Shown here: positions 1 to 64,000 of the stretch, one piece after another
Numbering within the stretch: position 1 is the stretch's first letter
How the letters are laid out: the number at the start of each line of letters is the position of its first letter
Source of the DNA: Enterobacteria phage ATK47
Length of the DNA: 64,000 bases
Sequence record: NC_055708.1
Direction: 5' to 3' (one strand)
Made by a program: the position numbers and the translations under genes
The notes under the pieces: model-generated
Databases searched by the model: none
Told to the model about the DNA's origin: nothing
The model's input: only the letters and a program-made list of their open reading frames with translations

Positions 1-1
1 T

Positions 2-658
2 AAATGTTTTTCCGAAAATGAATATGATTTGGATGCATATTCAAATAGTCTTATGCATGTGGAAGAATGTAAACGTGCATTAATGAAGTCTCTTTATCTC
101 TGCTTACACGTTATTAACGCCTTAGAAGCTATTCGTTTTTACGTATCATTTGCATGTACTTTCAACTTCCATAAGAACATGGAAATTATGGAAGGTAATG
201 CAAAGATTATGAAGTTCATTGCTCGTGACGAACAACTCCACCTCAAGGGTACTCAGTACATTATCCGTCAACTTCAATCTGGTACTGATGGTGATGAGTG
301 GGTTCAAATTGCTAAAGAATGCGAACAAGAAGCAGTTGATATTTTTATGGAAGTAAATAGACAAGAGAAGGAATGGGCTGCACACCTCTTTAAAGACGGT
401 ACATGTCCAGGTATCAATACGCAGAGTATGTGTGCTTTTGTCGATTACTTGACTGTGTCTCGTATGAAACAGTGTGGTTTGCCATGCCCAATCACTGATG
501 CTCCGACCAAGCATCCGTATCCTTGGATTCGTGAATATCTGAACTCTGATTTAGTTCAAGCAGCTCCTCAGGAAGTTGAAATCAGTTCTTATCTTGTCGC
601 ACAAATTGATAATGATGTAGACCAAAATGTAATCAATTCATACAAAAAATATTTCTAA
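2..658 (+). CDS. nrdB: Ribonucleotide reductase beta subunit NrdB, C-terminal part (5' end lies outside the window)
   Basis: Open frame continues to the window edge with no stop; the C-terminal sequence resembles T4 NrdB as I recall it; synteny with denA and rnlA downstream. Confidence 0.8.
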   Translation, partial: KCFSENEYDLDAYSNSLMHVEECKRALMKSLYLCLHVINALEAIRFYVSFACTFNFHKNMEIMEGNAKIMKFIARDEQLHLKGTQYIIRQLQSGTDGDEWVQIAKECEQEAVDIFMEVNRQEKEWAAHLFKDGTCPGINTQSMCAFVDYLTVSRMKQCGLPCPITDAPTKHPYPWIREYLNSDLVQAAPQEVEISSYLVAQIDNDVDQNVINSYKKYF

Positions 659-662
659 GGAC

Positions 663-676
663 GGGACTTCGGTCCC
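663..676 (+). other. GC-rich UUCG-tetraloop hairpin (GGGAC-TTCG-GTCCC) between nrdB and denA
   Basis: Perfect 5-bp GC stem with TTCG loop seen in sequence; no strong T-run, so more likely an RNA stability or processing element than a terminator. Confidence 0.5.
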
Positions 677-684
677 ACTTTATT

Positions 685-1095
685 ATGAAAGATATTGCCG
701 CCGAATATTCCTTTATTAAATATACAGAATTGGAGCTATTAGAAGATGCAACAATTAAAACAGTTGATGTCCCTAATAAGAAAAATGTCATATACGCTAT
801 TGCTATAGATGACGAACTTGTGTATATTGGTAAAACCAAGAATTTAAAGAAACGCATTAACTATTATCGAACAGCCATAAATCGAAAAGACCAGACTTCA
901 GATTCAAGAAAATCACTTATGATTTTGGATGCCTTAATGCAAGGCAAAAAGGTTGAATTCTGGGCCCGCCAATGTTTTGACCTTTCAGTCACCAACGAAC
1001 TTGGTTCAATGACCATCGCAACAATGGACCTTGAAGAACCGCTTTTTATCAAAAAGTTCAACCCGCCTTGGAATATCCAACATAAGAAAAAGTAG
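685..1095 (+). CDS. denA: Endonuclease II, GIY-YIG family nuclease
   Basis: 136 aa; GIY-YIG signature (VYIGKTKNL...RINYY); near-identical in length and sequence to T4 EndoII as I recall it; ATG at 685. Confidence 0.85.
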   Translation: MKDIAAEYSFIKYTELELLEDATIKTVDVPNKKNVIYAIAIDDELVYIGKTKNLKKRINYYRTAINRKDQTSDSRKSLMILDALMQGKKVEFWARQCFDLSVTNELGSMTIATMDLEEPLFIKKFNPPWNIQHKKK

Positions 1096-1124
1096 TTTAC
1101 ACACCACAAGGATTGTGGTACAAT
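1095..1124 (+). promoter_or_regulatory. T4-type early promoter (GTTTAC ... TACAAT) upstream of rnlA
   Basis: GTTTAC at 1095-1100 and TACAAT at 1119-1124, 18 nt apart; GAGGA Shine-Dalgarno and ATG follow. Confidence 0.6.
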
Positions 1125-1142
1125 TTAAAAAAAACTAACTGA

Positions 1143-2276
<1,134 letters not shown>

Positions 2277-2278
2277 TG

Positions 2279-2308
2279 GTTTACAAACACCAAGGAAGGT
2301 GTTACTAT
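2279..2308 (+). promoter_or_regulatory. T4-type early promoter upstream of alc
   Basis: GTTTAC at 2279-2284 and TACTAT at 2303-2308; the same architecture as the other early promoters in the window. Confidence 0.55.
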
Positions 2309-2338
2309 GGCTTTTATCAATAACACGAGGAGAAAATT

Positions 2339-2839
2339 ATGAATATGCAATTGATTACTAATGATATGGTCGTAACCGCTTTTGGAGACACAACTGACGG
2401 AATCCGAGTCTTTAAGAAAGGACGTCCAGTTGGTTATCTTACCGACCTACGTGTTACACTGGCCAAAAATCTTAAAAAGAAAGTAAAACAAAAAGAGTAT
2501 TCCACCCGATACGCTGAAGAGAAACGCGAAGCGATGCCGGAAGCAGTTAATGCCATGGTAGAATTTCTTCAAAACAATTTGACTAAATATGACGCTAATG
2601 TTTTCGTTAATATTAGTCAACCAAACGTACATATCGCAGGTATAAAATTCTACATTATTTGCGACCCTCTTACCGACAAATTCAACCGCCTCGGAATTTC
2701 AAGTCCGTATCATACAGCAGAAGAGTTGTGTGTATTGTTTGAATCATACAAAATCCAGTGTGATGGTTTGAAAACCGTTCTTATCAATGGATTATCCCGA
2801 GATGAAATCATTGAGATTATTAAAACATGCTTAAAGTAA
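2339..2839 (+). CDS. alc: Alc-like protein (host transcription-elongation inhibitor), assigned by position and size
   Basis: 166 aa directly downstream of rnlA, as in T4 (Alc is 167 aa); GAGGAG Shine-Dalgarno 7 nt upstream; no motif-level confirmation. Confidence 0.55.
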   Translation: MNMQLITNDMVVTAFGDTTDGIRVFKKGRPVGYLTDLRVTLAKNLKKKVKQKEYSTRYAEEKREAMPEAVNAMVEFLQNNLTKYDANVFVNISQPNVHIAGIKFYIICDPLTDKFNRLGISSPYHTAEELCVLFESYKIQCDGLKTVLINGLSRDEIIEIIKTCLK

Positions 2840-3183
2840 ATCCGATTTATGCTATAGTAGCAGCTTTTGCTCTAGTTTCTACGGTAACAATAGTTGTCTT
2901 AAACAACAAAGTTGATTCGTTGAATACTGAATTAGCTTCTGTTAAAAAGACCGCTAAAAACAATGCTAAAGTATTAGACGACTTCAAAGCTCAATATCAG
3001 TCAATCGAAGAAATGACTTATAAGAATCGTGTTTTAGTTGACCAACTTAAGGCCGAAAATGAAAAGCTCCGTCAGGATTCGAAGAAGAAGAACGTGGTGG
3101 CAAGTAAGCCAGGATTGGTCGAAAAACAAATCAACAAGTCCTTCGATTCCTTTGCAGAAGACCTCAGGAAGCTCTCAGAATGA
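2827..3183 (+). CDS. Membrane-anchored coiled-coil protein (pseT.3 position)
   Basis: N-terminal hydrophobic helix (IYAIVAAFALVSTVTIVVL) followed by a charged helical region; start overlaps the alc stop. Confidence 0.5.
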   Translation: MLKVNPIYAIVAAFALVSTVTIVVLNNKVDSLNTELASVKKTAKNNAKVLDDFKAQYQSIEEMTYKNRVLVDQLKAENEKLRQDSKKKNVVASKPGLVEKQINKSFDSFAEDLRKLSE

Positions 3184-3470
3184 TTAAATTAACCGCAGTT
3201 GTATTATCTATTGGTATTTTGGCTGGATGTGCCCAGGATGTGCCCTTAAGCCCTAAAGAAACTTTACATCCGCCATGGCCTGAATCTATTGTTGAATATA
3301 ACCAGAAATGGCAAGTAAAGGTTATTGATGGTAATCCGTGGGTTGGAATGCCGTTTGAAGACTCTCAAGAATTTCGTATCTGGTTAAACGACGTAAAAAG
3401 ATATGTACATGACCAGAAGACTATGATATGTTATTATCGTAGTGGTTTAAAAGAGGAAAAATGCCAATGA
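3180..3470 (+). CDS. Predicted lipoprotein (signal peptide with lipobox LAGC)
   Basis: MIKLTAVVLSIGILAGCAQ is a signal peptidase II-type signal; ATGA overlap with the upstream ORF. Confidence 0.55.
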   Translation: MIKLTAVVLSIGILAGCAQDVPLSPKETLHPPWPESIVEYNQKWQVKVIDGNPWVGMPFEDSQEFRIWLNDVKRYVHDQKTMICYYRSGLKEEKCQ

Positions 3471-3685
3471 CTAAAGAACAGCATGAATACATTAAAGGGC
3501 TTATCTATGAATCTGAAATGGCGGCTATGATTTATGGGCGCCAGATTCAACGATTAGAATCTTTGCCTCCGACTAATGACCGATTGTTAGTTCAGTCTCG
3601 TGCTAATCTGAAAAATGAATATCAGAATAAGTGGGCAGTAGCGACTAAAGCTCTTCACGAGTATATTGAATCTTTAGTAAAATAG
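3461..3685 (+). CDS. Hypothetical protein, 74 aa
   Basis: ORF with ATG overlapping the upstream stop (translational coupling); no recognisable motif. Confidence 0.4.
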   Translation: MPMTKEQHEYIKGLIYESEMAAMIYGRQIQRLESLPPTNDRLLVQSRANLKNEYQNKWAVATKALHEYIESLVK

Positions 3686-3714
3686 TTTACAAACTCTCAG
3701 GAGCAGAGTATAAT
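3685..3714 (+). promoter_or_regulatory. T4-type early promoter leading a two-ORF module
   Basis: GTTTAC at 3685-3690 and TATAAT at 3709-3714; GAGGA Shine-Dalgarno and ATG at 3743 follow. Confidence 0.6.
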
Positions 3715-3742
3715 GCTCCTATGGATAATTGAGGAAATCTAA

Positions 3743-4041
3743 ATGAAAACATTACTAGAGAATTACATCAAACGGTCTGATGAGTATATTGATATCTGTC
3801 GTGGAATGTCACTTGGCAATTATGACAAAGATGCAGCAAAGGCACTAGATGAAGCAGGTAAAGCTCTTCGTAAAGCTGCTAAAGAAAAAGGGTTGGATTT
3901 GCAACAACTCAAAAGTCATATGATTAAATTTATTTCTTCAAACGTTAGAAGTACGTCAATTAATAAAAACGTTGCTGAAATTAATAAAGACCGGCGCGAG
4001 CATAACATTCGTATTCTTGAAATTTTCTTAGGAATAAAATA

Positions 4042-4042
<1 letters not shown>
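3743..4042 (+). CDS. Hypothetical protein, 99 aa
   Basis: ORF with GAGGA Shine-Dalgarno; predicted helical and charged; stop overlaps the next start (TAATG). Confidence 0.5.
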
Positions 4043-5128
<1,086 letters not shown>

Positions 5129-5129
<1 letters not shown>

Positions 5130-5320
5130 TGAAACGATTATATGAAGTGATTGAGGCCATCGAACAGCATAAAGAATATTTGTTTGTAGCCTGGCCTTTA
5201 GTAAATGGACAGTTCGGTATTGATGTGCTGGACTATGAGCATGAAGAACGTTTGGACGGCGGTATATTTGATAACGTCGACCAGGCAATTGAATGGTTAA
5301 ATGAAAACTATGTACGATAA
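5129..5320 (+). CDS. Hypothetical protein, 63 aa (cd.5 position)
   Basis: ATG overlaps the pseT stop (TAATG); no motif. Confidence 0.4.
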
Positions 5321-5525
5321 ACATCATGAAATCGAAGATGAAGCATACAAAATGCTTCGTAAACTAGTGGGACTTAGTATGAGTCCTACATTAATCAACA
5401 AACTCGCCGGAATTCGTAATGACCTGAATACTCGATACAAAGGCGAATATCATGTAGAGTTTGTTCCTGTAGGTGAACCAACCGAGCGATTTGTTGTTCG
5501 AGTTAAAGTAAATACTGTGCACTGA
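5301..5525 (+). CDS. Hypothetical protein, 74 aa (cd.4 position)
   Basis: ORF overlapping the 3' end of the previous ORF; no motif. Confidence 0.4.
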   Translation: MKTMYDKHHEIEDEAYKMLRKLVGLSMSPTLINKLAGIRNDLNTRYKGEYHVEFVPVGEPTERFVVRVKVNTVH

Positions 5526-5532
5526 GGTAATT

Positions 5533-5808
5533 ATGTTCCCTAAATATTCTGAAATTGTAAAGGTAGTCTTCAGTCAGATTATTGCTAATAATATGTTTGA
5601 AGTGCTTGATAATGCAGCCGAACTCAGAGTTCATGCTCAACTAACTCATGTACTCAATGCTTTGCTCCCAGACCAAGTAGATTCTATTGCTATTACTCTT
5701 CTCCCTGGGTCTGCGCACGTCATAGTGGTATTTGATCTTGATGGTGATTTAGTTATCCAGTGTGATATCAATTTCGGTACACAAAAAATTGAATGCAAAG
5801 CAATTTAA
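5533..5808 (+). CDS. Hypothetical protein, 91 aa (cd.3 position)
   Basis: ORF with GAGGT Shine-Dalgarno; no motif. Confidence 0.45.
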   Translation: MFPKYSEIVKVVFSQIIANNMFEVLDNAAELRVHAQLTHVLNALLPDQVDSIAITLLPGSAHVIVVFDLDGDLVIQCDINFGTQKIECKAI

Positions 5809-5810
5809 TG

Positions 5811-5840
5811 GTTTACAACATGGCGGAGTTGTGATACTAT
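5811..5840 (+). promoter_or_regulatory. T4-type early promoter
   Basis: GTTTAC at 5811-5816 and TACTAT at 5835-5840; GAGG Shine-Dalgarno and ATG at 5869 follow. Confidence 0.6.
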
Positions 5841-5868
5841 AACTCTACCAACAAATGAGGAAATAGAA

Positions 5869-6105
5869 ATGCTAAGTGAAAACCCAATTACAGTACACGA
5901 ATTTCAGATTAAAGTAAAAGAATTTGCTCAAGCACTCATCAATAAAGTGTCTGAACGTTTCCAGGATGCAACATTACGAGTTATTCAAGAATCTCCACGT
6001 TCTTTTCTCATAATCGTTAATCCTAAAGATGGTGACCAAATTACTAATCTTAAATTAGGCAGTGATGGTCTTGTTGAAGCAACTCGAGTATATGGAACAC
6101 TATAA
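5869..6105 (+). CDS. Hypothetical protein, 78 aa (cd.2 position)
   Basis: ORF immediately downstream of an early promoter with a Shine-Dalgarno sequence. Confidence 0.5.
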   Translation: MLSENPITVHEFQIKVKEFAQALINKVSERFQDATLRVIQESPRSFLIIVNPKDGDQITNLKLGSDGLVEATRVYGTL

Positions 6106-6225
6106 TGAGAGCTATCTCATTACTATCGAGAATGGTCATAAATCTGAGCACTACCAACTTAGCCTGTCTAATCCGGTTAAAGGTATTGTTGAATCAGAAT
6201 CTGTTTATATCTCCTAAGGATTGTT

Positions 6226-7218
6226 ATGTTACCTGTCGTCGGAAAACTTATTTCTCCAAAAGAACTGGCTGAGATTATTCCTTTGTCGGAAGCTTACGCA
6301 TCACAAGTGGCTTCTCATCGCGAACAAGTTAATTCGATTATGAACGGTGAAGACCCACGCAAACTTATTGTTGTAGGTCCTTGTTCAATTCATGACCCTA
6401 TTGCTGCTGTTGAATACGGCAAACGTCTGGCTGAACTTCAAACTCGTCTTCCTAATGTTCTGTTAGTGATGCGCGTTTATTTTGAAAAGCCTCGAACTAC
6501 CGTAGGTTGGAAAGGTCTTGTAAATGATCCATATCTTGACGGAAGTTTTGATATGAACCACGGTCTTATAGTTGCACGAACATTGTGTCGTAAACTTCTA
6601 CGTATGGGACTTCCATTAGCAACTGAAGTATTAGACCCATTCACGATTAAGTATCTTTCTGGTATTTTCTCATGGGTTGCTATTGGCGCACGTACGACTG
6701 AAAGTCAGACACATCGTGAAATTGCTTCAGGTCTACCGATGTGCGTAGGCTTCAAGAACGCAACCAATGGTTCTATTAAAGTAGCTACAGACGCGATGTA
6801 TAGTGCCGCCTGGCCTCATCGGTATATGGGTATGGACGTCGATGGTACTGTAGGCATTGTTGAAGCTGAAGGTAATCAGAATACGCATATCGTATTGCGT
6901 GGCGGGACCAACGGCCCGAACTATCATTCTTCTGATATTCAAGAAGCTTCTAACAAAGCAAGGGCAGTAGGTCTGAATCATTATGTAATGGTTGACTGTA
7001 GCCATGCAAACGCTGATGGGCATTATAGCAATCAAATTGGTATTGGTAAAAAATTAGCAGCTAATGATTTGGTCAAAGGAATTATGATAGAATCGTTCCT
7101 ACATGAAGGAAATCAAAAAATTTCTGATAATATGTCCTATGGCGTTTCCGTTACCGATGCGTGCATCAGTTGGGAACAAACTAAAGAGCTGTTAACTTAT
7201 ATTAATAAGGTTCAATAA
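6226..7218 (+). CDS. 3-deoxy-D-arabino-heptulosonate 7-phosphate (DAHP) synthase, class I (AroG/AroF/AroH-like)
   Basis: 330 aa; motifs LIVVGPCSIHDP, VMRVYFEKPRTTVGWKGLVNDP, GARTTESQTHRE and IVLRGG align along its whole length with E. coli AroG as I recall it; AAGGA Shine-Dalgarno; stop overlaps the cd start. Confidence 0.85.
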   Translation: MLPVVGKLISPKELAEIIPLSEAYASQVASHREQVNSIMNGEDPRKLIVVGPCSIHDPIAAVEYGKRLAELQTRLPNVLLVMRVYFEKPRTTVGWKGLVNDPYLDGSFDMNHGLIVARTLCRKLLRMGLPLATEVLDPFTIKYLSGIFSWVAIGARTTESQTHREIASGLPMCVGFKNATNGSIKVATDAMYSAAWPHRYMGMDVDGTVGIVEAEGNQNTHIVLRGGTNGPNYHSSDIQEASNKARAVGLNHYVMVDCSHANADGHYSNQIGIGKKLAANDLVKGIMIESFLHEGNQKISDNMSYGVSVTDACISWEQTKELLTYINKVQ

Positions 7219-7799
7219 TGAAAGCTAGCACATACCTTCAGATTGCATATCTGATTTCTCAAGAATCAAAATGTTGTTCATGGAAAGTTGGTGCCGTCAT
7301 TGAAAAAGATGGACGCATTATCTCTACTGGATATAACGGTTCACCTGCAGGTGGCGTTAACTGTTGCGAACATGCATCTGAAAATGGTTGGTTGAAGAAT
7401 AAACCAATCCCAGTCATCGTTGCTGGACATAAAGAAGGCACTACAGCATTTGGACGGGTAGATAATTTTGTTTTAGCCAAAGAACATCGAGCTGCTCATA
7501 GTGCATGGTCTGCTAATAATGAAATCCATGCAGAATTGAATGCAATTTTGTTTGCCGCTCGTAAAGGTAATTCTATTGAAGGTGCTACGTTATATACGAC
7601 GCTTTCTCCATGTCCTGATTGTACTAAAGCTATTACGCAGTCAGGTATTAAAAAGGTTGTATATGCAGAATTATATGACCGATCTCCTGAAAACTGGGCA
7701 GACATTCTTAAACAAGCTGGTATTGAAGTAATTCAGTACTCTCGTAATAATCTTCGTTCTCTGAATTGGGAACAAATCCGAAACTTTTGTGGTGAATAA
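7218..7799 (+). CDS. cd: dCMP deaminase
   Basis: 193 aa, the same as T4 Cd; cytidine/deoxycytidylate deaminase zinc motifs (HAELNA ... SPCPDC). Confidence 0.9.
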   Translation: MKASTYLQIAYLISQESKCCSWKVGAVIEKDGRIISTGYNGSPAGGVNCCEHASENGWLKNKPIPVIVAGHKEGTTAFGRVDNFVLAKEHRAAHSAWSANNEIHAELNAILFAARKGNSIEGATLYTTLSPCPDCTKAITQSGIKKVVYAELYDRSPENWADILKQAGIEVIQYSRNNLRSLNWEQIRNFCGE

Positions 7800-7800
7800 T

Positions 7801-8097
7801 ATGATTTTAACTGAACGAGAAACTATGGTTCTTCGTGAACGTATTAAAACTATTCTGTCTGTAGGCGTTCATTGTGTTGTATTTGAAAAGGCTAACGGTG
7901 ATGTACGCACTATGTTTGCTTCGCGCGATGAACTTGAAGTCAAATATGAAAATAACAATCCGGCAACAGAAGTTCGTTATGAACCTCGTGAATCAGTTCG
8001 AGCATTCGATACCAAGTTAGGCCAGTGGCGTTCTTTCCGCCTTGATAAAGTAATTTCGGTTGATGGTACTCCGGTAGAACGTTTGCTTCTTATGTAA
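7801..8097 (+). CDS. Hypothetical protein, 98 aa (31.1/31.2 position)
   Basis: ATG at 7801 just after the cd stop; the ORF-track start at 7789 lies inside cd. Confidence 0.45.
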   Translation: MILTERETMVLRERIKTILSVGVHCVVFEKANGDVRTMFASRDELEVKYENNNPATEVRYEPRESVRAFDTKLGQWRSFRLDKVISVDGTPVERLLLM

Positions 8098-8124
8098 TAT
8101 GCTTTACGAATAGTATGGTATTAT
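8097..8124 (+). promoter_or_regulatory. T4 middle-type promoter (MotA box ATGCTTTA plus TATTAT) upstream of gene 31
   Basis: MotA-box-like sequence at 8097-8106 and -10-like TATTAT at 8119-8124, 12 nt apart. Confidence 0.55.
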
Positions 8125-8154
8125 TAATCTATCGTCAAACAACAAGGAAATAAG

Positions 8155-8487
8155 ATGTCTGAAGTACAACTCCCAATTCGTGCTGTTGGTGAATATGTCA
8201 TTCTGGTTTCTGAACCCGCTCAAGCAGGTGATGAAGAAGTTACCGAATCAGGACTTGTGATTGGTAAACGTGTTCAAGGTGAAGTTCCTGAACTATGCGT
8301 AGTTCATTCTGTAGGTCCTGATGTTCCTGAAGGTTTTGTTGAAGTCGGTGATTTGACTCCACTACCAGTTGGACAAATTCGAAATGTTCCACATCCATTT
8401 GTGGCTTTGGGACTTAAACAACCTAAAGAAATTAAACAGAAATTCGTAACATGCCACTATAAAGCTATTCCGTGTCTTTATAAGTGA
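8155..8487 (+). CDS. 31: Co-chaperonin gp31 (GroES analogue for capsid folding)
   Basis: 110 aa; sequence nearly identical to T4 gp31 as I recall it ([29 protein letters not shown] ... [10 protein letters not shown]). Confidence 0.9.
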
Positions 8488-8495
8488 TATAAATA
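8488..8495 (+). promoter_or_regulatory. T4 late promoter -10 element TATAAATA
   Basis: Exact TATAAATA immediately after the gene 31 stop, about 117 nt upstream of rIII. Confidence 0.45.
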
Positions 8496-8611
8496 ACTAT
8501 ATGAAGAGAACACTCTTCTAAGCGGTAGCCTACAACTGAGAGACTTGTCGAAAGAAGGTGAAATTCAGACGAACGTGGCTACTAAATATTATCTCGAATT
8601 GAGAATTTAAA

Positions 8612-8860
8612 ATGATTAAACAATTACAACACGCTCTTGAACTGCAACGCAACGCATGGAATAACGGTCACGAAAACTACGGCGCTTCAATTGATGTTGA
8701 AGCCGAAGCACTGGAAATCCTGCGATATTTCAAACATCTGAATCCTGCTCAGGCTACTCTGGCTTCTGAACTGGAAGCTAAAGATGAATTGAAATATGCT
8801 AAGCCTCTGGCTTCTGCAGCACGCAAAGCAGTTCGTCATTTTGTTATTACCCTTAAATAA
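8612..8860 (+). CDS. rIII: rIII lysis-inhibition accessory protein
   Basis: 82 aa, the same as T4 RIII; located after gene 31 as in T4. Confidence 0.75.
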   Translation: MIKQLQHALELQRNAWNNGHENYGASIDVEAEALEILRYFKHLNPAQATLASELEAKDELKYAKPLASAARKAVRHFVITLK

Positions 8861-9154
8861 GTTTTAGGTGATTCGCTACCTTAGTGCGGCTAGAAAATCG
8901 AGGAGCCGTCGAACTGTCTGATTAATGATTTGCGAATCATTATAGTTTTAAGACCCCGGCAGTTTTACGGTGTACCTCTTGAATGTATTTTATACTATCA
9001 CGCGTCAGAAAAAGGTTATCTGTCTAAGTCGTGGTTGGTATGATGACGGGTTTATGGTTATCCTGTCGTTAAATATCCAAAACCTATGTTCCCCTTGAGG
9101 GCTTGCGCAGGCAATGTCAATAAGTCCTGCATTTTCATTTAAAGAGAATTTATA

Positions 9155-9334
9155 ATGGCAAAACAAGCTAAAGCAAAGAAAGCAGTTGAAAAGAAAGTTG
9201 ATGGTACCTCTAAACGCGCTGGATACAAGCGTGGGTCGAACTCTCGTATTAATCAAACAGTTGAGAAGATCATGCGCAGAGCACGTGCAGTTCTTCGAGA
9301 TGATGCTTCTCGTTTTGGAAAGGTTGTTGCATAA
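9155..9334 (+). CDS. Small lysine/arginine-rich basic protein, 59 aa (below the ORF-track cutoff; 30.9 position)
   Basis: ATG at 9155 to TAA at 9332-9334, read manually: MAKQAKAKKAVEKKVDGTSKRAGYKRGSNSRINQTVEKIMRRARAVLRDDASRFGKVVA; followed at once by a terminator hairpin. Confidence 0.45.
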   Translation: MAKQAKAKKAVEKKVDGTSKRAGYKRGSNSRINQTVEKIMRRARAVLRDDASRFGKVVA

Positions 9335-9339
9335 TTTTA

Positions 9340-9361
9340 GGGAGACTTCGGTCTCCCTTTT
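9340..9361 (+). terminator. Rho-independent terminator (GGGAGAC-TTCG-GTCTCCC plus T-run)
   Basis: 7-bp GC-rich stem, UUCG tetraloop and TTTT seen in sequence. Confidence 0.7.
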
Positions 9362-9393
9362 GTGCGTTTAGGGCAGAAAAAGTTTAAAAAGAT

Positions 9394-9422
9394 GTTTACT
9401 CTCCTGTAGGATGTGTTACTAT
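9394..9422 (+). promoter_or_regulatory. T4-type early promoter
   Basis: GTTTAC at 9394-9399 and TACTAT at 9417-9422, followed by TAGAC; GGAG Shine-Dalgarno and ATG at 9465. Confidence 0.6.
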
Positions 9423-9464
9423 AGACTTGTACCATCTAATCAATAAAACAACCTGGAGAACAAA

Positions 9465-9833
9465 ATGAAAATCAATCTGAACTCATACATCAAATGTAAA
9501 GACCATGACGGTTATAAAGCTATCGAAATTAAAGAATTCCAGTGGATGTTATACAAAGAGCAATTTGAGTTCGTAGGTTGTATGACCCCTGAAGGTCCTT
9601 CTGATGATTTCTCTTGGAAAATTGTGTTAGCAAACTTTTTCACAGGTGACACATACGAATTAAAAACTATTATTACCGGTAAAATTCGTTCAGAAACATA
9701 TGTTGACGAAGAAACTGGTTACTCTGAAGATGTTACATGGTATCAAAATGGACGCATTACAGCAGATAACCTGATCGAAAAAATGAAAGCCAAAGGTGTT
9801 TTAAATTTAGACAATTGGATTAAAGTTGCATAA
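9465..9833 (+). CDS. Hypothetical protein, 122 aa (30.8 position)
   Basis: ORF downstream of an early promoter with a Shine-Dalgarno sequence. Confidence 0.5.
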   Translation: MKINLNSYIKCKDHDGYKAIEIKEFQWMLYKEQFEFVGCMTPEGPSDDFSWKIVLANFFTGDTYELKTIITGKIRSETYVDEETGYSEDVTWYQNGRITADNLIEKMKAKGVLNLDNWIKVA

Positions 9834-9837
9834 AACA

Positions 9838-9866
9838 GTTTACTTTGGTACAGGTTATGTTATTAT
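9838..9866 (+). promoter_or_regulatory. T4-type early promoter
   Basis: GTTTAC at 9838-9843 and TATTAT at 9861-9866, followed by TAGAC, closely resembling the promoter at 9394. Confidence 0.6.
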
Positions 9867-9907
9867 AGACCTGTACCAACAAACAACTTAAACATCCGGA
9901 GAATAAA

Positions 9908-10273
9908 ATGAACTACACCAACTTCGAACGCAAATATGTTTCTAACGGTATCGCTGGTTCTTCTGAAGTTATTTGCTTATGGAAACACGAAAACGGTACA
10001 GTTTGTGAAATCGAACAGTGCATGACTCCTAATTATGTTTATATGCGATTTGAAAATGGCATCACGGTTTCAATCACGATGGAAGGTTCAAATTTTAAAA
10101 TTGCATTAGATGATGATTTCCGTCAGCGCGATTTAGGTACTCATCCTTGCTGGAATGGTGTTAATCGTAAACTTCTGGTTAAAACCTGGATTCGTCATAT
10201 CCTGAGTAACCGAGCTAAACCTGAACATCTCGAAGCAATCTTTGATGTAGTTCTTAACGAATTTGATATCTAA
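9908..10273 (+). CDS. Hypothetical protein, 121 aa (30.7 position)
   Basis: ORF downstream of an early promoter; GGAG Shine-Dalgarno. Confidence 0.5.
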   Translation: MNYTNFERKYVSNGIAGSSEVICLWKHENGTVCEIEQCMTPNYVYMRFENGITVSITMEGSNFKIALDDDFRQRDLGTHPCWNGVNRKLLVKTWIRHILSNRAKPEHLEAIFDVVLNEFDI

Positions 10274-10280
10274 TTTAACT

Positions 10281-10296
10281 GGGAGCTTCGGCTCCC
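10281..10296 (+). other. Intercistronic GC-rich UUCG hairpin (GGGAGC-TTCG-GCTCCC)
   Basis: Perfect 6-bp stem with TTCG loop directly before the GAGGA Shine-Dalgarno of the next ORF; no T-run. Confidence 0.5.
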
Positions 10297-10308
10297 ACTG
10301 AGGAAATT

Positions 10309-10923
10309 ATGTTTAAAGTTAATACTTTTTATAAAATGAATTTTAAAAATGGGGATATTACTCCACGCCTTAAAAACATGTTCTCATATGACCTTATCGA
10401 GCCTTTTGAAGTTTTAGAAGTTACTGATGCCGGCTCAGTTTGTGAAATTAGAACTTCTGAAGGTAAAATTTATCAGGCAGGTGTTGGTAAATTCAGTAAT
10501 TGTTTTACTTTAATATTCTCGACCGATTTAGATGAGCATTTTATTGAATGTCCTAACCCTAAGGTCCATGAAGTTCCATGGAAAGAAACTAAGAAAAATG
10601 GACCGCATGAATACACGAAGGTTGAAACTCCTCACGGCGATATGTGGCGTCATAACTCTCCTTTTGGAAGTAAAGGAACATTTGCTCAACTGCCTAAACC
10701 GTATGACGATGAAAAATACATCGTCGCCTTTTTATCTGAACAGGGTACTCAAGACCGTGGATGCCAAAGAAGTGGTTTACTAAGTGAACTTGAAGCTCAT
10801 AACCAAGCACGTGAATTCGTTGAGAAAAATCCTGGTTCTGAAGCTCTAGTCATGAAAGCAGTTACTCAATATATCACTGCTCAACCTATTGTTCATCCGG
10901 TAGAAATTAATTTCATTAAGTAG
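10309..10923 (+). CDS. Hypothetical protein, 204 aa (30.6 position)
   Basis: ORF with Shine-Dalgarno; the largest uncharacterised early ORF in the window; several Cys and His residues. Confidence 0.55.
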   Translation: MFKVNTFYKMNFKNGDITPRLKNMFSYDLIEPFEVLEVTDAGSVCEIRTSEGKIYQAGVGKFSNCFTLIFSTDLDEHFIECPNPKVHEVPWKETKKNGPHEYTKVETPHGDMWRHNSPFGSKGTFAQLPKPYDDEKYIVAFLSEQGTQDRGCQRSGLLSELEAHNQAREFVEKNPGSEALVMKAVTQYITAQPIVHPVEINFIK

Positions 10924-10953
10924 TTTACATCCAAGGACGGATTAGAGTATAAT
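10923..10953 (+). promoter_or_regulatory. T4-type early promoter
   Basis: GTTTAC at 10923-10928 and TATAAT at 10948-10953 (19-nt spacer, longer than the others). Confidence 0.45.
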
Positions 10954-10977
10954 GATTTCTTTAGTAAGTGGAAAAAT

Positions 10978-11175
10978 ATGAAATTTTTAATAGCACAAAC
11001 AGTCCAATTAAAAGGTGTTGGAATTCCTGGGGTGATTTTTAAAGTTCTCCCTGAATTTAAAACCGCCGCTGGAATTATCAATGAAGCGTATGCTGTTCAA
11101 TGGGTTGATTGGACTTCTGACATACGTATGGGTAAAGAGTTATCTCCTATTAAAGGGTTGAAACATGTTGAATAA
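10978..11175 (+). CDS. Hypothetical protein, 65 aa (30.5 position)
   Basis: ORF downstream of a promoter; no motif. Confidence 0.4.
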   Translation: MKFLIAQTVQLKGVGIPGVIFKVLPEFKTAAGIINEAYAVQWVDWTSDIRMGKELSPIKGLKHVE

Positions 11176-11377
11176 ATTAATCCAGAAATTGTTAGGTACA
11201 GAAATGATCGAAGTTACTTATCGTGTAACTGACTGCTCGCCTATTCATCCACAGGATGAACCATTTATCAAGACAATTAAAATGCTTAAAAATGACGGTG
11301 GTTTATCTATTGAAGACCGTCTGCCTAGTTACGGCCATTGGGCTGATGTTGAAATTATAAGTGTTAAAGATGTCTGA
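11165..11377 (+). CDS. Hypothetical protein, 70 aa (30.4 position)
   Basis: ORF overlapping its neighbours; no motif. Confidence 0.4.
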   Translation: MLNKLIQKLLGTEMIEVTYRVTDCSPIHPQDEPFIKTIKMLKNDGGLSIEDRLPSYGHWADVEIISVKDV

Positions 11378-11828
11378 ATTAGAAATAAGAAGTAATTTCA
11401 AGTGGCCGTCATGTGCATTAAGTAACTTTGCTCAATGGCCTTTTGTTATGGATGGTATTCAATTCGGAGGTCTTGAAGGATTTCTCCAAGGATGTAAGGT
11501 GAAAAATGTTGAACAACAAAGACGTATATTTGGGTTGTCTGGATTGGCTGCACAGCAAGCTGGAAGGTCTTATGCAAGAGCTCAGGACCGTGGAACTCTC
11601 TTCTGGTTAGGAGTTCCGTTTTCAAGATACTCCGAAGCGTGGAAAGAATTATACACAAATGCATATTTTGAAGCCGCGATCCAAAATAAGGGGTTTCGTG
11701 ATGCCTTACAAGCCTCTAAAGGAAAAATTTTGAAGCACAGCATGGCTAGCCACCTAACAAAAGATGATACAATACTAACTGAAGCTGAATTTATTGATGT
11801 GTTAAACCTATTAAGAGACTCTTTATGA
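11370..11828 (+). CDS. NADAR/YbiA-like (DUF1768) domain protein (30.3 position)
   Basis: ALSNFAQWPF ... DGIQF resembles the FSNF...WP...DG core of E. coli YbiA as I recall it; ATG at 11370 (ORF-track start at 11361 is GTG). Confidence 0.5.
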   Translation: MSELEIRSNFKWPSCALSNFAQWPFVMDGIQFGGLEGFLQGCKVKNVEQQRRIFGLSGLAAQQAGRSYARAQDRGTLFWLGVPFSRYSEAWKELYTNAYFEAAIQNKGFRDALQASKGKILKHSMASHLTKDDTILTEAEFIDVLNLLRDSL

Positions 11829-12640
11829 AGCCTACTATTTTGACTGATATTGATGGTGTATGTTTAAGTTGGCAATCTGGACTTCCTTATTTTGCCCAAA
11901 AATATAATCTTCCATTAGAACATATTTTAAAAATGATTCAGGACGAAAAATTTATTTCTCCTGGTAAACTATTCAATACCGACGATAACCTTGGTAAACA
12001 ATTAATAGAAAAATATAATAGCTCTGATTTTATTCGTTACTTAGCGCCTTATTCAGATGCTCTTCGAGTTATCAATAAACTAAAAGAAGACTATAATTTT
12101 GTAGCCGTGACGGCGCTAGGTGATTCAATTGATGCTCGATTGAATAGACAATTTAATTTGAATGCTTTGTTCCCAGGCGCTTTCTCTGAAGTAATGATGT
12201 GTGGTCATGATTCTTCAAAGGAACAATTATTCGAACTAGCTAAAACAAAATATAACGTGATTTGTTACGTTGACGATTTAGCTCATCACTGTGACCATGC
12301 GGCAGAAATTCTTAATGTACCGATTTATTGGTTGGCTCGTGGTGAACGTGATGATATTCCTCGCACTGCACAACGTGTACACACGTGGGATGATATTGAA
12401 TCTCGATTGGTTCCGCCAGAGCATAATTCAAATTCAGATCGTGAAGACCTTTTAAAACGATTGGCCGATTTGCTTAAAGAATCTGGTGCAACAAGTCCAG
12501 GTGCATGGCCTAATCAAATTGGCGCTCCGTCGAATCCGTATACCTGGCGAACCCCAGGACCAACTGATATGCGGCCATGGTGGACGATTCAAAACTTTCC
12601 TTTAGATTCGTCTAAATGGACTTGGTCTATAAATTGTTAA
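11825..12640 (+). CDS. HAD-superfamily-like hydrolase (30.2 position)
   Basis: N-terminal LTDIDGV matches HAD motif I (DxDG[T/V]); ATGA overlap with the upstream ORF. Confidence 0.5.
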   Translation: MKPTILTDIDGVCLSWQSGLPYFAQKYNLPLEHILKMIQDEKFISPGKLFNTDDNLGKQLIEKYNSSDFIRYLAPYSDALRVINKLKEDYNFVAVTALGDSIDARLNRQFNLNALFPGAFSEVMMCGHDSSKEQLFELAKTKYNVICYVDDLAHHCDHAAEILNVPIYWLARGERDDIPRTAQRVHTWDDIESRLVPPEHNSNSDREDLLKRLADLLKESGATSPGAWPNQIGAPSNPYTWRTPGPTDMRPWWTIQNFPLDSSKWTWSINC

Positions 12641-12649
12641 GGGATACTT

Positions 12650-12919
12650 ATGTTTGTAGTTCATGATATTACAGATGGCAAAAACACCACACGTGACTAC
12701 GGTCACGTTAACATGTTCTTTCGAGACTGGCCATTGTTTCGTTCAGTAAAAGACGCAGAAATATTTAAAGAGTGTGTTGAACAAGGGTTCATCTACATTT
12801 CAGAATACTATGTTGAAGGACTCGGTAAATGGATTACCACTTATCAGAAAACGCTGAAATCGCTTCTAGATGAAGTGGCTTATAATAGAACCGTAACCAA
12901 AATCGAGGACATCAAATGA
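12650..12919 (+). CDS. Hypothetical protein, 89 aa (30.1 position)
   Basis: ORF; stop overlaps the ligase start (ATGA). Confidence 0.45.
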   Translation: MFVVHDITDGKNTTRDYGHVNMFFRDWPLFRSVKDAEIFKECVEQGFIYISEYYVEGLGKWITTYQKTLKSLLDEVAYNRTVTKIEDIK

Positions 12920-14409
12920 TTTTAGATATTTTAAACCAAATAGCTGCGATCGGTTCTACTAAAACAAAACAAGAAATCCTTAAGAAAAATAAGGACAACA
13001 AATTACTTGAACGTGTGTATCGTTTAACATATGCACGTGGTATCCAGTATTATATTAAGAAATGGCCAGGACCAGGTGAAAGGTCTCAAGCGTATGGTCT
13101 TCTTGAATTAGATGACATGTTGGATTTTATTGAGTTCACATTAGCCACTCGTAAACTCACTGGTAATGCTGCAATTAAAGAGCTCATGGGTTATATCGCT
13201 GACGGTAAACCTGATGATGTAGAAGTCCTTCGTCGTGTAATGATGCGAGACCTTGAAGTAGGTGCTTCAGTGTCTATCGCGAATAAGGTGTGGCCTGGAC
13301 TTATTCAATTGCAGCCACAGATGTTAGCATCTGCATATGATGAGAAATTGATTACTAAAAATATTAAATGGCCTGCATTTGTCCAATTAAAGGCAGATGG
13401 TGCTCGTTGTTTCGCTGAAGTTCGCGATGATGGCGTTCAATTCTTTTCTCGTGCCGGTAACGAATACCATGGTCTTACTCTATTAGCAGATGAACTAATG
13501 GAAATGACTAAAGAAGCTCGTGAAAGACACCCTAATGGGGTTTTAATCGACGGTGAATTAGTTTATCATTCATTTGATATTAAAAAGGCTGTGAGCTCAG
13601 GAAATGACCTGTCGTTCTTATTTGGCGATAATGAAGAATCCGAAGAAGTACAAGTTGCAGACCGTAGCACTTCAAATGGTTTAGCAAATAAATCTCTTCA
13701 AGGGACTATTTCTCCTAAAGAAGCGGAAGGTATGGTTCTTCAAGCCTGGGACTATGTTCCTTTAGATGAAGTCTACTCTGATGGCAAAATTAAAGGCCAG
13801 AAATACGATGTTCGTTTTGCTGCTCTTGAAAATATGGCTGAAGGCTTTAAGCGAATTGAGCCAATTGAAAATCAGTTAGTTCGTAATCTTGACGAAGCTA
13901 AAGTGGTTTATAAAAAATATGTTGACCAAGGTCTTGAAGGTATTATCCTTAAAAACCGTGATTCATATTGGGAAAACAAACGCTCTAAGAATCTAATTAA
14001 ATTTAAAGAAGTTATTGATATCGCTTTAGAAGTTGTAGGATACTACGAACACTCTAAAGACCCTAACAAATTAGGTGGTGTCGAACTCGTATCACGTTGT
14101 CGTCGTATTACAACCGATTGTGGTTCAGGTTTTAAAGATACAACTCATAAAACAGTTGACGGTGTAAAGGTTCTTATTCCTTTAGATGAGCGTCATGATT
14201 TAGACCGTGAACGATTAATGGCTGAAGCTCGTGAAGGTAAATTGATTGGACGTATTGCTGATTGCGAATGTAATGGTTGGGTTCATTCTAAAGGCCGTGA
14301 AGGTACTGTAGGTATTTTCCTTCCAATTATTAAAGGGTTCCGTTTTGATAAAACAGAAGCGGATTCGTTTGAAGACGTATTTGGACCGTGGTCCCAGACA
14401 GGTTTATAA
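12916..14409 (+). CDS. 30: ATP-dependent DNA ligase gp30
   Basis: 497 aa; adenylation motif KADGAR; extensive similarity to T4 DNA ligase as I recall it (MIL.ILN.IA.IGSTK ... YRLTY ... ECNGW). Confidence 0.92.
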   Translation: MILDILNQIAAIGSTKTKQEILKKNKDNKLLERVYRLTYARGIQYYIKKWPGPGERSQAYGLLELDDMLDFIEFTLATRKLTGNAAIKELMGYIADGKPDDVEVLRRVMMRDLEVGASVSIANKVWPGLIQLQPQMLASAYDEKLITKNIKWPAFVQLKADGARCFAEVRDDGVQFFSRAGNEYHGLTLLADELMEMTKEARERHPNGVLIDGELVYHSFDIKKAVSSGNDLSFLFGDNEESEEVQVADRSTSNGLANKSLQGTISPKEAEGMVLQAWDYVPLDEVYSDGKIKGQKYDVRFAALENMAEGFKRIEPIENQLVRNLDEAKVVYKKYVDQGLEGIILKNRDSYWENKRSKNLIKFKEVIDIALEVVGYYEHSKDPNKLGGVELVSRCRRITTDCGSGFKDTTHKTVDGVKVLIPLDERHDLDRERLMAEAREGKLIGRIADCECNGWVHSKGREGTVGIFLPIIKGFRFDKTEADSFEDVFGPWSQTGL

Positions 14410-14597
14410 TGAAAGCTTATTTAGAAACAGTTATTGTAGCTAAGAAGGATGGTGGAGATGTTTCCACCTCTTGCTCTCAGATTATATTAGATTTTCCTAA
14501 TGAAAATTCGTATCGGGTTTTCGTAGATAACGTTAATGGGTACGAAAAAGGCCCTAATTTTGAAGTTTATCGTACTTTGCTCCCGATTGTGGATTAA
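14409..14597 (+). CDS. Hypothetical protein, 62 aa
   Basis: ATG overlapping the ligase stop (TAATG); followed by a terminator. Confidence 0.4.
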   Translation: MKAYLETVIVAKKDGGDVSTSCSQIILDFPNENSYRVFVDNVNGYEKGPNFEVYRTLLPIVD

Positions 14598-14616
14598 GAG
14601 CCTTCGGGCTCTTTTT
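14597..14616 (+). terminator. Rho-independent terminator (AGAGCC-TTCG-GGCTCT plus TTTTT)
   Basis: 6-bp stem, UUCG loop and T-run seen in sequence. Confidence 0.7.
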
Positions 14617-14652
14617 GGCATAAATATAAATTATTACTAAAAGGAAAACACT

Positions 14653-16740
14653 ATGTCTGAACAAATAAACGAAGTGTTTGAATCTGAAGGCAGTCTTCCT
14701 GTCGTCAATTTGAACCCTAAAGCTAAAGTTCCACAAGTCTGGAAAATTGGTGATATCGATACAAACATCGTAGTTCGCTTATTCTCTTATCTTTCTGAAG
14801 GCGATGCCGTAAAACAAGTTAAACTTGGCGACAAATACGCTCATGTTGTTATTATGAGTCTATCTGAAAAGGGTAATCTCGCTGAATTGAAAAATGGCCT
14901 TGGTCCTGCTCCTATTGATGCAATCAACACTATTTTCAATACAGTATATGAACAGGTTAAAGCTCTTCGTATGGATGCAGTTCTGTTCCGATTCCCTACC
15001 AAGAAATTGAAAGGACGTGGACAACAGCTTCAAACTCTTCTTGCTCGTTTAGTTTCTACTAAAACCGGTGGTCGTTTTAAAGTATTGTCGGCAATGTATC
15101 AATTCACAGGTAAACACACCTATGTGATGATGGTTCGTAAAAATGCCAACATTGAAGATATTAAAGGCATCCCTAACATTAACACAGAGTTGTATACGAA
15201 AGTAGATTCTGATGTTGGCGAAGTTTATGTGAGTAAAAAGACCGGCGAAAAGGTCACCAAAGAAACGGCTATCGCTGGTTCTATTGCTGCTGTAGAAGAA
15301 AAACGTAAAGATAAGCCTGTTATTGCTCGTACTAAAATTTCTCGTCGTGCTATTGCAGCAAGTCAATCTTTAGAAGCTGACCGACAAGAAGGTGAGTTAT
15401 TCCAGAAATACGAAAATTCTGCTAAAGAAGTTAGTGGCCCAGCTACGGCCGAATTACTTCCTGAAGCATATGAAATCGTACTAGCCCAAGCATCGTCCAC
15501 AGCAAAAGGCACTTTAGTTGCTGATATCGAAAATAAGATTTATAATCGTATTGATGAATCCTTTAAATTTGCCGATGAAGTTTCTTATGGTAGTGTTATT
15601 AAGCCGACTTTAGAAAAGTTTGCTAAGAAAATTAAAACTGAAAAAACAACATCTGTTAAAGCATTAGCTGCTTTTGTTGAAGCTGCAAATGAAATTGCAG
15701 ACTCTATTAAAGACGAATGGTTTGAAGATTTTAGACGTGATAATTTCCAACTGCCTGACGACGTTTTAGCTGAAGTATCTGAAAGAACTTGGAAACAACG
15801 TAAATCAGCGTTCTTGTCTAATGTGATGTATACTTATGCCCGAGAATCGGCTAGAGGCACCTTTAATATAACAATGAATCGGGACCCTAAACAATACTCT
15901 GTTGCTGAAAAACGAGCTATTCGTGAATATGCCTCTTCTGCGTATACCGATATCAATAATATGTTGTTAGGTCGTTATAAACCGGATTTTTATGATGTTG
16001 CAGATGAAGATGAAGTTAAACGCGCTATTGATGGTCTTGATTCGGCGTTTTTAAATGGAGACCGTTTACCTGAAGGACTAACGTTATATAGAGCTCAGTC
16101 TATCAGAATGCCTATTTACGAAGCAATGGTTAAAAATAAGGTATTCTACTTCAGAAACTATGTTTCCACTTCACTAGCTCCTATTATTTTCGGTGGGTTT
16201 AAAGAGAACGTTGCCCTTGGACTTGCTCCTGAAGAAGTTCGCAAAGAGCTTAACATTGACAATAATGACGAAGGTGTTACTATTTCTCCTAGTCAAGTAA
16301 GAACAGCTATGCATGCACCAGAACAAATCCGTGTTAACGTTGGATGGGCTATCGATGGCGCCCATAAAGTTAACGTGATTTATCCAGGACAGTTGAGTAA
16401 CCACCCTAATGAGCAAGAAATTATTTTGCCTAGAGGCATTCTCTTGCAGATAAATAAAATTACAGATGCGTCATCTGACACCGGTGCAGGTTTAGAATCC
16501 AACCTTAAATTTATTCAAGCTGAAGTCATGTCCTCAGACCAGTTGGATGAAGCCGTCATTTATGATGGTGATGTTCTCATGGAAACAGGCGAGGTGGTTG
16601 CTATGACGGGTGAAATCGAATCGGATGAGCCGGTATCGTTCTCCTCATTTGTAGAAAAAACTAGTGCACCTAAAGGTTTGAAATTGTTAGCATCTTTAAT
16701 GGATTTAGAATCAGTTCCGTTTAAATTTGTCCAAGGATAG
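14653..16740 (+). CDS. alt: Alt ADP-ribosyltransferase (capsid-packaged, modifies host RNA polymerase)
   Basis: 695 aa (T4 Alt is about 682); position between ligase and gene 54; AAGGA Shine-Dalgarno; ART-like region in the C-terminal half. Confidence 0.8.
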   Translation: MSEQINEVFESEGSLPVVNLNPKAKVPQVWKIGDIDTNIVVRLFSYLSEGDAVKQVKLGDKYAHVVIMSLSEKGNLAELKNGLGPAPIDAINTIFNTVYEQVKALRMDAVLFRFPTKKLKGRGQQLQTLLARLVSTKTGGRFKVLSAMYQFTGKHTYVMMVRKNANIEDIKGIPNINTELYTKVDSDVGEVYVSKKTGEKVTKETAIAGSIAAVEEKRKDKPVIARTKISRRAIAASQSLEADRQEGELFQKYENSAKEVSGPATAELLPEAYEIVLAQASSTAKGTLVADIENKIYNRIDESFKFADEVSYGSVIKPTLEKFAKKIKTEKTTSVKALAAFVEAANEIADSIKDEWFEDFRRDNFQLPDDVLAEVSERTWKQRKSAFLSNVMYTYARESARGTFNITMNRDPKQYSVAEKRAIREYASSAYTDINNMLLGRYKPDFYDVADEDEVKRAIDGLDSAFLNGDRLPEGLTLYRAQSIRMPIYEAMVKNKVFYFRNYVSTSLAPIIFGGFKENVALGLAPEEVRKELNIDNNDEGVTISPSQVRTAMHAPEQIRVNVGWAIDGAHKVNVIYPGQLSNHPNEQEIILPRGILLQINKITDASSDTGAGLESNLKFIQAEVMSSDQLDEAVIYDGDVLMETGEVVAMTGEIESDEPVSFSSFVEKTSAPKGLKLLASLMDLESVPFKFVQG

Positions 16741-16769
16741 TTTACAAACACATGGATGTGTGATACTAT
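16740..16769 (+). promoter_or_regulatory. T4-type early promoter
   Basis: GTTTAC at 16740-16745 and TACTAT at 16764-16769, with the GTGATACTAT block shared with the promoter at 5811. Confidence 0.55.
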
Positions 16770-16798
16770 CATCCCATCAACAACATGAGGAAAACGTT

Positions 16799-17092
16799 AT
16801 GAAATCTATGCTTCGCTTTAATGGTCAAGAACTAGTAGTTGAAGATGTTATCCCGGCAGATGATGTTTTTAACGAAGCTGTGATTGACGAATTGAATCGA
16901 GTATTCCCAGGTGCATTCCATATTGCTATGGAACCTCTTAAAAACTTTCGTGACCCTGAGCACACTGATCAAATTTTTGTCGGTGTAGTGACAGGTCATT
17001 TAGAAACAGAGGTACCAATGGTCGTATTAGTTAAATACTCTAAAGATGATACTCCATTCCGAGCACCAGCATTCCTTTCATTCCGTAAATAA
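16799..17092 (+). CDS. Hypothetical protein, 97 aa (alt.-1 position)
   Basis: ATG at 16799 after a GAGGA Shine-Dalgarno; the ORF-track start at 16727 runs through the promoter. Confidence 0.5.
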   Translation: MKSMLRFNGQELVVEDVIPADDVFNEAVIDELNRVFPGAFHIAMEPLKNFRDPEHTDQIFVGVVTGHLETEVPMVVLVKYSKDDTPFRAPAFLSFRK

Positions 17093-17100
17093 ACCCCTAA

Positions 17101-17123
17101 AGGGAGACGTTGTCTCCCTTTTT
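17101..17123. terminator. Bidirectional rho-independent terminator at the convergent junction of the early block and gene 54
   Basis: AAAGGGAGAC-GTT-GTCTCCCTTTTT: GC-rich stem flanked by an A-run and a T-run, so it can terminate both strands. Confidence 0.7.
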
Positions 17124-17124
17124 C

Positions 17125-18087
17125 TTATAGTCCTAAAACTCTTGACGCAGAATTCACCACACCTGTCAATGTGTTTATATTAGACACACCTCCAGCAGTC
17201 CCACCTAATCTAGAAAGTCTTGATACTGCACTTCCTAGACCAGAATCATTCTGATTATTTCCAAACATTCCTGAAACACTACTAATAAGTCCTGATTCTA
17301 ACCATTCTAAAGCAGCCTGTCTATTTACAGCACCTGATTGCATAACGCGATAAGCAAATGTTACGTCAAAAACTGTTATTTGATTATCACCATCATATGT
17401 TAACTCAGGAGAAGAGACACTAACAGGAATACATCCAGTGAACATGACAGCGGTATGTGGTAAACCATTTCGTGCATGTAAATTAACCTGAATATCTGCT
17501 TCGACGTCTTGTGGTAAAGCACGAAGACCTGTTACAGGGTCTTGGACCGAGTTTACCCAGTCTTGCATTGCTCTAAAGTTAGATGCTTCGGAATCCATTC
17601 TAAAGCTTATTACTAATGGGTCCATTTCTCGGCCGGTAATTCGGATGTTCGGTGAGTTATAATTGAAATCCGTTTCATAAGATAATCGGTTCTCAGGCAT
17701 TTTTACAGAATAAATCATTAAACCTGTATTATTATATGCCATATTGAAGAAGTCTATCAGATAAGCTCCTACTGTGAACTCACCTAACAAGCTTTGCACC
17801 GTACGTTGACTCATTGCTCCAATCAGATATTTACTTATACCTGATTTTCGAATTAATTTCTGTGTTCCTGCTGTAATCAGGGTTGTTACGCCCTGATTGA
17901 TATCACCTTGAGTTAATCCTAGCCAATCGGAATCCAACCCTAAGTTATTATAAGCAAAACTACCAATTGACGAAATTAGTGAAGATGATTTGGTCGATGG
18001 TGTAGTAGCAAATACACAACTAAACATATTGTTTCGTTGGAAATCTGCATTTATAGCTTGGTTATTAAATTCTTCTAAAGAGTACAT
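17125..18087 (-). CDS. 54: Baseplate tail-tube initiator gp54
   Basis: 320 aa, the same as T4 gp54; last gene of the 51-27-28-29-48-54 operon. Confidence 0.8.
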   Translation of the reverse strand: MYSLEEFNNQAINADFQRNNMFSCVFATTPSTKSSSLISSIGSFAYNNLGLDSDWLGLTQGDINQGVTTLITAGTQKLIRKSGISKYLIGAMSQRTVQSLLGEFTVGAYLIDFFNMAYNNTGLMIYSVKMPENRLSYETDFNYNSPNIRITGREMDPLVISFRMDSEASNFRAMQDWVNSVQDPVTGLRALPQDVEADIQVNLHARNGLPHTAVMFTGCIPVSVSSPELTYDGDNQITVFDVTFAYRVMQSGAVNRQAALEWLESGLISSVSGMFGNNQNDSGLGSAVSRLSRLGGTAGGVSNINTLTGVVNSASRVLGL

Positions 18088-19196
18088 TAGAAAGTCCCCG
18101 CATAAAGTGAAGAACGGTTTAATGTAATAATTTCTCGCATTGTTATCTCTAACGTAAATGTTGATGGTAAGTTAGGAGCAACAGCGAGACCATTAAATTG
18201 TCCATTTGGAGTTTTATCAAAACGTACGCTTTGAATTTGACATGGGCCAAATACGTCAGTTAACCCGTCAAATTTAGACGTGTATCCAAAGTTTTTAACC
18301 ATCCAAATTGTAGGGTTACTTACAACTAATACATTTGTTAATGACGCAGTAATCTTTTCAAACAATGTCTTATTTTTTACTGCATCATCTGGCGTCATAG
18401 GCTCAATAAACGTTGAACGGTACCATTCGTCTAAATAACTTTTAATCTCTTGGGCGTACTGTGATTTACCGGTCTCACCATATGAGAAATAGTTAAAATA
18501 CTGGTAAATGTTTATAATAGCCATAAGGTCTTCAGTTGAACGTGGAGTTAAATCCCATGTAAAGACTTTAGTACGGTTCTCAGCACCACCATACATACTA
18601 CGAGAAGTCGTATAAATCTGTTCGTTATTATCAGCCATAAGCCCTTGAGTAATAGAATCTAATGCACCAAAAACTGCAGTAGAAGCAATGTTACTTAAAA
18701 CACCTGTAGCAGTACCTCCACCTTTAGTAATAAGACTATCACCGATATCATTAAAACGATGTGAAGTTGTATCAACGTCAGATTTGGAACGTGGCAAAAG
18801 TATATTAGCAACAGGAGTTTTATTTATAGTAGATTTATTAGCTCCGGCAGGAAGCAACCCATTAGAGAATTTAGTCACTGCATCTTTCACATTATCAGTT
18901 AAATCTGATATGATACCATTAGATGAAGTCCCGGCGTACGCCGGACGTAAATTCCTGAGGGATCCTGAATCGCGTGCAGACATATTGTACGCGGTAAATA
19001 ATAATCCATTCTTATAAAGGTCTGTTACCTGGAAGTCTCCTGTGGAGTCATTTCCGGCTGCTCTTCCTGTAGGAAATTGAGCAACATAAGTTTTAGTAGT
19101 TGTTTCGGTTTTAGTGCTTTGCCCAGCACTTTCTGAGACTGGGATTGCTTTATTTAAATCCTTTGCATCTACTACTATTTCTTTTACACTAATCAT
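18087..19196 (-). CDS. 48: Baseplate tail-tube cap gp48
   Basis: 369 aa; T4 synteny between 29 and 54. Confidence 0.8.
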   Translation of the reverse strand: MISVKEIVVDAKDLNKAIPVSESAGQSTKTETTTKTYVAQFPTGRAAGNDSTGDFQVTDLYKNGLLFTAYNMSARDSGSLRNLRPAYAGTSSNGIISDLTDNVKDAVTKFSNGLLPAGANKSTINKTPVANILLPRSKSDVDTTSHRFNDIGDSLITKGGGTATGVLSNIASTAVFGALDSITQGLMADNNEQIYTTSRSMYGGAENRTKVFTWDLTPRSTEDLMAIINIYQYFNYFSYGETGKSQYAQEIKSYLDEWYRSTFIEPMTPDDAVKNKTLFEKITASLTNVLVVSNPTIWMVKNFGYTSKFDGLTDVFGPCQIQSVRFDKTPNGQFNGLAVAPNLPSTFTLEITMREIITLNRSSLYAGTF

Positions 19197-19204
19197 AATA
19201 ATCC

Positions 19205-20977
19205 TTAATTAACACCGGTGGCATGGAAAATTCCAGGAGCCGTTGTACTTGTTACAGGGGTCATATTCTGGACTACGGTATTCTTTTTGACGACATTATT
19301 TGTGTTACTAATCGACGCTACCGGTTGCTGTTGTTTAGATTCAGAAGCACGCCCTTTCTCTATTGACTGAACTTGTTTTGCTTCTGGAGATTTAGACGAA
19401 GATTCAGGCTTAACTGTTGTCTGAGCCTTTTTGGCTTCAGCCATTTTATTATTTAGCTTTTCAAATCTAGCATCTATTTCCTTTTTAACAACAGGAGTTT
19501 TATTAAGTTCAGGGTCTTTAATAAGTTTACTTAAATCAGCATAAGACTTCTCGACGTTTTTAGCATTTTCCGGATTAGTCATATCGATTTTATCGATATA
19601 ATCCTCAAATCTAACCAGTGCCGCACGAGTTTCATTAGCTTTTATATATGCCTCTTTACGCTCCTCTTCAGGTAGCTCTTTTAATTTTGCTGATTCCGCT
19701 GCACGCTCATCGCTTGTACTAAACTCTTCTTTATTGTCATTACCACGAACCCAGTTAGTAACGAATGTTTTGCCGCGTTGTAACATATCAAGACCTTTAG
19801 AAACGGTTCCTAATTCCCCATCGTCACGCTTCATTTGATATTTAGCGACTTTCTCTTGGTCTTCTTTCTTTAATTTGTTCCCGGTAGTTTCTTGGAATCC
19901 TTCTAAAGCACGTCCTTCTATTTCGTCCGCGGTATCACCAAAACCTATAGCACGCAATATAGACGCGGAGAGTTTAGCCATTCCTAATTGAATTAGTTCA
20001 CCTAAGTTCATTAATGCTGTTCCTACACCTTTGACAATAGCAACGGTTAAACCACCCCAGTCTCCAGCTTCCCACAATTGTTTTATCGAGTCAATAGAAG
20101 TGAATATATCACTTAAGAATTTACCCCACTCTTTAGCTTCGTCGGAGAATTTAGTAAAGTTTTCATCAAATAAATCCCAGGCAGAAGTGAACTTGTCTGT
20201 CCAATATTTGAAATGGACTATCAATAAATCAATACCGATAACAATACCAAGAATAAGTGCGGCCATTTTTGCTGCTTCAATAGCAGCCGTTATAGTGTAT
20301 TTGAAAAGCATTCCAGCAATTCTGTCTGAAATTGATATTGATTTATTAAACCCGGCTTGAACTGTTTTGGTGAGCATTGCAATTTTATCGCTCAATTTAA
20401 AGCTAATCCCGCCTTTAGAATCGGAAGTAGAATTAGCACTTTCTTGAACCGGTGCTGGGAAGAAATCTTCATCTGGCTTATTATCAATCTTTTCAGGTGT
20501 AGGTAATGCTTTAAACAACTCATCAGAAGTTTCGTTCTCAACCACTTTAACAGGTATTGCGTTCTCAATTACTTCAAGAGAGGTGCCTCCTGTATTTTGA
20601 ATAGCGGTAGATGTTTGTAATTTTTGCTCTAATAATGTAGCTAATCGGTCTAACTTAGAGCTTATTGCACTAGAAACTTCGTTTATACTTTTAGTGACTT
20701 CAGTTTGTTTTTCAATAACTTCTGCGATAAGCTCTGTGCCTTCAGCAGTATTATCTGTCGAATTCTTTAAGTCTCCAATTGATTCAATAATTCCATTGCC
20801 TTTATCTTCTACACTTTGCGATGTGAGTTCAGACGCGGCTTGGACATCGTCTAGTTTTGATGAAATGTTATTCAATGCTTCTAATGAATCGGTAGCTGCG
20901 GTTGCAGCTACTTTTTGTGGTTTATTATCGGCAATGACCTTATTTCTACGCATGGATTTCATTTCTTCAGGTTTCAT
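19205..20977 (-). CDS. 29: Tail-length tape measure / baseplate hub protein gp29
   Basis: 590 aa, the same as T4 gp29; synteny. Confidence 0.85.
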   Translation of the reverse strand: MKPEEMKSMRRNKVIADNKPQKVAATAATDSLEALNNISSKLDDVQAASELTSQSVEDKGNGIIESIGDLKNSTDNTAEGTELIAEVIEKQTEVTKSINEVSSAISSKLDRLATLLEQKLQTSTAIQNTGGTSLEVIENAIPVKVVENETSDELFKALPTPEKIDNKPDEDFFPAPVQESANSTSDSKGGISFKLSDKIAMLTKTVQAGFNKSISISDRIAGMLFKYTITAAIEAAKMAALILGIVIGIDLLIVHFKYWTDKFTSAWDLFDENFTKFSDEAKEWGKFLSDIFTSIDSIKQLWEAGDWGGLTVAIVKGVGTALMNLGELIQLGMAKLSASILRAIGFGDTADEIEGRALEGFQETTGNKLKKEDQEKVAKYQMKRDDGELGTVSKGLDMLQRGKTFVTNWVRGNDNKEEFSTSDERAAESAKLKELPEEERKEAYIKANETRAALVRFEDYIDKIDMTNPENAKNVEKSYADLSKLIKDPELNKTPVVKKEIDARFEKLNNKMAEAKKAQTTVKPESSSKSPEAKQVQSIEKGRASESKQQQPVASISNTNNVVKKNTVVQNMTPVTSTTAPGIFHATGVN

Positions 20978-21507
20978 TCAAGCAATCCAATAATTTCTGC
21001 TATACCCTTAATAGGGCCATTAGGGCCTGGAATAGCAATAGTTGTCGAAAGGTCTTCTGCCCATTTGATTACAAAAGCAGGCATCTCAAGGAAAGAAATT
21101 TCTTTCTCTTCGTCATTAACTTTTATTAAGCAATTTGATAGCATTTCACTGATTGTAGCGAATTGTTCAAATTTGCCTGGGGGTCTAAAATAAAAAGTAT
21201 TACCTTGAAATTGGAATTCTGTTCGTTGGCATACATAGACGTCATCTAGTTTATAAGTGAATCCATCTTTTTCAACTTCAGACTTAAGTTTGTTATTAAA
21301 TTCCAATATGTGTAGACATGCAAAATCAAAATCTGCGGGACTCATATTTTTACAAATAGAATCAGCTAAGATTTTCATGTTTTCGTCAGGGCCTTTAACG
21401 TCCTTTAAAAGATTATAATGTTTGAGCCCTAATTTGGGAATCATTACCTTTTTATTAGACTGTGGTAGAATTATTTTCTTTAGAGGTAGAATCAGATTTA
21501 AGTTCAT
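20974..21507 (-). CDS. 28: Baseplate distal hub subunit gp28
   Basis: 177 aa; N-terminus [11 protein letters not shown] matches T4 gp28 as I recall it. Confidence 0.8.
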
Positions 21508-22627
21508 TTTTAACCTTAACTGGGTTAACAGGTTCTAACACCATTGAGTTGGTAAACATGTACAGATGAGTTTGTGAGTTGTTATTTGATAACTCATGAA
21601 TAACTTCATCCACGTAAAATTCGGATTTGAATTGGTTCTTTTGGTCAACAAATATAATTTTAGTAGCAGGCGTTATGTTAAAATTACCTGTAGTAGTGCA
21701 TTTAGCATAACCGTCGTATTGAGCCATTGTCTGAAGACGACTTGCTTCTTCAAATCCATTACGATAGGTCATTTCGGAATATCCGCCGGATCTTGACACA
21801 AGAATAGCATTATCACCATCACCTGTAACAATAACCGGAATAGATGTATCTAAAAATGAATGGGCGAATATTGTGGCGTTTTTAATAGGGTCTCTTGTAA
21901 ATTGGTTGGCTTTAGTCATCCAGGTAAAATCCCATACTAATGGATACTCAAGCTCTTGAATATACTGACCTACAGTATTTGGCTCGCCTACAATCATCTT
22001 AATGCCTTCCTGACCAATAAGAGTATCGTAGTCAATCATGTTTACGCCTAAAATATCTTGCCATACGAATACGAACTTATCACTCGCTGTAGCAAGTCCT
22101 AATTCTCTGACATATGCCAAATAATCATCAAATGTGCTTGTCCAAGGAATATCAGGAACATAAGCATTAATAGTGTTTATTGGCGGAGTAATTAACGTAC
22201 GGTCTTTGTATATGACACCTAACATTTCACGTATAGATTCTCCTGCGTCTGGAAAGAACGGTCGCCCAAATTTAAGGTTCTCTATAGAATGTATTGTTCC
22301 AAGCTCAATTGCAATAATATTGTCACCTTTTGAGTCCACAGACACAGAATAATGTCTACATCCGTAAATTCGAGTTCTAACTTGGAGAGGTGTGTTTGAA
22401 TTTGAAACAGAGATTTGGACTATCTGTCTACCATCCATTTTAGTGTGGATGTTTTTAGTGTCATAAAATTGAAGAATCCCTTCATTTCTTCCATATAGCG
22501 AATCTCGCATGGTTAAAGTTGTTATTGTTGCTGCGAGTTCAACGTATCTATTTTCTTGCCAAGCCGAATAATCTTGGTATAATTTAACGCTTAAGTTAGG
22601 ATATCCTGGACGTTGGAATACTGTCAT
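21455..22627 (-). CDS. 27: Baseplate hub subunit gp27
   Basis: 390 aa (T4 gp27 is 391); 3' end overlaps the gp28 start by 53 nt. Confidence 0.85.
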
Positions 22628-23376
22628 TTTTTATGGTCCTTTTCTACTAATGTTAAAGCAATACCACGTTCAACAGGAATCATTTGCATAATAGAATCCA
22701 ATGTGTATTGACTCTTTACTAGTGAATGGTTTATCTGATAGAATGTAAAAATCTCATCAGGGTTAACTAACAATTTAAAAACCTCTAAGATATCAGTATA
22801 TGTTTTAACATGATGTTCACAACAACCTAATCTAAGGGTCAAATTAATAGGGTTCATAGAAGCAATAACCTTCTCGAGCGAGTCAATGTCTATTGCTTCT
22901 ATTACTTGGATTTGGTTCTCTTCAGTCAAATCATTCCATGGGTACCATTCATCGTTATAATATATTTCTTTTATGTTTTCACTTATCATTAATGCTTTGT
23001 TGTCATAAAACTTTTCAGGGAAAGAAAAACGTATTTTTATACCAGCAACATCAAGTTCAGGTTCGACTAGTTCTTTTTGATATATCTCAAATGGTGCAGT
23101 TTTTTCTTTAGAGCATTTAGGGCAAGTGAAAATAACGGGAACTTTTGTTTTGCCTATAGAGCCTGCGAAAACTTGCAGGAATATAAATGGTTGCCATGTT
23201 TTAGGGTACTCGCCAAAATAATCATCAATCAGATCGGCAATTATTTCTTTTTGTTCTTGTGGCGAACGATGTTCGATATCATTTCTAACTAGTAAAAAGT
23301 CTCTATAATCCGCCACAGTGAACGGCTTAAAACGATGAACACCATCCGGTAATTTACAACGAATTATATTAGCCAT
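22624..23376 (-). CDS. 51: Baseplate hub assembly catalyst gp51
   Basis: 250 aa (T4 gp51 is 249); first gene of the hub operon, directly downstream of a late promoter. Confidence 0.8.
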
Positions 23377-23393
23377 AATTACTCCTTTTCTAT

Positions 23394-23405
23394 TATTTAT
23401 AAATA
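23394..23405. promoter_or_regulatory. Overlapping divergent late promoters (TATTTATAAATA) for gene 51 (minus) and gene 26 (plus)
   Basis: Plus-strand TATAAATA at 23398-23405 and its reverse complement at 23394-23401 overlap by 4 nt; AAGGAG Shine-Dalgarno on both sides. Confidence 0.75.
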
Positions 23406-23423
23406 CACAATAAAGGAGTTAAC

Positions 23424-24050
23424 ATGTACAAATATACGTTTACCGTACGTTTAGGCGATAAAGAAGTGAATTGTAGAGCCTTTACTTTAAAAGAATATTT
23501 AGGACTCATAGGTGCTCGGGCTACCGGTACTATTGAATCAGCAGTAAACAATATTATCACTAATTGCTCTAACGCTAAAAACTTGACTAAACAAGAAGCC
23601 GAGTTATTGTTGGTAAATCTGTGGGCACATTCATTAGGTGAAGTGAATCAAGAACACACCTGGAATTGTTCCTGTGGGCATTCATTTCAAGTCTATATGA
23701 ATTTATTGCACACTCAATTAGATGAACAGGCCGATCCCTGGTATTCGTTCAGCGGTATTAAAATTAAGTTCCGTCAACCTAAATTATTTGATGATAAAAA
23801 TATCGCATTAATGATTGCTTCATGTATTGAGGCTGTTTTTGTCAATGGAGAGTCCATCCCTGTTGAAGATTTAACTGAAGCAGAAATAAACGACCTTTAC
23901 GGCCTTATAACAGAAGATGACATGATCAATATTAAAAATCTTTTGGTGTCGCCATCAATTTATCTGGCAACCCCTATTAAATGTCCCAAATGTGGGGCGT
24001 CACACGTTCACACAATACGAGGCCTCAAAGAATTCTTTGAGTTACTATAA
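23424..24050 (+). CDS. 26: Baseplate hub subunit gp26
   Basis: 208 aa, the same as T4 gp26; synteny. Confidence 0.8.
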   Translation: MYKYTFTVRLGDKEVNCRAFTLKEYLGLIGARATGTIESAVNNIITNCSNAKNLTKQEAELLLVNLWAHSLGEVNQEHTWNCSCGHSFQVYMNLLHTQLDEQADPWYSFSGIKIKFRQPKLFDDKNIALMIASCIEAVFVNGESIPVEDLTEAEINDLYGLITEDDMINIKNLLVSPSIYLATPIKCPKCGASHVHTIRGLKEFFELL

Positions 24051-24051
24051 T

Positions 24052-24450
24052 ATGTCTAATATCAATAAACTTTATTCAGATATCGACCCAGAAATGCGTA
24101 TGGATTGGAACAAGGACGTTGCTCGTTCTGTAGGACTTCGTTCTATTAAAAATAGTCTTCTTGGCATAGTGACAACTAGAAAAGGCTCACGCCCCTTCGA
24201 CCCTGAATTTGGATGCGATTTGGTTGATGAACTTTTCGAGAACATGACACCACTTACAGCCGATACGATTGAGCGTAATATCCAGGCAGCTGTTCGTAAC
24301 TATGAGCCACGCATCGACAAACTTTCTGTAAGTGTAACACCAGTATATGATGACTATACGGTTATAGTAGAGATTAGATTTTCGGTTGTAGACAACCCTG
24401 ACGATATTGAACAAATTAAACTTCAGTTAGCGTCAAGCAATAGAGTGTAA
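24052..24450 (+). CDS. 25: Baseplate wedge subunit gp25
   Basis: 132 aa; MSNINKLYSDIDPEM ... QLASSNRV matches T4 gp25 as I recall it; the ORF-track entry (23992) is an upstream extension. Confidence 0.9.
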   Translation: MSNINKLYSDIDPEMRMDWNKDVARSVGLRSIKNSLLGIVTTRKGSRPFDPEFGCDLVDELFENMTPLTADTIERNIQAAVRNYEPRIDKLSVSVTPVYDDYTVIVEIRFSVVDNPDDIEQIKLQLASSNRV

Positions 24451-24475
24451 TGCTTCAAGGCAACCTATGTATAAT
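24449..24475 (+). promoter_or_regulatory. T4 middle-type promoter (MotA box AATGCTTCA plus TATAAT) upstream of uvsY
   Basis: MotA-box-like sequence at 24449-24457 and TATAAT at 24470-24475, 12 nt apart. Confidence 0.5.
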
Positions 24476-24530
24476 GGTTTTAGGTCCTTCCGATACAGCC
24501 GGGAGATTATTAGTTAAAAGAGAGAATATT

Positions 24531-24944
24531 ATGAAGCTGGAAGATTTACAGGAAGAGTTAGACGCAGACTTAGCTATTGATACGACAAAGTTGCAATACG
24601 AGACGGCGAATAATGTTAAGTTATACAGCAAATGGCTACGTAAGCACTCATTTATTCGTAAAGAAATGTTGCGTATAGAGACTCAGAAGAAAACTGCTCT
24701 AAAAGCAAGATTAGACTACTACTCGGGACGAGGTGATGGTGATGAATTCAGTATGGACCGATACGAGAAATCTGAAATGAAAACTGTCTTGGCCGCAGAT
24801 AAAGATGTGCTTAAAATAGAGACTACTTTACAATACTGGGGAATTTTACTTGAGTTCTGTAGTGGGGCACTTGACGCAGTTAAGTCTCGTAGTTTTGCAC
24901 TTAAACATATTCAAGATATGCGAGAATTTGAAGCGGGGCAATAA
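24531..24944 (+). CDS. uvsY: Recombination mediator UvsY
   Basis: 137 aa from the ATG at 24531; MKLEDLQEEL ... RLDYYSGRGDGDEFSMDRYEKSEMKTVL matches T4 UvsY as I recall it. Confidence 0.9.
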   Translation: MKLEDLQEELDADLAIDTTKLQYETANNVKLYSKWLRKHSFIRKEMLRIETQKKTALKARLDYYSGRGDGDEFSMDRYEKSEMKTVLAADKDVLKIETTLQYWGILLEFCSGALDAVKSRSFALKHIQDMREFEAGQ

Positions 24945-25168
24945 TGCGTTATTCAATTGAAGATGCCTTTAATAATGATGAAGAATTTGAAACCGAAATT
25001 AAATTCTTAATGGAAAAGTATCGTCTACGACGTCAGGATATTCGTATCCTGGCAGACCATCCTTGCGGCGAAGACGTCCTTTATATTAAAGGGAAGTTTG
25101 CCGGGTACATCGACGAGTATTTTTATACAAAAGATATGGGTATTGATATGTGCATGCGAGTAGTATAA
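24944..25168 (+). CDS. Hypothetical protein, 74 aa (uvsY.-1 position)
   Basis: ATG overlaps the uvsY stop (TAATG). Confidence 0.5.
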   Translation: MRYSIEDAFNNDEEFETEIKFLMEKYRLRRQDIRILADHPCGEDVLYIKGKFAGYIDEYFYTKDMGIDMCMRVV

Positions 25169-25200
25169 ATAGATATGTAATTTCAACTTAGGAGGCAATC

Positions 25201-25368
25201 ATGTCAGATAAGATTTGTGTTGTCTGTAAAACTCCAATCGATTCTGCATTGGTTGTTGAAACAGACAAAGGTCCAGCACATCCTGGTCCTTGTTATAATT
25301 ATGTACAACAATTGCCGGTTTCAGAAAGTTCAGAAGAGCAATTGAACGAAACCCAACTTTTACTATAG
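25201..25368 (+). CDS. Small Cys-rich protein, 55 aa (uvsY.-2 position; below the ORF-track cutoff)
   Basis: AGGAGG Shine-Dalgarno then ATG at 25201, read manually: MSDKICVVCKTPIDSALVVETDKGPAHPGPCYNYVQQ...; two Cys pairs suggest a zinc ribbon. Confidence 0.4.
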   Translation: MSDKICVVCKTPIDSALVVETDKGPAHPGPCYNYVQQLPVSESSEEQLNETQLLL

Positions 25369-25394
25369 TGTTACCTTTTTGCCTATGGTTTTTG

Positions 25395-25423
25395 GCCCTT
25401 CCAAAAAGGTCGGGCCTTTTTTT
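25395..25423 (+). terminator. Rho-independent terminator (GGCCC ... GGGCC plus T7)
   Basis: 5-bp GC stem with a 12-nt loop followed by TTTTTTT. Confidence 0.6.
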
Positions 25424-25425
25424 AA

Positions 25426-25659
25426 TTAGAAGTCTTCTTCCTCATCCTCATCATCGTCGCCTTCAAGTTCGGCACGCTTACCTGCTAAGGCATCCCTGAC
25501 AGAAATATCATCTGTATCTTTTAATTCCGTTTCTTTTATACGTTTCTTATAATAAGCTTCCAATTCTTCAAGCCCTTCTAAGGTATGACAACTAGCAATT
25601 TTACCCATGAATTCGTCAATAGATGCTTCGTATAAAAATTGTTTAAATTCAAGTACCAT
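25426..25659 (-). CDS. UvsW.1-like small acidic protein, 77 aa
   Basis: Directly downstream of uvsW on the same strand; acidic C-terminus ...DDDEDEEEDF. Confidence 0.55.
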   Translation of the reverse strand: MVLEFKQFLYEASIDEFMGKIASCHTLEGLEELEAYYKKRIKETELKDTDDISVRDALAGKRAELEGDDDEDEEEDF

Positions 25660-25670
25660 TTTTATCTCCT

Positions 25671-25686
25671 AAGGGCCGAAGCCCTT
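25671..25686 (-). other. UUCG-tetraloop hairpin between uvsW and uvsW.1
   Basis: AAGGGC-CGAA-GCCCTT on the plus strand, giving a UUCG loop on the minus-strand transcript. Confidence 0.45.
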
Positions 25687-27199
25687 ATAAATTAATTGTT
25701 TTCATTACATAGTTAAATTTCTCATCAGCGTAACGTTGGATACGATCAATACCGTGTTTTAACAAGTAATTAAGATGAGTATACTTCTTTTTAGTATTTA
25801 ATGATTTAGGTTTTACACCTGCGTCATCGATGAGATCCCAAACTGTAGCAACAGCTTTAGAACCATGCTTACGAAGCACACGACCTACTGTTTGAAGTAC
25901 GATAATTTTTGATTTAACACCATGGGCAAAAATAACATGATGAAGATTCTTGACTGAAATACCAGTAGAGAATACTCCATATGATGCGACAATAATAATG
26001 CCTTTACCATTTTCTGCCATGACTTTAAGCGCGTTACGTGTTTCAGTATCAACTTCACCTGATACGTAATAAACTTTTTCGTATCCAAGCTCTTTAATAG
26101 CTTCAAATATTTCTTTACCATGTGTAACGTGTTTAAACATTACAAAGGCGTTCTCGTCTTTCTTAGCCAATTTGACTGAAAGTTGAGCAATCCACTTTGT
26201 ACGTCGTTTTAGTCCGGTAATAATTTTAACTTCTTCTTGGTATGTTTTACCTTTTAATTTAATGGCGAATTCGTCCGGATAACGAAGGAAAATACTATTA
26301 ATCTTAAGCTCAGTTACCTGTCCGTCTTCCATTAATTTAGACGTGCTAACAGGACGGAAGATTTCACCGAACATTCCTACGTACTGCATTACATTGGCTT
26401 TTCCGTCTCTTAATGAGCCGGATAAACCGAATTTAAACATGCAATTATTTAATCCTGAGATGATTGAAGAAATACTTTTGCCTGTTGCTAAGTGGCATTC
26501 ATCGTTCATCATCATACCGAACTGAGAGAACCATTCTTTAGGCTGCTTAACTACCGTTTGCCATGTGCCAACAATAATTGGAGCGTCGTTTTTAGATTTG
26601 TCTGCTTTATCAGCACCACCGCCAATTTTCTTAATCATCGAATGACTAAACAAGCGATAATCAACAAAATCATTAGCCATTTGGGTTGTCAATGCTGTTG
26701 TAGGGACGATAATGAGAATTTTACCTTCATAGTTCTCTAGATAATATCGAGCTAAAAGTGCTTGGATTAGTGATTTACCTGCTGATGTCGGAAGGTTTAA
26801 AATTCGACGACGATTAACTAGTCCTTCATATACTGCATCTTTTTGATACCAATGTGGTTCGATTTTGGTGTTGCCCGAATAAATTTCTTGTTTAGAAAGC
26901 CATGCGTCAAAATCTTCCCTAGTAAGGTCTTCGGTCTCAAAGATTTTAGGGTCAATCCATACAGAATAACTCATATTGTTACAGAACTTTTTTATTTGTC
27001 CTACAAGTCCATATGGTAACAAACGATTGTAATCTAAAAGTCGAATTCTACCATCCCATTGCCCATAGCGATATTTTGGGTTAAATTTATACCCGTCAGC
27101 TTCAAAGCTAAAAAAGTCACGAAGTTCGTAAAACGTACTTTCGTCGCATTCAATGCGCACGTGACTAAAATCATAAAAATGTACTTTAATGTCAGTCAT
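25685..27199 (-). CDS. uvsW: UvsW DNA/RNA helicase (SF2)
   Basis: 504 aa (T4 UvsW is about 503); Walker A-like PTSAGKS and DECH box. Confidence 0.9.
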   Translation of the reverse strand: MTDIKVHFYDFSHVRIECDESTFYELRDFFSFEADGYKFNPKYRYGQWDGRIRLLDYNRLLPYGLVGQIKKFCNNMSYSVWIDPKIFETEDLTREDFDAWLSKQEIYSGNTKIEPHWYQKDAVYEGLVNRRRILNLPTSAGKSLIQALLARYYLENYEGKILIIVPTTALTTQMANDFVDYRLFSHSMIKKIGGGADKADKSKNDAPIIVGTWQTVVKQPKEWFSQFGMMMNDECHLATGKSISSIISGLNNCMFKFGLSGSLRDGKANVMQYVGMFGEIFRPVSTSKLMEDGQVTELKINSIFLRYPDEFAIKLKGKTYQEEVKIITGLKRRTKWIAQLSVKLAKKDENAFVMFKHVTHGKEIFEAIKELGYEKVYYVSGEVDTETRNALKVMAENGKGIIIVASYGVFSTGISVKNLHHVIFAHGVKSKIIVLQTVGRVLRKHGSKAVATVWDLIDDAGVKPKSLNTKKKYTHLNYLLKHGIDRIQRYADEKFNYVMKTINL

Positions 27200-27228
27200 G
27201 TCAAATTACCATGTAATAAATATAGTTA

Positions 27229-27236
27229 TATTTATA
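27229..27236 (-). promoter_or_regulatory. T4 late promoter TATAAATA for uvsW
   Basis: Reverse complement of TATAAATA at 27229-27236, about 30 nt upstream of the uvsW start codon. Confidence 0.6.
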
Positions 27237-27249
27237 ATGAGGAAATATC

Positions 27250-27918
27250 ATGATCGATAAAGACTATATTGAAGAGTTACGTGCTCTTTCTGATAAAAAG
27301 GAAGCCAAAGCTAAACTGTTTGAATATGCGGAACAATTTGGTATTAGTGTTAAGAAAACAAAATCATTCGATAATATTGTTATTGATATCGAAGAAGCTC
27401 TTAACGCGCTGGCTGATGAACCATTACCTGAAACTGATGGATTATCTATCACTGATTTAATTACTGCCGCAGATGATGTAGACGGTGTTAATTTCACCAA
27501 CGAAGAAGTTAAAGAAGAAGCTATTCTGTTGTTTGATTCTCCAACAGAACAAGTTGAAGTATTAGAAGTTGTCGAACAAGAAATAGAATTCGACCATGAT
27601 AAATTTGAAGAAGCAATTACTCAGGTTGTTGAATCTGAAAAAGAGCCTGAGCCAGAAGTAAATAAAGAAGTAAAATTTGTTCTGCCTGAAAATTTTAGTC
27701 CTACACTCATTAAATTAGGCAAAGGCCCAGGATATGTTACTGTTCCTTGGTGGATTTATCAATGGATAGCCGAAACACCTGATTGGAAATCTCGCCCAAC
27801 CAGTTTTGTGCACGCTTCTGCTCACCAAACATTATTTAGCTTAATTTATTATATTAATCGCGATGGATCAGTTCTAATTCGCGAAACTCGTAATTCTTCT
27901 TTCGTAACATTAAAATAA
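27250..27918 (+). CDS. Inh-like protein (candidate prohead protease inhibitor), assigned by position
   Basis: 222 aa, strongly acidic, immediately upstream of hoc as in T4; no motif confirmation. Confidence 0.45.
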   Translation: MIDKDYIEELRALSDKKEAKAKLFEYAEQFGISVKKTKSFDNIVIDIEEALNALADEPLPETDGLSITDLITAADDVDGVNFTNEEVKEEAILLFDSPTEQVEVLEVVEQEIEFDHDKFEEAITQVVESEKEPEPEVNKEVKFVLPENFSPTLIKLGKGPGYVTVPWWIYQWIAETPDWKSRPTSFVHASAHQTLFSLIYYINRDGSVLIRETRNSSFVTLK

Positions 27919-27927
27919 GGATAACTT

Positions 27928-29058
27928 ATGGCTTTTACAGTTGATATAACTCCTAAAACGCCTACTGGAGTTATAGATGAGACTAAGCAGTTTACTGCTA
28001 CTCCCAGTGGTGAAACTGGAGGTGGAACTATTACCTATGCATGGAGTGTAGACGATGCTCCTCAAGTAGGATCGGCAGAAACTTTTGATTATGTGTTAAA
28101 GGGTCCTGCTGGAACAAAAACAATTAAAGTTGTTGCAACAAACACAGTCCCAGATACTGATGCTGAAACAGCAGAAGCTACTACAACTATTACAGTCAAA
28201 AACAAAACTCAGACGACTACCTTAGCCGTATCTCCCAATAGTCCTCCAGCAGGAGTAATTGGAACAGCTGTTAAATTTACCGCTGCTTTGGCTTCACAGC
28301 CATCAGGTGCATCTGCTACATATCAATGGCATGTTGACGGTTCTCCTGTAAGCGAAGCGACTAGCGCTACATTCAATTACACTCCTACCACAAGCGGAGT
28401 TAAAAAAATCAAGTGTGTAGCTCAAGTAACTGCGGCAAATTATGATGCAAAAACCGTTACTTCTAATGAAGTATCACTGACTGTTAATAAGAAGACAATG
28501 AATCCACAGGTTACATTGACTCCTCCTTCTATTAATGTCCAGCAAGATGCTTCGGCTACATTTACTGCTAATGTGACTGGTGCTCCAGAAGAAGCACAAA
28601 TTACCTATTCATGGAAGAAAGATTCTTCTCCTGTAGAAGGATCGACTAATGTGTATACAGTTGATACTTCTACTGTTGGAAGTCAAACTATTGAAGTGAC
28701 TGCAACTGTTACTGCAACTGATTATGATAGCAAAACTGTTACATCAGAAGGTCAAGTTCAGGTAACTGATAAAGTTGCTCCAGAACCAGAAGGTGAACTA
28801 CCTTATGTTCATCCTCTTCCACATCGTACTTCAGCTTACATCTGGTGCGGATGGTGGGTTATGGATGAAATCCAAAAAATGACTGAAGAAGGTAAAGATT
28901 GGAAAACTGAAGATCCAGATAGTAAATACTACCTGCATCGTTACACTCTTCAGAAGATGATGAAAGACTACCCAGAAGTTGATGTTCAAGAATCACGTAA
29001 TGGATACATCATCCATAAAACTGCTTTGGAAACTGGTATCATCTATACATATCCATAA
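27928..29058 (+). CDS. hoc: Hoc, highly immunogenic outer capsid protein with Ig-like domains
   Basis: 376 aa, the same as T4 Hoc; three tandem repeats each carrying a TY(A/Q/S)W...D..P motif, typical of Ig-like domains. Confidence 0.85.
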   Translation: MAFTVDITPKTPTGVIDETKQFTATPSGETGGGTITYAWSVDDAPQVGSAETFDYVLKGPAGTKTIKVVATNTVPDTDAETAEATTTITVKNKTQTTTLAVSPNSPPAGVIGTAVKFTAALASQPSGASATYQWHVDGSPVSEATSATFNYTPTTSGVKKIKCVAQVTAANYDAKTVTSNEVSLTVNKKTMNPQVTLTPPSINVQQDASATFTANVTGAPEEAQITYSWKKDSSPVEGSTNVYTVDTSTVGSQTIEVTATVTATDYDSKTVTSEGQVQVTDKVAPEPEGELPYVHPLPHRTSAYIWCGWWVMDEIQKMTEEGKDWKTEDPDSKYYLHRYTLQKMMKDYPEVDVQESRNGYIIHKTALETGIIYTYP

Positions 29059-29063
29059 TCGTA

Positions 29064-29091
29064 AGGGGCTTCGGCCCCTTTCTTCGTTTTT
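29064..29091 (+). terminator. Rho-independent terminator after hoc (AGGGGC-TTCG-GCCCCT plus T-rich tail)
   Basis: 6-bp GC stem, UUCG loop and TTCTTCGTTTTT seen in sequence. Confidence 0.65.
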
Positions 29092-29146
29092 AAAGCATAA
29101 AAACACAACTTGAGATTGATGTATATAATGGCACCAACTCGATAAC

Positions 29147-29353
29147 ATGAGATTGATTATGAGAACTGAGGTTGAAGTTTATACATTACATGAGGCGGGA
29201 TTTTCATTCGTAGAAATTGCTCAAAAAATCGGTTTACAACCTAAAGAAGTTGGATTACTATGGACTAAAGCCGAGACAGCTCGGTCAAAGTTTAAAGCAA
29301 AAGAAAAAGTTGTATACCGTAAACGTCTGATTAATAAAAAGGTGAAGAAATGA
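29147..29353 (+). CDS. Small protein with helix-turn-helix-like segment, 68 aa (24.3 position)
   Basis: FSFVEIAQKIGLQPKEVGLL resembles an HTH; basic C-terminus. Confidence 0.45.
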   Translation: MRLIMRTEVEVYTLHEAGFSFVEIAQKIGLQPKEVGLLWTKAETARSKFKAKEKVVYRKRLINKKVKK

Positions 29354-29601
29354 GTTTTGCACAGGAATTAAGAGAAAGGGCTCTGGCCACTAAAGCTAAT
29401 TTGTTGAGTGATTTTATTGCTAACTTCTCTGTGATGGCAGAGAAAGCTGCTGACAAAGGTCAGACACAATTCACGTACTATCCATCAAAGAATGATTTAA
29501 CTATCACTGAGCAAGTTGGGCAGTGGTTACGTGATAATGGCTTTCAGTATAAAATTAATCACGACCAACGTGATGGACATTGGATAGAAATCAAGTTCTA
29601 A
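29350..29601 (+). CDS. Hypothetical protein, 83 aa (24.2 position)
   Basis: ATGA overlap with the upstream ORF. Confidence 0.45.
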   Translation: MSFAQELRERALATKANLLSDFIANFSVMAEKAADKGQTQFTYYPSKNDLTITEQVGQWLRDNGFQYKINHDQRDGHWIEIKF

Positions 29602-29629
29602 TATGCTTTACATTTTTTGATGGTATAAT
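29602..29629 (+). promoter_or_regulatory. T4 middle-type promoter (MotA box TATGCTTTA plus TATAAT) upstream of rnlB
   Basis: MotA-box-like sequence at 29602-29610 and TATAAT at 29624-29629. Confidence 0.5.
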
Positions 29630-29666
29630 GAATCTAGGTTCTATCCATTCAAATTAAACATCCGGC

Positions 29667-29683
29667 CAGAGACAGAGTCTCTG
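29667..29683 (+). other. Hairpin in the rnlB 5' leader (CAGAGAC-AGA-GTCTCTG)
   Basis: Perfect 7-bp inverted repeat with a 3-nt loop, 38 nt upstream of the rnlB ATG. Confidence 0.45.
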
Positions 29684-29720
29684 CTAATTATTTTGATATT
29701 ATTATTTATAATGGTGATTT

Positions 29721-30719
29721 ATGTTTAAGAAATACAGCAGTCTTGAAAACCACTACAACTCTAAGTTTATTGAAAAACTCTACACTAATGGTTTGACTAC
29801 TGGTGTTTGGGTAGCACGTGAGAAAATCCATGGGACTAACTTCTCGTTAATAATTGAACGTGACAACGTCACATGCGCCAAGCGCACAGGCCCTATTCTT
29901 CCAGCAGAAGATTTTTATGGTTATGAAATCGTACTCAAGAAGTATGATAAGGCTATTAAAGCCGTTCAAGATGTCATGTACACAGCTCGAGCCGTATCAT
30001 ATCAAGTATTCGGTGAATTCGCTGGTGGTGGAATCCAGAAAGGTGTTGACTACGGTGAAAAAGATTTTTATGTGTTCGATATCATTATCAATACAGAAAG
30101 TGGTGATAATACGTATTTGACCGATTACGAAATGCAAGATTTCTGTAATGAATTCGGTTTTAAAATGGCACCAATGCTTGGTCGTGGAACATTTGATGCT
30201 CTTATCACGATTCCAAATGACCTTGATTCCGTCTTAGCCGCTTATAATGCTACTGCGTCAGAAGACCTTGTAGAAGCAAATAATTGTGTATTTGATGCTA
30301 ATGTTATTGGCGATAATACGGCAGAAGGTTATGTTCTGAAGCCTTGTTTCCCTAAATGGCTGCCAAACGGTGCTCGTGTAGCGATTAAGTGCAAGAACTC
30401 TAAATTCAGTGAAAAGAAAAAGTCTGATAAGCCTATTAAAACTCAGGTTCCATTAACCGAAATTGACAAAAACTTGCTTGATGTTCTAGCTTGTTATGTT
30501 ACATTAAATCGTGTTAATAATGTTATTTCTAAGATTGGGACTGTAACGCCAAAAGATTTTGGCAAAGTGATGGGATTGACTGTTCAAGATATTCTGGAAG
30601 AAACTTCTCGCGAAGGTATTGTATTAACATCATCTGATAATCCAAATCTTGTTAAGAAAGAATTAGTCCGAATGGTGCAAGATGTTCTGCGTCCTGCATG
30701 GATTGAATTAGTATCATAA
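29721..30719 (+). CDS. rnlB: RNA ligase 2
   Basis: 332 aa (T4 Rnl2 is 334); nucleotidyltransferase motif I KIHGTN; position next to gene 24. Confidence 0.85.
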
Positions 30720-30721
30720 TG

Positions 30722-30751
30722 AAAAAAGGGACCGTAAGGTCCCTTTTTTTT
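30722..30751. terminator. Bidirectional rho-independent terminator between rnlB and gene 24
   Basis: AAAAAA-GGGACC-GTAA-GGTCCC-TTTTTTTT: GNRA-loop hairpin flanked by an A-run and a T-run. Confidence 0.75.
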
Positions 30752-32033
30752 ATTCATCAATGATAATTTTTGGTAGCTTAACACCGAGTAAAACAGACAA
30801 GTCTGAACGTCCTGCCATTTTATCCATGTCCCCGCCATCAATTATTCTCGCTTCTTTTTCATCTTTTGCTACTGTGTAAGGATTTGCTGATAAAGCATAT
30901 CTAACCAATAATCCGATAGACGGTTGCAAGCTTTCTGGATCAACTACAACTTTAAATGCACCAACATGTTCTGGGTCATCTAAATCTACTCCTTCAGTGT
31001 ATGGAGCATAAAAGATGGACCCTACAATTTCTTTTTCACCGAGATTTTCTACAACACCCACAATAACATAATCTAGCGGGCTGTTGGTATCGCAGTAAAG
31101 AGGTAATCCATTTGCCAAGAATCCATAAGCATTTTGTGAAAGATACTTGTCATCTTCTGGCTTATGTTTTAACCAACCAGAAGCAGCAAGAATAGCAGCT
31201 GCACGAGCTGAGGCTACACAAAACGTTGCAGTATAAGTTGTCTCTTTTTGAATGTGTGATACCATTTCACACACCATTCGATATAATGAACGACCTGCTT
31301 CTGGAGCGGATGTATAGCTCAAGTCAATAAATCCGGTGTCAGTAATTCCAGTAACTTTATAACGTTTCGATACAGTAATTAAAGACTGAAGAATATCTTT
31401 ATTAATTTCATCTGCCATTTCAGTAGCAAGCAAATCTTCTAAGAAGTTAGGGGCATCAAATCCATTCGCTTCCAAATCTTGCGCTAATTCGACCGTGAGG
31501 CCAGTTTTAAGTTTACGAGATTTGACTGCAGTTTGCCATTTATTAATCTGGAATCTTGCATCAGAAATTTCGCTATCAGAGCTTTCAAATTTGCTTGTTA
31601 CCGCTGCATCTGAAAATAACCGTACCTTTAAATGAACGACTGCAATCTGAAGAGCTAATTCTAGATCACTTTCTTGAATATCTGCAAATGGTGTATCTTC
31701 TAACACCTTATAGACAATATTATTATATTTGAAAAAATCACCTTTATTTAGTGTGACTTTTGATTCTTCTGTGAGCTCGGTAATTTTTTCTCGGTCTACA
31801 TATCCAACTTCGCCTGCATAAGTAGCACCAGTTTTAAATGTGAATTCGTTATCTGGGTTAAGATATTTGATACCATAAAAAGCAGCAACAGGTTGATTAG
31901 TTCTTTGTGTTGCTACAATGTCAGAATATATTAATTTAGTCGTAGCGCGAGTCAAAGCAACGAGATTTGGGCGACCAATTGAGTTGCTAGTAGACGTTGT
32001 AGATTCGCGCAATAATTTTTGGATTTTACTCAT
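30750..32033 (-). CDS. 24: Head vertex protein gp24
   Basis: 427 aa, the same as T4 gp24; capsid-protein fold paralogue of gp23; synteny. Confidence 0.9.
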   Translation of the reverse strand: MSKIQKLLRESTTSTSNSIGRPNLVALTRATTKLIYSDIVATQRTNQPVAAFYGIKYLNPDNEFTFKTGATYAGEVGYVDREKITELTEESKVTLNKGDFFKYNNIVYKVLEDTPFADIQESDLELALQIAVVHLKVRLFSDAAVTSKFESSDSEISDARFQINKWQTAVKSRKLKTGLTVELAQDLEANGFDAPNFLEDLLATEMADEINKDILQSLITVSKRYKVTGITDTGFIDLSYTSAPEAGRSLYRMVCEMVSHIQKETTYTATFCVASARAAAILAASGWLKHKPEDDKYLSQNAYGFLANGLPLYCDTNSPLDYVIVGVVENLGEKEIVGSIFYAPYTEGVDLDDPEHVGAFKVVVDPESLQPSIGLLVRYALSANPYTVAKDEKEARIIDGGDMDKMAGRSDLSVLLGVKLPKIIIDE

Positions 32034-32060
32034 TGCATTTTTTCCTTATGTGATATAGAT

Positions 32061-32068
32061 TATTTATA
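32061..32068 (-). promoter_or_regulatory. T4 late promoter TATAAATA for gene 24
   Basis: Reverse complement of TATAAATA, 28 nt upstream of the gene 24 start. Confidence 0.65.
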
Positions 32069-32074
32069 AAGATT

Positions 32075-32104
32075 GTTTACAACGTATTTGGTATGTGATA
32101 CTAT
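32075..32104 (+). promoter_or_regulatory. T4-type early promoter driving the 88-aa ORF and homing-endonuclease cassette
   Basis: GTTTAC at 32075-32080 and TACTAT at 32099-32104, followed by TAGAC; GAGGAG Shine-Dalgarno. Confidence 0.6.
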
Positions 32105-32133
32105 AGACTTATCAAAACATGAGGAGATTAAAA

Positions 32134-32400
32134 ATGAACAAATTAAACTTTATCCGTACCACACTTTCTAACCTTGACAAAGACATCAAAGCTCTGGTAG
32201 AAAAATTTGGTACCAATCCTAACGGTAATGCAGTTAATGCATTGGTTAAGAAATACGAAGCCCTGGCTTATGAAACTGACTTCTGGTGGAACGGTGAATA
32301 TTCTACCCATACCAAAGACAAATCTGGTAACTGGCTGAAAATCCAAGAAAATCGTATTGACTTCCGTGATATCATCAACCGTCGTGTCAAAGCAGCGTAA
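32134..32400 (+). CDS. Hypothetical protein, 88 aa
   Basis: ATG at 32134 after a GAGGAG Shine-Dalgarno (the ORF-track start at 32119 overlaps the Shine-Dalgarno); no motif. Confidence 0.5.
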   Translation: MNKLNFIRTTLSNLDKDIKALVEKFGTNPNGNAVNALVKKYEALAYETDFWWNGEYSTHTKDKSGNWLKIQENRIDFRDIINRRVKAA

Positions 32401-32403
32401 AAT

Positions 32404-33063
32404 ATGAATTATTTAATTTACAAAATAACCAATCTCATTAATAACAAGATTTATGTTGGAGCCCATGCCACTACAGATGTTAACGATTCTTATATGGGTT
32501 CCGGGGTTAACATAGTAAAATCCATAAAGAAATACGGCTTAGAGAATTTTAAAAAGGAAATCCTTTTCAATTTCGAAACATCTGAAGAGATGTATGCTAA
32601 GGAAGCCGAACTAGTTGACGAGGCTTTTGTCATGAGAACAGATACTTATAATGCAGCCTTAGGCGGCAAGGGTAATCCTGTTATAGTAGCTTTACAGGAA
32701 CCTGGGTATCGTGAGATGTTATCCGAAAAGACAAAAGCTGGTATGTCTGAAGAAGTTCGGGCCAAAATATCTAAAAAGAAATTAGGTTCTAAAGAATCTA
32801 AAGAACATCGAGAAAACAAATCTATAGCAAATAAAAAGTTTTATAAAAATAGAGATTCTCATCTTAAAGGTAGAAAACTATCAGAAGAGCATAAAGCAAA
32901 AATTAGAAAGAATTCTAATAAAGGTAAGAAATTTGTATTTGTGGATATTTCTATTAAAGGTCATGAATTTAACCACTACGATTACGCTGCCGAATTCTTT
33001 AACGTATCCGCAAAAACTATAAGAAATTGGATTAATGAACGCGATGATTGTTTTAAGCTATAG
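32404..33063 (+). CDS. GIY-YIG homing endonuclease (Seg-like; SegD position)
   Basis: 219 aa; N-terminal GIY-YIG module (YLIYKITNLINNKIYVGAH ... ) and a basic C-terminal DNA-binding-like region; location matches where I recall T4 segD. Confidence 0.75.
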   Translation: MNYLIYKITNLINNKIYVGAHATTDVNDSYMGSGVNIVKSIKKYGLENFKKEILFNFETSEEMYAKEAELVDEAFVMRTDTYNAALGGKGNPVIVALQEPGYREMLSEKTKAGMSEEVRAKISKKKLGSKESKEHRENKSIANKKFYKNRDSHLKGRKLSEEHKAKIRKNSNKGKKFVFVDISIKGHEFNHYDYAAEFFNVSAKTIRNWINERDDCFKL

Positions 33064-33073
33064 AAACAAGAAT

Positions 33074-33091
33074 GGGAGACCGGAGTCTCCC
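33074..33091. other. GC-rich hairpin (GGGAGAC-CGGA-GTCTCCC) between the endonuclease gene and the gene 23 3' end
   Basis: Perfect 7-bp stem; no clear T-run on the plus strand, modest U-rich tail on the minus strand. Confidence 0.5.
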
Positions 33092-33120
33092 ATAAGGTTA
33101 TGTATTTTATCGTTAAAGCA

Positions 33121-34689
33121 TTAAATTCCTTTAACGTAGACGCGTCTAAAGTAAGCGTTCTTACCAAGGCTGTTCAGGATAGACGGCATACCGGACTGGA
33201 TGCGAGCACCTGGAGCCTGCAGGGAACTTTCAGCAAACGGGTTAACACCGATACCGTAACGAGTTTTAAAGCCCATTACCGGCTGGAAGTTCTTAGGATC
33301 GGAACCACGCAGTGGGGTAAGTGCAACGTAAGGAGCATAGTAAATACCTGCATCCATTTCGTTAGCGCCTTTGTAACCAACGGTGAAGTAATCCTGTTTA
33401 GCATACTGGTCGATGTATACGCGGTATTTACCACCAAGTACACCGGCAAATACAGACTTAGTAGTGTCGGTATTAAAACCAGAAGCCAGACCCTGTGCAG
33501 CGTAAGAAATACCAGTATCAACTGAAGCCAGTACGTTAACTACGTTACGGGAAGCGATAATGAAGTTACCTTCACCACGACCGGTTTGACGAGCAATTTC
33601 AACTGCTTCTTTATCAATCTGGAACAACAGAGATTTAAAGCTTTCACCGGCCCAACGAGCACCACGGATATCAATCGGGTCCTGGAAGTCAAATACACCA
33701 GCTTTAGAACCCGGAGTCAGGGTCATACCAGATTTACCAACCTGTGCCGAGTAGTTAATCCAATCAACAACTTCACGGTTGATTTCTAGCATAATTTCTG
33801 TAGCCAGAATACCGCTCAGTTCAGCATCAGCATCCATACCGTGTACTGCACGGAGGTCTTGTGCCAATTCGATGGAGTAAGCAGCTTTCAGCTGGCGAGA
33901 TTTAGCTTCGATAACTTGTTTATCGATACGGAAGCCCATTTCGTTCCACGGGTTGTCGGTAGAACCGTTGAAACCTTCCTGGAGTTCAGCGATAGAAGTA
34001 GCCATACCTTCAGCGATTTCTACCAGTGCACCAGCTTCCATTTGTTTCTTAACTTCTGCATCTAATTTAGCTGCATCAGTTGCACCAGAATCAAGTGTTA
34101 CGATAGCAGAAGCTTGCAGATATACAGTACCAGTTTCTTGGAAGAAGTGAGTATAGATATCACCTACAACGGTAGTAGTGTCAGCAGCCAGAGCTGGGAA
34201 TTTCTTAGCAGCACCCTGACCAGAGAACATCGCGTCCGGGGCATACATCGGATGGAAAGCTTCTTTAGCGCCAGCAGCGATAGGGTCTTTACCATATACT
34301 GCACGGAGAGCAAATACCTGACCGGTAGGGCTGTTCATAGGCTGAACACCACAAATATCAAAAGCGATCAGATTAGGAATAGCACGACGAACCATACCCA
34401 TAACTGCCGGCCCAATTTGGGTTACTGCACCAGAGGTTTGACCTGCTGCGATGTTCTGAGCATTATAACCGTGGTCACCACCAATTTCAGCTTCGGTCAA
34501 GAAAGAACCAAATGCCTGAGCGATTTTCTCGTCTTTATATTCAGGGGATACTTCGAAATCTTTTTCCTGGTTTTCGAAGATTTTAGCGATAATAGCCTGC
34601 TTGCTATTAGCGATTTCCGGCAGGCCTTCACCTTCCAGCAGTTCTTTCCATTTGTCTACGAGCTGAGCTTTAGTTTTGATAGTAGTCAT
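33121..34689 (-). CDS. 23: Major capsid protein gp23
   Basis: 522 aa (T4 gp23 is 521); N-terminal propeptide region and core sequence match T4 gp23 as I recall it. Confidence 0.95.
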   Translation of the reverse strand: MTTIKTKAQLVDKWKELLEGEGLPEIANSKQAIIAKIFENQEKDFEVSPEYKDEKIAQAFGSFLTEAEIGGDHGYNAQNIAAGQTSGAVTQIGPAVMGMVRRAIPNLIAFDICGVQPMNSPTGQVFALRAVYGKDPIAAGAKEAFHPMYAPDAMFSGQGAAKKFPALAADTTTVVGDIYTHFFQETGTVYLQASAIVTLDSGATDAAKLDAEVKKQMEAGALVEIAEGMATSIAELQEGFNGSTDNPWNEMGFRIDKQVIEAKSRQLKAAYSIELAQDLRAVHGMDADAELSGILATEIMLEINREVVDWINYSAQVGKSGMTLTPGSKAGVFDFQDPIDIRGARWAGESFKSLLFQIDKEAVEIARQTGRGEGNFIIASRNVVNVLASVDTGISYAAQGLASGFNTDTTKSVFAGVLGGKYRVYIDQYAKQDYFTVGYKGANEMDAGIYYAPYVALTPLRGSDPKNFQPVMGFKTRYGIGVNPFAESSLQAPGARIQSGMPSILNSLGKNAYFRRVYVKGI

Positions 34690-34706
34690 TTGTGTTAACC
34701 TTTAAA

Positions 34707-35519
34707 TTAGAAACGAGATGCGACTTTCGCATATAAACTTACATTAGAATTCTGTTCTACCTGAGTTGTGGTAGTGTCAACTGCTTCGGCAACAAAATTA
34801 AGACCGGCAGCGTCATTGTCAACTGTATTTATACTTTCGGTAATAGCGGCTTCTTCTTTAGTAGAACCTTTAACCATTTCTACAATAGCAGTTAACTTAG
34901 TACCAAATGCGTCAGAATAATCCATACCTTCAACCAGGCCAATAACTTTTTCTTTCTGAGATTCAGTCAGGTCTTTTACGCTTTCATTAATAGCGGTTTC
35001 ACGCTGAACGTAATTGATATATGCATCACGTTTGGTAACTTCTTCGAACAAACGAGCGGTTTCTTCTTTATGTTCGGCCAGCTCTTCTTCCATTTCTGCT
35101 ACAACATCTACAGATTCTTCTGGAACAACAACGTTATGTTCAACAAACAGTTCTTTCAGACCACCAAGCATGGATTCGAACAAATCAGCTTTAATGCCTT
35201 TATCAACTGCGATTTGGTTTTCTGCGAGCCATTCTTTTGCAAGATGGTCTAGGAATTTAGAAGCTTGTTCAGCCAATTTTTTATCAGCTTTCTCTTCAGC
35301 ATCTTCTTTGGCCTTTTCAACTTCTTCTTCAGCCTTTTCGGCGATGGCTTTGATATGAGATTCAGCCAGTTTGACTGCTTCCTGCTTAACGGTGGCTTCG
35401 AATACAGTGCTGAAATTAGCTTTAACGTCCGGAGACAGTTCTACTGATTCGAAAACACTATTAAGAGCAACTGAAGTCTCGATGTTCTGAGCTTCTTTCA
35501 AAAGTTGTTCTTTGATCAT
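34707..35519 (-). CDS. 22: Prohead core scaffold protein gp22
   Basis: 270 aa, highly acidic and helical (E/K/A-rich); synteny. Confidence 0.85.
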   Translation of the reverse strand: MIKEQLLKEAQNIETSVALNSVFESVELSPDVKANFSTVFEATVKQEAVKLAESHIKAIAEKAEEEVEKAKEDAEEKADKKLAEQASKFLDHLAKEWLAENQIAVDKGIKADLFESMLGGLKELFVEHNVVVPEESVDVVAEMEEELAEHKEETARLFEEVTKRDAYINYVQRETAINESVKDLTESQKEKVIGLVEGMDYSDAFGTKLTAIVEMVKGSTKEEAAITESINTVDNDAAGLNFVAEAVDTTTTQVEQNSNVSLYAKVASRF

Positions 35520-35549
35520 TTTAGTGTCCTGTGGTTTAGATTACATTAT

Positions 35550-35557
35550 TATTTATA
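35550..35557 (-). promoter_or_regulatory. T4 late promoter TATAAATA for gene 22
   Basis: Reverse complement of TATAAATA, about 30 nt upstream of the gene 22 start. Confidence 0.6.
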
Positions 35558-36200
35558 ATGCTTTTAAACTCTCTGCGAGAGCTTTAAATGCTTCGTCAGC
35601 ACTGTTTTTGGTGATTTCCACCGAATTTTCTGATTCTGATTCTGATATTTGTTTAGGAGTAACCCAAGCATCTGGAGCAGAAGGTCCCCATACGGCATCT
35701 ACGCCGACGGTTAATTTAAATCCTTCGTTCACGATACGGTACCCTTTATTGGTGTCGGTTAAAGAACCAAGACCACGAGAGGAAACACCTGGAATCCAAC
35801 CAGCTCGTATATTAGCAGCTAATTTATCGCCGGGACCATGGTCACCTTCAATAATTCTAGCACGTCCATATACATCGTTTCCTTTCCACCACATATCTTC
35901 AATAATGATAGCGGCTTGCATAGGGTCAACATTTGCACGAGGTGGATGGTTTAATTCTCCAAGGGCTTGTTTGGTTGCGACTTGTTCTTTAATATAGTCA
36001 CTTACTGCTTTTTCCAAAACGCGTTTAGGATATAAACGTTTATTTCGGTTAACAACCTCTGCCTGAAGAAAAATACCTTCTATATAAAGCCCTGGTTTTA
36101 AGCCAGAATCTTTTCCATCATGAGATTCCAACATTGGAACGCCATCAATAATCTCACCGGGTTGACCCCAAGTTTCAATAAGTAACTCGGGTTTATTCAT
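35553..36200 (-). CDS. 21: Prohead core protease gp21
   Basis: 215 aa (T4 gp21 is 212); synteny between 68 and 22. Confidence 0.85.
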   Translation of the reverse strand: MNKPELLIETWGQPGEIIDGVPMLESHDGKDSGLKPGLYIEGIFLQAEVVNRNKRLYPKRVLEKAVSDYIKEQVATKQALGELNHPPRANVDPMQAAIIIEDMWWKGNDVYGRARIIEGDHGPGDKLAANIRAGWIPGVSSRGLGSLTDTNKGYRIVNEGFKLTVGVDAVWGPSAPDAWVTPKQISESESENSVEITKNSADEAFKALAESLKAL

Positions 36201-36625
36201 TAGCTTAATCCTAATGCTTTACGACGTTTAAGAGCCTTTTTACGCTTACGCAAGCCTTTAACTTGGCCTGAAGGGTTAGCTTTTTTAGCTTTAACGACCT
36301 TACGAGCGATTTGTCTACGTTTTGCTTTAGAAAGACCAGTGGTTTGGAACGCGTTACGTTCACGAGTTTTACGGTCTTTAGTGCGGGTGACTTCACCACG
36401 AGAAGAAACATGTTTAACGATAAACTCATTTAACTGTTCTTCATTAATAATGGAAGCCATTGCAACAGCTAAATCCGTTTCAGTTTCAAGCATGTTCTCG
36501 ATAATAGTATTTATATCGTCAATATCGAGAGCAGAAGACAATGCATCGATTCGGCCCTGTGCTTCAGGAATAAGTGCTTCGACATTTTCGAGTACCAATT
36601 CATAAGATTCAGGGATAAGATACAT
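36200..36625 (-). CDS. 68: Prohead core protein gp68
   Basis: 141 aa, the same as T4 gp68; basic C-terminus. Confidence 0.7.
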
Positions 36626-36864
36626 TATTCATCGTCCTCATCATCTTCGTCTTCGTCGTCATCGCCTTCATCAGCGTCGTCTTCCGAAGCTTTAGCTTTC
36701 TTTTCTTCTTCTTCAGGTTCTTCGCCTTCAATCAAAAATTGAGAAGCGATTTCTGCTTTGCGTGCTTCAATCAAACGAACCGCTTTTTCTGCCATTGCAC
36801 TTTCAAAAAACTTTCGAGTAGCAACGAGGTCGTTTGATTTAATAGCTTGAATTAAATCGTCCAT
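36625..36864 (-). CDS. 67: Prohead core protein gp67
   Basis: 79 aa (T4 gp67 is 80); poly-acidic C-terminal tail. Confidence 0.7.
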
Positions 36865-38435
36865 TAAAAATCCTCTTGTTCTTGGTCGGGGTCTTGGAAA
36901 CGAGCCTCTTTCGACTCTTCTTCAATTTGCTTAGCCTCTTGTTCAATTTCCTCGTCAGACATCTGAAGAATATCTTTCATAGCTGTTCTGTGAGAAATAT
37001 ATTTACCAATAAATGGTTCGGCCATCTGAAGCATATTAATGCGACGCTCCAGAATCTCAGCATCCTTTAATTCCGAGAAATAACTATCCCGATGAAATTT
37101 TATCTTAATATTATTTATTTCATCATTCCACTCATCTTCTGTAATAATTCCTTTAAGAATTAAATTAGTTTTAAGCGGGTCTAGGAATATCTCTTCAAAT
37201 TTATGTTGCAGCTCACGAATAAATTTACCAAATGACAATTCATCTCGTGTAATAGAAGTACCAGCATCAAACTGTATACCACCTTGGTCACTTGGAATAC
37301 GGGTAATAGGAATACGTAAAGCCATATAAAGCGCATTACGGAACCAACGTACATCTTCCATATTTCCAGTATTATCTGCACCTGGTAATGTGTCAACTTC
37401 TGTTACTGCTTTACCATCACGTCGTTGTAACCAATAATCTTCGGTCATCGACATAATATGCTGCTGGTTTTTAATCTTGCCTGTAGTAGCATCATATGCA
37501 ATACGGTTTTTCATCGTATTCATAACATGCTGCATATGTTCTGCTGCTTTTCTTGAAGGCATATTACCTGTATCAACGTACCATACACGACGATCGGGAG
37601 CACGAGTAATACGATAAATTACGACGGCATCTTCAAGAAGTTTTAATTGGTTCGCCGGCTTAATAGCCCGATGCAAATAACCGATGATATTTTTACCACA
37701 ACAATCAACTAAACCAGAATGGGCATAAACAATCGCGGCTTTAGGGATTTTTATTTTTGTGCCAGCTTCATATATGCGGCCATCACAAGCATAAGATTCG
37801 TGTGATGTGTCATAAATGAAATATTCTTTATAACCCTTGACTATTTTAACACCGGCTTCAGTGGTTGTAATAACTTCACGGACATATTGAACTTGACGTG
37901 GGTCTAAACGACGAAGCTCTTTAATACCTTCTTTAGGGCGTTTAGGGTCAATAATTTTATGGAAGAAAATTCGAGAATCTACATACCAACGCCTAAAATG
38001 GTCTGAACCTTTACGTTGGAAAGATAAATGATTCAACACTTCGTTAAATTCATCCAACATCATTGATTTTATATTTGGACTAAATTTTGTGTTGTCTAAA
38101 TTTATAGAAACGACTTCTGTGTCATCTTCATATACGATAGCATCAGAAACTATTTCAGAGACTGCATTATCCACTTCATAGTTCGTCATCAAATTTCTAT
38201 ACGTATCGATTAATTCACGCGTTGATTTGAGCCCTGGTTCTTGGCTACCGAACATTCTCTGAAACATAGCATTATATGTTTGCTGTGCTTCATTTTCAGA
38301 TACTTCGTATTCTTTAGCACCGTCGTCTAATTTTGGTGAGGTGATCGATTCTAAATTTTCTTTTTCTTGGTCTTTGTAATCACGTTCGTCCATTTTTGCC
38401 CATGGAGCAAACAAACTTAAGATATTAAATTTCAT
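36864..38435 (-). CDS. 20: Portal vertex protein gp20
   Basis: 523 aa (T4 gp20 is 524); synteny. Confidence 0.9.
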
Positions 38436-38463
38436 TGTATTCTCCGAATGGGAATTATAGTTA

Positions 38464-38471
38464 TATTTATA
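38464..38471 (-). promoter_or_regulatory. T4 late promoter TATAAATA for gene 20
   Basis: Reverse complement of TATAAATA, about 29 nt upstream of the gene 20 ATG. Confidence 0.65.
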
Positions 38472-38519
38472 TGGACTTCTCCGTCATCACGGGAAGCTGG
38501 GGATTTCTCCCCAACCAGA

Positions 38520-39011
38520 TTATTCCCACCAATCAAGAGCAAGAGTTACTTCGAACGTTTCAATCTCGTTATTACTGTCCCAGTCAAGAGATACTTCACC
38601 AACGTTAGTAGGCCACAAGCCAACAATTTCAACTTCTTTAGTGACCGTTTTAGCATCACGAGCAAATTGACGAACGATAGCAGACTTTTTATATTCAGCA
38701 GGTTTACCACCGGTAATTTCATTACCTTGTCCTGCTGCAATACCTTGCCAATCAACAAATTTCTGACGAATGCTATGAGCATCATCGTTCATTACTGTAA
38801 TAGTCCAATCATCAAATGTACGATCACCAGCCACATTAATTTTACGGTTCATATAAGAAACAGGAACCTTTTCAACGATCGCAGCAGGAAGAGCCGTAGC
38901 ACGACACTGGAAGCTAAAGTTTTGCCCAAGATAAGAGATTTCTACTTCGAACAGGTTAGGGCGAGCGAAATCACCAGATTCGAAGGCACGAGTTACGTCA
39001 TCTACAAACAT
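38520..39011 (-). CDS. 19: Tail tube protein gp19
   Basis: 163 aa, the same as T4 gp19; the sequence matches as I recall it. Confidence 0.9.
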   Translation of the reverse strand: MFVDDVTRAFESGDFARPNLFEVEISYLGQNFSFQCRATALPAAIVEKVPVSYMNRKINVAGDRTFDDWTITVMNDDAHSIRQKFVDWQGIAAGQGNEITGGKPAEYKKSAIVRQFARDAKTVTKEVEIVGLWPTNVGEVSLDWDSNNEIETFEVTLALDWWE

Positions 39012-39083
39012 ATTAGCCTCTGTAGTAATATGGGCTTAGGATTAACCGGATGCCCATAGAATTAATTTTTAAACGATATAGTA

Positions 39084-39091
39084 TATTTATA
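39084..39091 (-). promoter_or_regulatory. T4 late promoter TATAAATA for gene 19
   Basis: Reverse complement of TATAAATA between the gene 18 stop and the gene 19 start. Confidence 0.6.
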
Positions 39092-39123
39092 TGGGCTACC
39101 GAAATAGCCCATCAGGCGTCTTA

Positions 39124-41106
39124 TTAACCACCTACAGCACCAATCAGTTCGTCGAAATCGGCACCAGTTGCTGTTGCTACAAAGTTCAACGTAATATAAT
39201 TTATCGAGCGGGCAGGTTGTAAGTAGAAAGTAGCTACAAATTCATTACGGTCGATAACTGCTGGGGTGTTATTGGTAGTATCACAAACAACTTTAAAGTT
39301 ATATACACCACCGAGAGCTTTAATACCCTGTAGATATTGAGAAGTCTCTGTACGGAAAGAAGAACGGGTAAATGCGTTGTTCAATTCAAACAGGCGATAT
39401 TTAGATGCTGAACCAATGTTCGTTTTAACCATATTGAACAAACGACGAACGTTAATACGGTCAAATGGTGAAGGAACGGAAGTGGCAGTTTTATCACCAT
39501 ACAGAACATATCCGTCACCGCCGGTGCCAGTAACAGGGTTAATAGCTTCCTGATACAAACGATCACGTTGTGGTTGACGAGTTTCAATTGCAAGCTTAAT
39601 AACGTTAAGAATTTGTCCACGGTTATAACCGGCCGGAGACATCCAAGGTTGAGAAATATTGTCTGTGCGAGCACAAAGACCTGCAATATCAGCAGCTAAC
39701 GGAACCCAACGATTCACGTCATTATATTTGTCATATTGATATTTATAGTTACCGTCAATAGCAGCATAAGTAGAACTTACATTAAAGTTATTATCAGTGT
39801 AAGTTCCTGATGCAGTACGCCAATCAACCAGATTATCAACTGCACGATTAACAGGAATACCGACTATAGTTGAACGTGGTGGTGAGCAAAGAACCAAGCA
39901 ATCTTGGCGAGAATCACCAATTGCTACAACATGTTTCTGAACCGTGGAAGCAACTTCTAAAGATTCACCTGCACAAGAACCGGCAATAAACAACTGCGCA
40001 TTAACAGATTCGCGGTCAGCAAACAAATCCCAAGCTTCCATTAAATCACCAGCGTCAACCGTTTCATTAGATGATAAGCCACCACTCAGTTTGATTACGC
40101 CAGAGAAACCTTTTGGCCAACCTTGTGCAGTAGCGAAAATATAATTGCTTGCGCCTTTAGCAAAGAAATCATCAATAAAGATATTACTACCATAAATATC
40201 GCGTTCACCACGTTTAGTAGAAAGAACTACACTCTGGACTACAGCATCGTTACGACGAACGATAATTGCATATTGGTCATCTGTTTGTGGGCCATACCCA
40301 AAGATTGCTTTAGCCGTAGATGCACGAGTACCACCATCAGGATAAATTTTTAACTGGGCTGAAGCACCTTTGTCATAGTCTGCTTTAGATACGATTTCAA
40401 TTTCGAGCTGGTCCCCAAGTTCACCAGGATAAAGAGCAACTACGCCTGGGACACCATATTTTTTAATAGATTCTTGGAAAGTTACAGAAGTAATAGCTTC
40501 TTCAGAAGTTTCAACTTCAGTTAACAGAATACCAGAATCAGTTACGATAGAACCAATTGTAATAACGCCAGAGAGCCCAGAAGAAGAACTGGCTACTTCG
40601 GCGGTCCAGTTAGAACCCAATGCCGGATATTCATTAATTTCTTTTGCACGAGCAATAATTTTACCGGTTGGGATATAAATGTTAAGAATTTTACCATCGA
40701 CATCAACTGAAGTTACATAACCATCTGCTTCAACAGTTTCAGTCAAATACTTAACGATAATTTTATCACCAACCGCATAGTTACTACCAGCAGCAGAGAT
40801 TGTGAATTCAATATTGCCTGCTACAGGAGATGAGTTCTTAGCAGTATCACGATCAACTGCGCGTACAACACGAAGGTCATTACCATATTGAAGGAAGTTC
40901 ATAGCAGACATGAAATAATCTGCTGTATCTGTATTAGGAGTACCAAACATATCAACCAATGCAACTTCATCAGTGATTTGTTTAATCTGGAATGCAGGTC
41001 CCCATTGGAATTTTCCAGCCAGGGCAGCAGTACCAGTGGAGTTATTAACTACAGTACTCTGTACGGTAGTTTCTTTGAGCTCAACGCCCGGAGAGAGAAG
41101 TGCCAT
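39124..41106 (-). CDS. 18: Tail sheath protein gp18
   Basis: 660 aa (T4 gp18 is 659); synteny. Confidence 0.9.
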   Translation of the reverse strand: MALLSPGVELKETTVQSTVVNNSTGTAALAGKFQWGPAFQIKQITDEVALVDMFGTPNTDTADYFMSAMNFLQYGNDLRVVRAVDRDTAKNSSPVAGNIEFTISAAGSNYAVGDKIIVKYLTETVEADGYVTSVDVDGKILNIYIPTGKIIARAKEINEYPALGSNWTAEVASSSSGLSGVITIGSIVTDSGILLTEVETSEEAITSVTFQESIKKYGVPGVVALYPGELGDQLEIEIVSKADYDKGASAQLKIYPDGGTRASTAKAIFGYGPQTDDQYAIIVRRNDAVVQSVVLSTKRGERDIYGSNIFIDDFFAKGASNYIFATAQGWPKGFSGVIKLSGGLSSNETVDAGDLMEAWDLFADRESVNAQLFIAGSCAGESLEVASTVQKHVVAIGDSRQDCLVLCSPPRSTIVGIPVNRAVDNLVDWRTASGTYTDNNFNVSSTYAAIDGNYKYQYDKYNDVNRWVPLAADIAGLCARTDNISQPWMSPAGYNRGQILNVIKLAIETRQPQRDRLYQEAINPVTGTGGDGYVLYGDKTATSVPSPFDRINVRRLFNMVKTNIGSASKYRLFELNNAFTRSSFRTETSQYLQGIKALGGVYNFKVVCDTTNNTPAVIDRNEFVATFYLQPARSINYITLNFVATATGADFDELIGAVGG

Positions 41107-41133
41107 TTTAATTCCTCTTAATTTGCTTTATTT

Positions 41134-43450
<2,317 letters not shown>

Positions 43451-43459
43451 ATTTACCTC

Positions 43460-44284
43460 TTATTGTTTTCTAGGACCAGGAGGGGTTGGTGGAGTCGGGA
43501 TTGGAATATCATGAGTATAAGTTTGTTCAACTTCACCATTCCAATCTTGTGCTTCAACGTCTCTCGGTTTAATTTCTGTATCAACTGATTCAAAAACGCT
43601 GGCGGCTGTTTGAAGGTCTCGTTCGTTAGCATGAAAATCAAGATAAGTCGTTTTAATAAGGCCTTCAGCTGCGCCTACCGGAGGATACATCCATCCATTT
43701 ACTTCAAATGTTAATGACCACTCTAAACGTCGACGGGATAAATTATCACCGTCTATTTGTTCATCCATTGCTGCTGCCATCCATACGACTTTAATATCCC
43801 TTTCAAATGGAATATCCTGCCCATATTGCTCAATCATAGTCGTATTAAAATGCGGCTGAAAATATGGAATAATTTGCTCAACGATTTGGAACATATCATC
43901 TTCATAACGAGTAAAGATGCTCAGTTCAAAAATCATTTTAATTGGTGATGGGTTGTATTGGTCTACAATATCCTTAGTCGATTTACTCAAAAGAGAGTTA
44001 TTCAATATATTCGTTTTAAACGTTGGGTTATAAACGAAATCTACCATTTGAAGATTTATACGTGGTAGAATAGTTTCGACTTTAGCCACATCTTCTTGTG
44101 AGTTTATAGAGGTCCATTTATTAAGTTTCATCATAAAGTGCTCTTTAGATGCATACGTAATAGGAACTCTAATTAATTTATTGCCTGTAGACAATTGACG
44201 GTTAACTTGGATATTTGAAAACAAATCGCCCATCATTGTGATATATCGCCTGAACGACGAGTTGTAAAAATAACCAAACATCAT
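43460..44284 (-). CDS. 15: Tail sheath stabiliser and completion protein gp15
   Basis: 274 aa (T4 gp15 is 272); synteny. Confidence 0.85.
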   Translation of the reverse strand: MMFGYFYNSSFRRYITMMGDLFSNIQVNRQLSTGNKLIRVPITYASKEHFMMKLNKWTSINSQEDVAKVETILPRINLQMVDFVYNPTFKTNILNNSLLSKSTKDIVDQYNPSPIKMIFELSIFTRYEDDMFQIVEQIIPYFQPHFNTTMIEQYGQDIPFERDIKVVWMAAAMDEQIDGDNLSRRRLEWSLTFEVNGWMYPPVGAAEGLIKTTYLDFHANERDLQTAASVFESVDTEIKPRDVEAQDWNGEVEQTYTHDIPIPTPPTPPGPRKQ

Positions 44285-44333
44285 TTCTCCTAACCGGCCT
44301 TTCGACCGGTGTTTGCTTTATCTTATCTATTTA

Positions 44334-45098
44334 TTAATTCATAAACCCATCGTCAAATGGTGAATTTTGTCTACCACGGTTGTTAACTACTACATACGGC
44401 TCAACGTATTCACTTGCCTCTGAATTGATTTGCTCAACTTCAGAATATTCATCGATATTAATGTCATGGATACCGTCAAGATTTCTAACAGGGTTAAGTT
44501 CCAAGTCACTAAATTCAGGTATATTGATACCTTCATTTTTCTGAAGCACCGGATTGATTTCTTCGCCAGAGTAAATAAACTTGCCTGCAGTAATTTTACG
44601 AATCGCATTTTTACCTACTTGATAGAATGGGTCGTATGGTTCAACCCAGTTAATCTCAAACAAACTGTTGTCCATTGGGAAGTATATTAAATCACCTTCC
44701 TTGGGCTCCTGATTGTTGACCTGGTGTTTGAAAAGACCTGGGTTAATAGATAATGTAACTTCGTCTTGAACTTGCATTCCGAAGTTGCTGAAGAACGATT
44801 TCGCTCCTTCATAACCTTCAAAAGAGTTCAGATATGCAGCAAATTTCCATGCTTTAGTAAATTTATTTTTAAGGTCCTCACCAAAGATAAGGTCCACGGC
44901 AACATATTCACGTGGAACATAAAAACATTCAATACCGCGCATCTGTATGCTTTCTGCCACTAGAACATCGGCTAATGTCTGACTATTCTCATAGTTATTA
45001 AAATTGACAAATGGATTGAGGATTTCGGTCTCATTTGTCTGAGAATACCCACCACGATTTTCTAGTTTGGCGAAAAGATTTTTATCATAAGTTGCCAT
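44334..45098 (-). CDS. 14: Neck protein gp14
   Basis: 254 aa (T4 gp14 is 256); synteny. Confidence 0.8.
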
Positions 45099-45099
45099 A

Positions 45100-46026
45100 T
45101 TAACCTACCAAAATACCTGCAGGAGGGTCCAGTAAATATAACTCTTCTCGTAAAGCTTCTTTCTCTAAACGGGCTTCTTCAATTAATCGAACACCATCAA
45201 CAGTGACGCCACCGGGTAACATCATACCTTGATGTTTAGCAAGAATTTGTCCATTAAGCTCTTTAGCTAATGCAGTTGCATAATCTTTAACCCAGCGGTT
45301 GTTATATGCGCCTTGTTTAGTTGCAGGATCTTCACCGACTCGTCGTCCGACCAAATTATGGTCTGGATTATCATAACGTTCAGAAATAGACCATGAATCA
45401 CGAGGACCGACCTGACCGTACCCTACTGTATTTCCTACCATCTTATGGGTCTCGATATAAGAGCGAACATACGATTCAACGATAATGACATCTTTCTGTC
45501 TAAAGTTACCCATTACTTTTAATTGCTCGTTTGCAGAGTTAAACCAAAAATCTGGAAGAGGAGCAATCATATCTTGAAGCATACCCATATAAGATACTAA
45601 TTGAGAATAATACCCGAGATCAGCGCCAAAAGCGTTCGGGCCGTAGAATTTACCACAATTACTGCCCATACCACCTGAAACACCAGCCATTCCTAAAAGG
45701 AAATCAGTGAACCATGGATAAGTTGCGTTACCATCCATTGAAGTAATAGAGCCAACGTTTGTTCTTATAATTCTTGTTACAGCAAATACATTAGAACCAC
45801 GCATATCAAATACGCCGTGACGGTATTTTTCTTCGTCATCAACAAAAAATACATGGAAACCTTTATTCAACCCGTCAAAATGGTATTCGCCATAAAGTTC
45901 TAACGCTCGTGAAATACAATCATAAATTTGGTCTGTAGTTAATTCAACATTTACAATAGGAGCGCCTAAACGACGTAATATTACATCCTTTAATTCTTTA
46001 GGGTTTTGTGCATTATAACCTGACAT
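45100..46026 (-). CDS. 13: Neck protein gp13
   Basis: 308 aa (T4 gp13 is 309); synteny. Confidence 0.8.
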
Positions 46027-46037
46027 ATAAATCCTTT

Positions 46038-46053
46038 AGGGCCCGAAGGCCCT
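46038..46053 (-). other. UUCG-tetraloop hairpin between wac and gene 13
   Basis: AGGGCC-CGAA-GGCCCT on the plus strand, giving a UUCG loop on the minus-strand RNA; no U-run on the minus strand. Confidence 0.45.
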
Positions 46054-46058
46054 TTTCA

Positions 46059-47507
46059 TTAAGCTGTAGGAAGTTCAACCCATGCACCATCTTTGCGAAC
46101 ATAGAATTTACCGTCTGAAGGAGCATCTTCAATATATCCAGCTTCCTTAAGAGTTTGGATTTCAGCTTCTGCAGCGGCCAAATCAGTTTCAAGAGTAGCA
46201 ATTCTAGAAGTTAAACTATTAATTGTCGTATCATGACTTTTAACTGTAGGCAATATACCTCGTTCTTCAACGGTCGAACCATTTGGGTTGGTGCCATTTA
46301 TAAGAGTATTTAATGTGTTTACAGAACCCTTAATTCCTGTGGAATTAGTCCCAACATCAGTTTGAATGTTCTGAATGTCATTACTCATCCCACTGATAGT
46401 TCCTTCAAGCTCTCGAGTACGATAAAGCAAAGAGCCGTCTGGTTCTGGTTTACCGCCTGAAGCGTCAACACCAACTACGTTATTTAACCATGACACATTA
46501 AAACGCAGTCCTGACGAAGAATCAGAGCCGACAACGGTGTTCAATGCTCCGATAGCATCAGTATTGAGTTTAATACGACCTTGGATTGTAGTAGGCAAAT
46601 CATCAGCGCCAATGGCAGTTTCTACTGTGGTCAAACGAGGTTTAATACCGCCTGATTGATTGAGCTCAAGATTAATGTCGTTTATTGCTGAACTATTCGC
46701 ATTAGTTGTAGTAATAATAGAAGTCGTATTAGGATACCCAATAGACTGTTTAATGCCATCCAAGTCAGCATTTTGACGCGACAAAGTTAAATCAATACCG
46801 GAAAGACGACTAAACACTGGAGTAGTGAAAGAAGTACGAGGTCCCATTTCTTCGCGCAAGTGTTCAACTTCAATAGTTAAAGAGCCGACGTCAGAATCAG
46901 CAAATTTAGTTTCTAAATCAGTTAATCGAACACCATGGTCGACAATTACAGAGCTATTGGTCATAATACGGCGTTTCATACCGGTGCTATCATTTCCTGG
47001 AGTAGGAACCCCATTAATATCTTGACCGGTATATTGTCCTAATTCATTTTTAATCCAAAGCAGGTCATTACGAACCGTTCTATAAACTGAATCTGTTTCC
47101 TGATTATAAACACCAATATCATCAGTATTCGCATCAATATGTTCATTCAAATCATTCAATTCACTGGCATGGGTTTGAACTGTGACTTTAATGACATCGA
47201 TATCTTGGGTGTTCTGGCCTATCTGTGCAAGAGCATCAACATCCCCAGAAACATCTAAAATACCTTGAATAACTTTGATATCTTCATTGGCCGTATTCAA
47301 AGAAGATGCTATAGTTTTAATATTAACATCTAACGCTTCTACGTTACGTTGAACTTCAACAATAGGACGGTTCATTACACCTTCAGAACCGTATTTTGTT
47401 TCAGCACCTGTTATTTCTTCATCGTTTTTAATCCATTCAATACGACTCTGACCCGCGTCTGGCGGGCCGTCAACATATGGTAAATCTACCAGAGATATAT
47501 CAGCCAT
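46059..47507 (-). CDS. wac: Fibritin (whisker antigen control) with C-terminal foldon
   Basis: 482 aa (T4 Wac is 487); C-terminal GYIEDAPSDGKFYVRKDGAWVELPTA matches the T4 foldon as I recall it. Confidence 0.85.
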   Translation of the reverse strand: MADISLVDLPYVDGPPDAGQSRIEWIKNDEEITGAETKYGSEGVMNRPIVEVQRNVEALDVNIKTIASSLNTANEDIKVIQGILDVSGDVDALAQIGQNTQDIDVIKVTVQTHASELNDLNEHIDANTDDIGVYNQETDSVYRTVRNDLLWIKNELGQYTGQDINGVPTPGNDSTGMKRRIMTNSSVIVDHGVRLTDLETKFADSDVGSLTIEVEHLREEMGPRTSFTTPVFSRLSGIDLTLSRQNADLDGIKQSIGYPNTTSIITTTNANSSAINDINLELNQSGGIKPRLTTVETAIGADDLPTTIQGRIKLNTDAIGALNTVVGSDSSSGLRFNVSWLNNVVGVDASGGKPEPDGSLLYRTRELEGTISGMSNDIQNIQTDVGTNSTGIKGSVNTLNTLINGTNPNGSTVEERGILPTVKSHDTTINSLTSRIATLETDLAAAEAEIQTLKEAGYIEDAPSDGKFYVRKDGAWVELPTA

Positions 47508-49090
47508 TATTTTACCTTAATGATATAGTTTAAAGAAATGTTCCATGGGCGTGTTTCATTTCCAATTAATTCAGGACGATTTAATGTATATTTGGAATTT
47601 CGTTGTGATGCCGGGTCAATTTCATATCCGTCATTGGTGAAGTATGAACGGTTATCCCAGTCAAGTCCTTTACGTGTACCAACAAAATTTGATCTACGGG
47701 TATTACCGAATGCTCCAGAATCATCATGCTCACCAAATCCGCCAGCGTGTTTATGATAAGACATCTGTTGTTTCTGTACTTCACCAACATATCCACCAGT
47801 ACAACCTACACCTAATCTAGGCTTACCAAACTGGTCATTACCATTAACATTTGGATTTGTTAAGTGAGAGCCACGACCTGAGCCACGAACAAATAATCCA
47901 CGCATATCAGGCAAGCCTGGGTTAGAAGAACTACCACCATATCGTGTCCCAATTCTGGAAGCATATACCGGACATTCTGAAGCAGAAACGGTCCCACCAT
48001 GACAGAAGCGCCAGTCAGAACTCGGTAAACTATCTGCAGCCCACATTGTAATAGCGCCAACTGGAAGAATTCGGTCTAATTCATTTTGAGTCACAATACG
48101 ATTGCCTTGAATATAACCACCGGACATATTGACATTGCCCGTTATATTAGCGCCGCCAGAACCAACCGTCAACGTATTATTAATGCGAAGTGTGCCGTTA
48201 ATAGTTTGTCCGCCTCGTTGGTGGATAACATCAGCATTCCAAGCAAGAGCAGAAGAACCATCACCACCTGATTGGCTACCCGCTTGTGTAGTTAAACGAA
48301 CAACTCCACGTAAAGAAGTTGTAGCCCCACGCCCGTTTAATGTTGCGCCGGTCACTACAACTGAAGAGTTGTTACTATTTACTTCAGTCTGTGTCCCTAG
48401 TTTAACGACGCCTTTATTAGTTTCTGATGCTACTGAATTCATAAAGGTATAAGGTGAAATTGCATAGCCTTCACGCAGGGTGCCTTGTTGTGCTTGAGCA
48501 ACTGTAGCCAAACGAACAACACCGGTAATAGATTCGGTGGCGTCACTATTATTTGGAGCAATTTGTGAAATAAGTTTAATTGCTAATTGTTGCGTTTTTA
48601 ACGGAGTCATTGCCGTTGTATCGTCAGAACCAGCTAATGCCGCAGCAGAAGTTGAAATTTTAATTACACCATTTGTTGCTTCTGTTGACACTTTTGTCTG
48701 AAATACATTGTCTATTTTTTGATTCAATTTAAGCGGAGTAATTGATGCATCGTCAATAGTTCCGGTTACTGCTTCATCTTCAGTAGCATAACGAGTTAAG
48801 CCGTATTGAGTTTCGGTTGCATTAGGATATTGTAGACGAGCATTCAGTGATGCCGGAGTAACAGCTTTATTATTATCTAATCCATCAATAACTTCTTGTG
48901 GAGTAGCTATTTGAATAATTCCTGGTGTAGTAGTTGTTGCTTCCGGTACACCATTAACACCTGAAGGAGAAATAGCAGCTAATGCGGCTTGGACATTAGT
49001 GACTGTATCTGGAAAATTCGTCCCCGTAGGGTCGAATTCAACGTAAATGGATTCGTTTGAAACGTGTTGGTATGTATTGTTATTACTCAT
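47507..49090 (-). CDS. 12: Short tail fibre protein gp12
   Basis: 527 aa, the same as T4 gp12; synteny. Confidence 0.85.
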
Positions 49091-49764
49091 GAGGCTCTCA
49101 CAAAGTGGTAGAAAACGGTAGGAGTATCATGGTTATCAAGAGTAACCGTTTGGGCACCCAATAAATTCCATGTTCCGTATCCGGATTTTGCTTCAGACAA
49201 AATTTCTTGCGAAATTGTTACACCAAACGAAGCATATGTTGGCAACACATGACGTTGGTTATCTAAATATGTCACCTGAAGTTTATTACCTTCAGTTGGA
49301 TGGTCTTTATAAGAAGAAATAGCGATTTGATTAGCAATGGCCTCTTGTAAAGCTATACGAACTTGTGCCGTTAATTCGTTATCAGTCATACCGATTGTTG
49401 CTTTAACGGCAAGTCCAAATACGTTAATAACGACCGGCGTTCCAGTGTCCAAAGTATCGTCGAGAACATCACCGGAAAAAGTCCAATAATCAACTTGTGC
49501 TGCACCTTCAGGCGATACGCCTGAAGTGTTTGTGACAACAGTACCAATATCAGCTCGTGCCATATTATGGACATCATTTATTGCAGATTCTACGTTAGCA
49601 TCATAAAAACCGCGAGCTAACTGAGAAATAGTCACGGAACCTACAGCTTGGTTGTTTAAAACATCGATTTGAGCTGGATTTTTTCTGTAATTCAAAAAAT
49701 CAGCATGACGGGAAATAACTCCCGCCTTTGTATTAAGTACAGTCATTATGCAATCCTTACCCAA
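49087..49764 (-). CDS. 11: Baseplate wedge protein gp11 (short-fibre connector)
   Basis: 225 aa (T4 gp11 is 219); synteny. Confidence 0.8.
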
Positions 49765-51551
49765 CGGTATACAGTTATAGATGGCTGAATATTAGTTATA
49801 GAACGTGCTGGAACATGAGATCCATTAGTCTTTGCATGGTCTTCACGATATTTAGTGTAAATAGGACCTTCTGCATCTGGGTCATATTGACAACCGCCTA
49901 TAATTACTGTACCATTATCATCAGAAATAAGAACCTTTTCATCGGTTTGTGTAGCTGGTAAATCAGCATTTTCTAATGTGATAGTTGTTACACCAACGGT
50001 ACCACCTGCGGTATGAGTAGGGTTACCATTGATGTCAAGGTCATTATTATTTAATGCAAAATTAGGATCCGATGCGTCATCATTCCAACCGGCTAATACT
50101 TTGCCTTGTCCCCAAATTTTCCACGAACCAAAACCTAAATAAGTGGCCGGATTATTAGGGTTAACCGCATTTTCGTAAATAGTCCCGACAGGATAAATTG
50201 TATCAAATATTGCTGAGATAGTCGAGAATTCACGTTCATACTTAGGAACAGGTTCTACATTAGGCCATCCAATTTTATCGAAATCGGTTAATGCAACGTC
50301 ACCAGTAATTTCAATGTTAGACCCTTGAGAAACATATTTCTCATCAGCGACATCAAGGATTTCTTCCATTTCAAGAAGAGTTCCTAAATCGTTATTAAAC
50401 CATGTGATGGTAATAATGTCTTGGTCTTCAAATTGACGGTCAAACAGAATTGCGCTAGGGATATTATCAGTGTATTCGATAGCATAATCTGTATACGATT
50501 GAGTCCATGTCCCGCCGAGATTAGCGCATGACTCTTCAGAATCAGCATCCACACCTTCACAACGGAAAATAGGAGTTCCAACAGTACCAGCTAATTCTTG
50601 GAGAATACCATTGAAGCGAACTTCTAATGAATTCGGGTTAGGTGGTTCTGTAGGATTAATACCAAATGCTGTAAATGGAATAGACCTGAACGTACTCAAA
50701 TCAGTGACGTAAATACTTCCGTCAATAGACTTTTTAGCAGTCAATTTACTATCTAAAATGCGAACTTGGCGACGAGTATATGAACTACGCCACTGAGAAA
50801 CACCATCTAGGAATGTCTCAATTTGTACAGTATCCCCAACATTACATGGTTGGCGTAATCTAATATTAAATCCATCAAGTGCAACCAGTTCACCAGGATT
50901 AGCGCCCGGAGAACCAAAATCACTATTATCACTGAATACATCGCCATAATACAATTCGTTGCCACGATGTTTTACTCGAATGTTGTTAACGTTATAAGAG
51001 GTCCCGTTAAAAACATCCATGAAATCGGTCTGACCTTGGGTTTCAACCAGATATTCTCTACGAGCAACATTACTAATGTCAGAGCTAACTATTTTATCAA
51101 TTTGTTTGTTCTTGATGTATTCCCAACGTCCAGGAGCACAATAAACTAATTCTAAATCAGAGAACTGAACGTTAATTTCTACCGGAGATGAAGAACCTTT
51201 AATCGTGTCTCCGTTTGCCGGAATTAAAGTAACAGGGTTAATGTTCCAAGTTGCAAATACATCACGAGCACGAATAACTTTATTATAGTCTGCAATTGTC
51301 CCTTTAGGAAGATTTACCGAAACTCGCCCAGAAGTAGTATTAATTGCATAAGATTTACCCCAAGCGGCCTTAAGATTAAGACCATCAGCCGCATCATAAG
51401 TCTTCCATGCGCCAGCGGCATAAGGAACTTCACCATCACCTAATTCATAATAGATTTCGTCAAAGTTCTCATTTATCTTTTCACCACCTCGACGAAGGTA
51501 ATCGCCTTGTCCGTCATCAACGACGTTACCAATTTTAATATTTTGTTTCAT
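49746..51551 (-). CDS. 10: Baseplate wedge protein gp10
   Basis: 601 aa (T4 gp10 is 602); synteny. Confidence 0.85.
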
Positions 51552-52423
51552 TATTGAGCGACCCCAATTTTCTGAGTTGAGATAATTTTAACTGCTGAAC
51601 GTAATCCAATAATATCGGATGTAATCGTCATAGTAGCAAAGTTGTTAATAATACTAAAGCTAATATTAGCAATCTCGTCGGTTTCATCTACATTACCAAC
51701 TCGCATTACTGCAAATTCGGTAGAAAGAACTTCTGAGTTAATTGTATCTATTAGAATATTTATTTCGCATGTTTTTATTTTTCTACCGTCGGCGGATTGG
51801 CATGTAACAAGCAATTTCGCCATGTTATAATCCGTGCGATAAAACAGAGGAATAGAAACTGTGTTTCCTGTAAGACTCCAAGTCCCATCTACAGGAGATT
51901 CTTTCTGTCCAAACATGCTATCAGTAGAATAATTCCATACTGAAGTCGGCCCATTAATTTCAACACAACGAAGAACAACATGGGTATAAGGTGTGGAAAT
52001 AACAAGATTATTAAGAACACCTTTAATCGAACCATCGGTTACTTGGATACTTAAAGGATTGTTAACAGAAATAGACCCATTAGAGTTTATGAATTCTACA
52101 GAGTCACCTAATTCAGGACGGTCAATAATAACAATCACACCACCGTCAGAAGCATCAATATCATGCATAGTGCCTGGTTTAATAGGAGTTTGATAATCGG
52201 CCGCCTTTCCTTTTTGATAATAACCTGTGGCATGAATAGTTTGACCTGTAGGTCCGGTTCCATCTGCTACGGCCATTTTACGTTGATCGCCAAATGCATT
52301 GTAAATAGCGTTGATATCGTCATTTATTTTATTACCACCGTCGAATAAGATATCACCTGTTGAGGCATTACCAATTTCGCCGGTATCGATTAATTGTTTA
52401 GGAGTTTGCTTAAAAAATGCCAT
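51551..52423 (-). CDS. 9: Baseplate wedge protein gp9 (long tail fibre socket)
   Basis: 290 aa (T4 gp9 is 288); synteny. Confidence 0.8.
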   Translation of the reverse strand: MAFFKQTPKQLIDTGEIGNASTGDILFDGGNKINDDINAIYNAFGDQRKMAVADGTGPTGQTIHATGYYQKGKAADYQTPIKPGTMHDIDASDGGVIVIIDRPELGDSVEFINSNGSISVNNPLSIQVTDGSIKGVLNNLVISTPYTHVVLRCVEINGPTSVWNYSTDSMFGQKESPVDGTWSLTGNTVSIPLFYRTDYNMAKLLVTCQSADGRKIKTCEINILIDTINSEVLSTEFAVMRVGNVDETDEIANISFSIINNFATMTITSDIIGLRSAVKIISTQKIGVAQ

Positions 52424-52455
52424 AATTCTGCCTTTTGTTGTCCGATATTATATTC

Positions 52456-52463
52456 TATTTATA
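52456..52463 (-). promoter_or_regulatory. T4 late promoter TATAAATA for gene 9
   Basis: Reverse complement of TATAAATA, about 32 nt upstream of the gene 9 start. Confidence 0.6.
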
Positions 52464-52474
52464 GATACAAAAAT

Positions 52475-52492
52475 GGGAGCCCGAAGGCTCCC
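52475..52492 (-). other. UUCG-tetraloop hairpin between genes 8 and 9
   Basis: GGGAGCC-CGAA-GGCTCCC on the plus strand (UUCG loop on the minus-strand RNA), directly upstream of the gene 9 late promoter. Confidence 0.5.
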
Positions 52493-52495
52493 TAA

Positions 52496-53500
52496 TTAAA
52501 ACATAAACAAAATGTTAATTTCTTCTGTTTGGTCCATTGCCATAATAACAGGTGGTCGGTTTTCCATATAAATCATTTCACCTGAATGACGTTGCAGGTC
52601 TCTAGGGTCGTAATAATCCTTTTCTGCTTTAACATTAGGGTCATTTGGATTTTTCTTAGCTTCTAATGGGTTTGCGATAATTGATATCTGTCTAAAACCC
52701 TTGTTACCAGGCAAAGCTGCCTCAGGGAAATAAACAGAATCAAAATATGCTTTAAACCGCATCGTATTGGCTTTAACACGGTAAATCAAGCCGTAGTCGT
52801 CTTGTTGCCAAGTTAAGTTATTTTCGTATCCCCAACGCGTAGGGTCTTCTTTAATTTCTTCCGGCCATGGAACTACAAGATATTCATTAGTGCAACGGTT
52901 AATTGACACATCGGCAGGAATCTCATAAAGGTATTCCCAAATATATCCATCACCGGTTTCGATAACCCCATTAGCATCGCCTCTGCCTTCAGGAGGAGAC
53001 ATAGAACGAACAGACGGGGTCCATTTACCACCTAATTTAAGACATTCATCTTTATTATCTAAAGATTCTATTGAACAGAGCCCTACGTCAGGGACGTCTA
53101 AACAACGGTAAATTAACCAACCGGCTCCAACTTCTGTCGCGTTGTACGGAGCAGTATTACATGCGACTATATCGTTAATTCTAAACGTGTAAGGGTCTGG
53201 ATATCGCACATCTCCCCAATCACGTCTAGGAATAACAGAATCTAACATTGAAGGTAAAACTTTAACGGTACCCATCATATGGGTCCACATATCAGTAACA
53301 CCAAGAACAGAATCTGTAGGATAAGGTGGGGCGAAGCCCACCTCATTTTCATTTGACGCCCAAGGCTCTGAACGTCCAAACGTAATATAAATGGAGTTCT
53401 TATCATCTCCATCCCCAACTGAATTATAAAAATTCAGCATTTTCTCTGTTCTAAATTTTGATGTAACTATTGCACGATAGATAACACTTGAATCATTCAT
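52496..53500 (-). CDS. 8: Baseplate wedge protein gp8
   Basis: 334 aa, the same as T4 gp8. Confidence 0.8.
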   Translation of the reverse strand: MNDSSVIYRAIVTSKFRTEKMLNFYNSVGDGDDKNSIYITFGRSEPWASNENEVGFAPPYPTDSVLGVTDMWTHMMGTVKVLPSMLDSVIPRRDWGDVRYPDPYTFRINDIVACNTAPYNATEVGAGWLIYRCLDVPDVGLCSIESLDNKDECLKLGGKWTPSVRSMSPPEGRGDANGVIETGDGYIWEYLYEIPADVSINRCTNEYLVVPWPEEIKEDPTRWGYENNLTWQQDDYGLIYRVKANTMRFKAYFDSVYFPEAALPGNKGFRQISIIANPLEAKKNPNDPNVKAEKDYYDPRDLQRHSGEMIYMENRPPVIMAMDQTEEINILFMF

Positions 53501-56500
53501 CTAATTTAACCTGTGGTGGATTCACGGGGTCTCTTGGATTTCCTACATTATCGATTAACCGTTGTTCAACCAAATCTCTAAATCTAGAGAATGTTGTTCC
53601 GGACGCATCAAATAATGGGCTCATCAGTTTACGACGTTCCGATGGAAGTTGACCTTGAAATATGGAGTTATTGTTTTCAGCGTTATAATCTTCAGGCAAT
53701 GGATAATCTTGACCAGCCATAGGGCCTATTTCATATATCGCTTTACCTGTAATAGGGTCAAACTCAACATTTCCTTGTGGGTCTAATTTAGCCACTCGGT
53801 CTGCATATTTAGTCGGTAATCCAGAATCCCACTTATAGTTTTTGTATTTATTAATAATGGTTTCAACATGTTTAAGTGTTAATCCGGTGTTAATAAACAT
53901 TGTGAGAAGGGTAATTGCGATAAATCCAAATCCAACCGGATGAACAAAACGTAATACGTCTGATTTCCAACGAGATGATGGAAGTTTAGATTTAATCTTC
54001 ATTACGTAGTATGCTCTACCACGATTTATGTAATCGATGTTGTTCTGAGAAAGCTCTTTACCTTTAATACCACGAACAATTTCACCTTCAAAACCCGGGA
54101 GTCTTTCAGCTTTAACTTCCTGTCCTTGGATTAAACGACCTAAGAGGTTGTGAATTGTTACAGTCCATTGTAATTTACCTTTAGAGTAACTTCTCTCGAT
54201 ATACGTCACATTACAACGTCCTGTAGCGGTGTATATGGTTTGTCCGACCAAATCTTCTGTCAACGAATCAGATTCAATGATGATATCATATTCGGTCCCG
54301 GAACTAGATTCAATTTCAATTTCAACATCTTCGTTATAAAGCACTTTAAACAAGAATTTATATGACGCTTCAGTTCCTTTAGTTGAATAGAAGTCATAAC
54401 TTCTTGATTCAAAGAAACGAGACACTAAATCGCGTTTTTCGGCGTTTAAGTAAATGTTTCGTTTATAAATCTCAGACCATAAATATTCCCACGCATGTTC
54501 TTCTCGCGGATATTGATTTTTAATAAGATTCAAAAGGTTGTTATAATGGGTCCCATAGCCATCAGAAAGATACTGAATATAAGCCTCGCAGAATGCTTCG
54601 AAGTTTGTATTATCTAAAAGATAAGACTCCGGCATCATTGTAGTGAGCAATGGTCGTAAATCTGGGTCCGCAATGCCGTTCTCTTCTACAGGAGTCCATG
54701 TGGTATCTTTTTCTTGGTTTTGTAACGATGCTGTTAAGAATATATTAGTAGGCTTCCAAATTATAGAAACATTATCTCTAACACGATAACTAAAATCATA
54801 ATAAGAAATAATCTCACCTGATGATTTATAGAAAATCATGCCGGATGCATATTTTTTAAATCCGGTGAAATCTACATTAGGCATCACTATTGTACAGTCA
54901 CCGTCCTTCCAATATTCATGAACTTCACGGTCTGAAGAACTAAGTGGATGATTCTCAATAACCTTAGTGTAAAGTAAATCAGAATAAATTACAACGGCCT
55001 TGTCCGAGTTATTAATCCAACAACGAGTACCAGACTTTCTAGAATAACTAAAGAATGGCTCAGCGTAGTATTCCATTGGTTGGGGAGTGAACGATTCCCA
55101 TTGAGAGTCTTCAGTTGAAATAAATGCCATCATATGATAATGTTTATCAGCCAGCCATTCACGAGGATACTCATATTTAACAGCACCGATTAAACCGTAC
55201 TTGACTTGTGTTTTTGGGTCATCAACAATATCCGATTCTAGAAATTTAAAATTACTAGATGAAATAGATAACTCAACACCATCAGTAGACATACTGGTGT
55301 ACCCTGGTTCAATACGACGGCGTTCTTCTTCAGTATTACCAAACACACGTTTAAATGTGCCAGCATCATGGTCTAGAACGTAAACACCCTTATCAGCAGA
55401 ATCAACAATAGGAGTGGTCCTCGGGTCGTCATTAAGATTAACAACTTCACCGATAATTAGTGCAAATATTTTGCCACCGACAGAATCCATTTTATAGCAA
55501 ACTGCCTTAGGGTTACCTGTGATGTTAAATGTTTCTTGTTCAAACAAACGTTCGGAATATGTCGGAGATAACGGGTCTGAATCAATAGGGGCATTACTAG
55601 TTTTAATAAAACGAACTTTATCTCGAGCAGCAACGTATACATAATCGTCGTTGCAAACGATAGCTTCTGCAATACGTGATACGTTAGCAGGTAATGATGC
55701 GTAGTTACCAAATATTTCTACATCAAATCCTAAATTTAACTGGTCACCAATTTTAGCAAATGTTATATCTTGAGAACTAAATCTCACATCATCAGCAGAC
55801 CAACGAACGTCAGTTGATTTACGGCCGTAAAATAATTTATCATACCCAAGAACATACGTGGTATAACCTGTCTGGTAATACACTGTTCTTGATACAGGGT
55901 ACCCTACACGGTCATTAAACAATTTAACCGATTTCCAGGTTTGTCCCTTATCATTAGAGACTTTAACCACAGGCTGATACCGTTCAAACAAATAAAGAAT
56001 TCCTTCAGATTCCATCAAATAAACACGGTTTATATCATGACACACTTGTTGAATCGAACCTTGAATTTCATGATACTCATTTTCACCAATAATGAAATTT
56101 TTAATAGATGAAATATCCGCATAAGCAGGGCTAAATTGGAATGATTCATTCATTAGAGCTGCCATTATAGTGTCGTTATTAAAATCGACATAAGCCATGT
56201 TGTTATTTGTAAATTTTTCTCTAATAAAAGTGTTAGCCAATTGCATTTCAATCATATGTTGAAATGTATACGCGTTAGTCTGAAATGATTCAAATATTTC
56301 GGTATATACCCAATCGGATCTCTCGAAGCCTTCGGCGGCAGTTGATACACGAATAATATAAGAAGTTAATGGGTCTAAGCTACTTTCGAACCAGTTGCTA
56401 TTAGGAGTATATCCTAAATTTATCCATCTGTAGCTGGCAGGGGGAATTATTTCCCCGTCTGCCGTTTTAGTCTCAGCGATTTCTACGAAATAGTAGAAAT

Positions 56501-56591
56501 TAGCACCAACGTCATCCCAGCGTATTTGAACTTGGTTAGCGGACAACTTGGATATTCTGAGACTTGTGACTGCTGGCGCTTTTACTGTCAT
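53493..56591 (-). CDS. 7: Baseplate wedge protein gp7
   Basis: 1032 aa, the same as T4 gp7. Confidence 0.85.
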   Translation of the reverse strand: MTVKAPAVTSLRISKLSANQVQIRWDDVGANFYYFVEIAETKTADGEIIPPASYRWINLGYTPNSNWFESSLDPLTSYIIRVSTAAEGFERSDWVYTEIFESFQTNAYTFQHMIEMQLANTFIREKFTNNNMAYVDFNNDTIMAALMNESFQFSPAYADISSIKNFIIGENEYHEIQGSIQQVCHDINRVYLMESEGILYLFERYQPVVKVSNDKGQTWKSVKLFNDRVGYPVSRTVYYQTGYTTYVLGYDKLFYGRKSTDVRWSADDVRFSSQDITFAKIGDQLNLGFDVEIFGNYASLPANVSRIAEAIVCNDDYVYVAARDKVRFIKTSNAPIDSDPLSPTYSERLFEQETFNITGNPKAVCYKMDSVGGKIFALIIGEVVNLNDDPRTTPIVDSADKGVYVLDHDAGTFKRVFGNTEEERRRIEPGYTSMSTDGVELSISSSNFKFLESDIVDDPKTQVKYGLIGAVKYEYPREWLADKHYHMMAFISTEDSQWESFTPQPMEYYAEPFFSYSRKSGTRCWINNSDKAVVIYSDLLYTKVIENHPLSSSDREVHEYWKDGDCTIVMPNVDFTGFKKYASGMIFYKSSGEIISYYDFSYRVRDNVSIIWKPTNIFLTASLQNQEKDTTWTPVEENGIADPDLRPLLTTMMPESYLLDNTNFEAFCEAYIQYLSDGYGTHYNNLLNLIKNQYPREEHAWEYLWSEIYKRNIYLNAEKRDLVSRFFESRSYDFYSTKGTEASYKFLFKVLYNEDVEIEIESSSGTEYDIIIESDSLTEDLVGQTIYTATGRCNVTYIERSYSKGKLQWTVTIHNLLGRLIQGQEVKAERLPGFEGEIVRGIKGKELSQNNIDYINRGRAYYVMKIKSKLPSSRWKSDVLRFVHPVGFGFIAITLLTMFINTGLTLKHVETIINKYKNYKWDSGLPTKYADRVAKLDPQGNVEFDPITGKAIYEIGPMAGQDYPLPEDYNAENNNSIFQGQLPSERRKLMSPLFDASGTTFSRFRDLVEQRLIDNVGNPRDPVNPPQVKLDE

Positions 56592-58561
56592 TGTGAAATA
56601 GGCTCCAAATCTATAGTTAAGTACTGAGGACGTAAGTCATTTTCGAATACGATTAACGAACCATCCTTTGTAAAAATAATATCATCTGCAGGGTCGGAAT
56701 AAAGTTCAATTGTTTGAACTTCAAAACGGTCTGAAGTGAGGTCAATTTTAGCAATGTTCCAATAAATCGAATCGGCAGGATAATTCACTTCACCAATTGA
56801 ATAGTATTTGTTTCGTCCGTCAGTAACAGTAAGTTTATTAAAATCATTACCTGTATAAGGTTGTATATTTTCGTTTTCAACAACATCACCGTCTGCAAAT
56901 GGACCAATAATAACTTGACCTATGCCACGGTCATTACGGTCAGAAGATACTATGCGAACACCGTATTTAATAGTTTCGTTTGCATTTTCTGGATTAGGTC
57001 TGTGCGAATCAAACGAGAATATATTAGATTCCATCGATCTATCTTTAATCTGATTATTGTATTTAATACCGGCCTCAGGCGTTTTATAGAAGTTTTGTAC
57101 TTCGCGAACCATTTGAATAGTAGCTGAAGAACCAATAATAGAAATATCTGCATCATCGACATAAGTTAGCATTTTAGATTTTGCAAACGATGAGTTAAAA
57201 ATTTCTACATCTTCAATATAATATCGGTCAATTTTATTAATAATTTGCCCTTCAAGATATTGTTCTGATTCTTGGAGTTTATTCAACGCGTATGTAACTT
57301 TGATATTCATTTTGATAAACAAATAATCAGGCGAAATAACAACAGGTGTAATAGTCCCTAAGTTATAATCATTCAAATAGTTTTTGATATCATCACGTTG
57401 GACAGAAGTCAAATACAATCCAGATTTAGGCTTAGCAGCAATATAGGCGTACCCTGGTTTAGATGAATCTGTAAATGTTTGAACCGCTTGAATAATAGAA
57501 CCAAACCGCTCAGAAACGAATGTGTCATAGTCGGAAGCGGTTACACAACGTTGTTGAGTTTCGCGTTTAATTGTGCCTAATTCGCGGATACGTTCAATAT
57601 CTTCAGGGTCACCACCGCCATCGGCCCCGACAAAGTCTGGGTTATTGCTAGGGTTCTCGTTAATATCGATTACCGTGATATTAGCTAATGTATCAGCATA
57701 AGAAAATCCTACAGCACCGTTAGCATCTGCGCCATTAGTAGAAATATACTCAATTACGATTTTAGAACCCTGAACAGGTTTAAGGCCACCAATATAGTTG
57801 GATGTTAACGCGCCTTCTGATGTGTTAATAGAGATTTCGCCTTCACCAAAATAAAATTCGGTGTTCCCATCAACTGTTTCACGCATATAATAGATTGTTG
57901 ACGTAGAACCAGCGTGAACCATCGACTTACGAGTCCAGTTAATCCATTCTGCTCCATCAACGTACAACTTAACCAAATTACGGTCAATGTTCTTATCACG
58001 AATAATGATAGGTTTTAATTTATCAAATGTTAATTCAGTGCGAACAATACGACCCTGAGCTAATCGAAGACGTGGGAAATATTGATTATTTTTGTCTTTA
58101 ACTACAATGACATCTTCAGTAGAAACAAAGTTATACGGGTTAACAGAAGTATCTTTAGCATATGCTAAGAAACGAGTGCCACGTGGAATGGTGATATAGT
58201 TTCTATTTAATGCATCTGTACATGTGAGCATAATTTCTGTTTGTGCTGCTGATTTAGATGAAGGCAGATATCCGTTATCTTGAGCCGCTTGTACAACAGA
58301 GCTACGCAAGTTTGCAGTGCGCATAAAACTTTCATACACTGCGCTATTACTAAACTGTTGGATGTAAAGAGTGTTATATGCTAAAAGGTCGCACAATACG
58401 TTTAAGCGTGAACCTTCAAAATCATAATCAAGAAATTCATTCTGTCCATGGAGCCATTCGATAATGTTTTGTTTGATTTCGGCAAATGTGCCCCCGATAA
58501 AAATCTCGGGAATAGCATTCGCTGTTCGGGTTAATTGATAATTTACAGGAGTGTTTGCCAT
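56588..58561 (-). CDS. 6: Baseplate wedge protein gp6
   Basis: 657 aa from the internal ATG at 58561 (MANTPVNYQLTRTANAIPEIF... matches T4 gp6 as I recall it); the ORF-track 5' extension is rejected. Confidence 0.85.
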   Translation of the reverse strand: MANTPVNYQLTRTANAIPEIFIGGTFAEIKQNIIEWLHGQNEFLDYDFEGSRLNVLCDLLAYNTLYIQQFSNSAVYESFMRTANLRSSVVQAAQDNGYLPSSKSAAQTEIMLTCTDALNRNYITIPRGTRFLAYAKDTSVNPYNFVSTEDVIVVKDKNNQYFPRLRLAQGRIVRTELTFDKLKPIIIRDKNIDRNLVKLYVDGAEWINWTRKSMVHAGSTSTIYYMRETVDGNTEFYFGEGEISINTSEGALTSNYIGGLKPVQGSKIVIEYISTNGADANGAVGFSYADTLANITVIDINENPSNNPDFVGADGGGDPEDIERIRELGTIKRETQQRCVTASDYDTFVSERFGSIIQAVQTFTDSSKPGYAYIAAKPKSGLYLTSVQRDDIKNYLNDYNLGTITPVVISPDYLFIKMNIKVTYALNKLQESEQYLEGQIINKIDRYYIEDVEIFNSSFAKSKMLTYVDDADISIIGSSATIQMVREVQNFYKTPEAGIKYNNQIKDRSMESNIFSFDSHRPNPENANETIKYGVRIVSSDRNDRGIGQVIIGPFADGDVVENENIQPYTGNDFNKLTVTDGRNKYYSIGEVNYPADSIYWNIAKIDLTSDRFEVQTIELYSDPADDIIFTKDGSLIVFENDLRPQYLTIDLEPISQ

Positions 58562-58569
58562 TTTAATTC

Positions 58570-58863
58570 CTATTTTATAAAGACTTTTGACGAGGCCTGA
58601 GAAACAGTATCCCCGCATGAAATTGGGTCAGCCATTTGAACGGCCTTTTTACCGGTGACGTATACTTTAGATGTACGAGGTTCAGTAACACCTCCATGAG
58701 TCTCGTATGGTTTTTTAATTTCTGTATGAGGTGTTATTTGGTCTCCTGCTACAAGAACAGGAATACCACCGGTGAATACTTTAGATTGAGAAGCGTTAAT
58801 TACCGTAGGAGGCCATGCTTCATGACCTGTTGTAACGCACTGGTCGTAACTTAAGCCAGACAT
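58570..58863 (-). CDS. 5.4: PAAR-repeat tail spike tip protein gp5.4
   Basis: 97 aa from the ATG at 58863; [30 protein letters not shown]... matches T4 gp5.4 as I recall it. Confidence 0.85.
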
Positions 58864-58865
58864 TT

Positions 58866-59381
58866 TTATGGCCTCATATAAACATAGTTTCGTAATTGTT
58901 GTGCCCATTTGCTCCAATTTCCTACTATAGTTTTTGTATAAACCTTAGTAAGAGTTTTTTGTACTGGAGTTGGTGGAGGTTCTGTACCAGAGTCACTTCT
59001 AGAACCGCCTGATGAACTTTCTTCTTGGTAGTTATAAATCATTTCAACCGTATAACTAAACACTTTACGAAGATTCTGAGGAGCTCTCCACAAATATAAC
59101 TGTGTGGATTCATCTTTCGGTAAATCATCCCATGAAGATGCAGTTTTAAAATCATCATTTAATCGATATTTCAATGCATCCGAAGAAAAGCTAAACACAC
59201 TTTCATATGTCCCATATAAACGATTACCATCTACCGTAATGCCTTGTGTTGGTTCATAATCTATTATATTTATTGACACTAAAGTTTCGGACGTTTCTAA
59301 CTGTGGAGTAAAAAGGACGTCAATAGACGCCCCTTCCATGTCTTCTCCTAAGTCGGTATTTAAAGGAAGTATTTGTGCCAT
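58866..59381 (-). CDS. Hypothetical protein, 171 aa (5.1 position)
   Basis: ORF between genes 5 and 5.4, as in T4. Confidence 0.5.
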
Positions 59382-59384
59382 ATA

Positions 59385-61118
59385 TTACCCAATATCAATA
59401 CGAGATCCGTCAACAGTGTATTGTCCTGAAGCTATTGAGCTCATTGTAGACATTGTTTCTGCCCAATCCCCGGCAACAGTCATATCAACATTACCATTAA
59501 CAGTCCATTTAACGTTTCCGTTGACGGTGTAATCATGATTCCCTTCGACCTGAGTTTTAGCATCACCTTTAACAAGAATATCTGCATTTCCGTCAACAAC
59601 TATTTTGATATTACCCTTAACGTAAAGAGTTCCATCACCTTCAACAGTTTTAGTTTGGTTACCACGAATAAAGATTGTGTCATTGCCGTCTATTTGATGG
59701 AGGCGGTCTGCCATGTTATAATATATTTCATTAGCACCAACGTTAACAAGCTTATCGCCAGAAATCAAGAAGTTCCCATCACCATTAGTGATGTCAAAAA
59801 GGTCTTCTACAGTTTTACGAGTACGACGCCCAGACGGAGAAACTTCCTCATATGACCCTGTTGGATGAACTAAGCGATAACGTTCATTACCTGGAGTATC
59901 GTCAAACTCTTGGATATGACCACTTTCTGTTTCCATAGCATGAACGTATGGATACTCACCACGATAACTTGATTCCGGTTCTTTAAAAAGGATACGTGAA
60001 TCTAATGGAACAGGAGGACCAGCAGGGTCTTCTGGATCGGTATTTCTAGTAACTAAATCGGCACCAACTCCTGGTGAAGGCGGCGTTTTAACAGGAACAC
60101 CATATGATTCCATGTTACCGGTTAAAATAATTGTTGTTACACGTGAAGCGCGTCCTTTAGTCTGTTGGAACCATAATGAATCGCGTCCAGATTTGTATGC
60201 AGTTTTCCAATCGCCTGTGGCCATTGCTTTAAGCATAGTATTGAATTTTGCTACACCACCAACGCCCATTTGGAAGCACATGTTTTCTAATGCCATTTGA
60301 CGAGACCTGTTCATTTTAGCATAAACAGGACCTACTTTAGAATTAGAACGAATGTCTTTCTGCATCTTAGCAAGGTCTTTCTCAAATAACGCTGTTGCTT
60401 CTTCTAATGTAATAGTTCCCGGATTTCCTGTTACTTCACGCCCTACTTGATCAGATAACAATTTATTAATTCGAGACATATCTCGGGTTTTTTCCATTAC
60501 GATAAGGTGTCCAATACCTACTGTAGGATACCCGAGATGGTCCCAATACACTTTATCACGAAGTCCTTCGTCACGACGTAACATTTCTGTTATTGTAAAA
60601 TTAGGGTCATCATCTTCCGGAATATTTGCTAAATCTGTATCATCTGGGTTTATACCGTAATCCAAGTTGTTATCTTGAATTACGTTAGAGTTTGAATAAT
60701 AACCAGCTTCACCGCCTTGGTTTAATACGTTCGTATCATTACCTAAACGCCGTGGATACTGGCCTGTCGGGTCTGAAAAACCTTCAAGTCTATTAGGCTT
60801 TTCACGTACAATCCCGCCGTATGTACCAAGTACAATCCCGTTTGTTTTCCATTTGTCTAAGAAATGACCATATACTCGAGTTCCTTCAACAGGACCTGTA
60901 ACAGAACCACCAATACCTGACATTGATGCAGACGTAATAGGTTGAATAACAGTCATCCATGGAAGTTTTTCTGTAGGAATACCTTGTACATCACCTTGTG
61001 CTCTCTGTGCCGGATGAAGTCCAACTACTCGCACTCGAACTCGCCCTTGTTTTAATGGGTCCATTCTGTCCTCGACAACACCCACGAACCAATTAAGGCT
61101 ACTGCTAATCATTTCCAT
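59385..61118 (-). CDS. 5: Baseplate hub / cell-puncturing protein gp5 with lysozyme domain
   Basis: 577 aa (T4 gp5 is 575); T4-lysozyme-like segment (DEGLRDKVYWDHLGYPTVGIGHL) and C-terminal VxGxxxxx beta-helix repeats. Confidence 0.9.
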   Translation of the reverse strand: MEMISSSLNWFVGVVEDRMDPLKQGRVRVRVVGLHPAQRAQGDVQGIPTEKLPWMTVIQPITSASMSGIGGSVTGPVEGTRVYGHFLDKWKTNGIVLGTYGGIVREKPNRLEGFSDPTGQYPRRLGNDTNVLNQGGEAGYYSNSNVIQDNNLDYGINPDDTDLANIPEDDDPNFTITEMLRRDEGLRDKVYWDHLGYPTVGIGHLIVMEKTRDMSRINKLLSDQVGREVTGNPGTITLEEATALFEKDLAKMQKDIRSNSKVGPVYAKMNRSRQMALENMCFQMGVGGVAKFNTMLKAMATGDWKTAYKSGRDSLWFQQTKGRASRVTTIILTGNMESYGVPVKTPPSPGVGADLVTRNTDPEDPAGPPVPLDSRILFKEPESSYRGEYPYVHAMETESGHIQEFDDTPGNERYRLVHPTGSYEEVSPSGRRTRKTVEDLFDITNGDGNFLISGDKLVNVGANEIYYNMADRLHQIDGNDTIFIRGNQTKTVEGDGTLYVKGNIKIVVDGNADILVKGDAKTQVEGNHDYTVNGNVKWTVNGNVDMTVAGDWAETMSTMSSIASGQYTVDGSRIDIG

Positions 61119-61693
61119 TATGCAATCTCCATCTCACGAATCAAATCAGTAATAAACGAGTTTATATCTTCTTTTGCAACAATTTTTATTTTACGAAGTT
61201 TTTCATTATCTAATACTGCAGCTTCATAAATATCTACTGCAGCTAAAGGTCCTTTATATTGTGGATACTTACGAGCTTCATCACCTTTATCGTACCACAC
61301 TAAAGGCTCGTCTGGATATGAAACTAAATTGTAAAATTTCTCACGGTTCTCGTTAATATGATAAAGAATTTGGTCGCCGCCAGCATTAGCATATTTCTGA
61401 ATAGAAGCTTGATACGCTGCTTCCTGAGATGTAATCCAACCATAATACGGGTCGTAGTTATCGTTGCACATCAAAAGAACCCAGTATAATTGCGGGTTGC
61501 CATAAATGATATTCGCTAGTTCTTCAGGACGCGGAGAGCCTTTAATGTAATAAGAACGTAATCTATAATTGGCAGCAACACGCTTAAAGTACTCTTTATA
61601 GTTACGAAATATGTCTGTCATAGGAATAGTAGGTGCATTCTTATCAACTGTTTTAGCACTATATCCTATTGGGTCGAAGAATGTAAATAACAA
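61118..61693 (-). CDS. 53: Baseplate wedge protein gp53
   Basis: 191 aa (T4 gp53 is 196); synteny. Confidence 0.8.
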   Translation of the reverse strand: MLFTFFDPIGYSAKTVDKNAPTIPMTDIFRNYKEYFKRVAANYRLRSYYIKGSPRPEELANIIYGNPQLYWVLLMCNDNYDPYYGWITSQEAAYQASIQKYANAGGDQILYHINENREKFYNLVSYPDEPLVWYDKGDEARKYPQYKGPLAAVDIYEAAVLDNEKLRKIKIVAKEDINSFITDLIREMEIA

Positions 61694-61720
61694 GATAGTC
61701 TCCTTCCAATATGAAATTGG

Positions 61721-61743
61721 TATAAATAATAATACTATTTATA
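61721..61743. promoter_or_regulatory. Divergent late promoters: TATAAATA (plus, gene 4) and its reverse complement (minus, gene 53)
   Basis: TATAAATA at 61721-61728 and TATTTATA at 61736-61743, followed by the AAGGAGGA Shine-Dalgarno of gene 4. Confidence 0.7.
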
Positions 61744-61754
61744 AGGAGGACAAC

Positions 61755-62204
61755 ATGGCCTACTCTGGTAAATGGGTCCCAAAAAATTTAAAAAAATACC
61801 GTGGAGACCATACCAAAATAACGTATCGTTCAAACTGGGAAAAATTCTTTTTCGAATGGTTGGATAAAAATCCAGAAATTATTGCATGGGGTAGTGAAAC
61901 AGCAGTAATTCCATATTTTTGTAATGCTGAAGGTAAGAAACGTCGATACTATATGGACATATGGATGAAAGATGCATCAGGTCAAGAGTTCTTTGTAGAA
62001 ATAAAACCAAAGAAAGAAACTCAACCACCTATTAAACCGGTGAATCTTACAACTGCGGCTAAGAAACGTTATATGAATGAAATCTACACGTGGTCTGTGA
62101 ACTGTGACAAATGGAAAGCTGCTTCTGCTGTTGCAGAAAAGAGAAATATAAAATTTCGAGTTCTTACCGAAGACGGACTTAGGAAACTCGGATACAAGGG
62201 GTAA
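61755..62204 (+). CDS. 4: Head completion protein gp4
   Basis: 150 aa from the ATG at 61755; [11 protein letters not shown] ... matches T4 gp4 as I recall it; the ORF-track 5' extension is rejected. Confidence 0.85.
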
Positions 62205-62206
62205 TT

Positions 62207-63028
62207 ATGAGCATATTCCAAGTTATATCTGAAGGCGTACAAGCCCCCAAGATTGCTCAGTCTATGAATGAAAGAAAATGGATTGAGATAGGATTAGAAT
62301 ACAAGAAAGCTAAAGAGAAAGGAATCACTGCAAAAGCATTTGCAGAATCAAAAGGAATAAAATACTCGTCGTTTACATCTGCAATGTCTAGATATGCATC
62401 ATCTATTAAGACTGCACAGAAAATTGAAACGCTTGAATCTAAACCTAAAAATAAACTCAATAAGCAAGAACGTCAACTTCTGATGATAAACTCGTTTCGC
62501 AGTTCAATACGAGAAAAGATTAGAAATGAAGGCGCAGCAGTAAACAACAAATCATCTAAGTGGTTTGTTGAAACAATTAAGAAAAGTGTAAAAGGTCATA
62601 AAGTAGTCAAGCCTACGCCAGGCAAAATTTATACTTACGTGTATGATGCTAAACATAAAGATACTCTGCCGTATTGGGACAGATATCCTTTGATTATTTA
62701 TTTAGGATTAGGTAAACATAATTTGATGTACGGGTTAAACTTGCACTATATCCCACCTAAAGCACGTCAACAGTTTCTTGAAGAATTGCTGAAGCAATAC
62801 GCTAGCACAACTACTATTACTAATAACACAAAGTTGAAGATAGACTGGAGCAAGGTGAAAGGATTTCAAGGTGCTGACAAAATGATTAAAGCATACCTGC
62901 CAGGCCACATTAGAGGAACAATAACAGAAATAGCTCCTAAAGACTGGGCTAACATAATCATGTTACCTACTCAGCAGTTTATGTCAAAAGGAAAACGTTT
63001 CTCTGCGAATACTGTTTGGAAATCTTAA
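62207..63028 (+). CDS. 2: DNA end protector protein gp2
   Basis: 273 aa (T4 gp2 is 274); synteny. Confidence 0.75.
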
Positions 63029-63130
63029 TTCTATTCTCTTCCGTTCTTCTGATATTCTGTTGAACCGGATTAATGGAAGAGACCTAAAACCATTATACTG
63101 CATTTTTATTAAAGCGTTTTTGAGGTGCTT

Positions 63131-63715
63131 ATGACTCGTCCAACGAGACAGATTTTTAACCAAACAAATATAACAAACTTTGTTGTGGATATCCCAGATA
63201 GTACACGAACTTCAGGTTTTGTGCTCAATGCCCAAACGGCTCCATTGCCAGGTGTGAGAATTCCTGTTGTTGAAACTGTGACAGGCACGATGGGGTTAGG
63301 ACGTGCAATGCGTGCAGGCACCACATTTGAATATGACCCTTTTGTTGTACGATTTATAGTTGATGAAGACATGACGTCCTGGATGAACATGTATAAATGG
63401 ATGCTCAGCACTAATAACTATATAACCGGATATAATACTGCCCACTCCGATGGTCCTGAGTTTGTTACTTTGCACATTTTAAACAACAATAAGACAGAAG
63501 TAGTTTTGACGGCAAATTTCTATAAACCATGGATTTCTGATTTGAGTGAAATTGAATTTAGTTACACCGAAGACTCTGACCCTGCCGTTACGTGCGTAGC
63601 AACTATTCACTATGCGTATATGACGATAGAAAAGGATGGTGAAGTCATTGTATCTCAACAACCACGTCAAGCAGTCGAATCTAAATCCATTTCTAGACAC
63701 CCTTCCTTGCGTTAA
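63131..63715 (+). CDS. 3: Tail completion / sheath stabiliser gp3 (assigned by position)
   Basis: 194 aa from the ATG at 63131 after a GAGGTG Shine-Dalgarno; lies between genes 2 and 1 as in T4; longer than T4 gp3 as I recall it. Confidence 0.55.
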   Translation: MTRPTRQIFNQTNITNFVVDIPDSTRTSGFVLNAQTAPLPGVRIPVVETVTGTMGLGRAMRAGTTFEYDPFVVRFIVDEDMTSWMNMYKWMLSTNNYITGYNTAHSDGPEFVTLHILNNNKTEVVLTANFYKPWISDLSEIEFSYTEDSDPAVTCVATIHYAYMTIEKDGEVIVSQQPRQAVESKSISRHPSLR

Positions 63716-63768
63716 TCGCTTCTAGCTCCGTATGTTATAATCACTCATAAATTATATGAGGAAAACCT

Positions 63769-64000
63769 ATGGAGCTAATCTTTTTAAGTGGCATCAAACG
63801 TAGTGGTAAAGACACTACTGCTGATTACATCAATTCAAACTTTAAATCCGTAAAATACCAATTAGCATATCCAATTAAAGACGCTCTAGCAATAGCCTGG
63901 GGACGTAGGCATGCTGAAAATCCTGATGTATTCACAGAGTTGAAATACGAATACTTTGAAGGCATTGGATACGACCGTGAAACACCATTAAATCTCAATA
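63769..64000 (+). CDS. 1: Deoxynucleoside monophosphate kinase gp1, N-terminal part (3' end lies outside the window)
   Basis: MELIFLSGIKRSGKDTTADYI ... matches the T4 gp1 N-terminus and P-loop as I recall it; open to the window edge. Confidence 0.85.
   Translation, partial: MELIFLSGIKRSGKDTTADYINSNFKSVKYQLAYPIKDALAIAWGRRHAENPDVFTELKYEYFEGIGYDRETPLNLN

Follow-up and report, generated by a model that had tools for sequence, protein, structure and literature searches.

The window is a 64,000-nucleotide stretch of the sequence of Enterobacteria phage ATK47, a T4-like phage of the RB69 group (NC_055708.1). On its + strand, an ATG-initiated open reading frame (ORF) encoding a DAHP synthase lies between a homologue of T4 cd.2 and cd, and the features of this locus are collected in Table 1. 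T4 carries an unrelated 112-aa cd.1 at this position and RB69 carries nothing. The earlier note had placed the gene at the cd.1 position, outside the T4 backbone, with its TAA over the cd ATG. This was confirmed: the stop codon (7216-7218) and the cd start codon (7218-7220) overlap by one base. The AAGGA sequence sits 5 nt 5' of the DAHP synthase ATG. The cd.2 homologue is 65 % identical to T4 Cd.2; it is annotated in NC_041863 and unannotated in the ATK48 record.

Table 1. Features of the DAHP synthase locus, in window coordinates
Feature	Position	Strand	Evidence or remark
Early-promoter-like site	5812..5840	+	TTTACA, 17 nt, TACTAT, TG before -10; consensus scan
cd.2 homologue, 78 aa, DUF7320/phrog_1504	5869..6105	+	PF24005 121.5 bits; phrog_1504 E 1e-37
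41-aa ORF	6092..6217	+	Full-length phrog_15876 match, E 3.8e-32
13-nt direct repeat, left copy ATAATGAGAGCTA	6102..6114	+	blastn against RB69
Shine-Dalgarno AAGGA of DAHP synthase	6216..6220	+	Read from sequence; overlaps the stop of the small ORF
DAHP synthase, type I-alpha, 330 aa	6226..7218	+	Profiles, structure model, residue alignment
13-nt direct repeat, right copy ATAATGAAAGCTA	7215..7227	+	Spans DAHP synthase stop and cd start
cd, dCMP deaminase, 193 aa	7218..7799	+	PF00383 92.6 bits; 72.5 % to T4 Cd over 193 aa

The promoter-like site was aligned with T4 and matched, base for base, Pe133295, the early promoter located between cd.3 and cd.2 in the T4 record. The scan returned no further promoter-like site on the + strand and no terminator-like site between 5840 and 6226. 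No MotA-box-like TGCTTNA was present on the + strand between 5610 and 6722, and no terminator was found ahead of cd. A promoter of the gene's own in the upstream 120 nt was rejected, as this stretch contains no sigma-70-like or MotA-box-like site and consists of the 41-aa ORF. The one-base overlap with the DAHP synthase stop places cd downstream of the gene and in one unit with it. By consensus and homology, 5812-5840 is the likely start of a transcript that would take in cd.2 as its first gene, then the small ORF, the DAHP synthase gene and cd. The earlier note had proposed read-through from a promoter at 5811 across a 120-nt spacer devoid of early promoters. Both proposals agree with the scan, but the spacer is not empty.

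The 41-aa ORF is annotated in some RefSeq records, and NC_041863 annotates a slightly longer version of it. It also matched positions 41-76 of phrog_1504 (E 1.6e-5). Its identity to the C-terminus of Kanagawavirus CIP9 cd.2 is 51 % over 39 aa (E 1.4e-6), and its identity to the window's own cd.2 is 29 %. The ORF is thus a divergent version of a cd.2-type C-terminal half, and may be a leftover that came in with the DAHP synthase cassette. RB69, which does not carry the gene, differs from the window by an exact 1,113-bp indel with the 13-nt repeats at both edges. The RB69 flanks are 96-97 % identical to the window, with a single repeat copy at the junction (blastn). Repeat-mediated deletion and microhomology-mediated insertion of a foreign cassette leave identical structures. 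The closeness of the small ORF to Kanagawavirus-type cd.2 leans towards insertion from another T4-like lineage.

The product of the gene is a type I-alpha (class I) DAHP synthase. The translation contains all four motifs (LIVVGPCSIHDP, VMRVYFEKPRTTVGWKGL, GARTTESQTHRE and IVLRGG) that the earlier note had taken as hallmarks of class I enzymes. DAHP synthase profiles were matched far above their cut-offs: PF00793 (252.5 bits, E 4.5e-75; Pfam cut-off 25.5), the aroFGH equivalog TIGR00034 (427.9 bits; NCBIfam cut-off 173.2) and NF009395 (454.8 bits; NCBIfam cut-off 343). The isozyme-specific NCBIfam models both stayed under their cut-offs (AroG, 362.6 against 568; AroH, 385.5 against 463), so the protein fits no single Escherichia coli isozyme. 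Residues 8-327 were aligned with the structure of E. coli AroF (6AGM, E 7e-105). Full-length identity is 51 % with AroF, 47 % with AroG and 44 % with AroH of E. coli. The full-length alignment with AroG on which the earlier note relied therefore holds, but the closest E. coli isozyme is AroF.

The AlphaFold2 (AF2) model of the protein (mean pLDDT 91.4, pTM 0.91) is a (beta/alpha)8 barrel in which the inserted beta6a/beta6b hairpin is present (strands 198-203 and 209-214). It was superposed with Foldseek on the AroG structures 1GG1/1KFL and on 4HSO with TM scores of 0.95-0.96 and an rmsd of ~1.6 Å. The metal ligands C53, H260, E289 and D311 correspond to Cys61, His268, Glu302 and Asp326 of AroG and are invariant in 25 of 25 phage-clade sequences. 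The residues for phosphoenolpyruvate (PEP) and erythrose-4-phosphate (E4P), R83, K88, P89, R90, T91, G154, A155, R156, K177 and R225, are all as in AroG (Arg92, Lys97, Pro98-Arg99-Thr100, Gly163-Ala164-Arg165, Lys186 and Arg234). No change at the four metal ligands, the seven PEP ligands or the KPRT motif was seen in the window protein or in the 24 other clade members examined. The phage enzyme is thus predicted to be catalytically competent and metal-dependent, converting PEP and erythrose-4-phosphate into DAHP and Pi, the opening step of the aromatic amino acid (shikimate) pathway.

Metal ligands, PEP ligands and the KPRT motif for E4P are also identical to those of E. coli AroF (the Tyr-sensitive isozyme), AroG and AroH. 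The same fold and reaction chemistry are expected, and Pro147 and Gly211 of the pocket are AroF-type. The phage protein is 20-26 residues shorter than the three isozymes; compared with AroG, it lacks residues 1-8, a 3-residue stretch (289-291) and the C-terminal tail. Its gene, unlike theirs, is AT-rich, phage-borne and devoid of a TyrR/TrpR-controlled promoter context. Another phage-borne type I-alpha DAHP synthase with intact catalytic residues is found in Aeromonas phage HJ05, which has a 79-kb genome and is not T4-like. That enzyme (387 aa, 38 % identical) has a long N-terminus, a different genomic context and A, H, P, P and V at AroG positions 150, 151, 155, 180 and 209. It was acquired independently.

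The presence of the gene is in itself routine annotation. The gene is already named in the record of Mosigvirus ATK48, to which the window is 100 % identical, and it occurs in 211 phage records. As it is annotated in this very phage and in ~210 others, it is not a discovery; what is added here is the analysis of the clade, the synteny and the indel, and the one new point is the rebuilt inhibitor pocket. The window protein is a member of phrog_5045, 'phospho-2-dehydro-3-deoxyheptonate aldolase' of Straboviridae (605.5 bits, residues 1-330), together with proteins of ATK48 (ANZ51340, 100 % identical), O157 typing phage 3 (YP_009592745), PEi20, EcS1 and F48. The PHROGs category of this family is 'moron, auxiliary metabolic gene and host takeover'. 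The earlier note had likewise read the gene as an auxiliary metabolic gene, as do two genome papers that mention it. In the searchable literature, phage DAHP synthases receive passing mentions only, and neither a functional (biochemical or genetic) study nor an analysis of the regulation of any of them was found.

The phage proteins are monophyletic (100 of 100 neighbour-joining bootstraps); their closest cellular counterparts come from mixed taxa and share only 51-55 % identity with them. The order pseT...cd.2-DAHPS-(cd.1)-cd...31-rIII was found in seven genera of Straboviridae (Mosig-, Kanagawa-, Winkler-, Kagamiyama-, Marfa-, Braga- and Gualtarvirus), and basal members of the clade are also located on T4-like contigs. 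Across these genera, the identity of the DAHP synthase (77-59 %) tracks that of cd (79-62 %). The gene is under purifying selection, with dN/dS values of 0.14-0.24 against the seven genera, and all copies are intact. The gene has a GC content of 41.3 % in a window of 38.1 %, and its GC3 of 0.30 compares with 0.51-0.57 for E. coli aroF, aroG and aroH. The composition is fully ameliorated to that of the phage and fits a long residence, as the earlier note had supposed from a mild GC enrichment. Among the T4-like phages of Enterobacterales, the DAHP synthase gene is an old accessory gene whose inheritance has been largely vertical. T4, RB69 and ~10 other Mosigvirus records lack it; the gene-minus RB69 and Mosigvirus records indicate that it is not essential, on laboratory hosts at least. 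Natural pairs exist within Mosigvirus, with JK45 carrying the gene and JK42, JK36 and RB69 lacking it.

The N-terminus was examined for a possible upstream start. An in-frame stop lies 11 codons 5' of the ATG at 6226 and no alternative start occurs in between, which rules out a longer N-terminus. Ahead of the equivalent of AroG residue 20, phage-clade proteins have 9-13 residues and their 98 nearest cellular relatives 17-54. AroG residues 1-8 are absent throughout the phage clade, and the window protein does not have the full N-terminal extension that feeds the inhibitor site of the partner subunit. In 2001, Jossek et al. reportedly obtained Tyr-insensitive AroF both with the N8K exchange and with a 7-residue N-terminal truncation; our conclusions are independent of that work. 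The Phe site is made up of the N-terminal extension and the beta-hairpin (PMC4735112).

Columns at least 90 % conserved in the 98 cellular relatives (n = 122) were then compared with the phage clade. Six of them differ, with a fixed replacement residue: P150I, Q151K, D155G, S180P, F209Y and T223A in AroG numbering, all in or beside the inhibitor pocket. The canonical Pro150, Gln151, Asp155, Ser180 and Phe209 are I141, K142, G146, P171 and Y200 in the window protein, and the sixth position is A214. The six replacements are 96-100 % fixed in a clade whose members are otherwise down to 55 % identical. Four of the six columns belong to the published inhibitor-site list (hypergeometric p 5.7e-5), and five of six do so when published feedback-resistance positions are added (p 3.5e-6). 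AroG is feedback-resistant with P150L, S180F or F209A/S, and two of its residues, Q151 and S180, touch the inhibitor main chain (PMC9529685). Compared with engineered feedback-resistant AroG (P150L, S180F, F209A/S, D146N), the phage clade is naturally changed at 150, 180 and 209 and also at Q151. It has Ile, Pro and Tyr, not Leu, Phe and Ala/Ser, and its D146 is intact. As the pocket serves regulation and not catalysis, the mismatch lowers the likelihood that the enzyme is regulated like AroF, AroG and AroH, not its identity as a DAHP synthase. The rebuilt pocket and the missing residues 1-8 suggest that the phage enzyme is probably insensitive to Tyr, Phe and Trp. The earlier note had observed that the N-terminus is shorter than that of AroG and had proposed an escape from feedback on this basis. 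That proposal is strengthened by the clade-wide loss of residues 1-8 and by the rebuilt pocket.

The wider family was sampled with 150 cluster representatives at 50 % identity; the phage clade was not returned as a cluster of its own in this set, which thus supplies no extra phage members. P150 is found in 83 of these representatives, Q151 in 82, S180 in 96 (Pro in 23) and F209 in 113. As these positions vary, a divergent pocket is not confined to phages and need not mean an unregulated enzyme. The idea of a pocket signature unique to phages is weakened in the same way: it is true against the 98 nearest relatives only, and the 150 representatives are plastic at these positions, with S180P in 23. 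Within the phage clade, the replaced pocket residues have a lower entropy than the rest of the protein (0.42 vs 1.00, permutation P 0.003). This conservation is more in line with continuing selection on the site than with its simple abandonment.

Retained feedback regulation of an active DAHP synthase by an aromatic amino acid, with a pocket changed in shape or specificity and not in function, would agree with this conservation and with the wide variation of the same positions across the family. It would also agree with the retention of the beta6a/beta6b hairpin in the model and with the unaltered D146, P147, L179 and G211, which are AroF-type; shifts of shape or specificity between the Tyr-, Phe- and Trp-sensitive isozymes provide a parallel. 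We nevertheless consider such regulation unlikely. Lys at Q151 and Pro at S180 replace two residues that contact the main chain common to the three inhibitors, P150 is now Ile where P150L gives complete resistance, and N-terminal residues 1-8 are missing.

The pocket may instead have been re-tuned to a new effector, such as a protein of the phage or the host, or a metabolite that is phage-relevant or belongs to the nucleotide pool, creating a new allosteric site. Such a change of effector appears rather improbable, and so does its corollary, a shikimate pathway whose entry is governed by the progress of infection and not by host aromatic amino acid pools, under viral and not host control. The near-fixation of the six replacements, in a pocket more conserved than the remaining protein, is in its favour, and K142 adds a positive charge lining the site. 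The gene also adjoins cd, whose product, according to the T4 record, is allosteric, with dCTP and HM-dCTP as its activators. The independently acquired Aeromonas phage enzyme is non-canonical at the pocket too, a hint of recurrent rewiring in phages. However, the conservation could equally be explained by a role in the tight-dimer interface (PMC4735112), and there is no candidate ligand.

Another catalytic activity (e.g. KDO8P-synthase-like) or a non-catalytic role is very improbable. PF00793 also covers KDO8P synthases, and lipopolysaccharide biosynthesis is raised as a possibility in the phiC120 genome paper (PMC8022965). KDO8P synthase (KdsA) was rejected, however: all four NCBIfam matches are to DAHP synthase models, with no KdsA model among them, and the DAHPS-specific KPRT motif is present along with the Cys metal ligand. 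The TM score of 0.95 to AroG, the low dN/dS and the invariant active site also speak against both possibilities. A recent passenger from a bacterial host with no adaptive role, to which the absence of the gene from T4, RB69 and some other Mosigvirus genomes (hence its dispensability) might point, is effectively refuted by phylogeny and composition, given 51 % identity to E. coli AroF, a GC3 of 0.30 vs 0.51, a monophyletic clade, synteny across seven genera and purifying selection.

The reading retained is that of an active, early-expressed DAHP synthase freed from Tyr, Phe and Trp feedback and carried as an old accessory gene, to which, taken jointly, we give a probability of about 0.6. It builds on the observed identity, fold, intact catalytic residues, purifying selection, synteny and remodelled pocket. 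In the corresponding scheme, the gene would be transcribed early from 5812-5840 as part of the cd.2/small ORF/DAHPS/cd unit. Set against its nearest cellular relatives, the phage lineage has kept the active site whole, has lost the first 8 residues of the N-terminal extension and has exchanged the residues gripping the inhibitor main chain. Tyr, Phe or Trp would then not shut off the phage enzyme. With host transcription blocked by the phage, the host aro genes could not be derepressed and the host isozymes would stay feedback-inhibited. An unregulated first enzyme would allow carbon to enter chorismate during infection, and chorismate would supply both the aromatic amino acids needed when phage proteins are made in bulk and cofactors such as folate.

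If this is true, a lytic phage overrides an allosteric checkpoint of its host, which goes beyond the addition of enzyme copies. Such an override would help to explain why the gene has been retained beside nucleotide-metabolism genes in seven genera. The phage enzymes would also constitute a natural, evolution-tested scaffold of deregulated DAHP synthase for the production of aromatic compounds.

The 330-codon ORF, which starts with ATG, was identified as a type I-alpha DAHP synthase. All the motifs quoted in the earlier note were found in its translation, and the class I identity proposed there was borne out by profile searches: the protein scored 252.5 bits (E 4.5e-75) against Pfam PF00793 (DAHP_synth_1) and 427.9 bits against the aroFGH equivalog NCBIfam TIGR00034 (cut-off 173.2). 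Residues 8-327 matched the E. coli AroF structure 6AGM (E 7e-105). Identities in a four-way alignment were 51% with AroF, 47% with AroG and 44% with AroH; the closest E. coli isozyme is AroF, not AroG. An AlphaFold2 model made with 41 homologues (mean pLDDT 91.4) was compared with the AroG and Neisseria DAH7PS structures, giving TM scores of 0.95-0.96 and an rmsd of about 1.6 Å. The metal ligands (C53, H260, E289 and D311), the PEP ligands (R83, K88, G154, A155, R156, K177 and R225) and the E4P motif KPRT were all present and invariant across the phage clade. With this machinery complete and unchanging, the protein is very likely an active DAHP synthase. An AAGGA Shine-Dalgarno sequence lies 5 nt upstream of the ATG. 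An in-frame stop precedes the ATG by 11 codons, and no start codon occurs in the interval, which fixes the short N-terminus already noticed from the sequence.

Alignment columns were screened without preselected sites. Those retained showed 90% or more conservation among the 98 nearest cellular relatives (AroF, AroG and AroH included), with another residue at least 90% fixed in the 25 phage-clade sequences. Six of the 122 conserved columns had changed in this way (AroG numbering): P150 to I, Q151 to K, D155 to G, S180 to P, F209 to Y and T223 to A. Four of them belong to the inhibitor-site list of PMC9529685 (hypergeometric p 5.7e-5), and five are covered when published feedback-resistance positions are added (p 3.5e-6). 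P150L, S180F and F209A/S are feedback-resistant AroG variants, and the backbone of bound Phe or Tyr is in contact with Q151 and S180 (PMC9529685). The only clade-wide deletions remove AroG residues 1-8 and 289-291. [quoted passage not shown] Since the catalytic site is invariant and the pocket and N-terminus are changed, the phage lineage is, as judged from the alignments, one in which catalysis was kept and the allosteric apparatus selectively altered. The escape from feedback inhibition suggested in the earlier note gains support and precision from these residue changes and the N-terminal deletion.

The pocket signature, as a sequence pattern, sets the phage proteins apart only from their nearest, AroF-like relatives. 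Among 150 representatives of the wider family (50% clustering), the original residue was kept in 83 at P150, 82 at Q151, 96 at S180 (Pro in 23) and 113 at F209; the exact phage combination was absent from these 150. Because these positions are naturally variable, a divergent pocket is by itself no proof of deregulation. An enzyme still regulated by aromatic amino acids would be compatible with this variability, but it is unlikely in view of the changes at feedback-resistance positions. Within the phage clade the pocket varies less than the remainder of the protein (mean entropy 0.42 versus 1.00, permutation P 0.003), which is unexpected for an abandoned site. This conservation could come from a role in the dimer interface, from a conformational lock or from a different effector bound there. 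Re-tuning of the pocket to such an effector would fit it, as would the two other causes, and is also rather improbable. A different activity of the protein is very hard to reconcile with the intact catalytic site.

Features of the locus and of related loci. Positions are those of the window unless a locus is named.
Feature	Position	Strand	Remarks
pseT	4230-5129		first in the gene order
three small conserved ORFs	between pseT and promoter-like site		cd.3 among them
early-promoter-like site	5812-5840		TTTACA, 17 nt, TACTAT, with TG
cd.2	5869-6105		DUF7320
41-aa ORF	6092-6217		phrog_15876, full-length match, E 3.8e-32
direct repeat (13 nt), left	6102-6114		ATAATGAGAGCTA; spans cd.2 stop
DAHP synthase	6226-7218	+	330 aa; stop 7216-7218
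sigma-70-like match	7022-7050	-	TTTACC, 17 nt, TATAAT, with TG; 10/12
direct repeat (13 nt), right	7215-7227		ATAATGAAAGCTA; spans cd start
cd (dCMP deaminase)	7218-7799		193 aa
MotA-box-like TGCTTTA	8100-8106		about 50 nt 5' of gene 31 (8155)
31.1, gene 31, rIII	downstream of cd		in this order
RB69 cd	L002 8743-9252		169 aa annotated
cd.1 homologue, Winklervirus	L009 3998-4339
cd.1 homologue, Kagamiyamavirus	L010 3983-4318
cd.1 homologue, Bragavirus	L012 3957-4295
DAHP synthase, Aeromonas phage HJ05	L014 3899-5062		387 aa

The promoter-like site before cd.2 can be aligned at almost every base with the region between cd.3 and cd.2 in T4, in which the T4 record places early promoter Pe133295. 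The interval from this site to the DAHP synthase gene was scanned and contained no further sigma-70-like site, MotA-box-like sequence or terminator-like hairpin, in agreement with the earlier claim that the gene has no promoter directly upstream. As no second promoter-like or terminator-like site lies in this interval, the simplest reading is a putative early read-through unit made of cd.2, the small ORF, the DAHP synthase gene and cd. The reported overlap with cd was found to be one base, the DAHP synthase stop ending on the first base of the cd ATG. The supposed 120-nt spacer upstream is in fact occupied by the 41-aa ORF. The alc gene lies shortly upstream, within the same gene block. In the ATK48 GenBank record, cd.2 and the 41-aa ORF are both unannotated, hence an apparent 417-bp gap 5' of the gene; both are annotated in other Mosigvirus RefSeq records. 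The top sigma-70-like match of the region is antisense within the DAHP synthase gene. It is probably due to chance, because promoter-like sites are rarer in the region (12) than in shuffled controls (16.7). The MotA-box-like sequence would fit a middle promoter of gene 31, which encodes the co-chaperonin.

The gene is dispensable, in laboratory hosts at least, since T4 (which has cd.1 in its place), RB69 and ten other Mosigvirus records lack it. In these 11 Mosigvirus records, versus about 138 with the gene, cd.2 is joined directly to cd. An exact 1,113-bp indel, spanning the small ORF and the DAHP synthase gene, separates RB69 from the window (around 9252 in the RB69 locus, L002). The direct repeats at its ends are 12/13 identical, and RB69 has one copy. 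This structure could equally have arisen by deletion between the repeats or by microhomology-mediated insertion of a cassette derived from another T4-like lineage. The 41-aa ORF shows a weak match to the C-terminal half of the cd.2 family. Its identity is 51% over 39 aa to the cd.2 of a Kanagawavirus, as against 29% to the cd.2 of the window. These resemblances suggest that the cassette may have entered Mosigvirus through recombination with a different T4-like lineage, carrying a gene fragment along. The RB69 cd is annotated as shorter than that of the window phage and T4 (193 aa in both) despite a contiguous DNA alignment at 95.7%; it thus seems to have a premature stop or frameshift near its 3' end, or to reflect a sequencing or annotation difference.

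Homologues were searched among 5.8 billion proteins. The matches fell into two clean groups, one 55-98% identical (319-343 aa) and the other cellular, at most 55% identical (341-388 aa). The phage group was monophyletic in 100/100 neighbour-joining bootstraps, and its most basal members also lie on T4-like contigs. The 98%-identical cluster representative carries the NCBI label '[Escherichia coli]', but it lies on a 170,875-bp contig, evidently the genome of a T4-like phage deposited as part of a bacterial assembly. The cd.2-to-cd slot holds the gene in Mosigvirus, Kanagawavirus, Winklervirus, Kagamiyamavirus, Marfavirus, Bragavirus and Gualtarvirus. Three of the seven genera carry a homologue of T4 cd.1 between it and cd (see table), so the gene is no family-wide replacement of cd.1; Mosigvirus simply lacks cd.1. 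Identity to the window copy falls in parallel for DAHP synthase (77 to 59%) and the adjacent cd (79 to 62%). The dN/dS of the gene is 0.14-0.24, its GC content is 41.3% (38.1% for the window) and its GC3 is 0.30, versus 0.51-0.57 for E. coli aroF/G/H. Monophyly, synteny, parallel divergence, dN/dS and composition point to an accessory gene that is old, under selection and inherited mainly by vertical descent, which is consistent with the long residence proposed in the earlier note, whose observation is confirmed and interpretation supported. The same evidence led us to reject a recent pick-up from a host. A functionless passenger, as the dispensability of the gene might suggest, is the least credible alternative given this selection. 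Aeromonas phage HJ05 (OQ594355), an unrelated 79-kb phage, encodes a type I-alpha DAHP synthase that was acquired independently, with 38% identity to the window protein. This enzyme retains its catalytic residues and has a non-canonical inhibitor pocket, the Ser180 to Pro change being shared with the phage clade. It is annotated only as a hypothetical protein.

The DAHP synthase gene of the window is of low novelty, having been annotated and catalogued before. Its 6-kb neighbourhood matches Enterobacteria phage ATK48 (Straboviridae, Tevenvirinae, Mosigvirus) at 100% identity. By tblastn, the protein was found in 211 phage records, 138 at 95% identity or more and the others down to 35%, under labels such as aroF, AroG, DAHP synthetase and 'aldolase'. 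It matches a dedicated PHROGs family, phrog_5045 (605.5 bits), classed as 'moron, auxiliary metabolic gene and host takeover'. Brief references to it as a metabolic gene occur in the genome papers of phiC120 (PMC8022965) and Kanagawavirus KLB31 (PMC11845039). Full-text literature searches turned up no biochemical or genetic work on any DAHP synthase encoded by a phage.

Once host transcription is shut off by a T4-like phage, the host aro genes would be beyond derepression and the three host isozymes would still be feedback-inhibited. A phage-made first enzyme, predicted not to bind Tyr, Phe or Trp, would keep the pathway entry open and so provide aromatic amino acids, along with cofactors derived from chorismate, for the burst of phage synthesis. 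A probability of about 0.6 was given to this reading as a whole, in which the enzyme would be active, expressed early, deregulated and beneficial through pathway flux. Phage relatives with and without the gene already exist for comparison, and what is modestly new is the hypothesis, argued residue by residue, of a phage DAHP synthase that is naturally insensitive to feedback.

Follow-up and report, generated by a model that had tools for sequence, protein, structure and literature searches.

Bacteriophage T4 has one of the best-studied genomes, and gene 30.9 belongs to the numerous conserved early genes of this phage that have no known function. Its product in T4 (NP_049823.1, UniProt P17310) consists of 58 amino acids and is encoded between rIII and 30.8. 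In a time-resolved omics study, the T4 30.9 transcript was classed as early and the protein was undetected by mass spectrometry (PMC9697503 Table S2). In a genome-wide knockdown screen, the gene obtained a score of 0.04 (p = 0.26) and was rated "Not Fit", with its function listed as unknown (PMC11879866 supplement). The gene order of cd, 31.1, 31, rIII, 30.9, 30.8, and 30.7 is common to T4 and phage ATK48. The latter belongs to the genus Mosigvirus and is an RB69-like T4-type phage.

Several described systems are close to parts of this locus. The mRNA leader of T4 gene 32 contains an H-type pseudoknot, which serves in the autogenous translational control of a nucleic-acid-binding protein. Pseudoknotted leaders are also typical of the autoregulated mRNAs of ribosomal proteins. 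The N proteins of lambda and P22 and the Nun protein of HK022 are RNA-binding peptides with an arginine-rich motif. In T4-type phages, promoter-early stem-loop (PeSL) cassettes have been described (PMC2839356, PMC4122927), where the T4/PST early-promoter consensus is TTTACW-N17-TAYWAT (PMC4122927). The pistol ribozyme is defined by its P2 and P3 helices and a G-U junction (PMC6154101), and A-rich linkers form minor-groove triples in the pistol ribozyme, the pseudoknot hammerhead, and the NAD+-II riboswitch (PMC11300833).

The locus analysed here is part of the window, that is, the whole stretch of 64,000 nucleotides. The 30.9 reading frame and its terminator are ordinary and were annotated previously, whereas a pseudoknot in the leader may be the only part that is new to specialists, and it gives a testable handle on the gene. 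The best explanation for the locus as a whole, to which we give somewhat better than an even chance, is that the gene product, gp30.9, is an early, dispensable, nucleic-acid-binding protein, whose ligand is probably RNA and which is expressed under the influence of a structured leader.

The 30.9 reading frame

The reading frame at 9155..9334 on the plus strand, which starts with ATG at 9155 and ends with TAA at 9332-9334, is the orthologue of T4 early gene 30.9 and is a genuine, already catalogued gene. Its translation is exactly the 59-amino-acid basic sequence quoted in the earlier note, and its assignment is based on a family match, a codon test, and synteny. The phrog_1427 profile matches residues 1-57 with E = 2.4e-31, where PHROG 1427 is a family without an assigned function. 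The window is 100% identical to KT184310.1 (phage ATK48) over 8600-9900, and that record already annotates the frame at 9155-9334 as CDS ANZ51345.1, "similar to Gp30.9". The frame had been described as unlisted; this holds in that it lies below the first-stage ORF-length cutoff, which hides genuine small genes, but it does not hold for the annotations in KT184310 and in T4.

The T4 locus agrees with the window locus in its position, in the hairpin that follows the gene, and in the leader that precedes it. More generally, the family is found on the early-gene strand between rIII (or gene 31) and 30.8, and the order of rIII, spacer, 30.9, hairpin with U-run, early promoter, and 30.8 is invariable across nine or more T4-type genera. 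A tblastn search with the 30.9 protein matches 1005 phage records, from phages of Escherichia, Klebsiella, Enterobacter, Serratia, Yersinia, Proteus, Pectobacterium, and Citrobacter and from one Pseudomonas phage. The protein also matches 65 protein clusters in a large protein database, and the orthologues range from 53 to 60 amino acids in length.

The coding nature of the frame was evaluated in a codon alignment of 30.9 loci from nine phages of different genera. Synonymous and non-synonymous codon differences number 431 and 587 in the 30.9 frame (42% synonymous), compared with 125 and 872 (13%) and 53 and 918 (5%) in the other two frames. The mean pairwise difference at codon positions 1, 2, and 3 is 0.217, 0.193, and 0.386, respectively. 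The residues S19, K20, R21, A22, Y24, K25, R26, N29, R42, V46, and G55 are invariant in 33 sequences. The start is conserved as ATG followed by GC(A/T/C)-AA, and the positions of the start and the stop are kept in nine genera. Thus, the frame-specific synonymous excess and the PHROG match bear out the earlier proposal of a real 59-codon gene, and the codon-position periodicity and the conservation of this frame in relatives, which had been suggested as checks, are both observed (third position 0.386 versus about 0.2), with the alternative frame not conserved.

The overlapping frame with a TTG start at 9186..9371 on the plus strand, which the earlier note had judged less plausible, is spurious according to the codon test and family scans. 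Stop codons interrupt it in all but one of the eight other phages, only 12.5% of its codon differences are synonymous, and it matches no family. The N-terminally extended "11.1 kDa" form given in an old T4 annotation was rejected as well, with an in-frame stop in the window and no conservation of the extension, in whose stretch a 1-nt indel separates T4 from its close relatives. The gap between rIII and 30.9, which spans 294 nt, is non-coding as judged from the sequence, because single-base indels occur among close relatives and a stop in ATK48 closes the upstream extension of T4.

The ribosome-binding signal is the weak Shine-Dalgarno-like AAGAGA at 9142..9147 on the plus strand, 7-12 nt 5' of the ATG, in which GAGA occupies 9144-9147, 8 nt before the ATG. 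The orthologues have GGAAG, GGAA, or GAGG at this position. The predicted accessibility of the site is 0.48, an average value given that 36 other genes of the window have a median of 0.47. A hairpin sequestering the Shine-Dalgarno site before the ATG is present in the minimum-energy folds, but it was rejected as a feature in that the accessibility is not below that of other genes.

It might be supposed that the conserved feature is really the RNA, consisting of the leader and the hairpin, and that the reading frame is incidental or untranslated. The weakness of the Shine-Dalgarno signal, the stronger conservation of the leader than of the coding sequence, and the fact that the T4 protein was never detected by mass spectrometry would agree with such an idea. 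However, the synonymous excess and the third-position variation are specific to the 30.9 frame, and the eleven invariant residues and the start and stop positions conserved in nine genera also speak for a translated gene. The missing detection is expected from the tryptic map; it is uninformative because gp30.9 yields a single usable tryptic peptide, i.e., one of at least 7 amino acids. We therefore regard the idea of an incidental frame as hardly tenable, and the frame is treated below as a translated gene.

The downstream hairpin and the promoters

Directly 3' of the stop codon, the intrinsic-terminator-like hairpin GGGAGAC-UUCG-GUCUCCC followed by UUUU is located at 9340..9361 on the plus strand. 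It has a stem of 7-8 bp with five G-C pairs and a tetraloop of the C(UUCG)G type, where 9340-9346 pairs with 9351-9357, UUCG at 9347-9350 forms the loop, and TTTT occupies 9358-9361. The hairpin folds at −14.1 kcal mol−1 with z = −4.41, and none of 200 shuffled sequences was as stable. Of 33 distinct orthologous loci, 32 have an equivalent hairpin and a T-run of about 4-8 T after the stop. Five stem types occur, GGGACUC(C), GGGAGAC, GGGAACC, GGGGCUCC, and GAGGACUCC, each of which has the matching 3' arm, and these paired changes indicate that the stem pairing is maintained by compensatory substitution. The U-tract in the window, UUUU followed by GUG (TTTTGTG), is the shortest of all, and those of the orthologues have 5-8 U. 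A generic terminator scan did not report the hairpin because of the short T-run, and KT184310 annotates two overlapping terminator features at this site. The hairpin after 30.9 is thus a real, conserved structure of the intrinsic-terminator type, and the strong terminator claimed from the first reading of the sequence is supported, as a terminator-like hairpin, by its stability, its conservation, and its compensatory changes.

The early promoter of 30.8 follows the hairpin. It matches the T4-type consensus as GTTTAC-17 nt-TACTAT at 9394..9422 on the plus strand, or, read in another frame, as TTTACT-N16-TACTAT at 9395-9422, 33 nt 3' of the hairpin. The arrangement resembles a PeSL cassette in that a stem-loop is followed by an early promoter of the TTTACW...TAYWAT type between small accessory genes. 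It differs in two respects: the spacer is 16 nt instead of 17 nt when counted in the TTTACW frame, and the hairpin is conserved together with its gene across genera instead of marking an indel boundary. From the hairpin and the matching promoter, we infer that the hairpin ends the 30.9 message and that the cassette starts the 30.8 message.

A candidate early promoter of 30.9 itself, GTGTAC-N17-TACTAT, was located by its motif at 8970..8998 on the plus strand, with a perfect −10 box and a poor −35 box; a generic promoter scan did not report it. Its predicted start lies near 9005, so that the leader would be about 150 nt long. ATK48 retains a 52-nt stretch containing the TACTAT −10 box, whereas in T4 a deletion of these 52 nt removes the −10 box of the candidate promoter together with ~45 nt that follow it. 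Between rIII and 30.9 there is a single hairpin, a weak one (−6.6 kcal mol−1, z = −0.9), and thus read-through from upstream is likely. The early transcription proposed for the locus agrees with the class of the T4 transcript. The description as a discrete transcription unit stands in part: the terminator and the candidate promoter support it, while the weak upstream hairpin and the likely read-through do not.

The conserved pseudoknot in the leader

The spacer is strikingly conserved: for the segment at 9037-9135, 752 of the 768 matching phage records show an identity of 90% or more. These records include the JS98 group (genus Dhakavirus), although the 30.9 protein is only ~75% identical there. 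Judged by identity, conservation is stronger in the leader segment than in the protein encoded after it. The matching records sampled carry no RNA annotation over these ~100 nt, and no tRNA-like gene was found in the spacer between rIII and 30.9.

The leader contains a conserved H-type pseudoknot (module A) at 9043..9094 on the plus strand. The first helix, P1, is formed by GACGGG (9045-9050) and CCUGUC (9062-9067), and its 5' arm is followed in the window phage by an 11-nt loop. The A-rich linker GUUAAAUAUCCAAA at 9068-9081 comes after P1, and the second helix, P2, is formed between the loop (9053-9059 region) and the tail at 9081-9088. P2 has 4-5 bp in the window phage and in T4 and up to 9 bp elsewhere.

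The structure was derived from covariation among 32 distinct versions of the pseudoknot. P1 varies as GAC/GUC, GUG/CAC, GUC/GAC, GGC/GCC, and GUU/AAC, and P2 varies as UUGGUAG/CUACUAA, GUUGGUU/AACCAAC, CAAGGUU/AACCUUG, UUGUGAG/CUCACAA, and GAUGG/CCAUC. When pairs were counted in an ungapped alignment, in which some tails are still misregistered, 74.4% of the pseudoknot cells were paired, compared with 63.2% in the shuffled control. The covariation score was 0.331 compared with 0.157 for shuffled alignments, none of 500 reaching the observed value, and slid controls gave at most 0.195. In an alignment-free test, the cognate loop-tail duplexes had a mean energy of −6.5 kcal mol−1 and the non-cognate duplexes −4.1 kcal mol−1, where none of 20,000 permutations was as good; the result was unchanged when one representative per helix type was used. 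The RNA is read from the plus strand, because about 25 G-U cells would turn into A-C mismatches if the opposite strand were read. A covariance model of the pseudoknot has one match in the 64-kb window and matches 47 of a further 49 loci, or 46 of 48 distinct 30.9 loci, as locus L049 duplicates L009.

Two hairpins separate the pseudoknot from the start of the gene. The short hairpin CCC(C)-UUGA-GGG, followed by a conserved CUUGCG (module B), is at 9091..9107 on the plus strand and has modest support, with few compensatory variants elsewhere. The variable hairpin GCAGG-N14-CCUGC (module C) at 9107..9130 on the plus strand is proposed by inspection, and at its position other genera have unrelated sequences that are hairpin-forming too. 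The leader as a whole shows no excess thermodynamic stability relative to shuffled sequences in the window (z = +0.2 and −0.06), and z ranges from −2.7 to +1.5 in 19 leaders.

A search of the window and seven related loci against 4227 Rfam families gave no match to the leader, and the pseudoknot alone had none even at E <= 10. This includes the H-type pseudoknot riboswitches of Rfam, e.g., preQ1-I and the NAD+-II pnuC motif. Matches to snoRNAs were at chance level and were due to a UGAUGA string, and a hammerhead reading of AUGAUGA was discarded as the string is missing from several covarying variants.

The pseudoknot resembles the 5' half of the pistol ribozyme in having a P1 hairpin, an A-rich linker, and a loop that pairs downstream. 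The linker begins with CGUUAAAUA, as in the env25 pistol sequence. However, inspection finds no complementary strand for the pistol P2, the arrangement of P3 and the G-U cleavage junction is missing, and the loop has 11-15 nt in the leader element compared with 6 in pistol. The Rfam Pistol model did not match even at E <= 10. Membership of the pistol class was therefore rejected, as the defining helices, P2 and P3, are absent, and so is the G-U junction. The likeness to the gene 32 leader consists in an H-type pseudoknot in the mRNA 5' leader of a T4-type phage. The sequences are unrelated, and in the window it is hairpins, and not an unstructured A/U tract, that separate the pseudoknot from the start codon.

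Two further occurrences were found outside the usual context. In a 162-kb T4-like contig (L059), the pseudoknot lies right after rIII, and 30.9 is cut to its ~13 first codons and fused to another ORF. In a 381-kb contig of a jumbo phage (L075), two tandem pseudoknot-like copies occur in a 125-nt spacer between two tRNA genes; they have the same architecture, and the loop and the tail covary (ACAGUU/AACUGU). One copy scores 26.5 bits against the pseudoknot model (E = 2e-4), and the other was found only by a short sequence pattern. These occurrences suggest that the pseudoknot may be an autonomous RNA module unrelated to gp30.9; as such, it may have a part in RNA processing, stability, or sensing, instead of being an operator dedicated to gp30.9.

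It is conceivable that the pseudoknot and the following hairpins constitute an undescribed class of functional RNA in T4-type phages, acting as a translational operator that senses a ligand or a protein and is recognised by gp30.9 itself, as an RNA processing or stability signal, or as a ribozyme with a distant relationship to pistol. We consider this reading rather unlikely, though compatible with the covariation, the near invariance in about 750 genomes, the missing Rfam match, and the occurrences in L059 and L075. Should the pseudoknot turn out to serve as an operator, as a processing signal, or as a catalytic RNA, the T-even phages would gain a new regulatory RNA, and the role of gp30.9 might be revealed. 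If the new-class reading were true, 30.9 would be the first member of a pair of a small basic protein and an RNA operator in T-even phages.

The leader also bears on the idea that gp30.9 is a small basic protein associated with the ribosome or with translation, whose leader mimics its rRNA site as in ribosomal-protein operons. Pseudoknots are common in such leaders, as noted above, and gp30.9 resembles small ribosomal proteins in size, charge, and disorder. Moreover, the product of the neighbouring gene, RIII, binds ribosomal protein S1 (PMC9409239). However, when rRNA mimicry was examined, the leader resembled no E. coli sequence, including rRNA, and gp30.9 matches no ribosomal-protein family, such as the profiles of bS21 and bL35. 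A role at the ribosome is accordingly viewed as very unlikely, and binding of RNA by an accessory protein is the reading carried forward.

The basic protein and its possible role

The window protein has a mass of 6.6 kDa and a pI of 11.35, with 18 Lys and Arg residues compared with 5 Asp and Glu residues, in keeping with its first description as highly basic and Lys/Arg-rich. An AlphaFold2 model computed with 33 homologues contains a helix at residues 30-54 (pLDDT 81-87) and a low-confidence N-terminal arm, and the mean pLDDT is 66 overall. The protein is thus predicted to consist of a flexible or disordered Lys/Ala-rich N-terminal arm and one helix, with no globular fold. The conserved parts are the helix and the Arg/Tyr/Asn-rich core S-K-R-A-G-Y-K-R-x-S-N-x-R, and the lowest conservation is seen in the Lys/Ala arm.

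When 1.84 billion representative proteins were searched with a profile, no more than 18 relatives were obtained, each of them small and basic. The core [ST]SKRAGYKRxSNxR[IV][ND] is common to all of them, the C-termini are variable, and no functional clue is gained from them. No match near the threshold was obtained in Pfam or NCBIfam, and the profile matched no PDB sequence below E = 0.18, the value of the best match, a helix of SlmA, which was treated as chance. A Foldseek search of the model against the PDB gave no match.

Binding of nucleic acid by gp30.9 is plausible from its composition, i.e., its pI of 11.35. The earlier note had suggested a histone-like or RNA-chaperone-like protein from the composition, a specific assignment that finds no counterpart in the family, PDB-sequence, or fold searches or in a model of a disordered arm and one helix. 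A histone-like protein by which the DNA of the phage or the host is coated or bent at an early stage of infection would fit the strongly basic, Lys/Ala-rich character of gp30.9, and the homologue of Pseudomonas phage PspYZU05 has a long K/A/P-rich tail that recalls the tails of histone H1. Nevertheless, gp30.9 matches neither profiles nor folds of the HU, IHF, H-NS, or Fis type, nor any other DNA-binding family, and the model is without a globular fold. In addition, the Lys/Ala arm is the part that varies most, and it is the Arg-, Tyr-, and Asn-rich core that is conserved. Coating or bending of DNA is therefore considered unlikely.

RNA is favoured as the ligand because of the resemblance of gp30.9 to arginine-rich peptides and the structured leader upstream. 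Like lambda N, P22 N, and HK022 Nun, gp30.9 is small, basic, and largely disordered, with a short Arg-rich segment that forms a helix, and is encoded by an early phage gene. It is not homologous to them in sequence, no nut-like site was identified, and a link to antitermination is lacking.

Alternatively, gp30.9 could be a factor for host takeover or counter-defence that binds an acidic host protein and not nucleic acid. Such a function would explain why the gene is dispensable on laboratory strains, where a fitness effect is absent, and the wide conservation implies a benefit under some conditions. The gene is also early and lies within a block of small accessory genes, 30.1-30.9. The unusually conserved, structured leader is left unexplained by such a function, and binding of an acidic host protein is judged improbable.

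Under the preferred reading of an RNA-binding accessory protein, the 30.9 mRNA would start at the candidate promoter at 8970-8998 or further upstream, reading through rIII, and would carry a leader of ~110-150 nt that includes the conserved pseudoknot. The protein would most likely be a small accessory nucleic-acid-binding factor made early in infection, which would bind RNA in the manner of arginine-rich peptides and would be dispensable on laboratory hosts. Its synthesis would probably be controlled post-transcriptionally via the structured leader, and, by analogy with autogenously controlled mRNAs, gp30.9 itself may possibly regulate its own synthesis through that leader. Several observations are at odds with this reading: the protein has no family or fold match that would point to a ligand, its model is only moderately confident, the candidate promoter has a poor −35 box, the leader is not more stable than shuffled sequences, the accessibility of the Shine-Dalgarno site is average, the pseudoknot persists where 30.9 is truncated, and pseudoknot-like copies occur between the tRNA genes of L075.

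Compared with the T4 protein, the window protein is of the same length class and ~96% identical over 56 amino acids, and the two differ in the last four residues (KVVA versus KQKA).

Structured RNA in the rIII-30.9 spacer

The spacer between rIII and 30.9, the orthologue of the T4 gene for a small basic protein, contains an H-type RNA pseudoknot and two hairpins at window 9043–9135, where the pseudoknot is backed by covariation. This segment is conserved at an identity of at least 90% across approximately 750 phage genomes; it matched no Rfam family, and no RNA annotation was present in the matching phage records sampled.

Two further features lie just 3′ of rIII. A conserved GAGGAGCC at window 8900–8907 includes the GGAG motif, which is the motif cleaved by RegB. 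The other, at window 8923–8942, is a weak hairpin, rich in A/U, that precedes a UUUU run; it was rejected as a terminator because it is too weak.

In phages of the genera Gaprivervirus, Jiaodavirus, Karamvirus and Moonvirus, the spacer carries a conserved non-coding insert of approximately 135 nt, GCGGCAAGTGCATGCTACCCCGAGG...CAACAGATAAGAG, which is located at approximately 386–560 in the related locus L004 and is also present in L007, L008 and L010. The insert matched neither Rfam nor a tRNA, and it is absent from both ATK48, the phage of the matched source record KT184310, and T4.

Pseudoknot and pseudoknot-like copies away from an intact 30.9

In a T4-like phage (contig IMGVR_UViG_2706796796_000001, L059 11201–11968, minus strand), the pseudoknot is retained directly 3′ of rIII, and 30.9 is truncated to approximately 13 codons that continue into an unrelated 214-aa ORF. 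Two tandem pseudoknot-like copies of this element occur on the minus strand of a 381 kb jumbo-phage contig (IMGVR_UViG_3300011242_000001, L075 4999–5123), where both occupy the spacer that separates a pair of tRNA genes and the covariation of the loop with the tail is seen again.

Candidate early promoters

Sequence comparison shows that 52 nt of ATK48 (window 8987–9038), which IME08 and several T4-like contigs share, are missing from T4. With this deletion, the candidate 30.9 promoter, GTGTAC-N17-TACTAT at window 8970–8998, loses its TACTAT −10 box in T4. Exact matches to the published T4-like early-promoter consensus, as TTTACW-N17-TAYWAT, were found at window 1096, 2280, 3686, 5812, 16741, 29233 and 32076; all seven are on the plus strand, most end in TACTAT, and they are probably the T4-type early promoters in this part of the genome.

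Source-record annotations and neighboring genes

KT184310 labels window 9135–9144, just upstream of the 30.9 start, as an "ori type 2 repeat", for which no repeat family or origin support was found. The same record has no CDS annotation for a plus-strand 122-aa ORF at window 9465–9833, which has a match to the T4 gp30.8 family (phrog_1507, E = 2.8e-48). It does annotate an AroG-type DAHP synthase (3-deoxy-7-phosphoheptulonate synthase) of 330 aa at window 6226–7218 on the plus strand, whose gene adjoins that of dCMP deaminase, whereas in T4 the neighbors of cd are cd.1 and cd.2.

Follow-up and report, generated by a model that had tools for sequence, protein, structure and literature searches.

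The DNA analysed here is a stretch of 64,000 nucleotides, called the window throughout. Its sequence agrees at 100% with that of Enterobacteria phage ATK48 (KT184310) and runs across the joined ends of this record. ATK48 is a Mosigvirus that was obtained from sewage with E. coli O26:H11 as host. On the plus strand, a tightly packed run of genes at 10978-14409 comprises 30.5, 30.4, 30.3, 30.2, 30.1 and gene 30, which encodes DNA ligase. These genes were identified from Pfam and PHROG matches and with the annotations of T4 and RB69 as reference. The ORFs flanking 30.3 match Pfam Phage_30_8, Phage_T4_Gp30_7, DUF3045 (30.1) and ATP-dependent DNA ligase, which bears out the 30.x early cluster in which a sequence-only reading of the window had placed the gene. 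The KT184310 record has no annotated CDS between 30.7 and 30.1 (window 10274-12650, equal to KT184310 140508-142883). Five ORFs are missing from this annotation: a 204-aa ORF, 30.5, 30.4, 30.3/adfN and 30.2. Most related records name 30.3 'hypothetical protein'.

The 204-aa ORF (10309-10923, plus strand) lies between 30.7 and 30.5, in the place taken by gene 30.6 (93-95 aa) in T4 and RB69. Its PHROG match is 17531 (E=5e-144, function unknown), and the Pfam search gave none. The ORF is a variable insert within the hyperplastic 30.x region. The annotation of ATK48 also includes, between cd.3 and cd, an AroG-like DAHP synthase (phospho-2-dehydro-3-deoxyheptonate aldolase; window 6226-7218, plus strand). 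According to the T4 annotation, this gene is absent from the cd.3-to-cd interval of T4. It is possibly an auxiliary metabolic gene.

Gene 30.3 (adfN) occupies 11370-11828 on the plus strand and codes for a protein of 152 aa, very probably a phage-type NADAR DNA ADP-ribosylglycohydrolase. The window sequence and the ORF list place its ATG at 11370 and its TGA at 11826-11828. The protein contains the motif A16-LSNFAQWPF-25 followed by D28-GIQF-32. Reading frame, product length and motif are thus all present as the sequence-only reading had described them. A GTG at 11361, which would add three codons, was rejected as start; the ATG at 11370 agrees with the annotated start in T4 and RB69 and with the start of the Pfam model. 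Upstream lies the 30.4 homologue from the ORF list (11165-11377, plus strand, 70 aa; PHROG 2042, E=5e-34; 75% identical to RB69 gp30.4). Its 3' end, with the stop codon, and the start of adfN share 8 nt (ATGTCTGA). Downstream, the stop of 30.3 and the start of 30.2 share an ATGA (11825-11828, plus strand), an arrangement typical of translational coupling that is kept in T4. The best sigma-70-like consensus match ahead of 30.5-30.4-30.3-30.2-30.1-30 is TTTACA-18-TATAAT at 10924-10953 (plus strand, 11 of 12 positions). The region has 24 sigma-70-like sites in comparison to 20.2 expected from shuffled sequence. Because this is no excess, the site is just a candidate early promoter of the operon, and the transcription start is putative. 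T4 has an annotated internal out-of-frame ORF, 30.3' (75 aa). Its counterpart in the window, in frame +1 of 30.3 (11465-11569, plus strand), stops after 34 codons. With its frame broken by this stop, 30.3' is unlikely to be a genuine conserved gene.

The 30.3 product matches Pfam PF08010 (Phage_30_3, 'Bacteriophage protein GP30.3') with E=1.8e-69 and 232.3 bits against a cut-off of 36 bits, and the match spans model positions 1-138 of 138. It also matches PHROG 652 (E=9e-52), and 107 homologues were retrieved from the databases. With this support, 30.3 is not a chance ORF. The sequence-only reading had compared the protein with YbiA and the NADAR family (DUF1768) and had proposed an HMM search and a structural comparison. 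The HMM search answered in part: window gp30.3 itself has no match to Pfam NADAR PF08719 at E<=1, but 22 of 65 family members match this model, with a best E of 1.5e-7, and the homologue P0082 bears both PF08719 and PF08010. A single-sequence phmmer search with gp30.3 against PDB sequences found nothing, and NCBIfam and PADLOC searches gave no match. A profile built from the 65 homologues had a sole match among PDB sequences, E. coli YbiA (E=0.0089). The alignment joins the SNF...E-x6-K core of the family with YbiA FSNF...SEHYFQAQK.

An AF2 model of window gp30.3 (pLDDT 88.7, pTM 0.86) has the YbiA fold, an alpha-helical core between two small beta-sheets, and the fold was matched by NADAR structures only. 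Together with the retention of E36, K43 and H123, this supports the proposed NADAR/YbiA-like identity. Window gp30.3 is tied to the NADAR superfamily by structure, motif and transitive matches, and not by direct ones to PF08719 or PDB sequences; the tie is firm.

Across the 65 homologues, 18 positions are invariant, including E36, K43 and H123, and all 18 are kept in the window. S18-N19-F20, E36 and K43 are present in the window and invariant in 65/65. In the profile match, the catalytic Glu36 (GAA, 11475-11477, plus strand) is paired with the conserved YbiA Glu, and the catalytic Lys43 (AAG, 11496-11498, plus strand) follows at the E-x6-K spacing found in YbiA. Mutations E36A and K43A each abolish the function of T4 AdfN (PMC11257639). 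His123 (CAC, 11736-11738, plus strand) is located on the last beta-strand (E120-123 of the model) and is likewise invariant in 65/65. The gp30.3/phage NADAR family is recognised by a His in this place, as opposed to Glu in YbiA-family and Asp in DarG1/BC4488-family enzymes (PMC11125620; PMC11543638). The C-terminal alpha-helix of residues 138-151 (11781-11822, plus strand) is intact and confidently modelled. E140, F141, L145 and R149 of this helix are near-invariant among the 65 family members. Taken together, gp30.3 of the window is, with high confidence, an intact orthologue of T4 AdfN and a minimal, single-domain NADAR enzyme. As an orthologue, it would hydrolyse guanine-linked ADP-ribose as the T4 protein does.

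The T4 protein is well characterised. Gene 30.3 of T4 was renamed adfN, for anti-DarT factor NADAR, in 2024 by Johannesman, Carlson and LeRoux (PMC11257639). When the DarTG1-sensitive RB69 was crossed with T2 or T4, both resistant, the determinant of resistance was located at the 3' end of 30.3 (PMC11257639). Deletion of adfN in T4 or T2 lowers plaquing on DarTG1 cells by about 4 logs, and ectopic AdfN fully rescues RB69 while the E36A and K43A versions fail (PMC11257639). Purified AdfN strips ADP-ribose from DarT1-modified DNA, and a two-hybrid assay detected no interaction between AdfN and DarT1 (PMC11257639). [quoted passage not shown] T4 NADAR hydrolyses guanosine-ADP-ribose and leaves thymidine-ADP-ribose intact (PMC11125620; PMC12945103); reversal of cytidine-ADP-ribose is listed just for NADAR and YbiA-type families (PMC12945103). 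Transposon sequencing revealed a specific loss of 30.3/adfN insertions on DarTG1 hosts (bioRxiv 10.1101/2025.11.20.689424), and phage growth on E. coli K-12 does not require adfN (PMC11257639; 10.1101/2025.11.20.689424). There are limits to the activity: uninfected cells are not protected from DarT1 by T4 AdfN, and T5 and Bas25 gain hardly any benefit from it (PMC11257639; PMC11125620). The authors explain these limits by a preference for hydroxymethyl-cytosine DNA (PMC11257639).

The function of AdfN is therefore already known and the finding is not new. The counter-DarT role that the sequence-only reading had proposed for the window gene is supported through the 96.7%-identical T4 orthologue (PMC11257639; PMC11125620; bioRxiv 10.1101/2025.11.20.689424). 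The experiments suggested with it, comparing the plaquing of phages that have or lack the gene on DarTG1 hosts and removing ADP-ribose from modified DNA in vitro, are published for T4 gp30.3/AdfN with the predicted outcome (PMC11257639; PMC11125620; 10.1101/2025.11.20.689424). The other known anti-DarTG1 gene, adfA (T4 61.2), is absent from the window by tblastn (best match E=0.21).

A mechanism can be outlined from these steps, which were shown for the T4 orthologue and which we infer for the window allele. The DarT1 toxin of the toxin-antitoxin defence DarTG1 would transfer ADP-ribose onto the N2 amino group of guanine in phage DNA and thereby block replication. After infection by a T-even phage, AdfN would be made from the early 30.x gene cluster. 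The enzyme would hydrolyse the N-glycosidic bond between guanine and ribose at a centre formed by E36, K43 and H123. Release of ADP-ribose would restore normal DNA and replication could proceed. AdfN would thus act as an 'orphan antitoxin', similar to a type IV antitoxin, which works on the damaged DNA and does not bind the toxin.

The window allele resembles that of T4 over its full length. T4 gp30.3 also has 152 aa and is 96.7% identical, ungapped over all 152 residues, with E36, K43 and H123 in both. The T4 gene is likewise located between 30.4 and 30.2, upstream of DNA ligase, and has the same ATGA overlap with 30.2. Five substitutions separate the proteins: K11R, E89P, I120V, M125I and H128G, the second letter being T4. 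None falls on an invariant column. H128, located in a variable loop, is the single window-specific residue; T4 and RB69 have Gly. Codon differences between the window and T4 comprise 35 synonymous and 5 non-synonymous changes, indicating purifying selection. The genome backgrounds differ: the window is a Mosigvirus genome, and the Mosigvirus RB69 has arabinosyl-hmC DNA in contrast to the glucosyl-hmC DNA of T4 (PMC11257639). RB69, the best-known Mosigvirus, is the closest genome background, with 98-99% identity to the window for 30.2, 30.1 and 30. Its gp30.3 is 97% identical to the window protein over the shared 137 residues. In RB69, a T is inserted after gene position 410, between the equivalents of window 11779 and 11780. 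The resulting frameshift deletes the last 15 residues with the C-terminal helix and breaks the coupling of 30.3 to 30.2. Three-way DNA and protein alignments showed that this T is absent from the window, which reads through to the T4 C-terminus; residues 138-152 are identical to T4.

RB69 is sensitive to DarTG1 and its 30.3 is a natural null allele (PMC11257639); the truncation explains the sensitivity (PMC11257639). Two other Mosigvirus phages, Bas46 and Bas47, are resistant to DarTG1, and resistance goes along with a full-length 30.3 (PMC11257639). Given the full-length allele and the retained catalytic residues, the window allele is predicted to be active and ATK48 to be resistant to DarTG1, unlike RB69. 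A decaying, inactive gene as in RB69 would have precedents, as null or fragmented alleles are known from RB69 and, in the form of shortened or fused products, from several further T4-like phages, and the gene is unannotated in the source GenBank record. For the window, such decay has a very slight chance: the ORF is full length, the C-terminal helix and the 18 invariant positions are intact, synonymous changes dominate, and full-length 30.3 is associated with resistance (PMC11257639).

Truncated gp30.3 products of 83-126 aa are found in several T4-like phages, for example SV76, UGJNEcP4, vB_Eco_NR1 and RPN226 (homologues P0004-P0007, P0013-P0018, P0051 and P0102). Some are fused to PF11097, PF06919 Gp30.7 or PF06019 Gp30.8. 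Judged by these putative truncated database products, loss or rearrangement of adfN may recur beyond RB69.

The similarity to T4 is local. At the protein level, gp30.3 is 96.7% identical, in comparison to 49% for 30.4, 73% for 30.2, 57% for 30.1 and 66% for the essential ligase. Nucleotide identity rises from 55-66% to about 90% over 11400-11900, is about 80% up to about 12300 in the 30.2 core, and then falls to 50-68%. The 90% island suggests a recent natural inter-genus exchange of adfN among T-even phages, or else an exceptional constraint or selection on this sequence. An exchange, if true, would mirror in nature the laboratory crosses of RB69 with T2 and T4.

Compared with other NADAR families, the window enzyme is small and orphan. 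DarG1 NADARs of the BC4488 family (G. lovleyi 8bat, E. coli C7) are linked to DarT1, whereas 30.3 of the window has 30.4 and 30.2 as neighbours, no adjacent DarT1, and no PADLOC defence-system match for 30.3 or 30.2. DarG1 has the last-strand Asp and an N-terminal extension (219 aa in 8bat); window gp30.3 has His123 and is a bare core of 152 aa. T4 AdfN is unable to replace DarG1 in uninfected cells (PMC11257639; PMC11125620). The YbiA-family proteins of PF08719, E. coli YbiA (2b3w) and P. nicotianae NADAR (8bau), share 18-21% sequence identity with window gp30.3 and have the last-strand Glu where the window protein has the invariant His. The roles of YbiA in riboflavin damage control and swarming differ from that of AdfN.

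A distant member of the gp30.3 family, P0042 (38% identity), is encoded at 6001-6468 of L005, a jumbo-phage-like metagenome contig of 308 kb. Genes for a NUDIX hydrolase and a Thg1-like protein are located 2.6-4.8 kb downstream on the opposite strand. Released ADP-ribose might in principle be processed by the NUDIX enzyme.

Gene 30.2 (11825-12640, plus strand, 271 aa) encodes a protein similar to phosphatases of the HAD superfamily; its core, residues 1-222, resembles 5'(3')-deoxyribonucleotidases. The AF2 model has a pLDDT of 84.6 overall, above 90 in the core and below 50 for residues 227-271. In Foldseek, the top matches of the model were the deoxyribonucleotidases 2jao, 2i7d and 3bwv (E ~1e-7), alongside other HAD hydrolases and among 113 matches at E<=1e-3. 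Motif I (D8-x-D10-G11) and K132 of motif III are invariant; T96 of motif II and D150-D151 of motif IV are near-invariant. Sequence scores are below the cut-offs, with E=0.013 and 16 bits versus 23.8 for HAD_2 and 12.7 versus 125.4 for TIGR01428, so HAD membership rests on fold and motifs. Fold and motifs confirm a HAD-like hydrolase downstream of 30.3, and the window sequence confirms the ATGA overlap at 11825; both were noted in the earlier reading. The tail, residues 225-271 (window 12497-12637), is rich in Trp and Pro (…PGAWPNQIGAPSNPYTWRTPGPTDMRPWWTIQNFPLDSSKWTWSINC) and predicted to be disordered. Its length varies among homologues of 176-347 aa. An obligate pairing of 30.3 and 30.2 was rejected, because the distant homologues P0042 and P0082 are located in phage-like contigs with unrelated neighbours. 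An ORF downstream of a distant gp30.3-family gene gave BLASTP E=1.6 against gp30.2. A Shewanella T4-like contig has 30.2 beside the ligase and no PF08010 gene, and an Acinetobacter T4-like phage retains 30.3-30.2-ligase. The pairing is synteny inside T4-like phages, not a conserved two-gene module.

Several other roles of the enzyme were considered. DarT1 lesions could be one of several targets, with other guanine-ADP-ribose adducts as the main natural substrates, either in RNA or in DNA modified by non-DarT transferase toxins, for example those of YarT or ScARP/pierisin type. Enzymes of every NADAR family, that of T4 among them, remove guanine-linked ADP-ribose set by the unrelated transferase ScARP, and all act on this adduct in RNA (PMC11125620; PMC12945103). 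Distant gp30.3-family members occur in phage-like contigs without DarT nearby, and gp30.3 is conserved far more strongly than its neighbours. Against this stands the phenotype: the sole known effect in vivo is against DarTG1, and the gene is dispensable on E. coli K-12, as mentioned above (PMC11257639; 10.1101/2025.11.20.689424). A main role on such adducts is rather unlikely, and it widens the anti-DarT1 explanation with an unchanged chemistry. A YbiA-like metabolic N-glycosidase was considered as well. It would destroy reactive intermediates of the riboflavin pathway, the COG3236 function, or another small-molecule N-riboside. The fold and the SNF...E-x6-K core are common to gp30.3 and E. 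coli YbiA, and some sources name homologues 'YbiA (DUF1768 family)'. This role has a minimal probability in view of the replacement of the YbiA-family Glu by the invariant His, the position of the gene within a phage early cluster, and the direct de-ADP-ribosylation of DNA by the T4 orthologue with its defence-specific phenotype (PMC11257639).

The neighbourhood offers two further ideas. The window encodes an Alt ADP-ribosyltransferase at 14653-16740 (plus strand, 695 aa; PF03496, E=6.5e-28; 93.5% identical to RB69 Alt), as the sequence-only reading had remarked, and AdfN could erase ADP-ribosylation of the phage itself, either the marks of Alt, ModA and ModB on host proteins or RNA-linked marks. 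The alt gene is located 2.8 kb downstream of adfN, and 30.3, 30.2, ligase and an Alt-like transferase are also neighbours in an Acinetobacter T4-like phage. Erasure of own marks is nevertheless hardly probable. Alt has an ADP-ribosyltransferase exoenzyme domain (PF03496) and is annotated as modifying the alpha subunit of RNA polymerase. Base-linked ADP-ribose is the substrate of the NADARs characterised so far, and that of T4 is selective even among bases, cleaving the adduct of G, not of T (PMC11125620). No growth defect was reported for adfN mutants when DarTG1 is absent. The gene order 30.3-30.2-30.1-30-(alt.1)-alt is conserved T4-like synteny, and distant 30.3 homologues have no adjacent ADP-ribosyltransferase. 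A pair of Alt as writer and AdfN as eraser was rejected on substrate chemistry and for lack of evidence for a functional link; the presence of both in one window is conserved T4-like gene order. The other idea concerns the range of AdfN. Its restriction to T-even phages could be due to a dependence on gp30.2, which would dispose of released ADP-ribose or complete repair, instead of a preference for hmC-DNA. The ATGA overlap joins adfN to this suggested helper gene. A helper is compatible with published observations, since RB69 keeps an intact 30.2 in all rescues and AdfN alone failed in T5, Bas25 and uninfected E. coli (PMC11257639). In vitro, AdfN suffices by itself (PMC11257639). The dependence on gp30.2 is very unlikely.

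The analysis adds little new biology, as the function is established; the local news is the annotation gap and the island of about 90% identity with T4. Gene 30.3 can be entered in the ATK48 record as adfN, encoding a DNA ADP-ribosylglycohydrolase. With its intact allele, this Mosigvirus infecting E. coli O26:H11 is predicted to escape DarTG1, which is relevant to the choice of phages for therapy or biocontrol.

Follow-up and report, generated by a model that had tools for sequence, protein, structure and literature searches.

A Probable Orthologue of T4 segD, Antisense Between Genes 24 and 23 of the Mosigvirus ATK48

Organization of the Gene 24–23 Spacer

The stretch of DNA analyzed here (the window; 64,000 nt, record NC_055708.1) is 100% identical to Enterobacteria phage ATK48, an RB69-related Mosigvirus, and the locus is referred to below by that name. 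Two minus-strand capsid genes, gene 24 (30750–32033; Pfam Gp23, E = 3e-98) and gene 23 (33121–34689; Pfam Gp23, E = 4e-121), flank a spacer that holds, in order, the late promoter motif of gene 24 on the minus strand (32061–32068), an early-type promoter on the plus strand (32075–32104), two plus-strand reading frames designated ORF88 (32134–32400) and seg (32404–33063), and a GC-rich hairpin (33072–33093). All of the features that a first-pass annotation had listed at 32061–33091 were found in the sequence, including the hairpin, the stem of which is slightly wider than the 33074–33091 originally quoted.

Among the T-even phages examined, this spacer occurs in five states: empty; promoter and segD; promoter and ORF89; promoter and ORF88; or promoter, ORF88, and segD. 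T2-type Tequatroviruses have neither promoter nor ORF at the locus, and the gene 24 late promoter is there followed directly by the terminator.

Identity of the seg Product

The seg ORF encodes 219 amino acids and begins with an ATG positioned 3 nt past the ORF88 stop codon. Its product shares 58% amino acid identity with T4 SegD over the full length (E = 1e-87), and both its synteny and its antisense orientation are shared with T4, with Dhakavirus IME08 (where the gene is annotated as segD), and with the Winklervirus Gravdalen. In T4 the gene occupies the same locus, likewise antisense, and its 3′ junction is again immediately ahead of the hairpin that terminates gene 23. The ATK48 gene has already been annotated in GenBank as a homing endonuclease.

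The search for GIY-YIG catalytic and DNA-binding modules proposed in the first-pass annotation had a divided outcome. The protein passes TIGR01453, a curated model of group I intron endonucleases, with 59.1 bits against a cutoff of 56.05 (residues 5–214), and matches phrog_314 (homing endonuclease) at E = 3e-54, but all of its Pfam matches fall under the gathering scores, including GIY-YIG (16.2 vs. 22.6), SegE_GIY-YIG (20.3 vs. 25), NUMOD3, and HTH. The assignment therefore leans on TIGR01453, PHROGs, and the predicted fold. The AlphaFold2 model has a pLDDT of 87.8, with a dip to 56 at residues 91–100, between the domains, and its top Foldseek matches are the two domains of I-TevI, catalytic (1mk0) and DNA-binding (1i3j_A), each with a probability of 1.00. 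I-TevI was also reached from seg by profile search; a single-sequence search of the PDB returned only a chance match to ribosomal protein L5 (E = 0.63).

Like I-TevI, the endonuclease of the T4 td intron (PDB 1mk0/1ln0, 1i3j), the seg product would thus have a GIY-YIG nuclease at its N terminus, connected through a linker to a DNA-binding domain at its C terminus, although I-TevI is intron-encoded whereas seg is free-standing, and identity between the two is about 23%. I-TevI is 245 amino acids long, so that seg is the shorter protein. The motif pair LIY (residues 4–6) and YVG (residues 17–19) aligns with the GIY and YVG of I-TevI. Sixteen columns are invariant across 55 homologues, among them Y6, Y17, G19, E67, and N83; Y82-N83 aligns with YN90 of I-TevI, and E67 falls one residue off E75 in a stretch of low alignment confidence. 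I-TevI residues 24–29, including Arg27, are an insertion relative to the SegD-family profile, leaving seg with a 6-residue deletion at the position of Arg27 and no residue aligned to it. Of the catalytic residues in question, Y6, Y17, E67, and N83 are present, and Arg27 is without an aligned counterpart. T4 SegD also has none, and the SegD family possesses invariant H21, D28, and Y30.

The gene is intact in all five copies examined (ATK48, IME08, UP19, 04086, and T4), with dN/dS values of 0.10–0.24 overall and 0.00–0.09 in the catalytic half, indicating purifying selection. Its GC content is 32.6% compared with 38.1% for the window, and its use of AGA and TTA codons contrasts with that of ORF88. 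Given the above-cutoff TIGR01453 match, the presence of both I-TevI domains in the fold, and the similarity to SegD at the same locus and orientation, the earlier description of a free-standing gene of the GIY-YIG homing-endonuclease type holds. The reading we favor, at a probability of roughly 0.85, is that the region carries the ATK48 orthologue of T4 segD, a free-standing gene for a GIY-YIG endonuclease resembling I-TevI, placed between genes 24 and 23 and antisense to them.

T4 SegD has been studied biochemically. Divergence between it and the ATK48 protein is uneven, with dN at 0.55 in the C-terminal DNA-binding half and 0.17 in the N-terminal half, and because it is the C-terminal half that has diverged, target specificity may differ from that of T4 SegD. 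The T4 locus also lacks ORF88; the promoter and a GGAG sequence lie directly upstream of segD, whereas the ATK48 gene is situated behind ORF88 and has no Shine–Dalgarno sequence of its own. The Dhakavirus segD loci (IME08, IME341, UP19, and 04086) instead share the ATK48 order of promoter, ORF88, seg, and hairpin, and the ATK48 protein is 89% identical to the IME08 SegD cluster; the C-termini of IME08 and 04086 are four residues longer.

The remaining seg genes of T4 (segA, B, C, E, F, and G), which serve as the model for homing of free-standing endonuclease genes together with co-conversion of flanking DNA, resemble seg in being intergenic, free-standing, low in GC, adjacent to essential genes, and present or absent between close relatives; their mobility and target sites have been tabulated (PMC2988022). 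According to the same review, every other endonuclease gene of T4 runs in the same direction as its neighbors and is expressed from a middle or late promoter, never an early one. The ATK48 gene differs on both counts, being antisense to its neighbors and located behind an early-type promoter.

Divergent Promoters

The gene 24 late promoter motif, TATAAATA, matches the consensus exactly and precedes the ATG of gene 24 by 28 nt. Its 18 occurrences in the window compare with 7.5 expected, and none of 100 shuffles reached that number. Back to back with it lies a sequence matching the T4-type early (sigma-70) promoter consensus (PMC1524935), GTTTAC-N18-TACTAT, in which the −35 element (32075–32080) is separated by an 18-nt spacer from a −10 element (32099–32104) that is preceded by TGn, forming an extended −10. 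Framed as TTTACA-17-TACTAT, it scores 9/12 plus TG, and the transcription start would be near 32111. A homologous sigma-70-like promoter of T4 segD, TTTACA-17-TATTAT plus TG, likewise adjoins the late promoter of gene 24 in divergent orientation.

A generic sigma-70 scan of this region yielded fewer promoter-like sites (7) than did shuffled sequences (12.8), so the case for the promoter rests on enrichment of the phage-specific motif and on conservation. Within the window, GTTTAC-N16-19-TANNNT occurs 12 times compared with 4.35 expected, 11 of the copies being on the plus strand, and several of them have GTTTACAA...GTGATACTAT in common. Alignment across Mosig-, Dhaka-, and Tequatrovirus sequences revealed that the −35 and −10 elements are kept while the spacer has diverged. 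As motifs the two divergent promoters are real, in agreement with the first-pass annotation, and homologous sites had been predicted in RB69 as early promoter Pe:109605 (score 29.9) and late promoter Pl:109573 (PMC1524935). Early timing is predicted from the motif class only. A middle promoter was considered and rejected, as TGTTTAC is by eye a poor match to the MotA box TGCTTtA whereas the early −35 GTTTAC is exact.

The promoter is found directly upstream of segD in T4 and in Erwinia phage Gravdalen. A 2010 review noted that no promoter specific to segD was known in T4 (PMC2988022), whereas the comparison made here indicates that a sigma-70-type promoter is conserved upstream of segD even in that phage.

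The Hairpin Downstream of Gene 23

The hairpin (33072–33093) has a full stem of 9 bp and folding z-scores of −3.0 on the plus strand and −3.8 on the minus strand. The terminator scan called it on the minus strand only, where the stem is followed by the T-run TCTTGTTTCT; because of this T-run, the hairpin is recognized as the intrinsic terminator of gene 23. PMC1524935 describes a terminator after gene 23 in each of the six genomes compared there, and the hairpin is retained in all of the seg-free relatives as well as in T2. It was not called on the plus strand, on which AAGGTTATG follows the stem, so a role as a bidirectional stop that also ends the ORF88–seg transcript is possible by position only.

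ORF88, a Conserved Neighbor of seg

ORF88 is preceded by the Shine–Dalgarno sequence GAGGAG (32121–32126), 8 nt before its ATG, and belongs to phrog_6003 (E = 1e-48). It had no match in Pfam and a noise-level match only in NCBIfam, and it is without annotation in the ATK48 record. Homologues were found by tblastn in 131 phage records, and the gene resides here in Mosig-, Dhaka-, and Gaprivervirus genomes irrespective of whether seg is present. A word-index search of the protein returned seven close homologues, and an exhaustive HMMER search of 1.8 billion representatives gave seven matches. Two of the latter seven, P0129 and P0132, were large repetitive proteins with NGNG or D-x-SGNW-like repeats and were judged compositional rather than homologous. 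In seg-free records tblastn coverage was confined to residues 1–72, but interpretation of this as a truncated allele was rejected in favor of an artefact of masking and extension; ORF88 of SQ17 is full length and 99% identical.

Selection on ORF88 is strongly purifying (dN/dS 0.03–0.14). All of its arginine codons are CGT and all of its glycine codons GGT, as in gp23, CTG is also used, and its GC content is 39.0%. The predicted structure (pLDDT 93) is an alpha-alpha-beta-beta-alpha fold, for which structural searches gave no informative neighbor, the BFVD yielding only a nameless homologue. The protein is probably abundant and early, and without a known function or structural relative. The suggestion that ORF88 might be cargo of the endonuclease gene does not hold in a strict sense, given its occurrence without seg in many phages, its strong purifying selection, and a codon usage like that of gp23 and unlike that of seg. 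From these comparisons ORF88 appears to be a conserved small early gene, a neighbor of seg rather than its cargo.

Presence and Absence of seg

Relatives without the insert exist, so the arrangement is not universal: seg is absent from SQ17, WFL6982, RB69, and JS98, where the empty sites are precise. The insertion point lies between the ORF88 stop codon and the gene 23 terminator hairpin, the empty site reading ...GTTAAGATTGCATAG|TATAGAAACAAGAATGGGAGACC and the occupied site ...GTCAAAGCAGCGTAAAATATG[seg]CTATAGAAACAAGAATGGGAGACC. Of 145 records matching the junction, around 38 are split at the site and bear seg; this count derives from a single junction query and is approximate, since gene 23 3′ ends differ between genera. 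Among the unsplit records listed, some continue through the insertion point without interruption, and in others another allele of ORF88 is present. The seg-bearing Mosigvirus records are about 98% identical to one another and include RefSeq/GenBank duplicates and at least 12 LF82-n isolates; all of them may stem from one acquisition.

The promoter, ORF88, and the hairpin are all three present in the seg-free SQ17, WFL6982, RB69, and JS98, and so are not exclusive to a seg cassette. In Mosig- and Dhakaviruses, the optional DNA is essentially the 660-bp seg ORF alone. To describe the locus, as the earlier view did, as a plus-strand island equipped with a promoter of its own is nonetheless fair at the scale of the subfamily, because T2-type phages lack the promoter and in T4 and Gravdalen it drives segD, but within Mosig- and Dhakaviruses only seg is optional.

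Mosaic Tracts and Exchange Between Genera

Sliding-window identity and junction alignments revealed stretches of seg that are 98.6–100% identical to Dhakavirus copies, although identity in the flanking capsid genes is in places only about 55–85%. ATK48 positions 32302–32732 differ from IME08 by 6 mismatches in 431 nt, 32110–32732 from 04086 by 15 in 623 nt, and 32747–33154 from UP19 by a single mismatch in 408 nt, a tract that takes in the final ~30 nt of gene 23. Between these genera, gene 24 is 47–83% identical and much of gene 23 is 62–90% identical, the capsid genes flanking the Dhakavirus copies being those of a different genus. The Dhakavirus copies are thus mosaics with respect to ATK48, IME08 and 04086 matching it in the catalytic half only and UP19 perfectly in the DNA-binding half. 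A breakpoint at 32733–32746, where the linker connects the catalytic domain to the DNA-binding domain, is common to all three comparisons, and a second breakpoint lies ~30 nt into gene 23. By these alignments, segments of seg have been exchanged recently between genera.

The same analyses delimit a Dhakavirus-like recombinant block on the plus strand (32110–33090), consisting of ORF88 allele A and seg, which replaces ORF89 allele B of Mosigviruses, such as WFL6982 and RB69, that are otherwise 97–100% identical. Its left crossover falls at ~32109–32118, between the −10 box and the ORF88 Shine–Dalgarno sequence, and its right crossover within the hairpin. SQ17 carries the same ORF88 allele without seg, implying that alleles are also exchanged at this locus without the nuclease. 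SQ17 and JS98, the two seg-free genomes compared, agree in the last eight codons of ORF88, which adjoin the insertion, and the four seg-bearing genomes compared show three different forms.

Expression and Mobility of seg

ORF88 and seg are probably cotranscribed from the early promoter. The ribosome-binding site of ORF88 is strong, and as seg has none and starts immediately after the ORF88 stop, its product is probably made in small amounts by termination–reinitiation. Masking of the seg start by a hairpin, as in other T4 endonuclease genes, was considered and rejected, as the predicted fold is no better than that of shuffled sequences (z = 0.69). By analogy with other T4 Seg enzymes, a seg-free genome would be cut near the locus in a mixed infection, and repair from the seg-bearing genome would copy seg together with a short flanking stretch. 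Gene conversion of the capsid genes, which the first-pass annotation had envisaged, is plausible, with a visible footprint that extends only ~30 nt into gene 23.

Self-catalyzed mobility cannot be assumed, because T4 SegD reportedly initiates neither homing nor recombination at its site (Sokolov, 2018, in the summary given by PMC9523250). The most serious alternative, which we regard as possible though on balance unlikely, is that SegD has been domesticated: having lost the ability to spread its own gene, it would be kept for a benefit to the phage, such as cutting competitor genomes elsewhere or stimulating recombination, and its patchy distribution would reflect ordinary homologous recombination in co-infection. 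Besides the T4 report, the allele exchange seen in SQ17 and the retention of the seg position in four genera are in keeping with this. Strong purifying selection on both domains would also fit, but active homing genes are under purifying selection as well, and the observation does not discriminate. Identity, however, peaks on seg and drops within tens to hundreds of nucleotides on both sides, as conversion tracts around a nearby break would, and the variation in the last eight ORF88 codons of seg-bearing genomes is compatible with remodelling of a target site.

A self-contained mobile cassette, in which the promoter, ORF88 as cargo, seg, and a dedicated terminator move as a unit, is decidedly improbable. 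It draws on the T2-type phages, which have neither promoter nor ORF, so that the promoter does travel with the plus-strand genes at the subfamily scale; on the block distinguishing ATK48 from the near-identical WFL6982, which holds ORF88 allele A and seg together; and on the position of every examined seg copy of the ATK48-type allele downstream of ORF88 allele A. However, ORF88 with the same promoter and hairpin but without seg is found in SQ17, JS98, and many other records, the promoter element itself being present in seg-free relatives, while segD occurs without ORF88 in T4 and Gravdalen and an ORF88 homologue resides at an unrelated locus in Acinetobacter phage ABPH49. The hairpin, as the terminator of gene 23, is present in T2, which has no island, and so is not part of a cassette. 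The ATK48 promoter is the native Mosigvirus version, identical to that of WFL6982, and is not the one that accompanies ORF88 in SQ17 and the Dhakaviruses; the contrast in codon usage between ORF88 and seg also argues against such a cassette. That seg is an inactive relic decaying in place is very improbable, for although its Pfam scores are sub-threshold, Arg27 lacks an aligned counterpart, and it has no ribosome-binding site of its own, the ORF is full length and intact in ATK48, IME08, UP19, 04086, and T4, evolves under the constraint described above, retains the 16 invariant columns with the two motif tyrosines, the glutamate, and the asparagine, and has a confidently predicted fold.

Starting from the preferred reading of seg as a segD orthologue, a more specific, though doubtful, scenario can be put forward tentatively. 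Unlike what has been reported of its T4 counterpart, the SegD of Mosig- and Dhakaviruses would be an active homing nuclease targeting the junction of the 3′ end of ORF88 with the terminator of gene 23. Its expression would be slaved to the highly expressed ORF88 by translational coupling, conversion tracts would carry the ORF88 allele and the final codons of gene 23, the major capsid gene, between genera, and breakage at the linker would reshuffle nuclease and DNA-binding modules.

Concluding Remarks

That segD lies in the interval from gene 23 to gene 24 is already known from T4, and in this respect there is little here that is new; the added value is modest and comparative. The five states of the locus, the mosaic tracts, and the promoter of T4 segD could nevertheless help to explain the odd behavior of T4 SegD, and crosses of ATK48 with SQ17 or WFL6982 suggest themselves as natural donor and recipient pairs for the study of SegD homing.

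Identity of the Endonuclease Gene

The plus-strand ORF of 219 codons at 32404-33063, here termed seg, encodes a segD-type element, an identification of family and anatomy that we hold with a probability of about 0.85. Its product is 58% identical to T4 SegD over the full length (E=1e-87), and T4 segD lies, likewise antisense to genes 23 and 24, at the site that seg occupies between them in Enterobacteria phage ATK48 (KT184310; Mosigvirus, RB69 group), to which the window is 100% identical. The protein reaches 59.1 bits with the group I intron endonuclease model NCBIfam TIGR01453, whose cutoff is 56.05, and matches PHROG 314 (homing endonuclease; E=3e-54); matches to the Pfam GIY-YIG models are sub-threshold only. 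The best PDB matches to an AlphaFold model made from an alignment of 55 homologues (mean pLDDT 87.8) are the catalytic (1mk0, 1ln0) and DNA-binding (1i3j) domains of I-TevI, each with a probability of ~1.00. Residues Y6, Y17, G19, E67, and N83 are invariant in the 55 homologues, and Y6, Y17, E67, and N83 are the counterparts of the GIY/YIG tyrosines, Glu, and Asn of I-TevI. I-TevI Arg27 has no aligned partner because the seg family is six residues shorter at that stretch, and the same is true of T4 SegD. Intact copies occur in ATK48, IME08, UP19, 04086, and T4, with a dN/dS of 0.10-0.24 (0.00-0.09 in the catalytic half), so the gene is no decaying relic. Both the family, which has a name, and its locus are thus established, and public records already carry an annotation of seg. 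In phage 04086 (OR842557) an intact segD-type ORF of 223 aa (~3384-4055 of record L008) is unannotated; the major head protein is annotated as truncated in the same record, suggesting poor annotation or assembly.

Locus Layout and Promoters

All of the features listed by the first-pass annotation, which had described an early-promoter-driven homing-endonuclease cassette, are present. Genes 24 (30750-32033) and 23 (33121-34689), both encoding Gp23-family capsid proteins, lie on the minus strand, and a match to the late-promoter motif TATAAATA, whose 18 copies in the window exceed the 7.5 expected, is found at 32061-32068 on that strand. On the plus strand are an early-type promoter motif with a TGn extended -10 (GTTTAC-N18-TACTAT; 32075-32104), an 88-codon ORF (ORF88; 32134-32400) with GAGGAG 8 nt 5' of its ATG, and seg, followed by a GC-rich hairpin with a 9-bp stem (33072-33093) detected by terminator scan and folding.

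A generic sigma-70 scan of the region gave no enrichment; the phage-specific pattern GTTTAC-N16-19-TANNNT occurs 12 times in the window against 4.35 expected, 11 of these on the plus strand, and several copies are near-identical (GTTTACAA...GTGATACTAT) to that at 32075-32104. The -35 and -10 elements are kept in alignments from Tequatroviruses to Dhakaviruses, with divergence of the intervening spacer, and early (Pe:109605) and late (Pl:109573) promoters have been predicted at the homologous sites of RB69 (PMC1524935). The plus strand has nine further near-consensus early motifs of the form GTTTAC...TAnnnT, many of which end in GTGnTACTAT, at 1095-16769 and 29232-29261, the last within a small ORF (29147-29353) 5' of a gene 24.2 homologue.

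Extent of the Optional DNA

Relatives that lack seg do exist. The close Mosigvirus relatives SQ17, WFL6982, and RB69 all keep the promoter, small ORF, and hairpin, as does the Dhakavirus JS98, from which seg is also missing. The empty-site junction reads ...CGCCGAGTTAAGATTGCATAG|TATAGAAACAAGAATGGGAGACC... and the occupied one ...CGTCGTGTCAAAGCAGCGTAAAATATG[seg]...CTATAGAAACAAGAATGGGAGACC..., placing the insert in the gap that separates the hairpin from the ORF88 stop codon. Together these comparisons argue that the optional DNA within Mosig- and Dhakaviruses is the seg ORF alone (~660 bp). The proposed cassette thus stands as regards its free-standing endonuclease ORF but not its promoter, small ORF, and hairpin, which seg-free relatives share. 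Since its T-run is on the minus strand, it is present in T2, and a terminator 3' of gene 23 was predicted in all six genomes compared (PMC1524935), the hairpin is assigned to gene 23 as its terminator, and any stop that it offers to the plus-strand transcript is at most positional.

At subfamily scale the description of an island fares better. T4-type segD is found in ~53 Tequatrovirus records, and most of the other matches look like empty sites of the T2 type, with flanks ~320 bp apart. The T2 spacer holds nothing besides the late promoter of gene 24 and, directly after it, the terminator; a plus-strand promoter is missing. In T4 and in Erwinia phage Gravdalen (Winklervirus), a homologous early-type promoter directly precedes segD and there is no ORF88. 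A 2010 review recorded T4 as having no identified promoter specific to segD (PMC2988022); our scan finds TTTACA-17-TATTAT with TG (10/12) immediately 5' of segD (record L004, 6254-6282, minus strand), at a site that corresponds by homology to the promoter of RB69 and ATK48, and GTTTAC-N17-TATAAT in Gravdalen (record L012, 2453-2481). These arrangements indicate at least five states of the 24-23 locus, and the whole plus-strand island, promoter included, is optional at this scale.

ORF88 and seg both start ATGAAY (32119-32145, 32398-32425), and the leaders of Gravdalen (L012 2480-2520) and T4 resemble that of ORF88 (GGAGAT.A.A.ATGAAC) fused to seg codon 3 onward, so that a deletion from one start region to the other could have given rise to the ORF88-less arrangement. 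The Dhakaviruses IME08, JS98, and UP19 have a tandem duplication of gene 24 (24a/24b); ATK48, T4, and RB69 have a single copy.

ORF88

The small ORF is a genuine gene, assigned to PHROG 6003 (function unknown) and found in 131 phage records (Mosig-, Dhaka-, and Gaprivervirus), with a dN/dS of 0.03-0.14; it is unannotated in the ATK48 GenBank record and annotated as a hypothetical protein in sister genomes. Like gp23 it uses only CGT for Arg and GGT for Gly, whereas seg (32.6% GC) uses AGA and TTA. The suggestion that it is cargo is not borne out, given its presence in seg-free phages and this difference in codon usage; it is a neighbor of seg. The best guess for its product is an abundant early protein, to judge by the class of its promoter, its ribosome-binding site, and the codons it uses. 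The structure, predicted with confidence (pLDDT 93; alpha-alpha-beta-beta-alpha), has no informative structural neighbors, and an exhaustive HMMER search gave seven hits only, two of them judged compositional.

Two alleles, 31% identical, occupy the locus: A in ATK48, SQ17, and Dhakaviruses, and B in WFL6982 (ORF89) and RB69. RB69ORF188c and RB69ORF189c (record L005, 9292-9532, minus strand) appear to be two pieces of an allele-B homologue broken by a frameshift, which would reflect either a pseudogene or an error in sequencing of the RB69 record. A homologue of ~41% identity lies amid small hypothetical genes at an unrelated locus of Acinetobacter phage ABPH49 (Vequintavirinae; record L011, 2501-2767), and the ORF88 family is therefore itself horizontally mobile.

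Exchange Between Genera

ATK48 and Dhakaviruses are 47-83% identical in gene 24 and 62-90% in much of gene 23, but far more alike in the seg region, where ATK48 differs from IME08 by 6 mismatches in 431 nt (32302-32732), from 04086 by 15 in 623 nt (32110-32732), and from UP19 by 1 in 408 nt (32747-33154). In all three comparisons identity shifts at 32733-32746 (about seg codon 111), in the linker joining the nuclease and DNA-binding domains, and this common breakpoint makes the seg copies domain-level mosaics. The UP19 tract extends across the hairpin into the final ~30 nt of gene 23 and is the only co-conversion footprint found in a capsid gene. WFL6982 is 97-100% identical to ATK48 in genes 23 and 24, and relative to it ATK48 carries a Dhakavirus-like block (~32110 to ~33090; ORF88 allele A plus seg) with crossovers just 3' of the -10 box and within the hairpin. 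In SQ17 the ORF88 allele is that of ATK48, the left crossover differs, and seg is missing, so allele exchange at the locus also takes place when the nuclease is absent. The last eight ORF88 codons are identical in both seg-free genomes compared (SQ17 and JS98; ...KIA*) and take three forms among four seg-bearing ones (KAA*, KAE*, KVEA*), a pattern compatible with, but no proof of, target-site remodeling.

Expression and Homing

Early in infection host RNA polymerase would initiate near 32111, giving a transcript that covers ORF88 and seg. Translation of ORF88 is likely to be efficient. Seg, which lacks a ribosome-binding site, begins 3 nt past the ORF88 stop (TAAAATATG), with no RNA structure found at its start; its translation is probably low-level, by reinitiation. 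As with other Seg enzymes of T4 (PMC2988022), the protein may cut seg-free genomes near the locus in mixed infections, with seg being copied in during repair. In the one experimental study known for the orthologue, T4 SegD reportedly initiated neither homing nor recombination at its own site (Sokolov et al., 2018), and we regard self-catalyzed homing of ATK48 seg as somewhat doubtful.

The observation made in the first-pass annotation is confirmed and its interpretation supported in part. What remains of interest are ORF88 and the comparative details of the locus.
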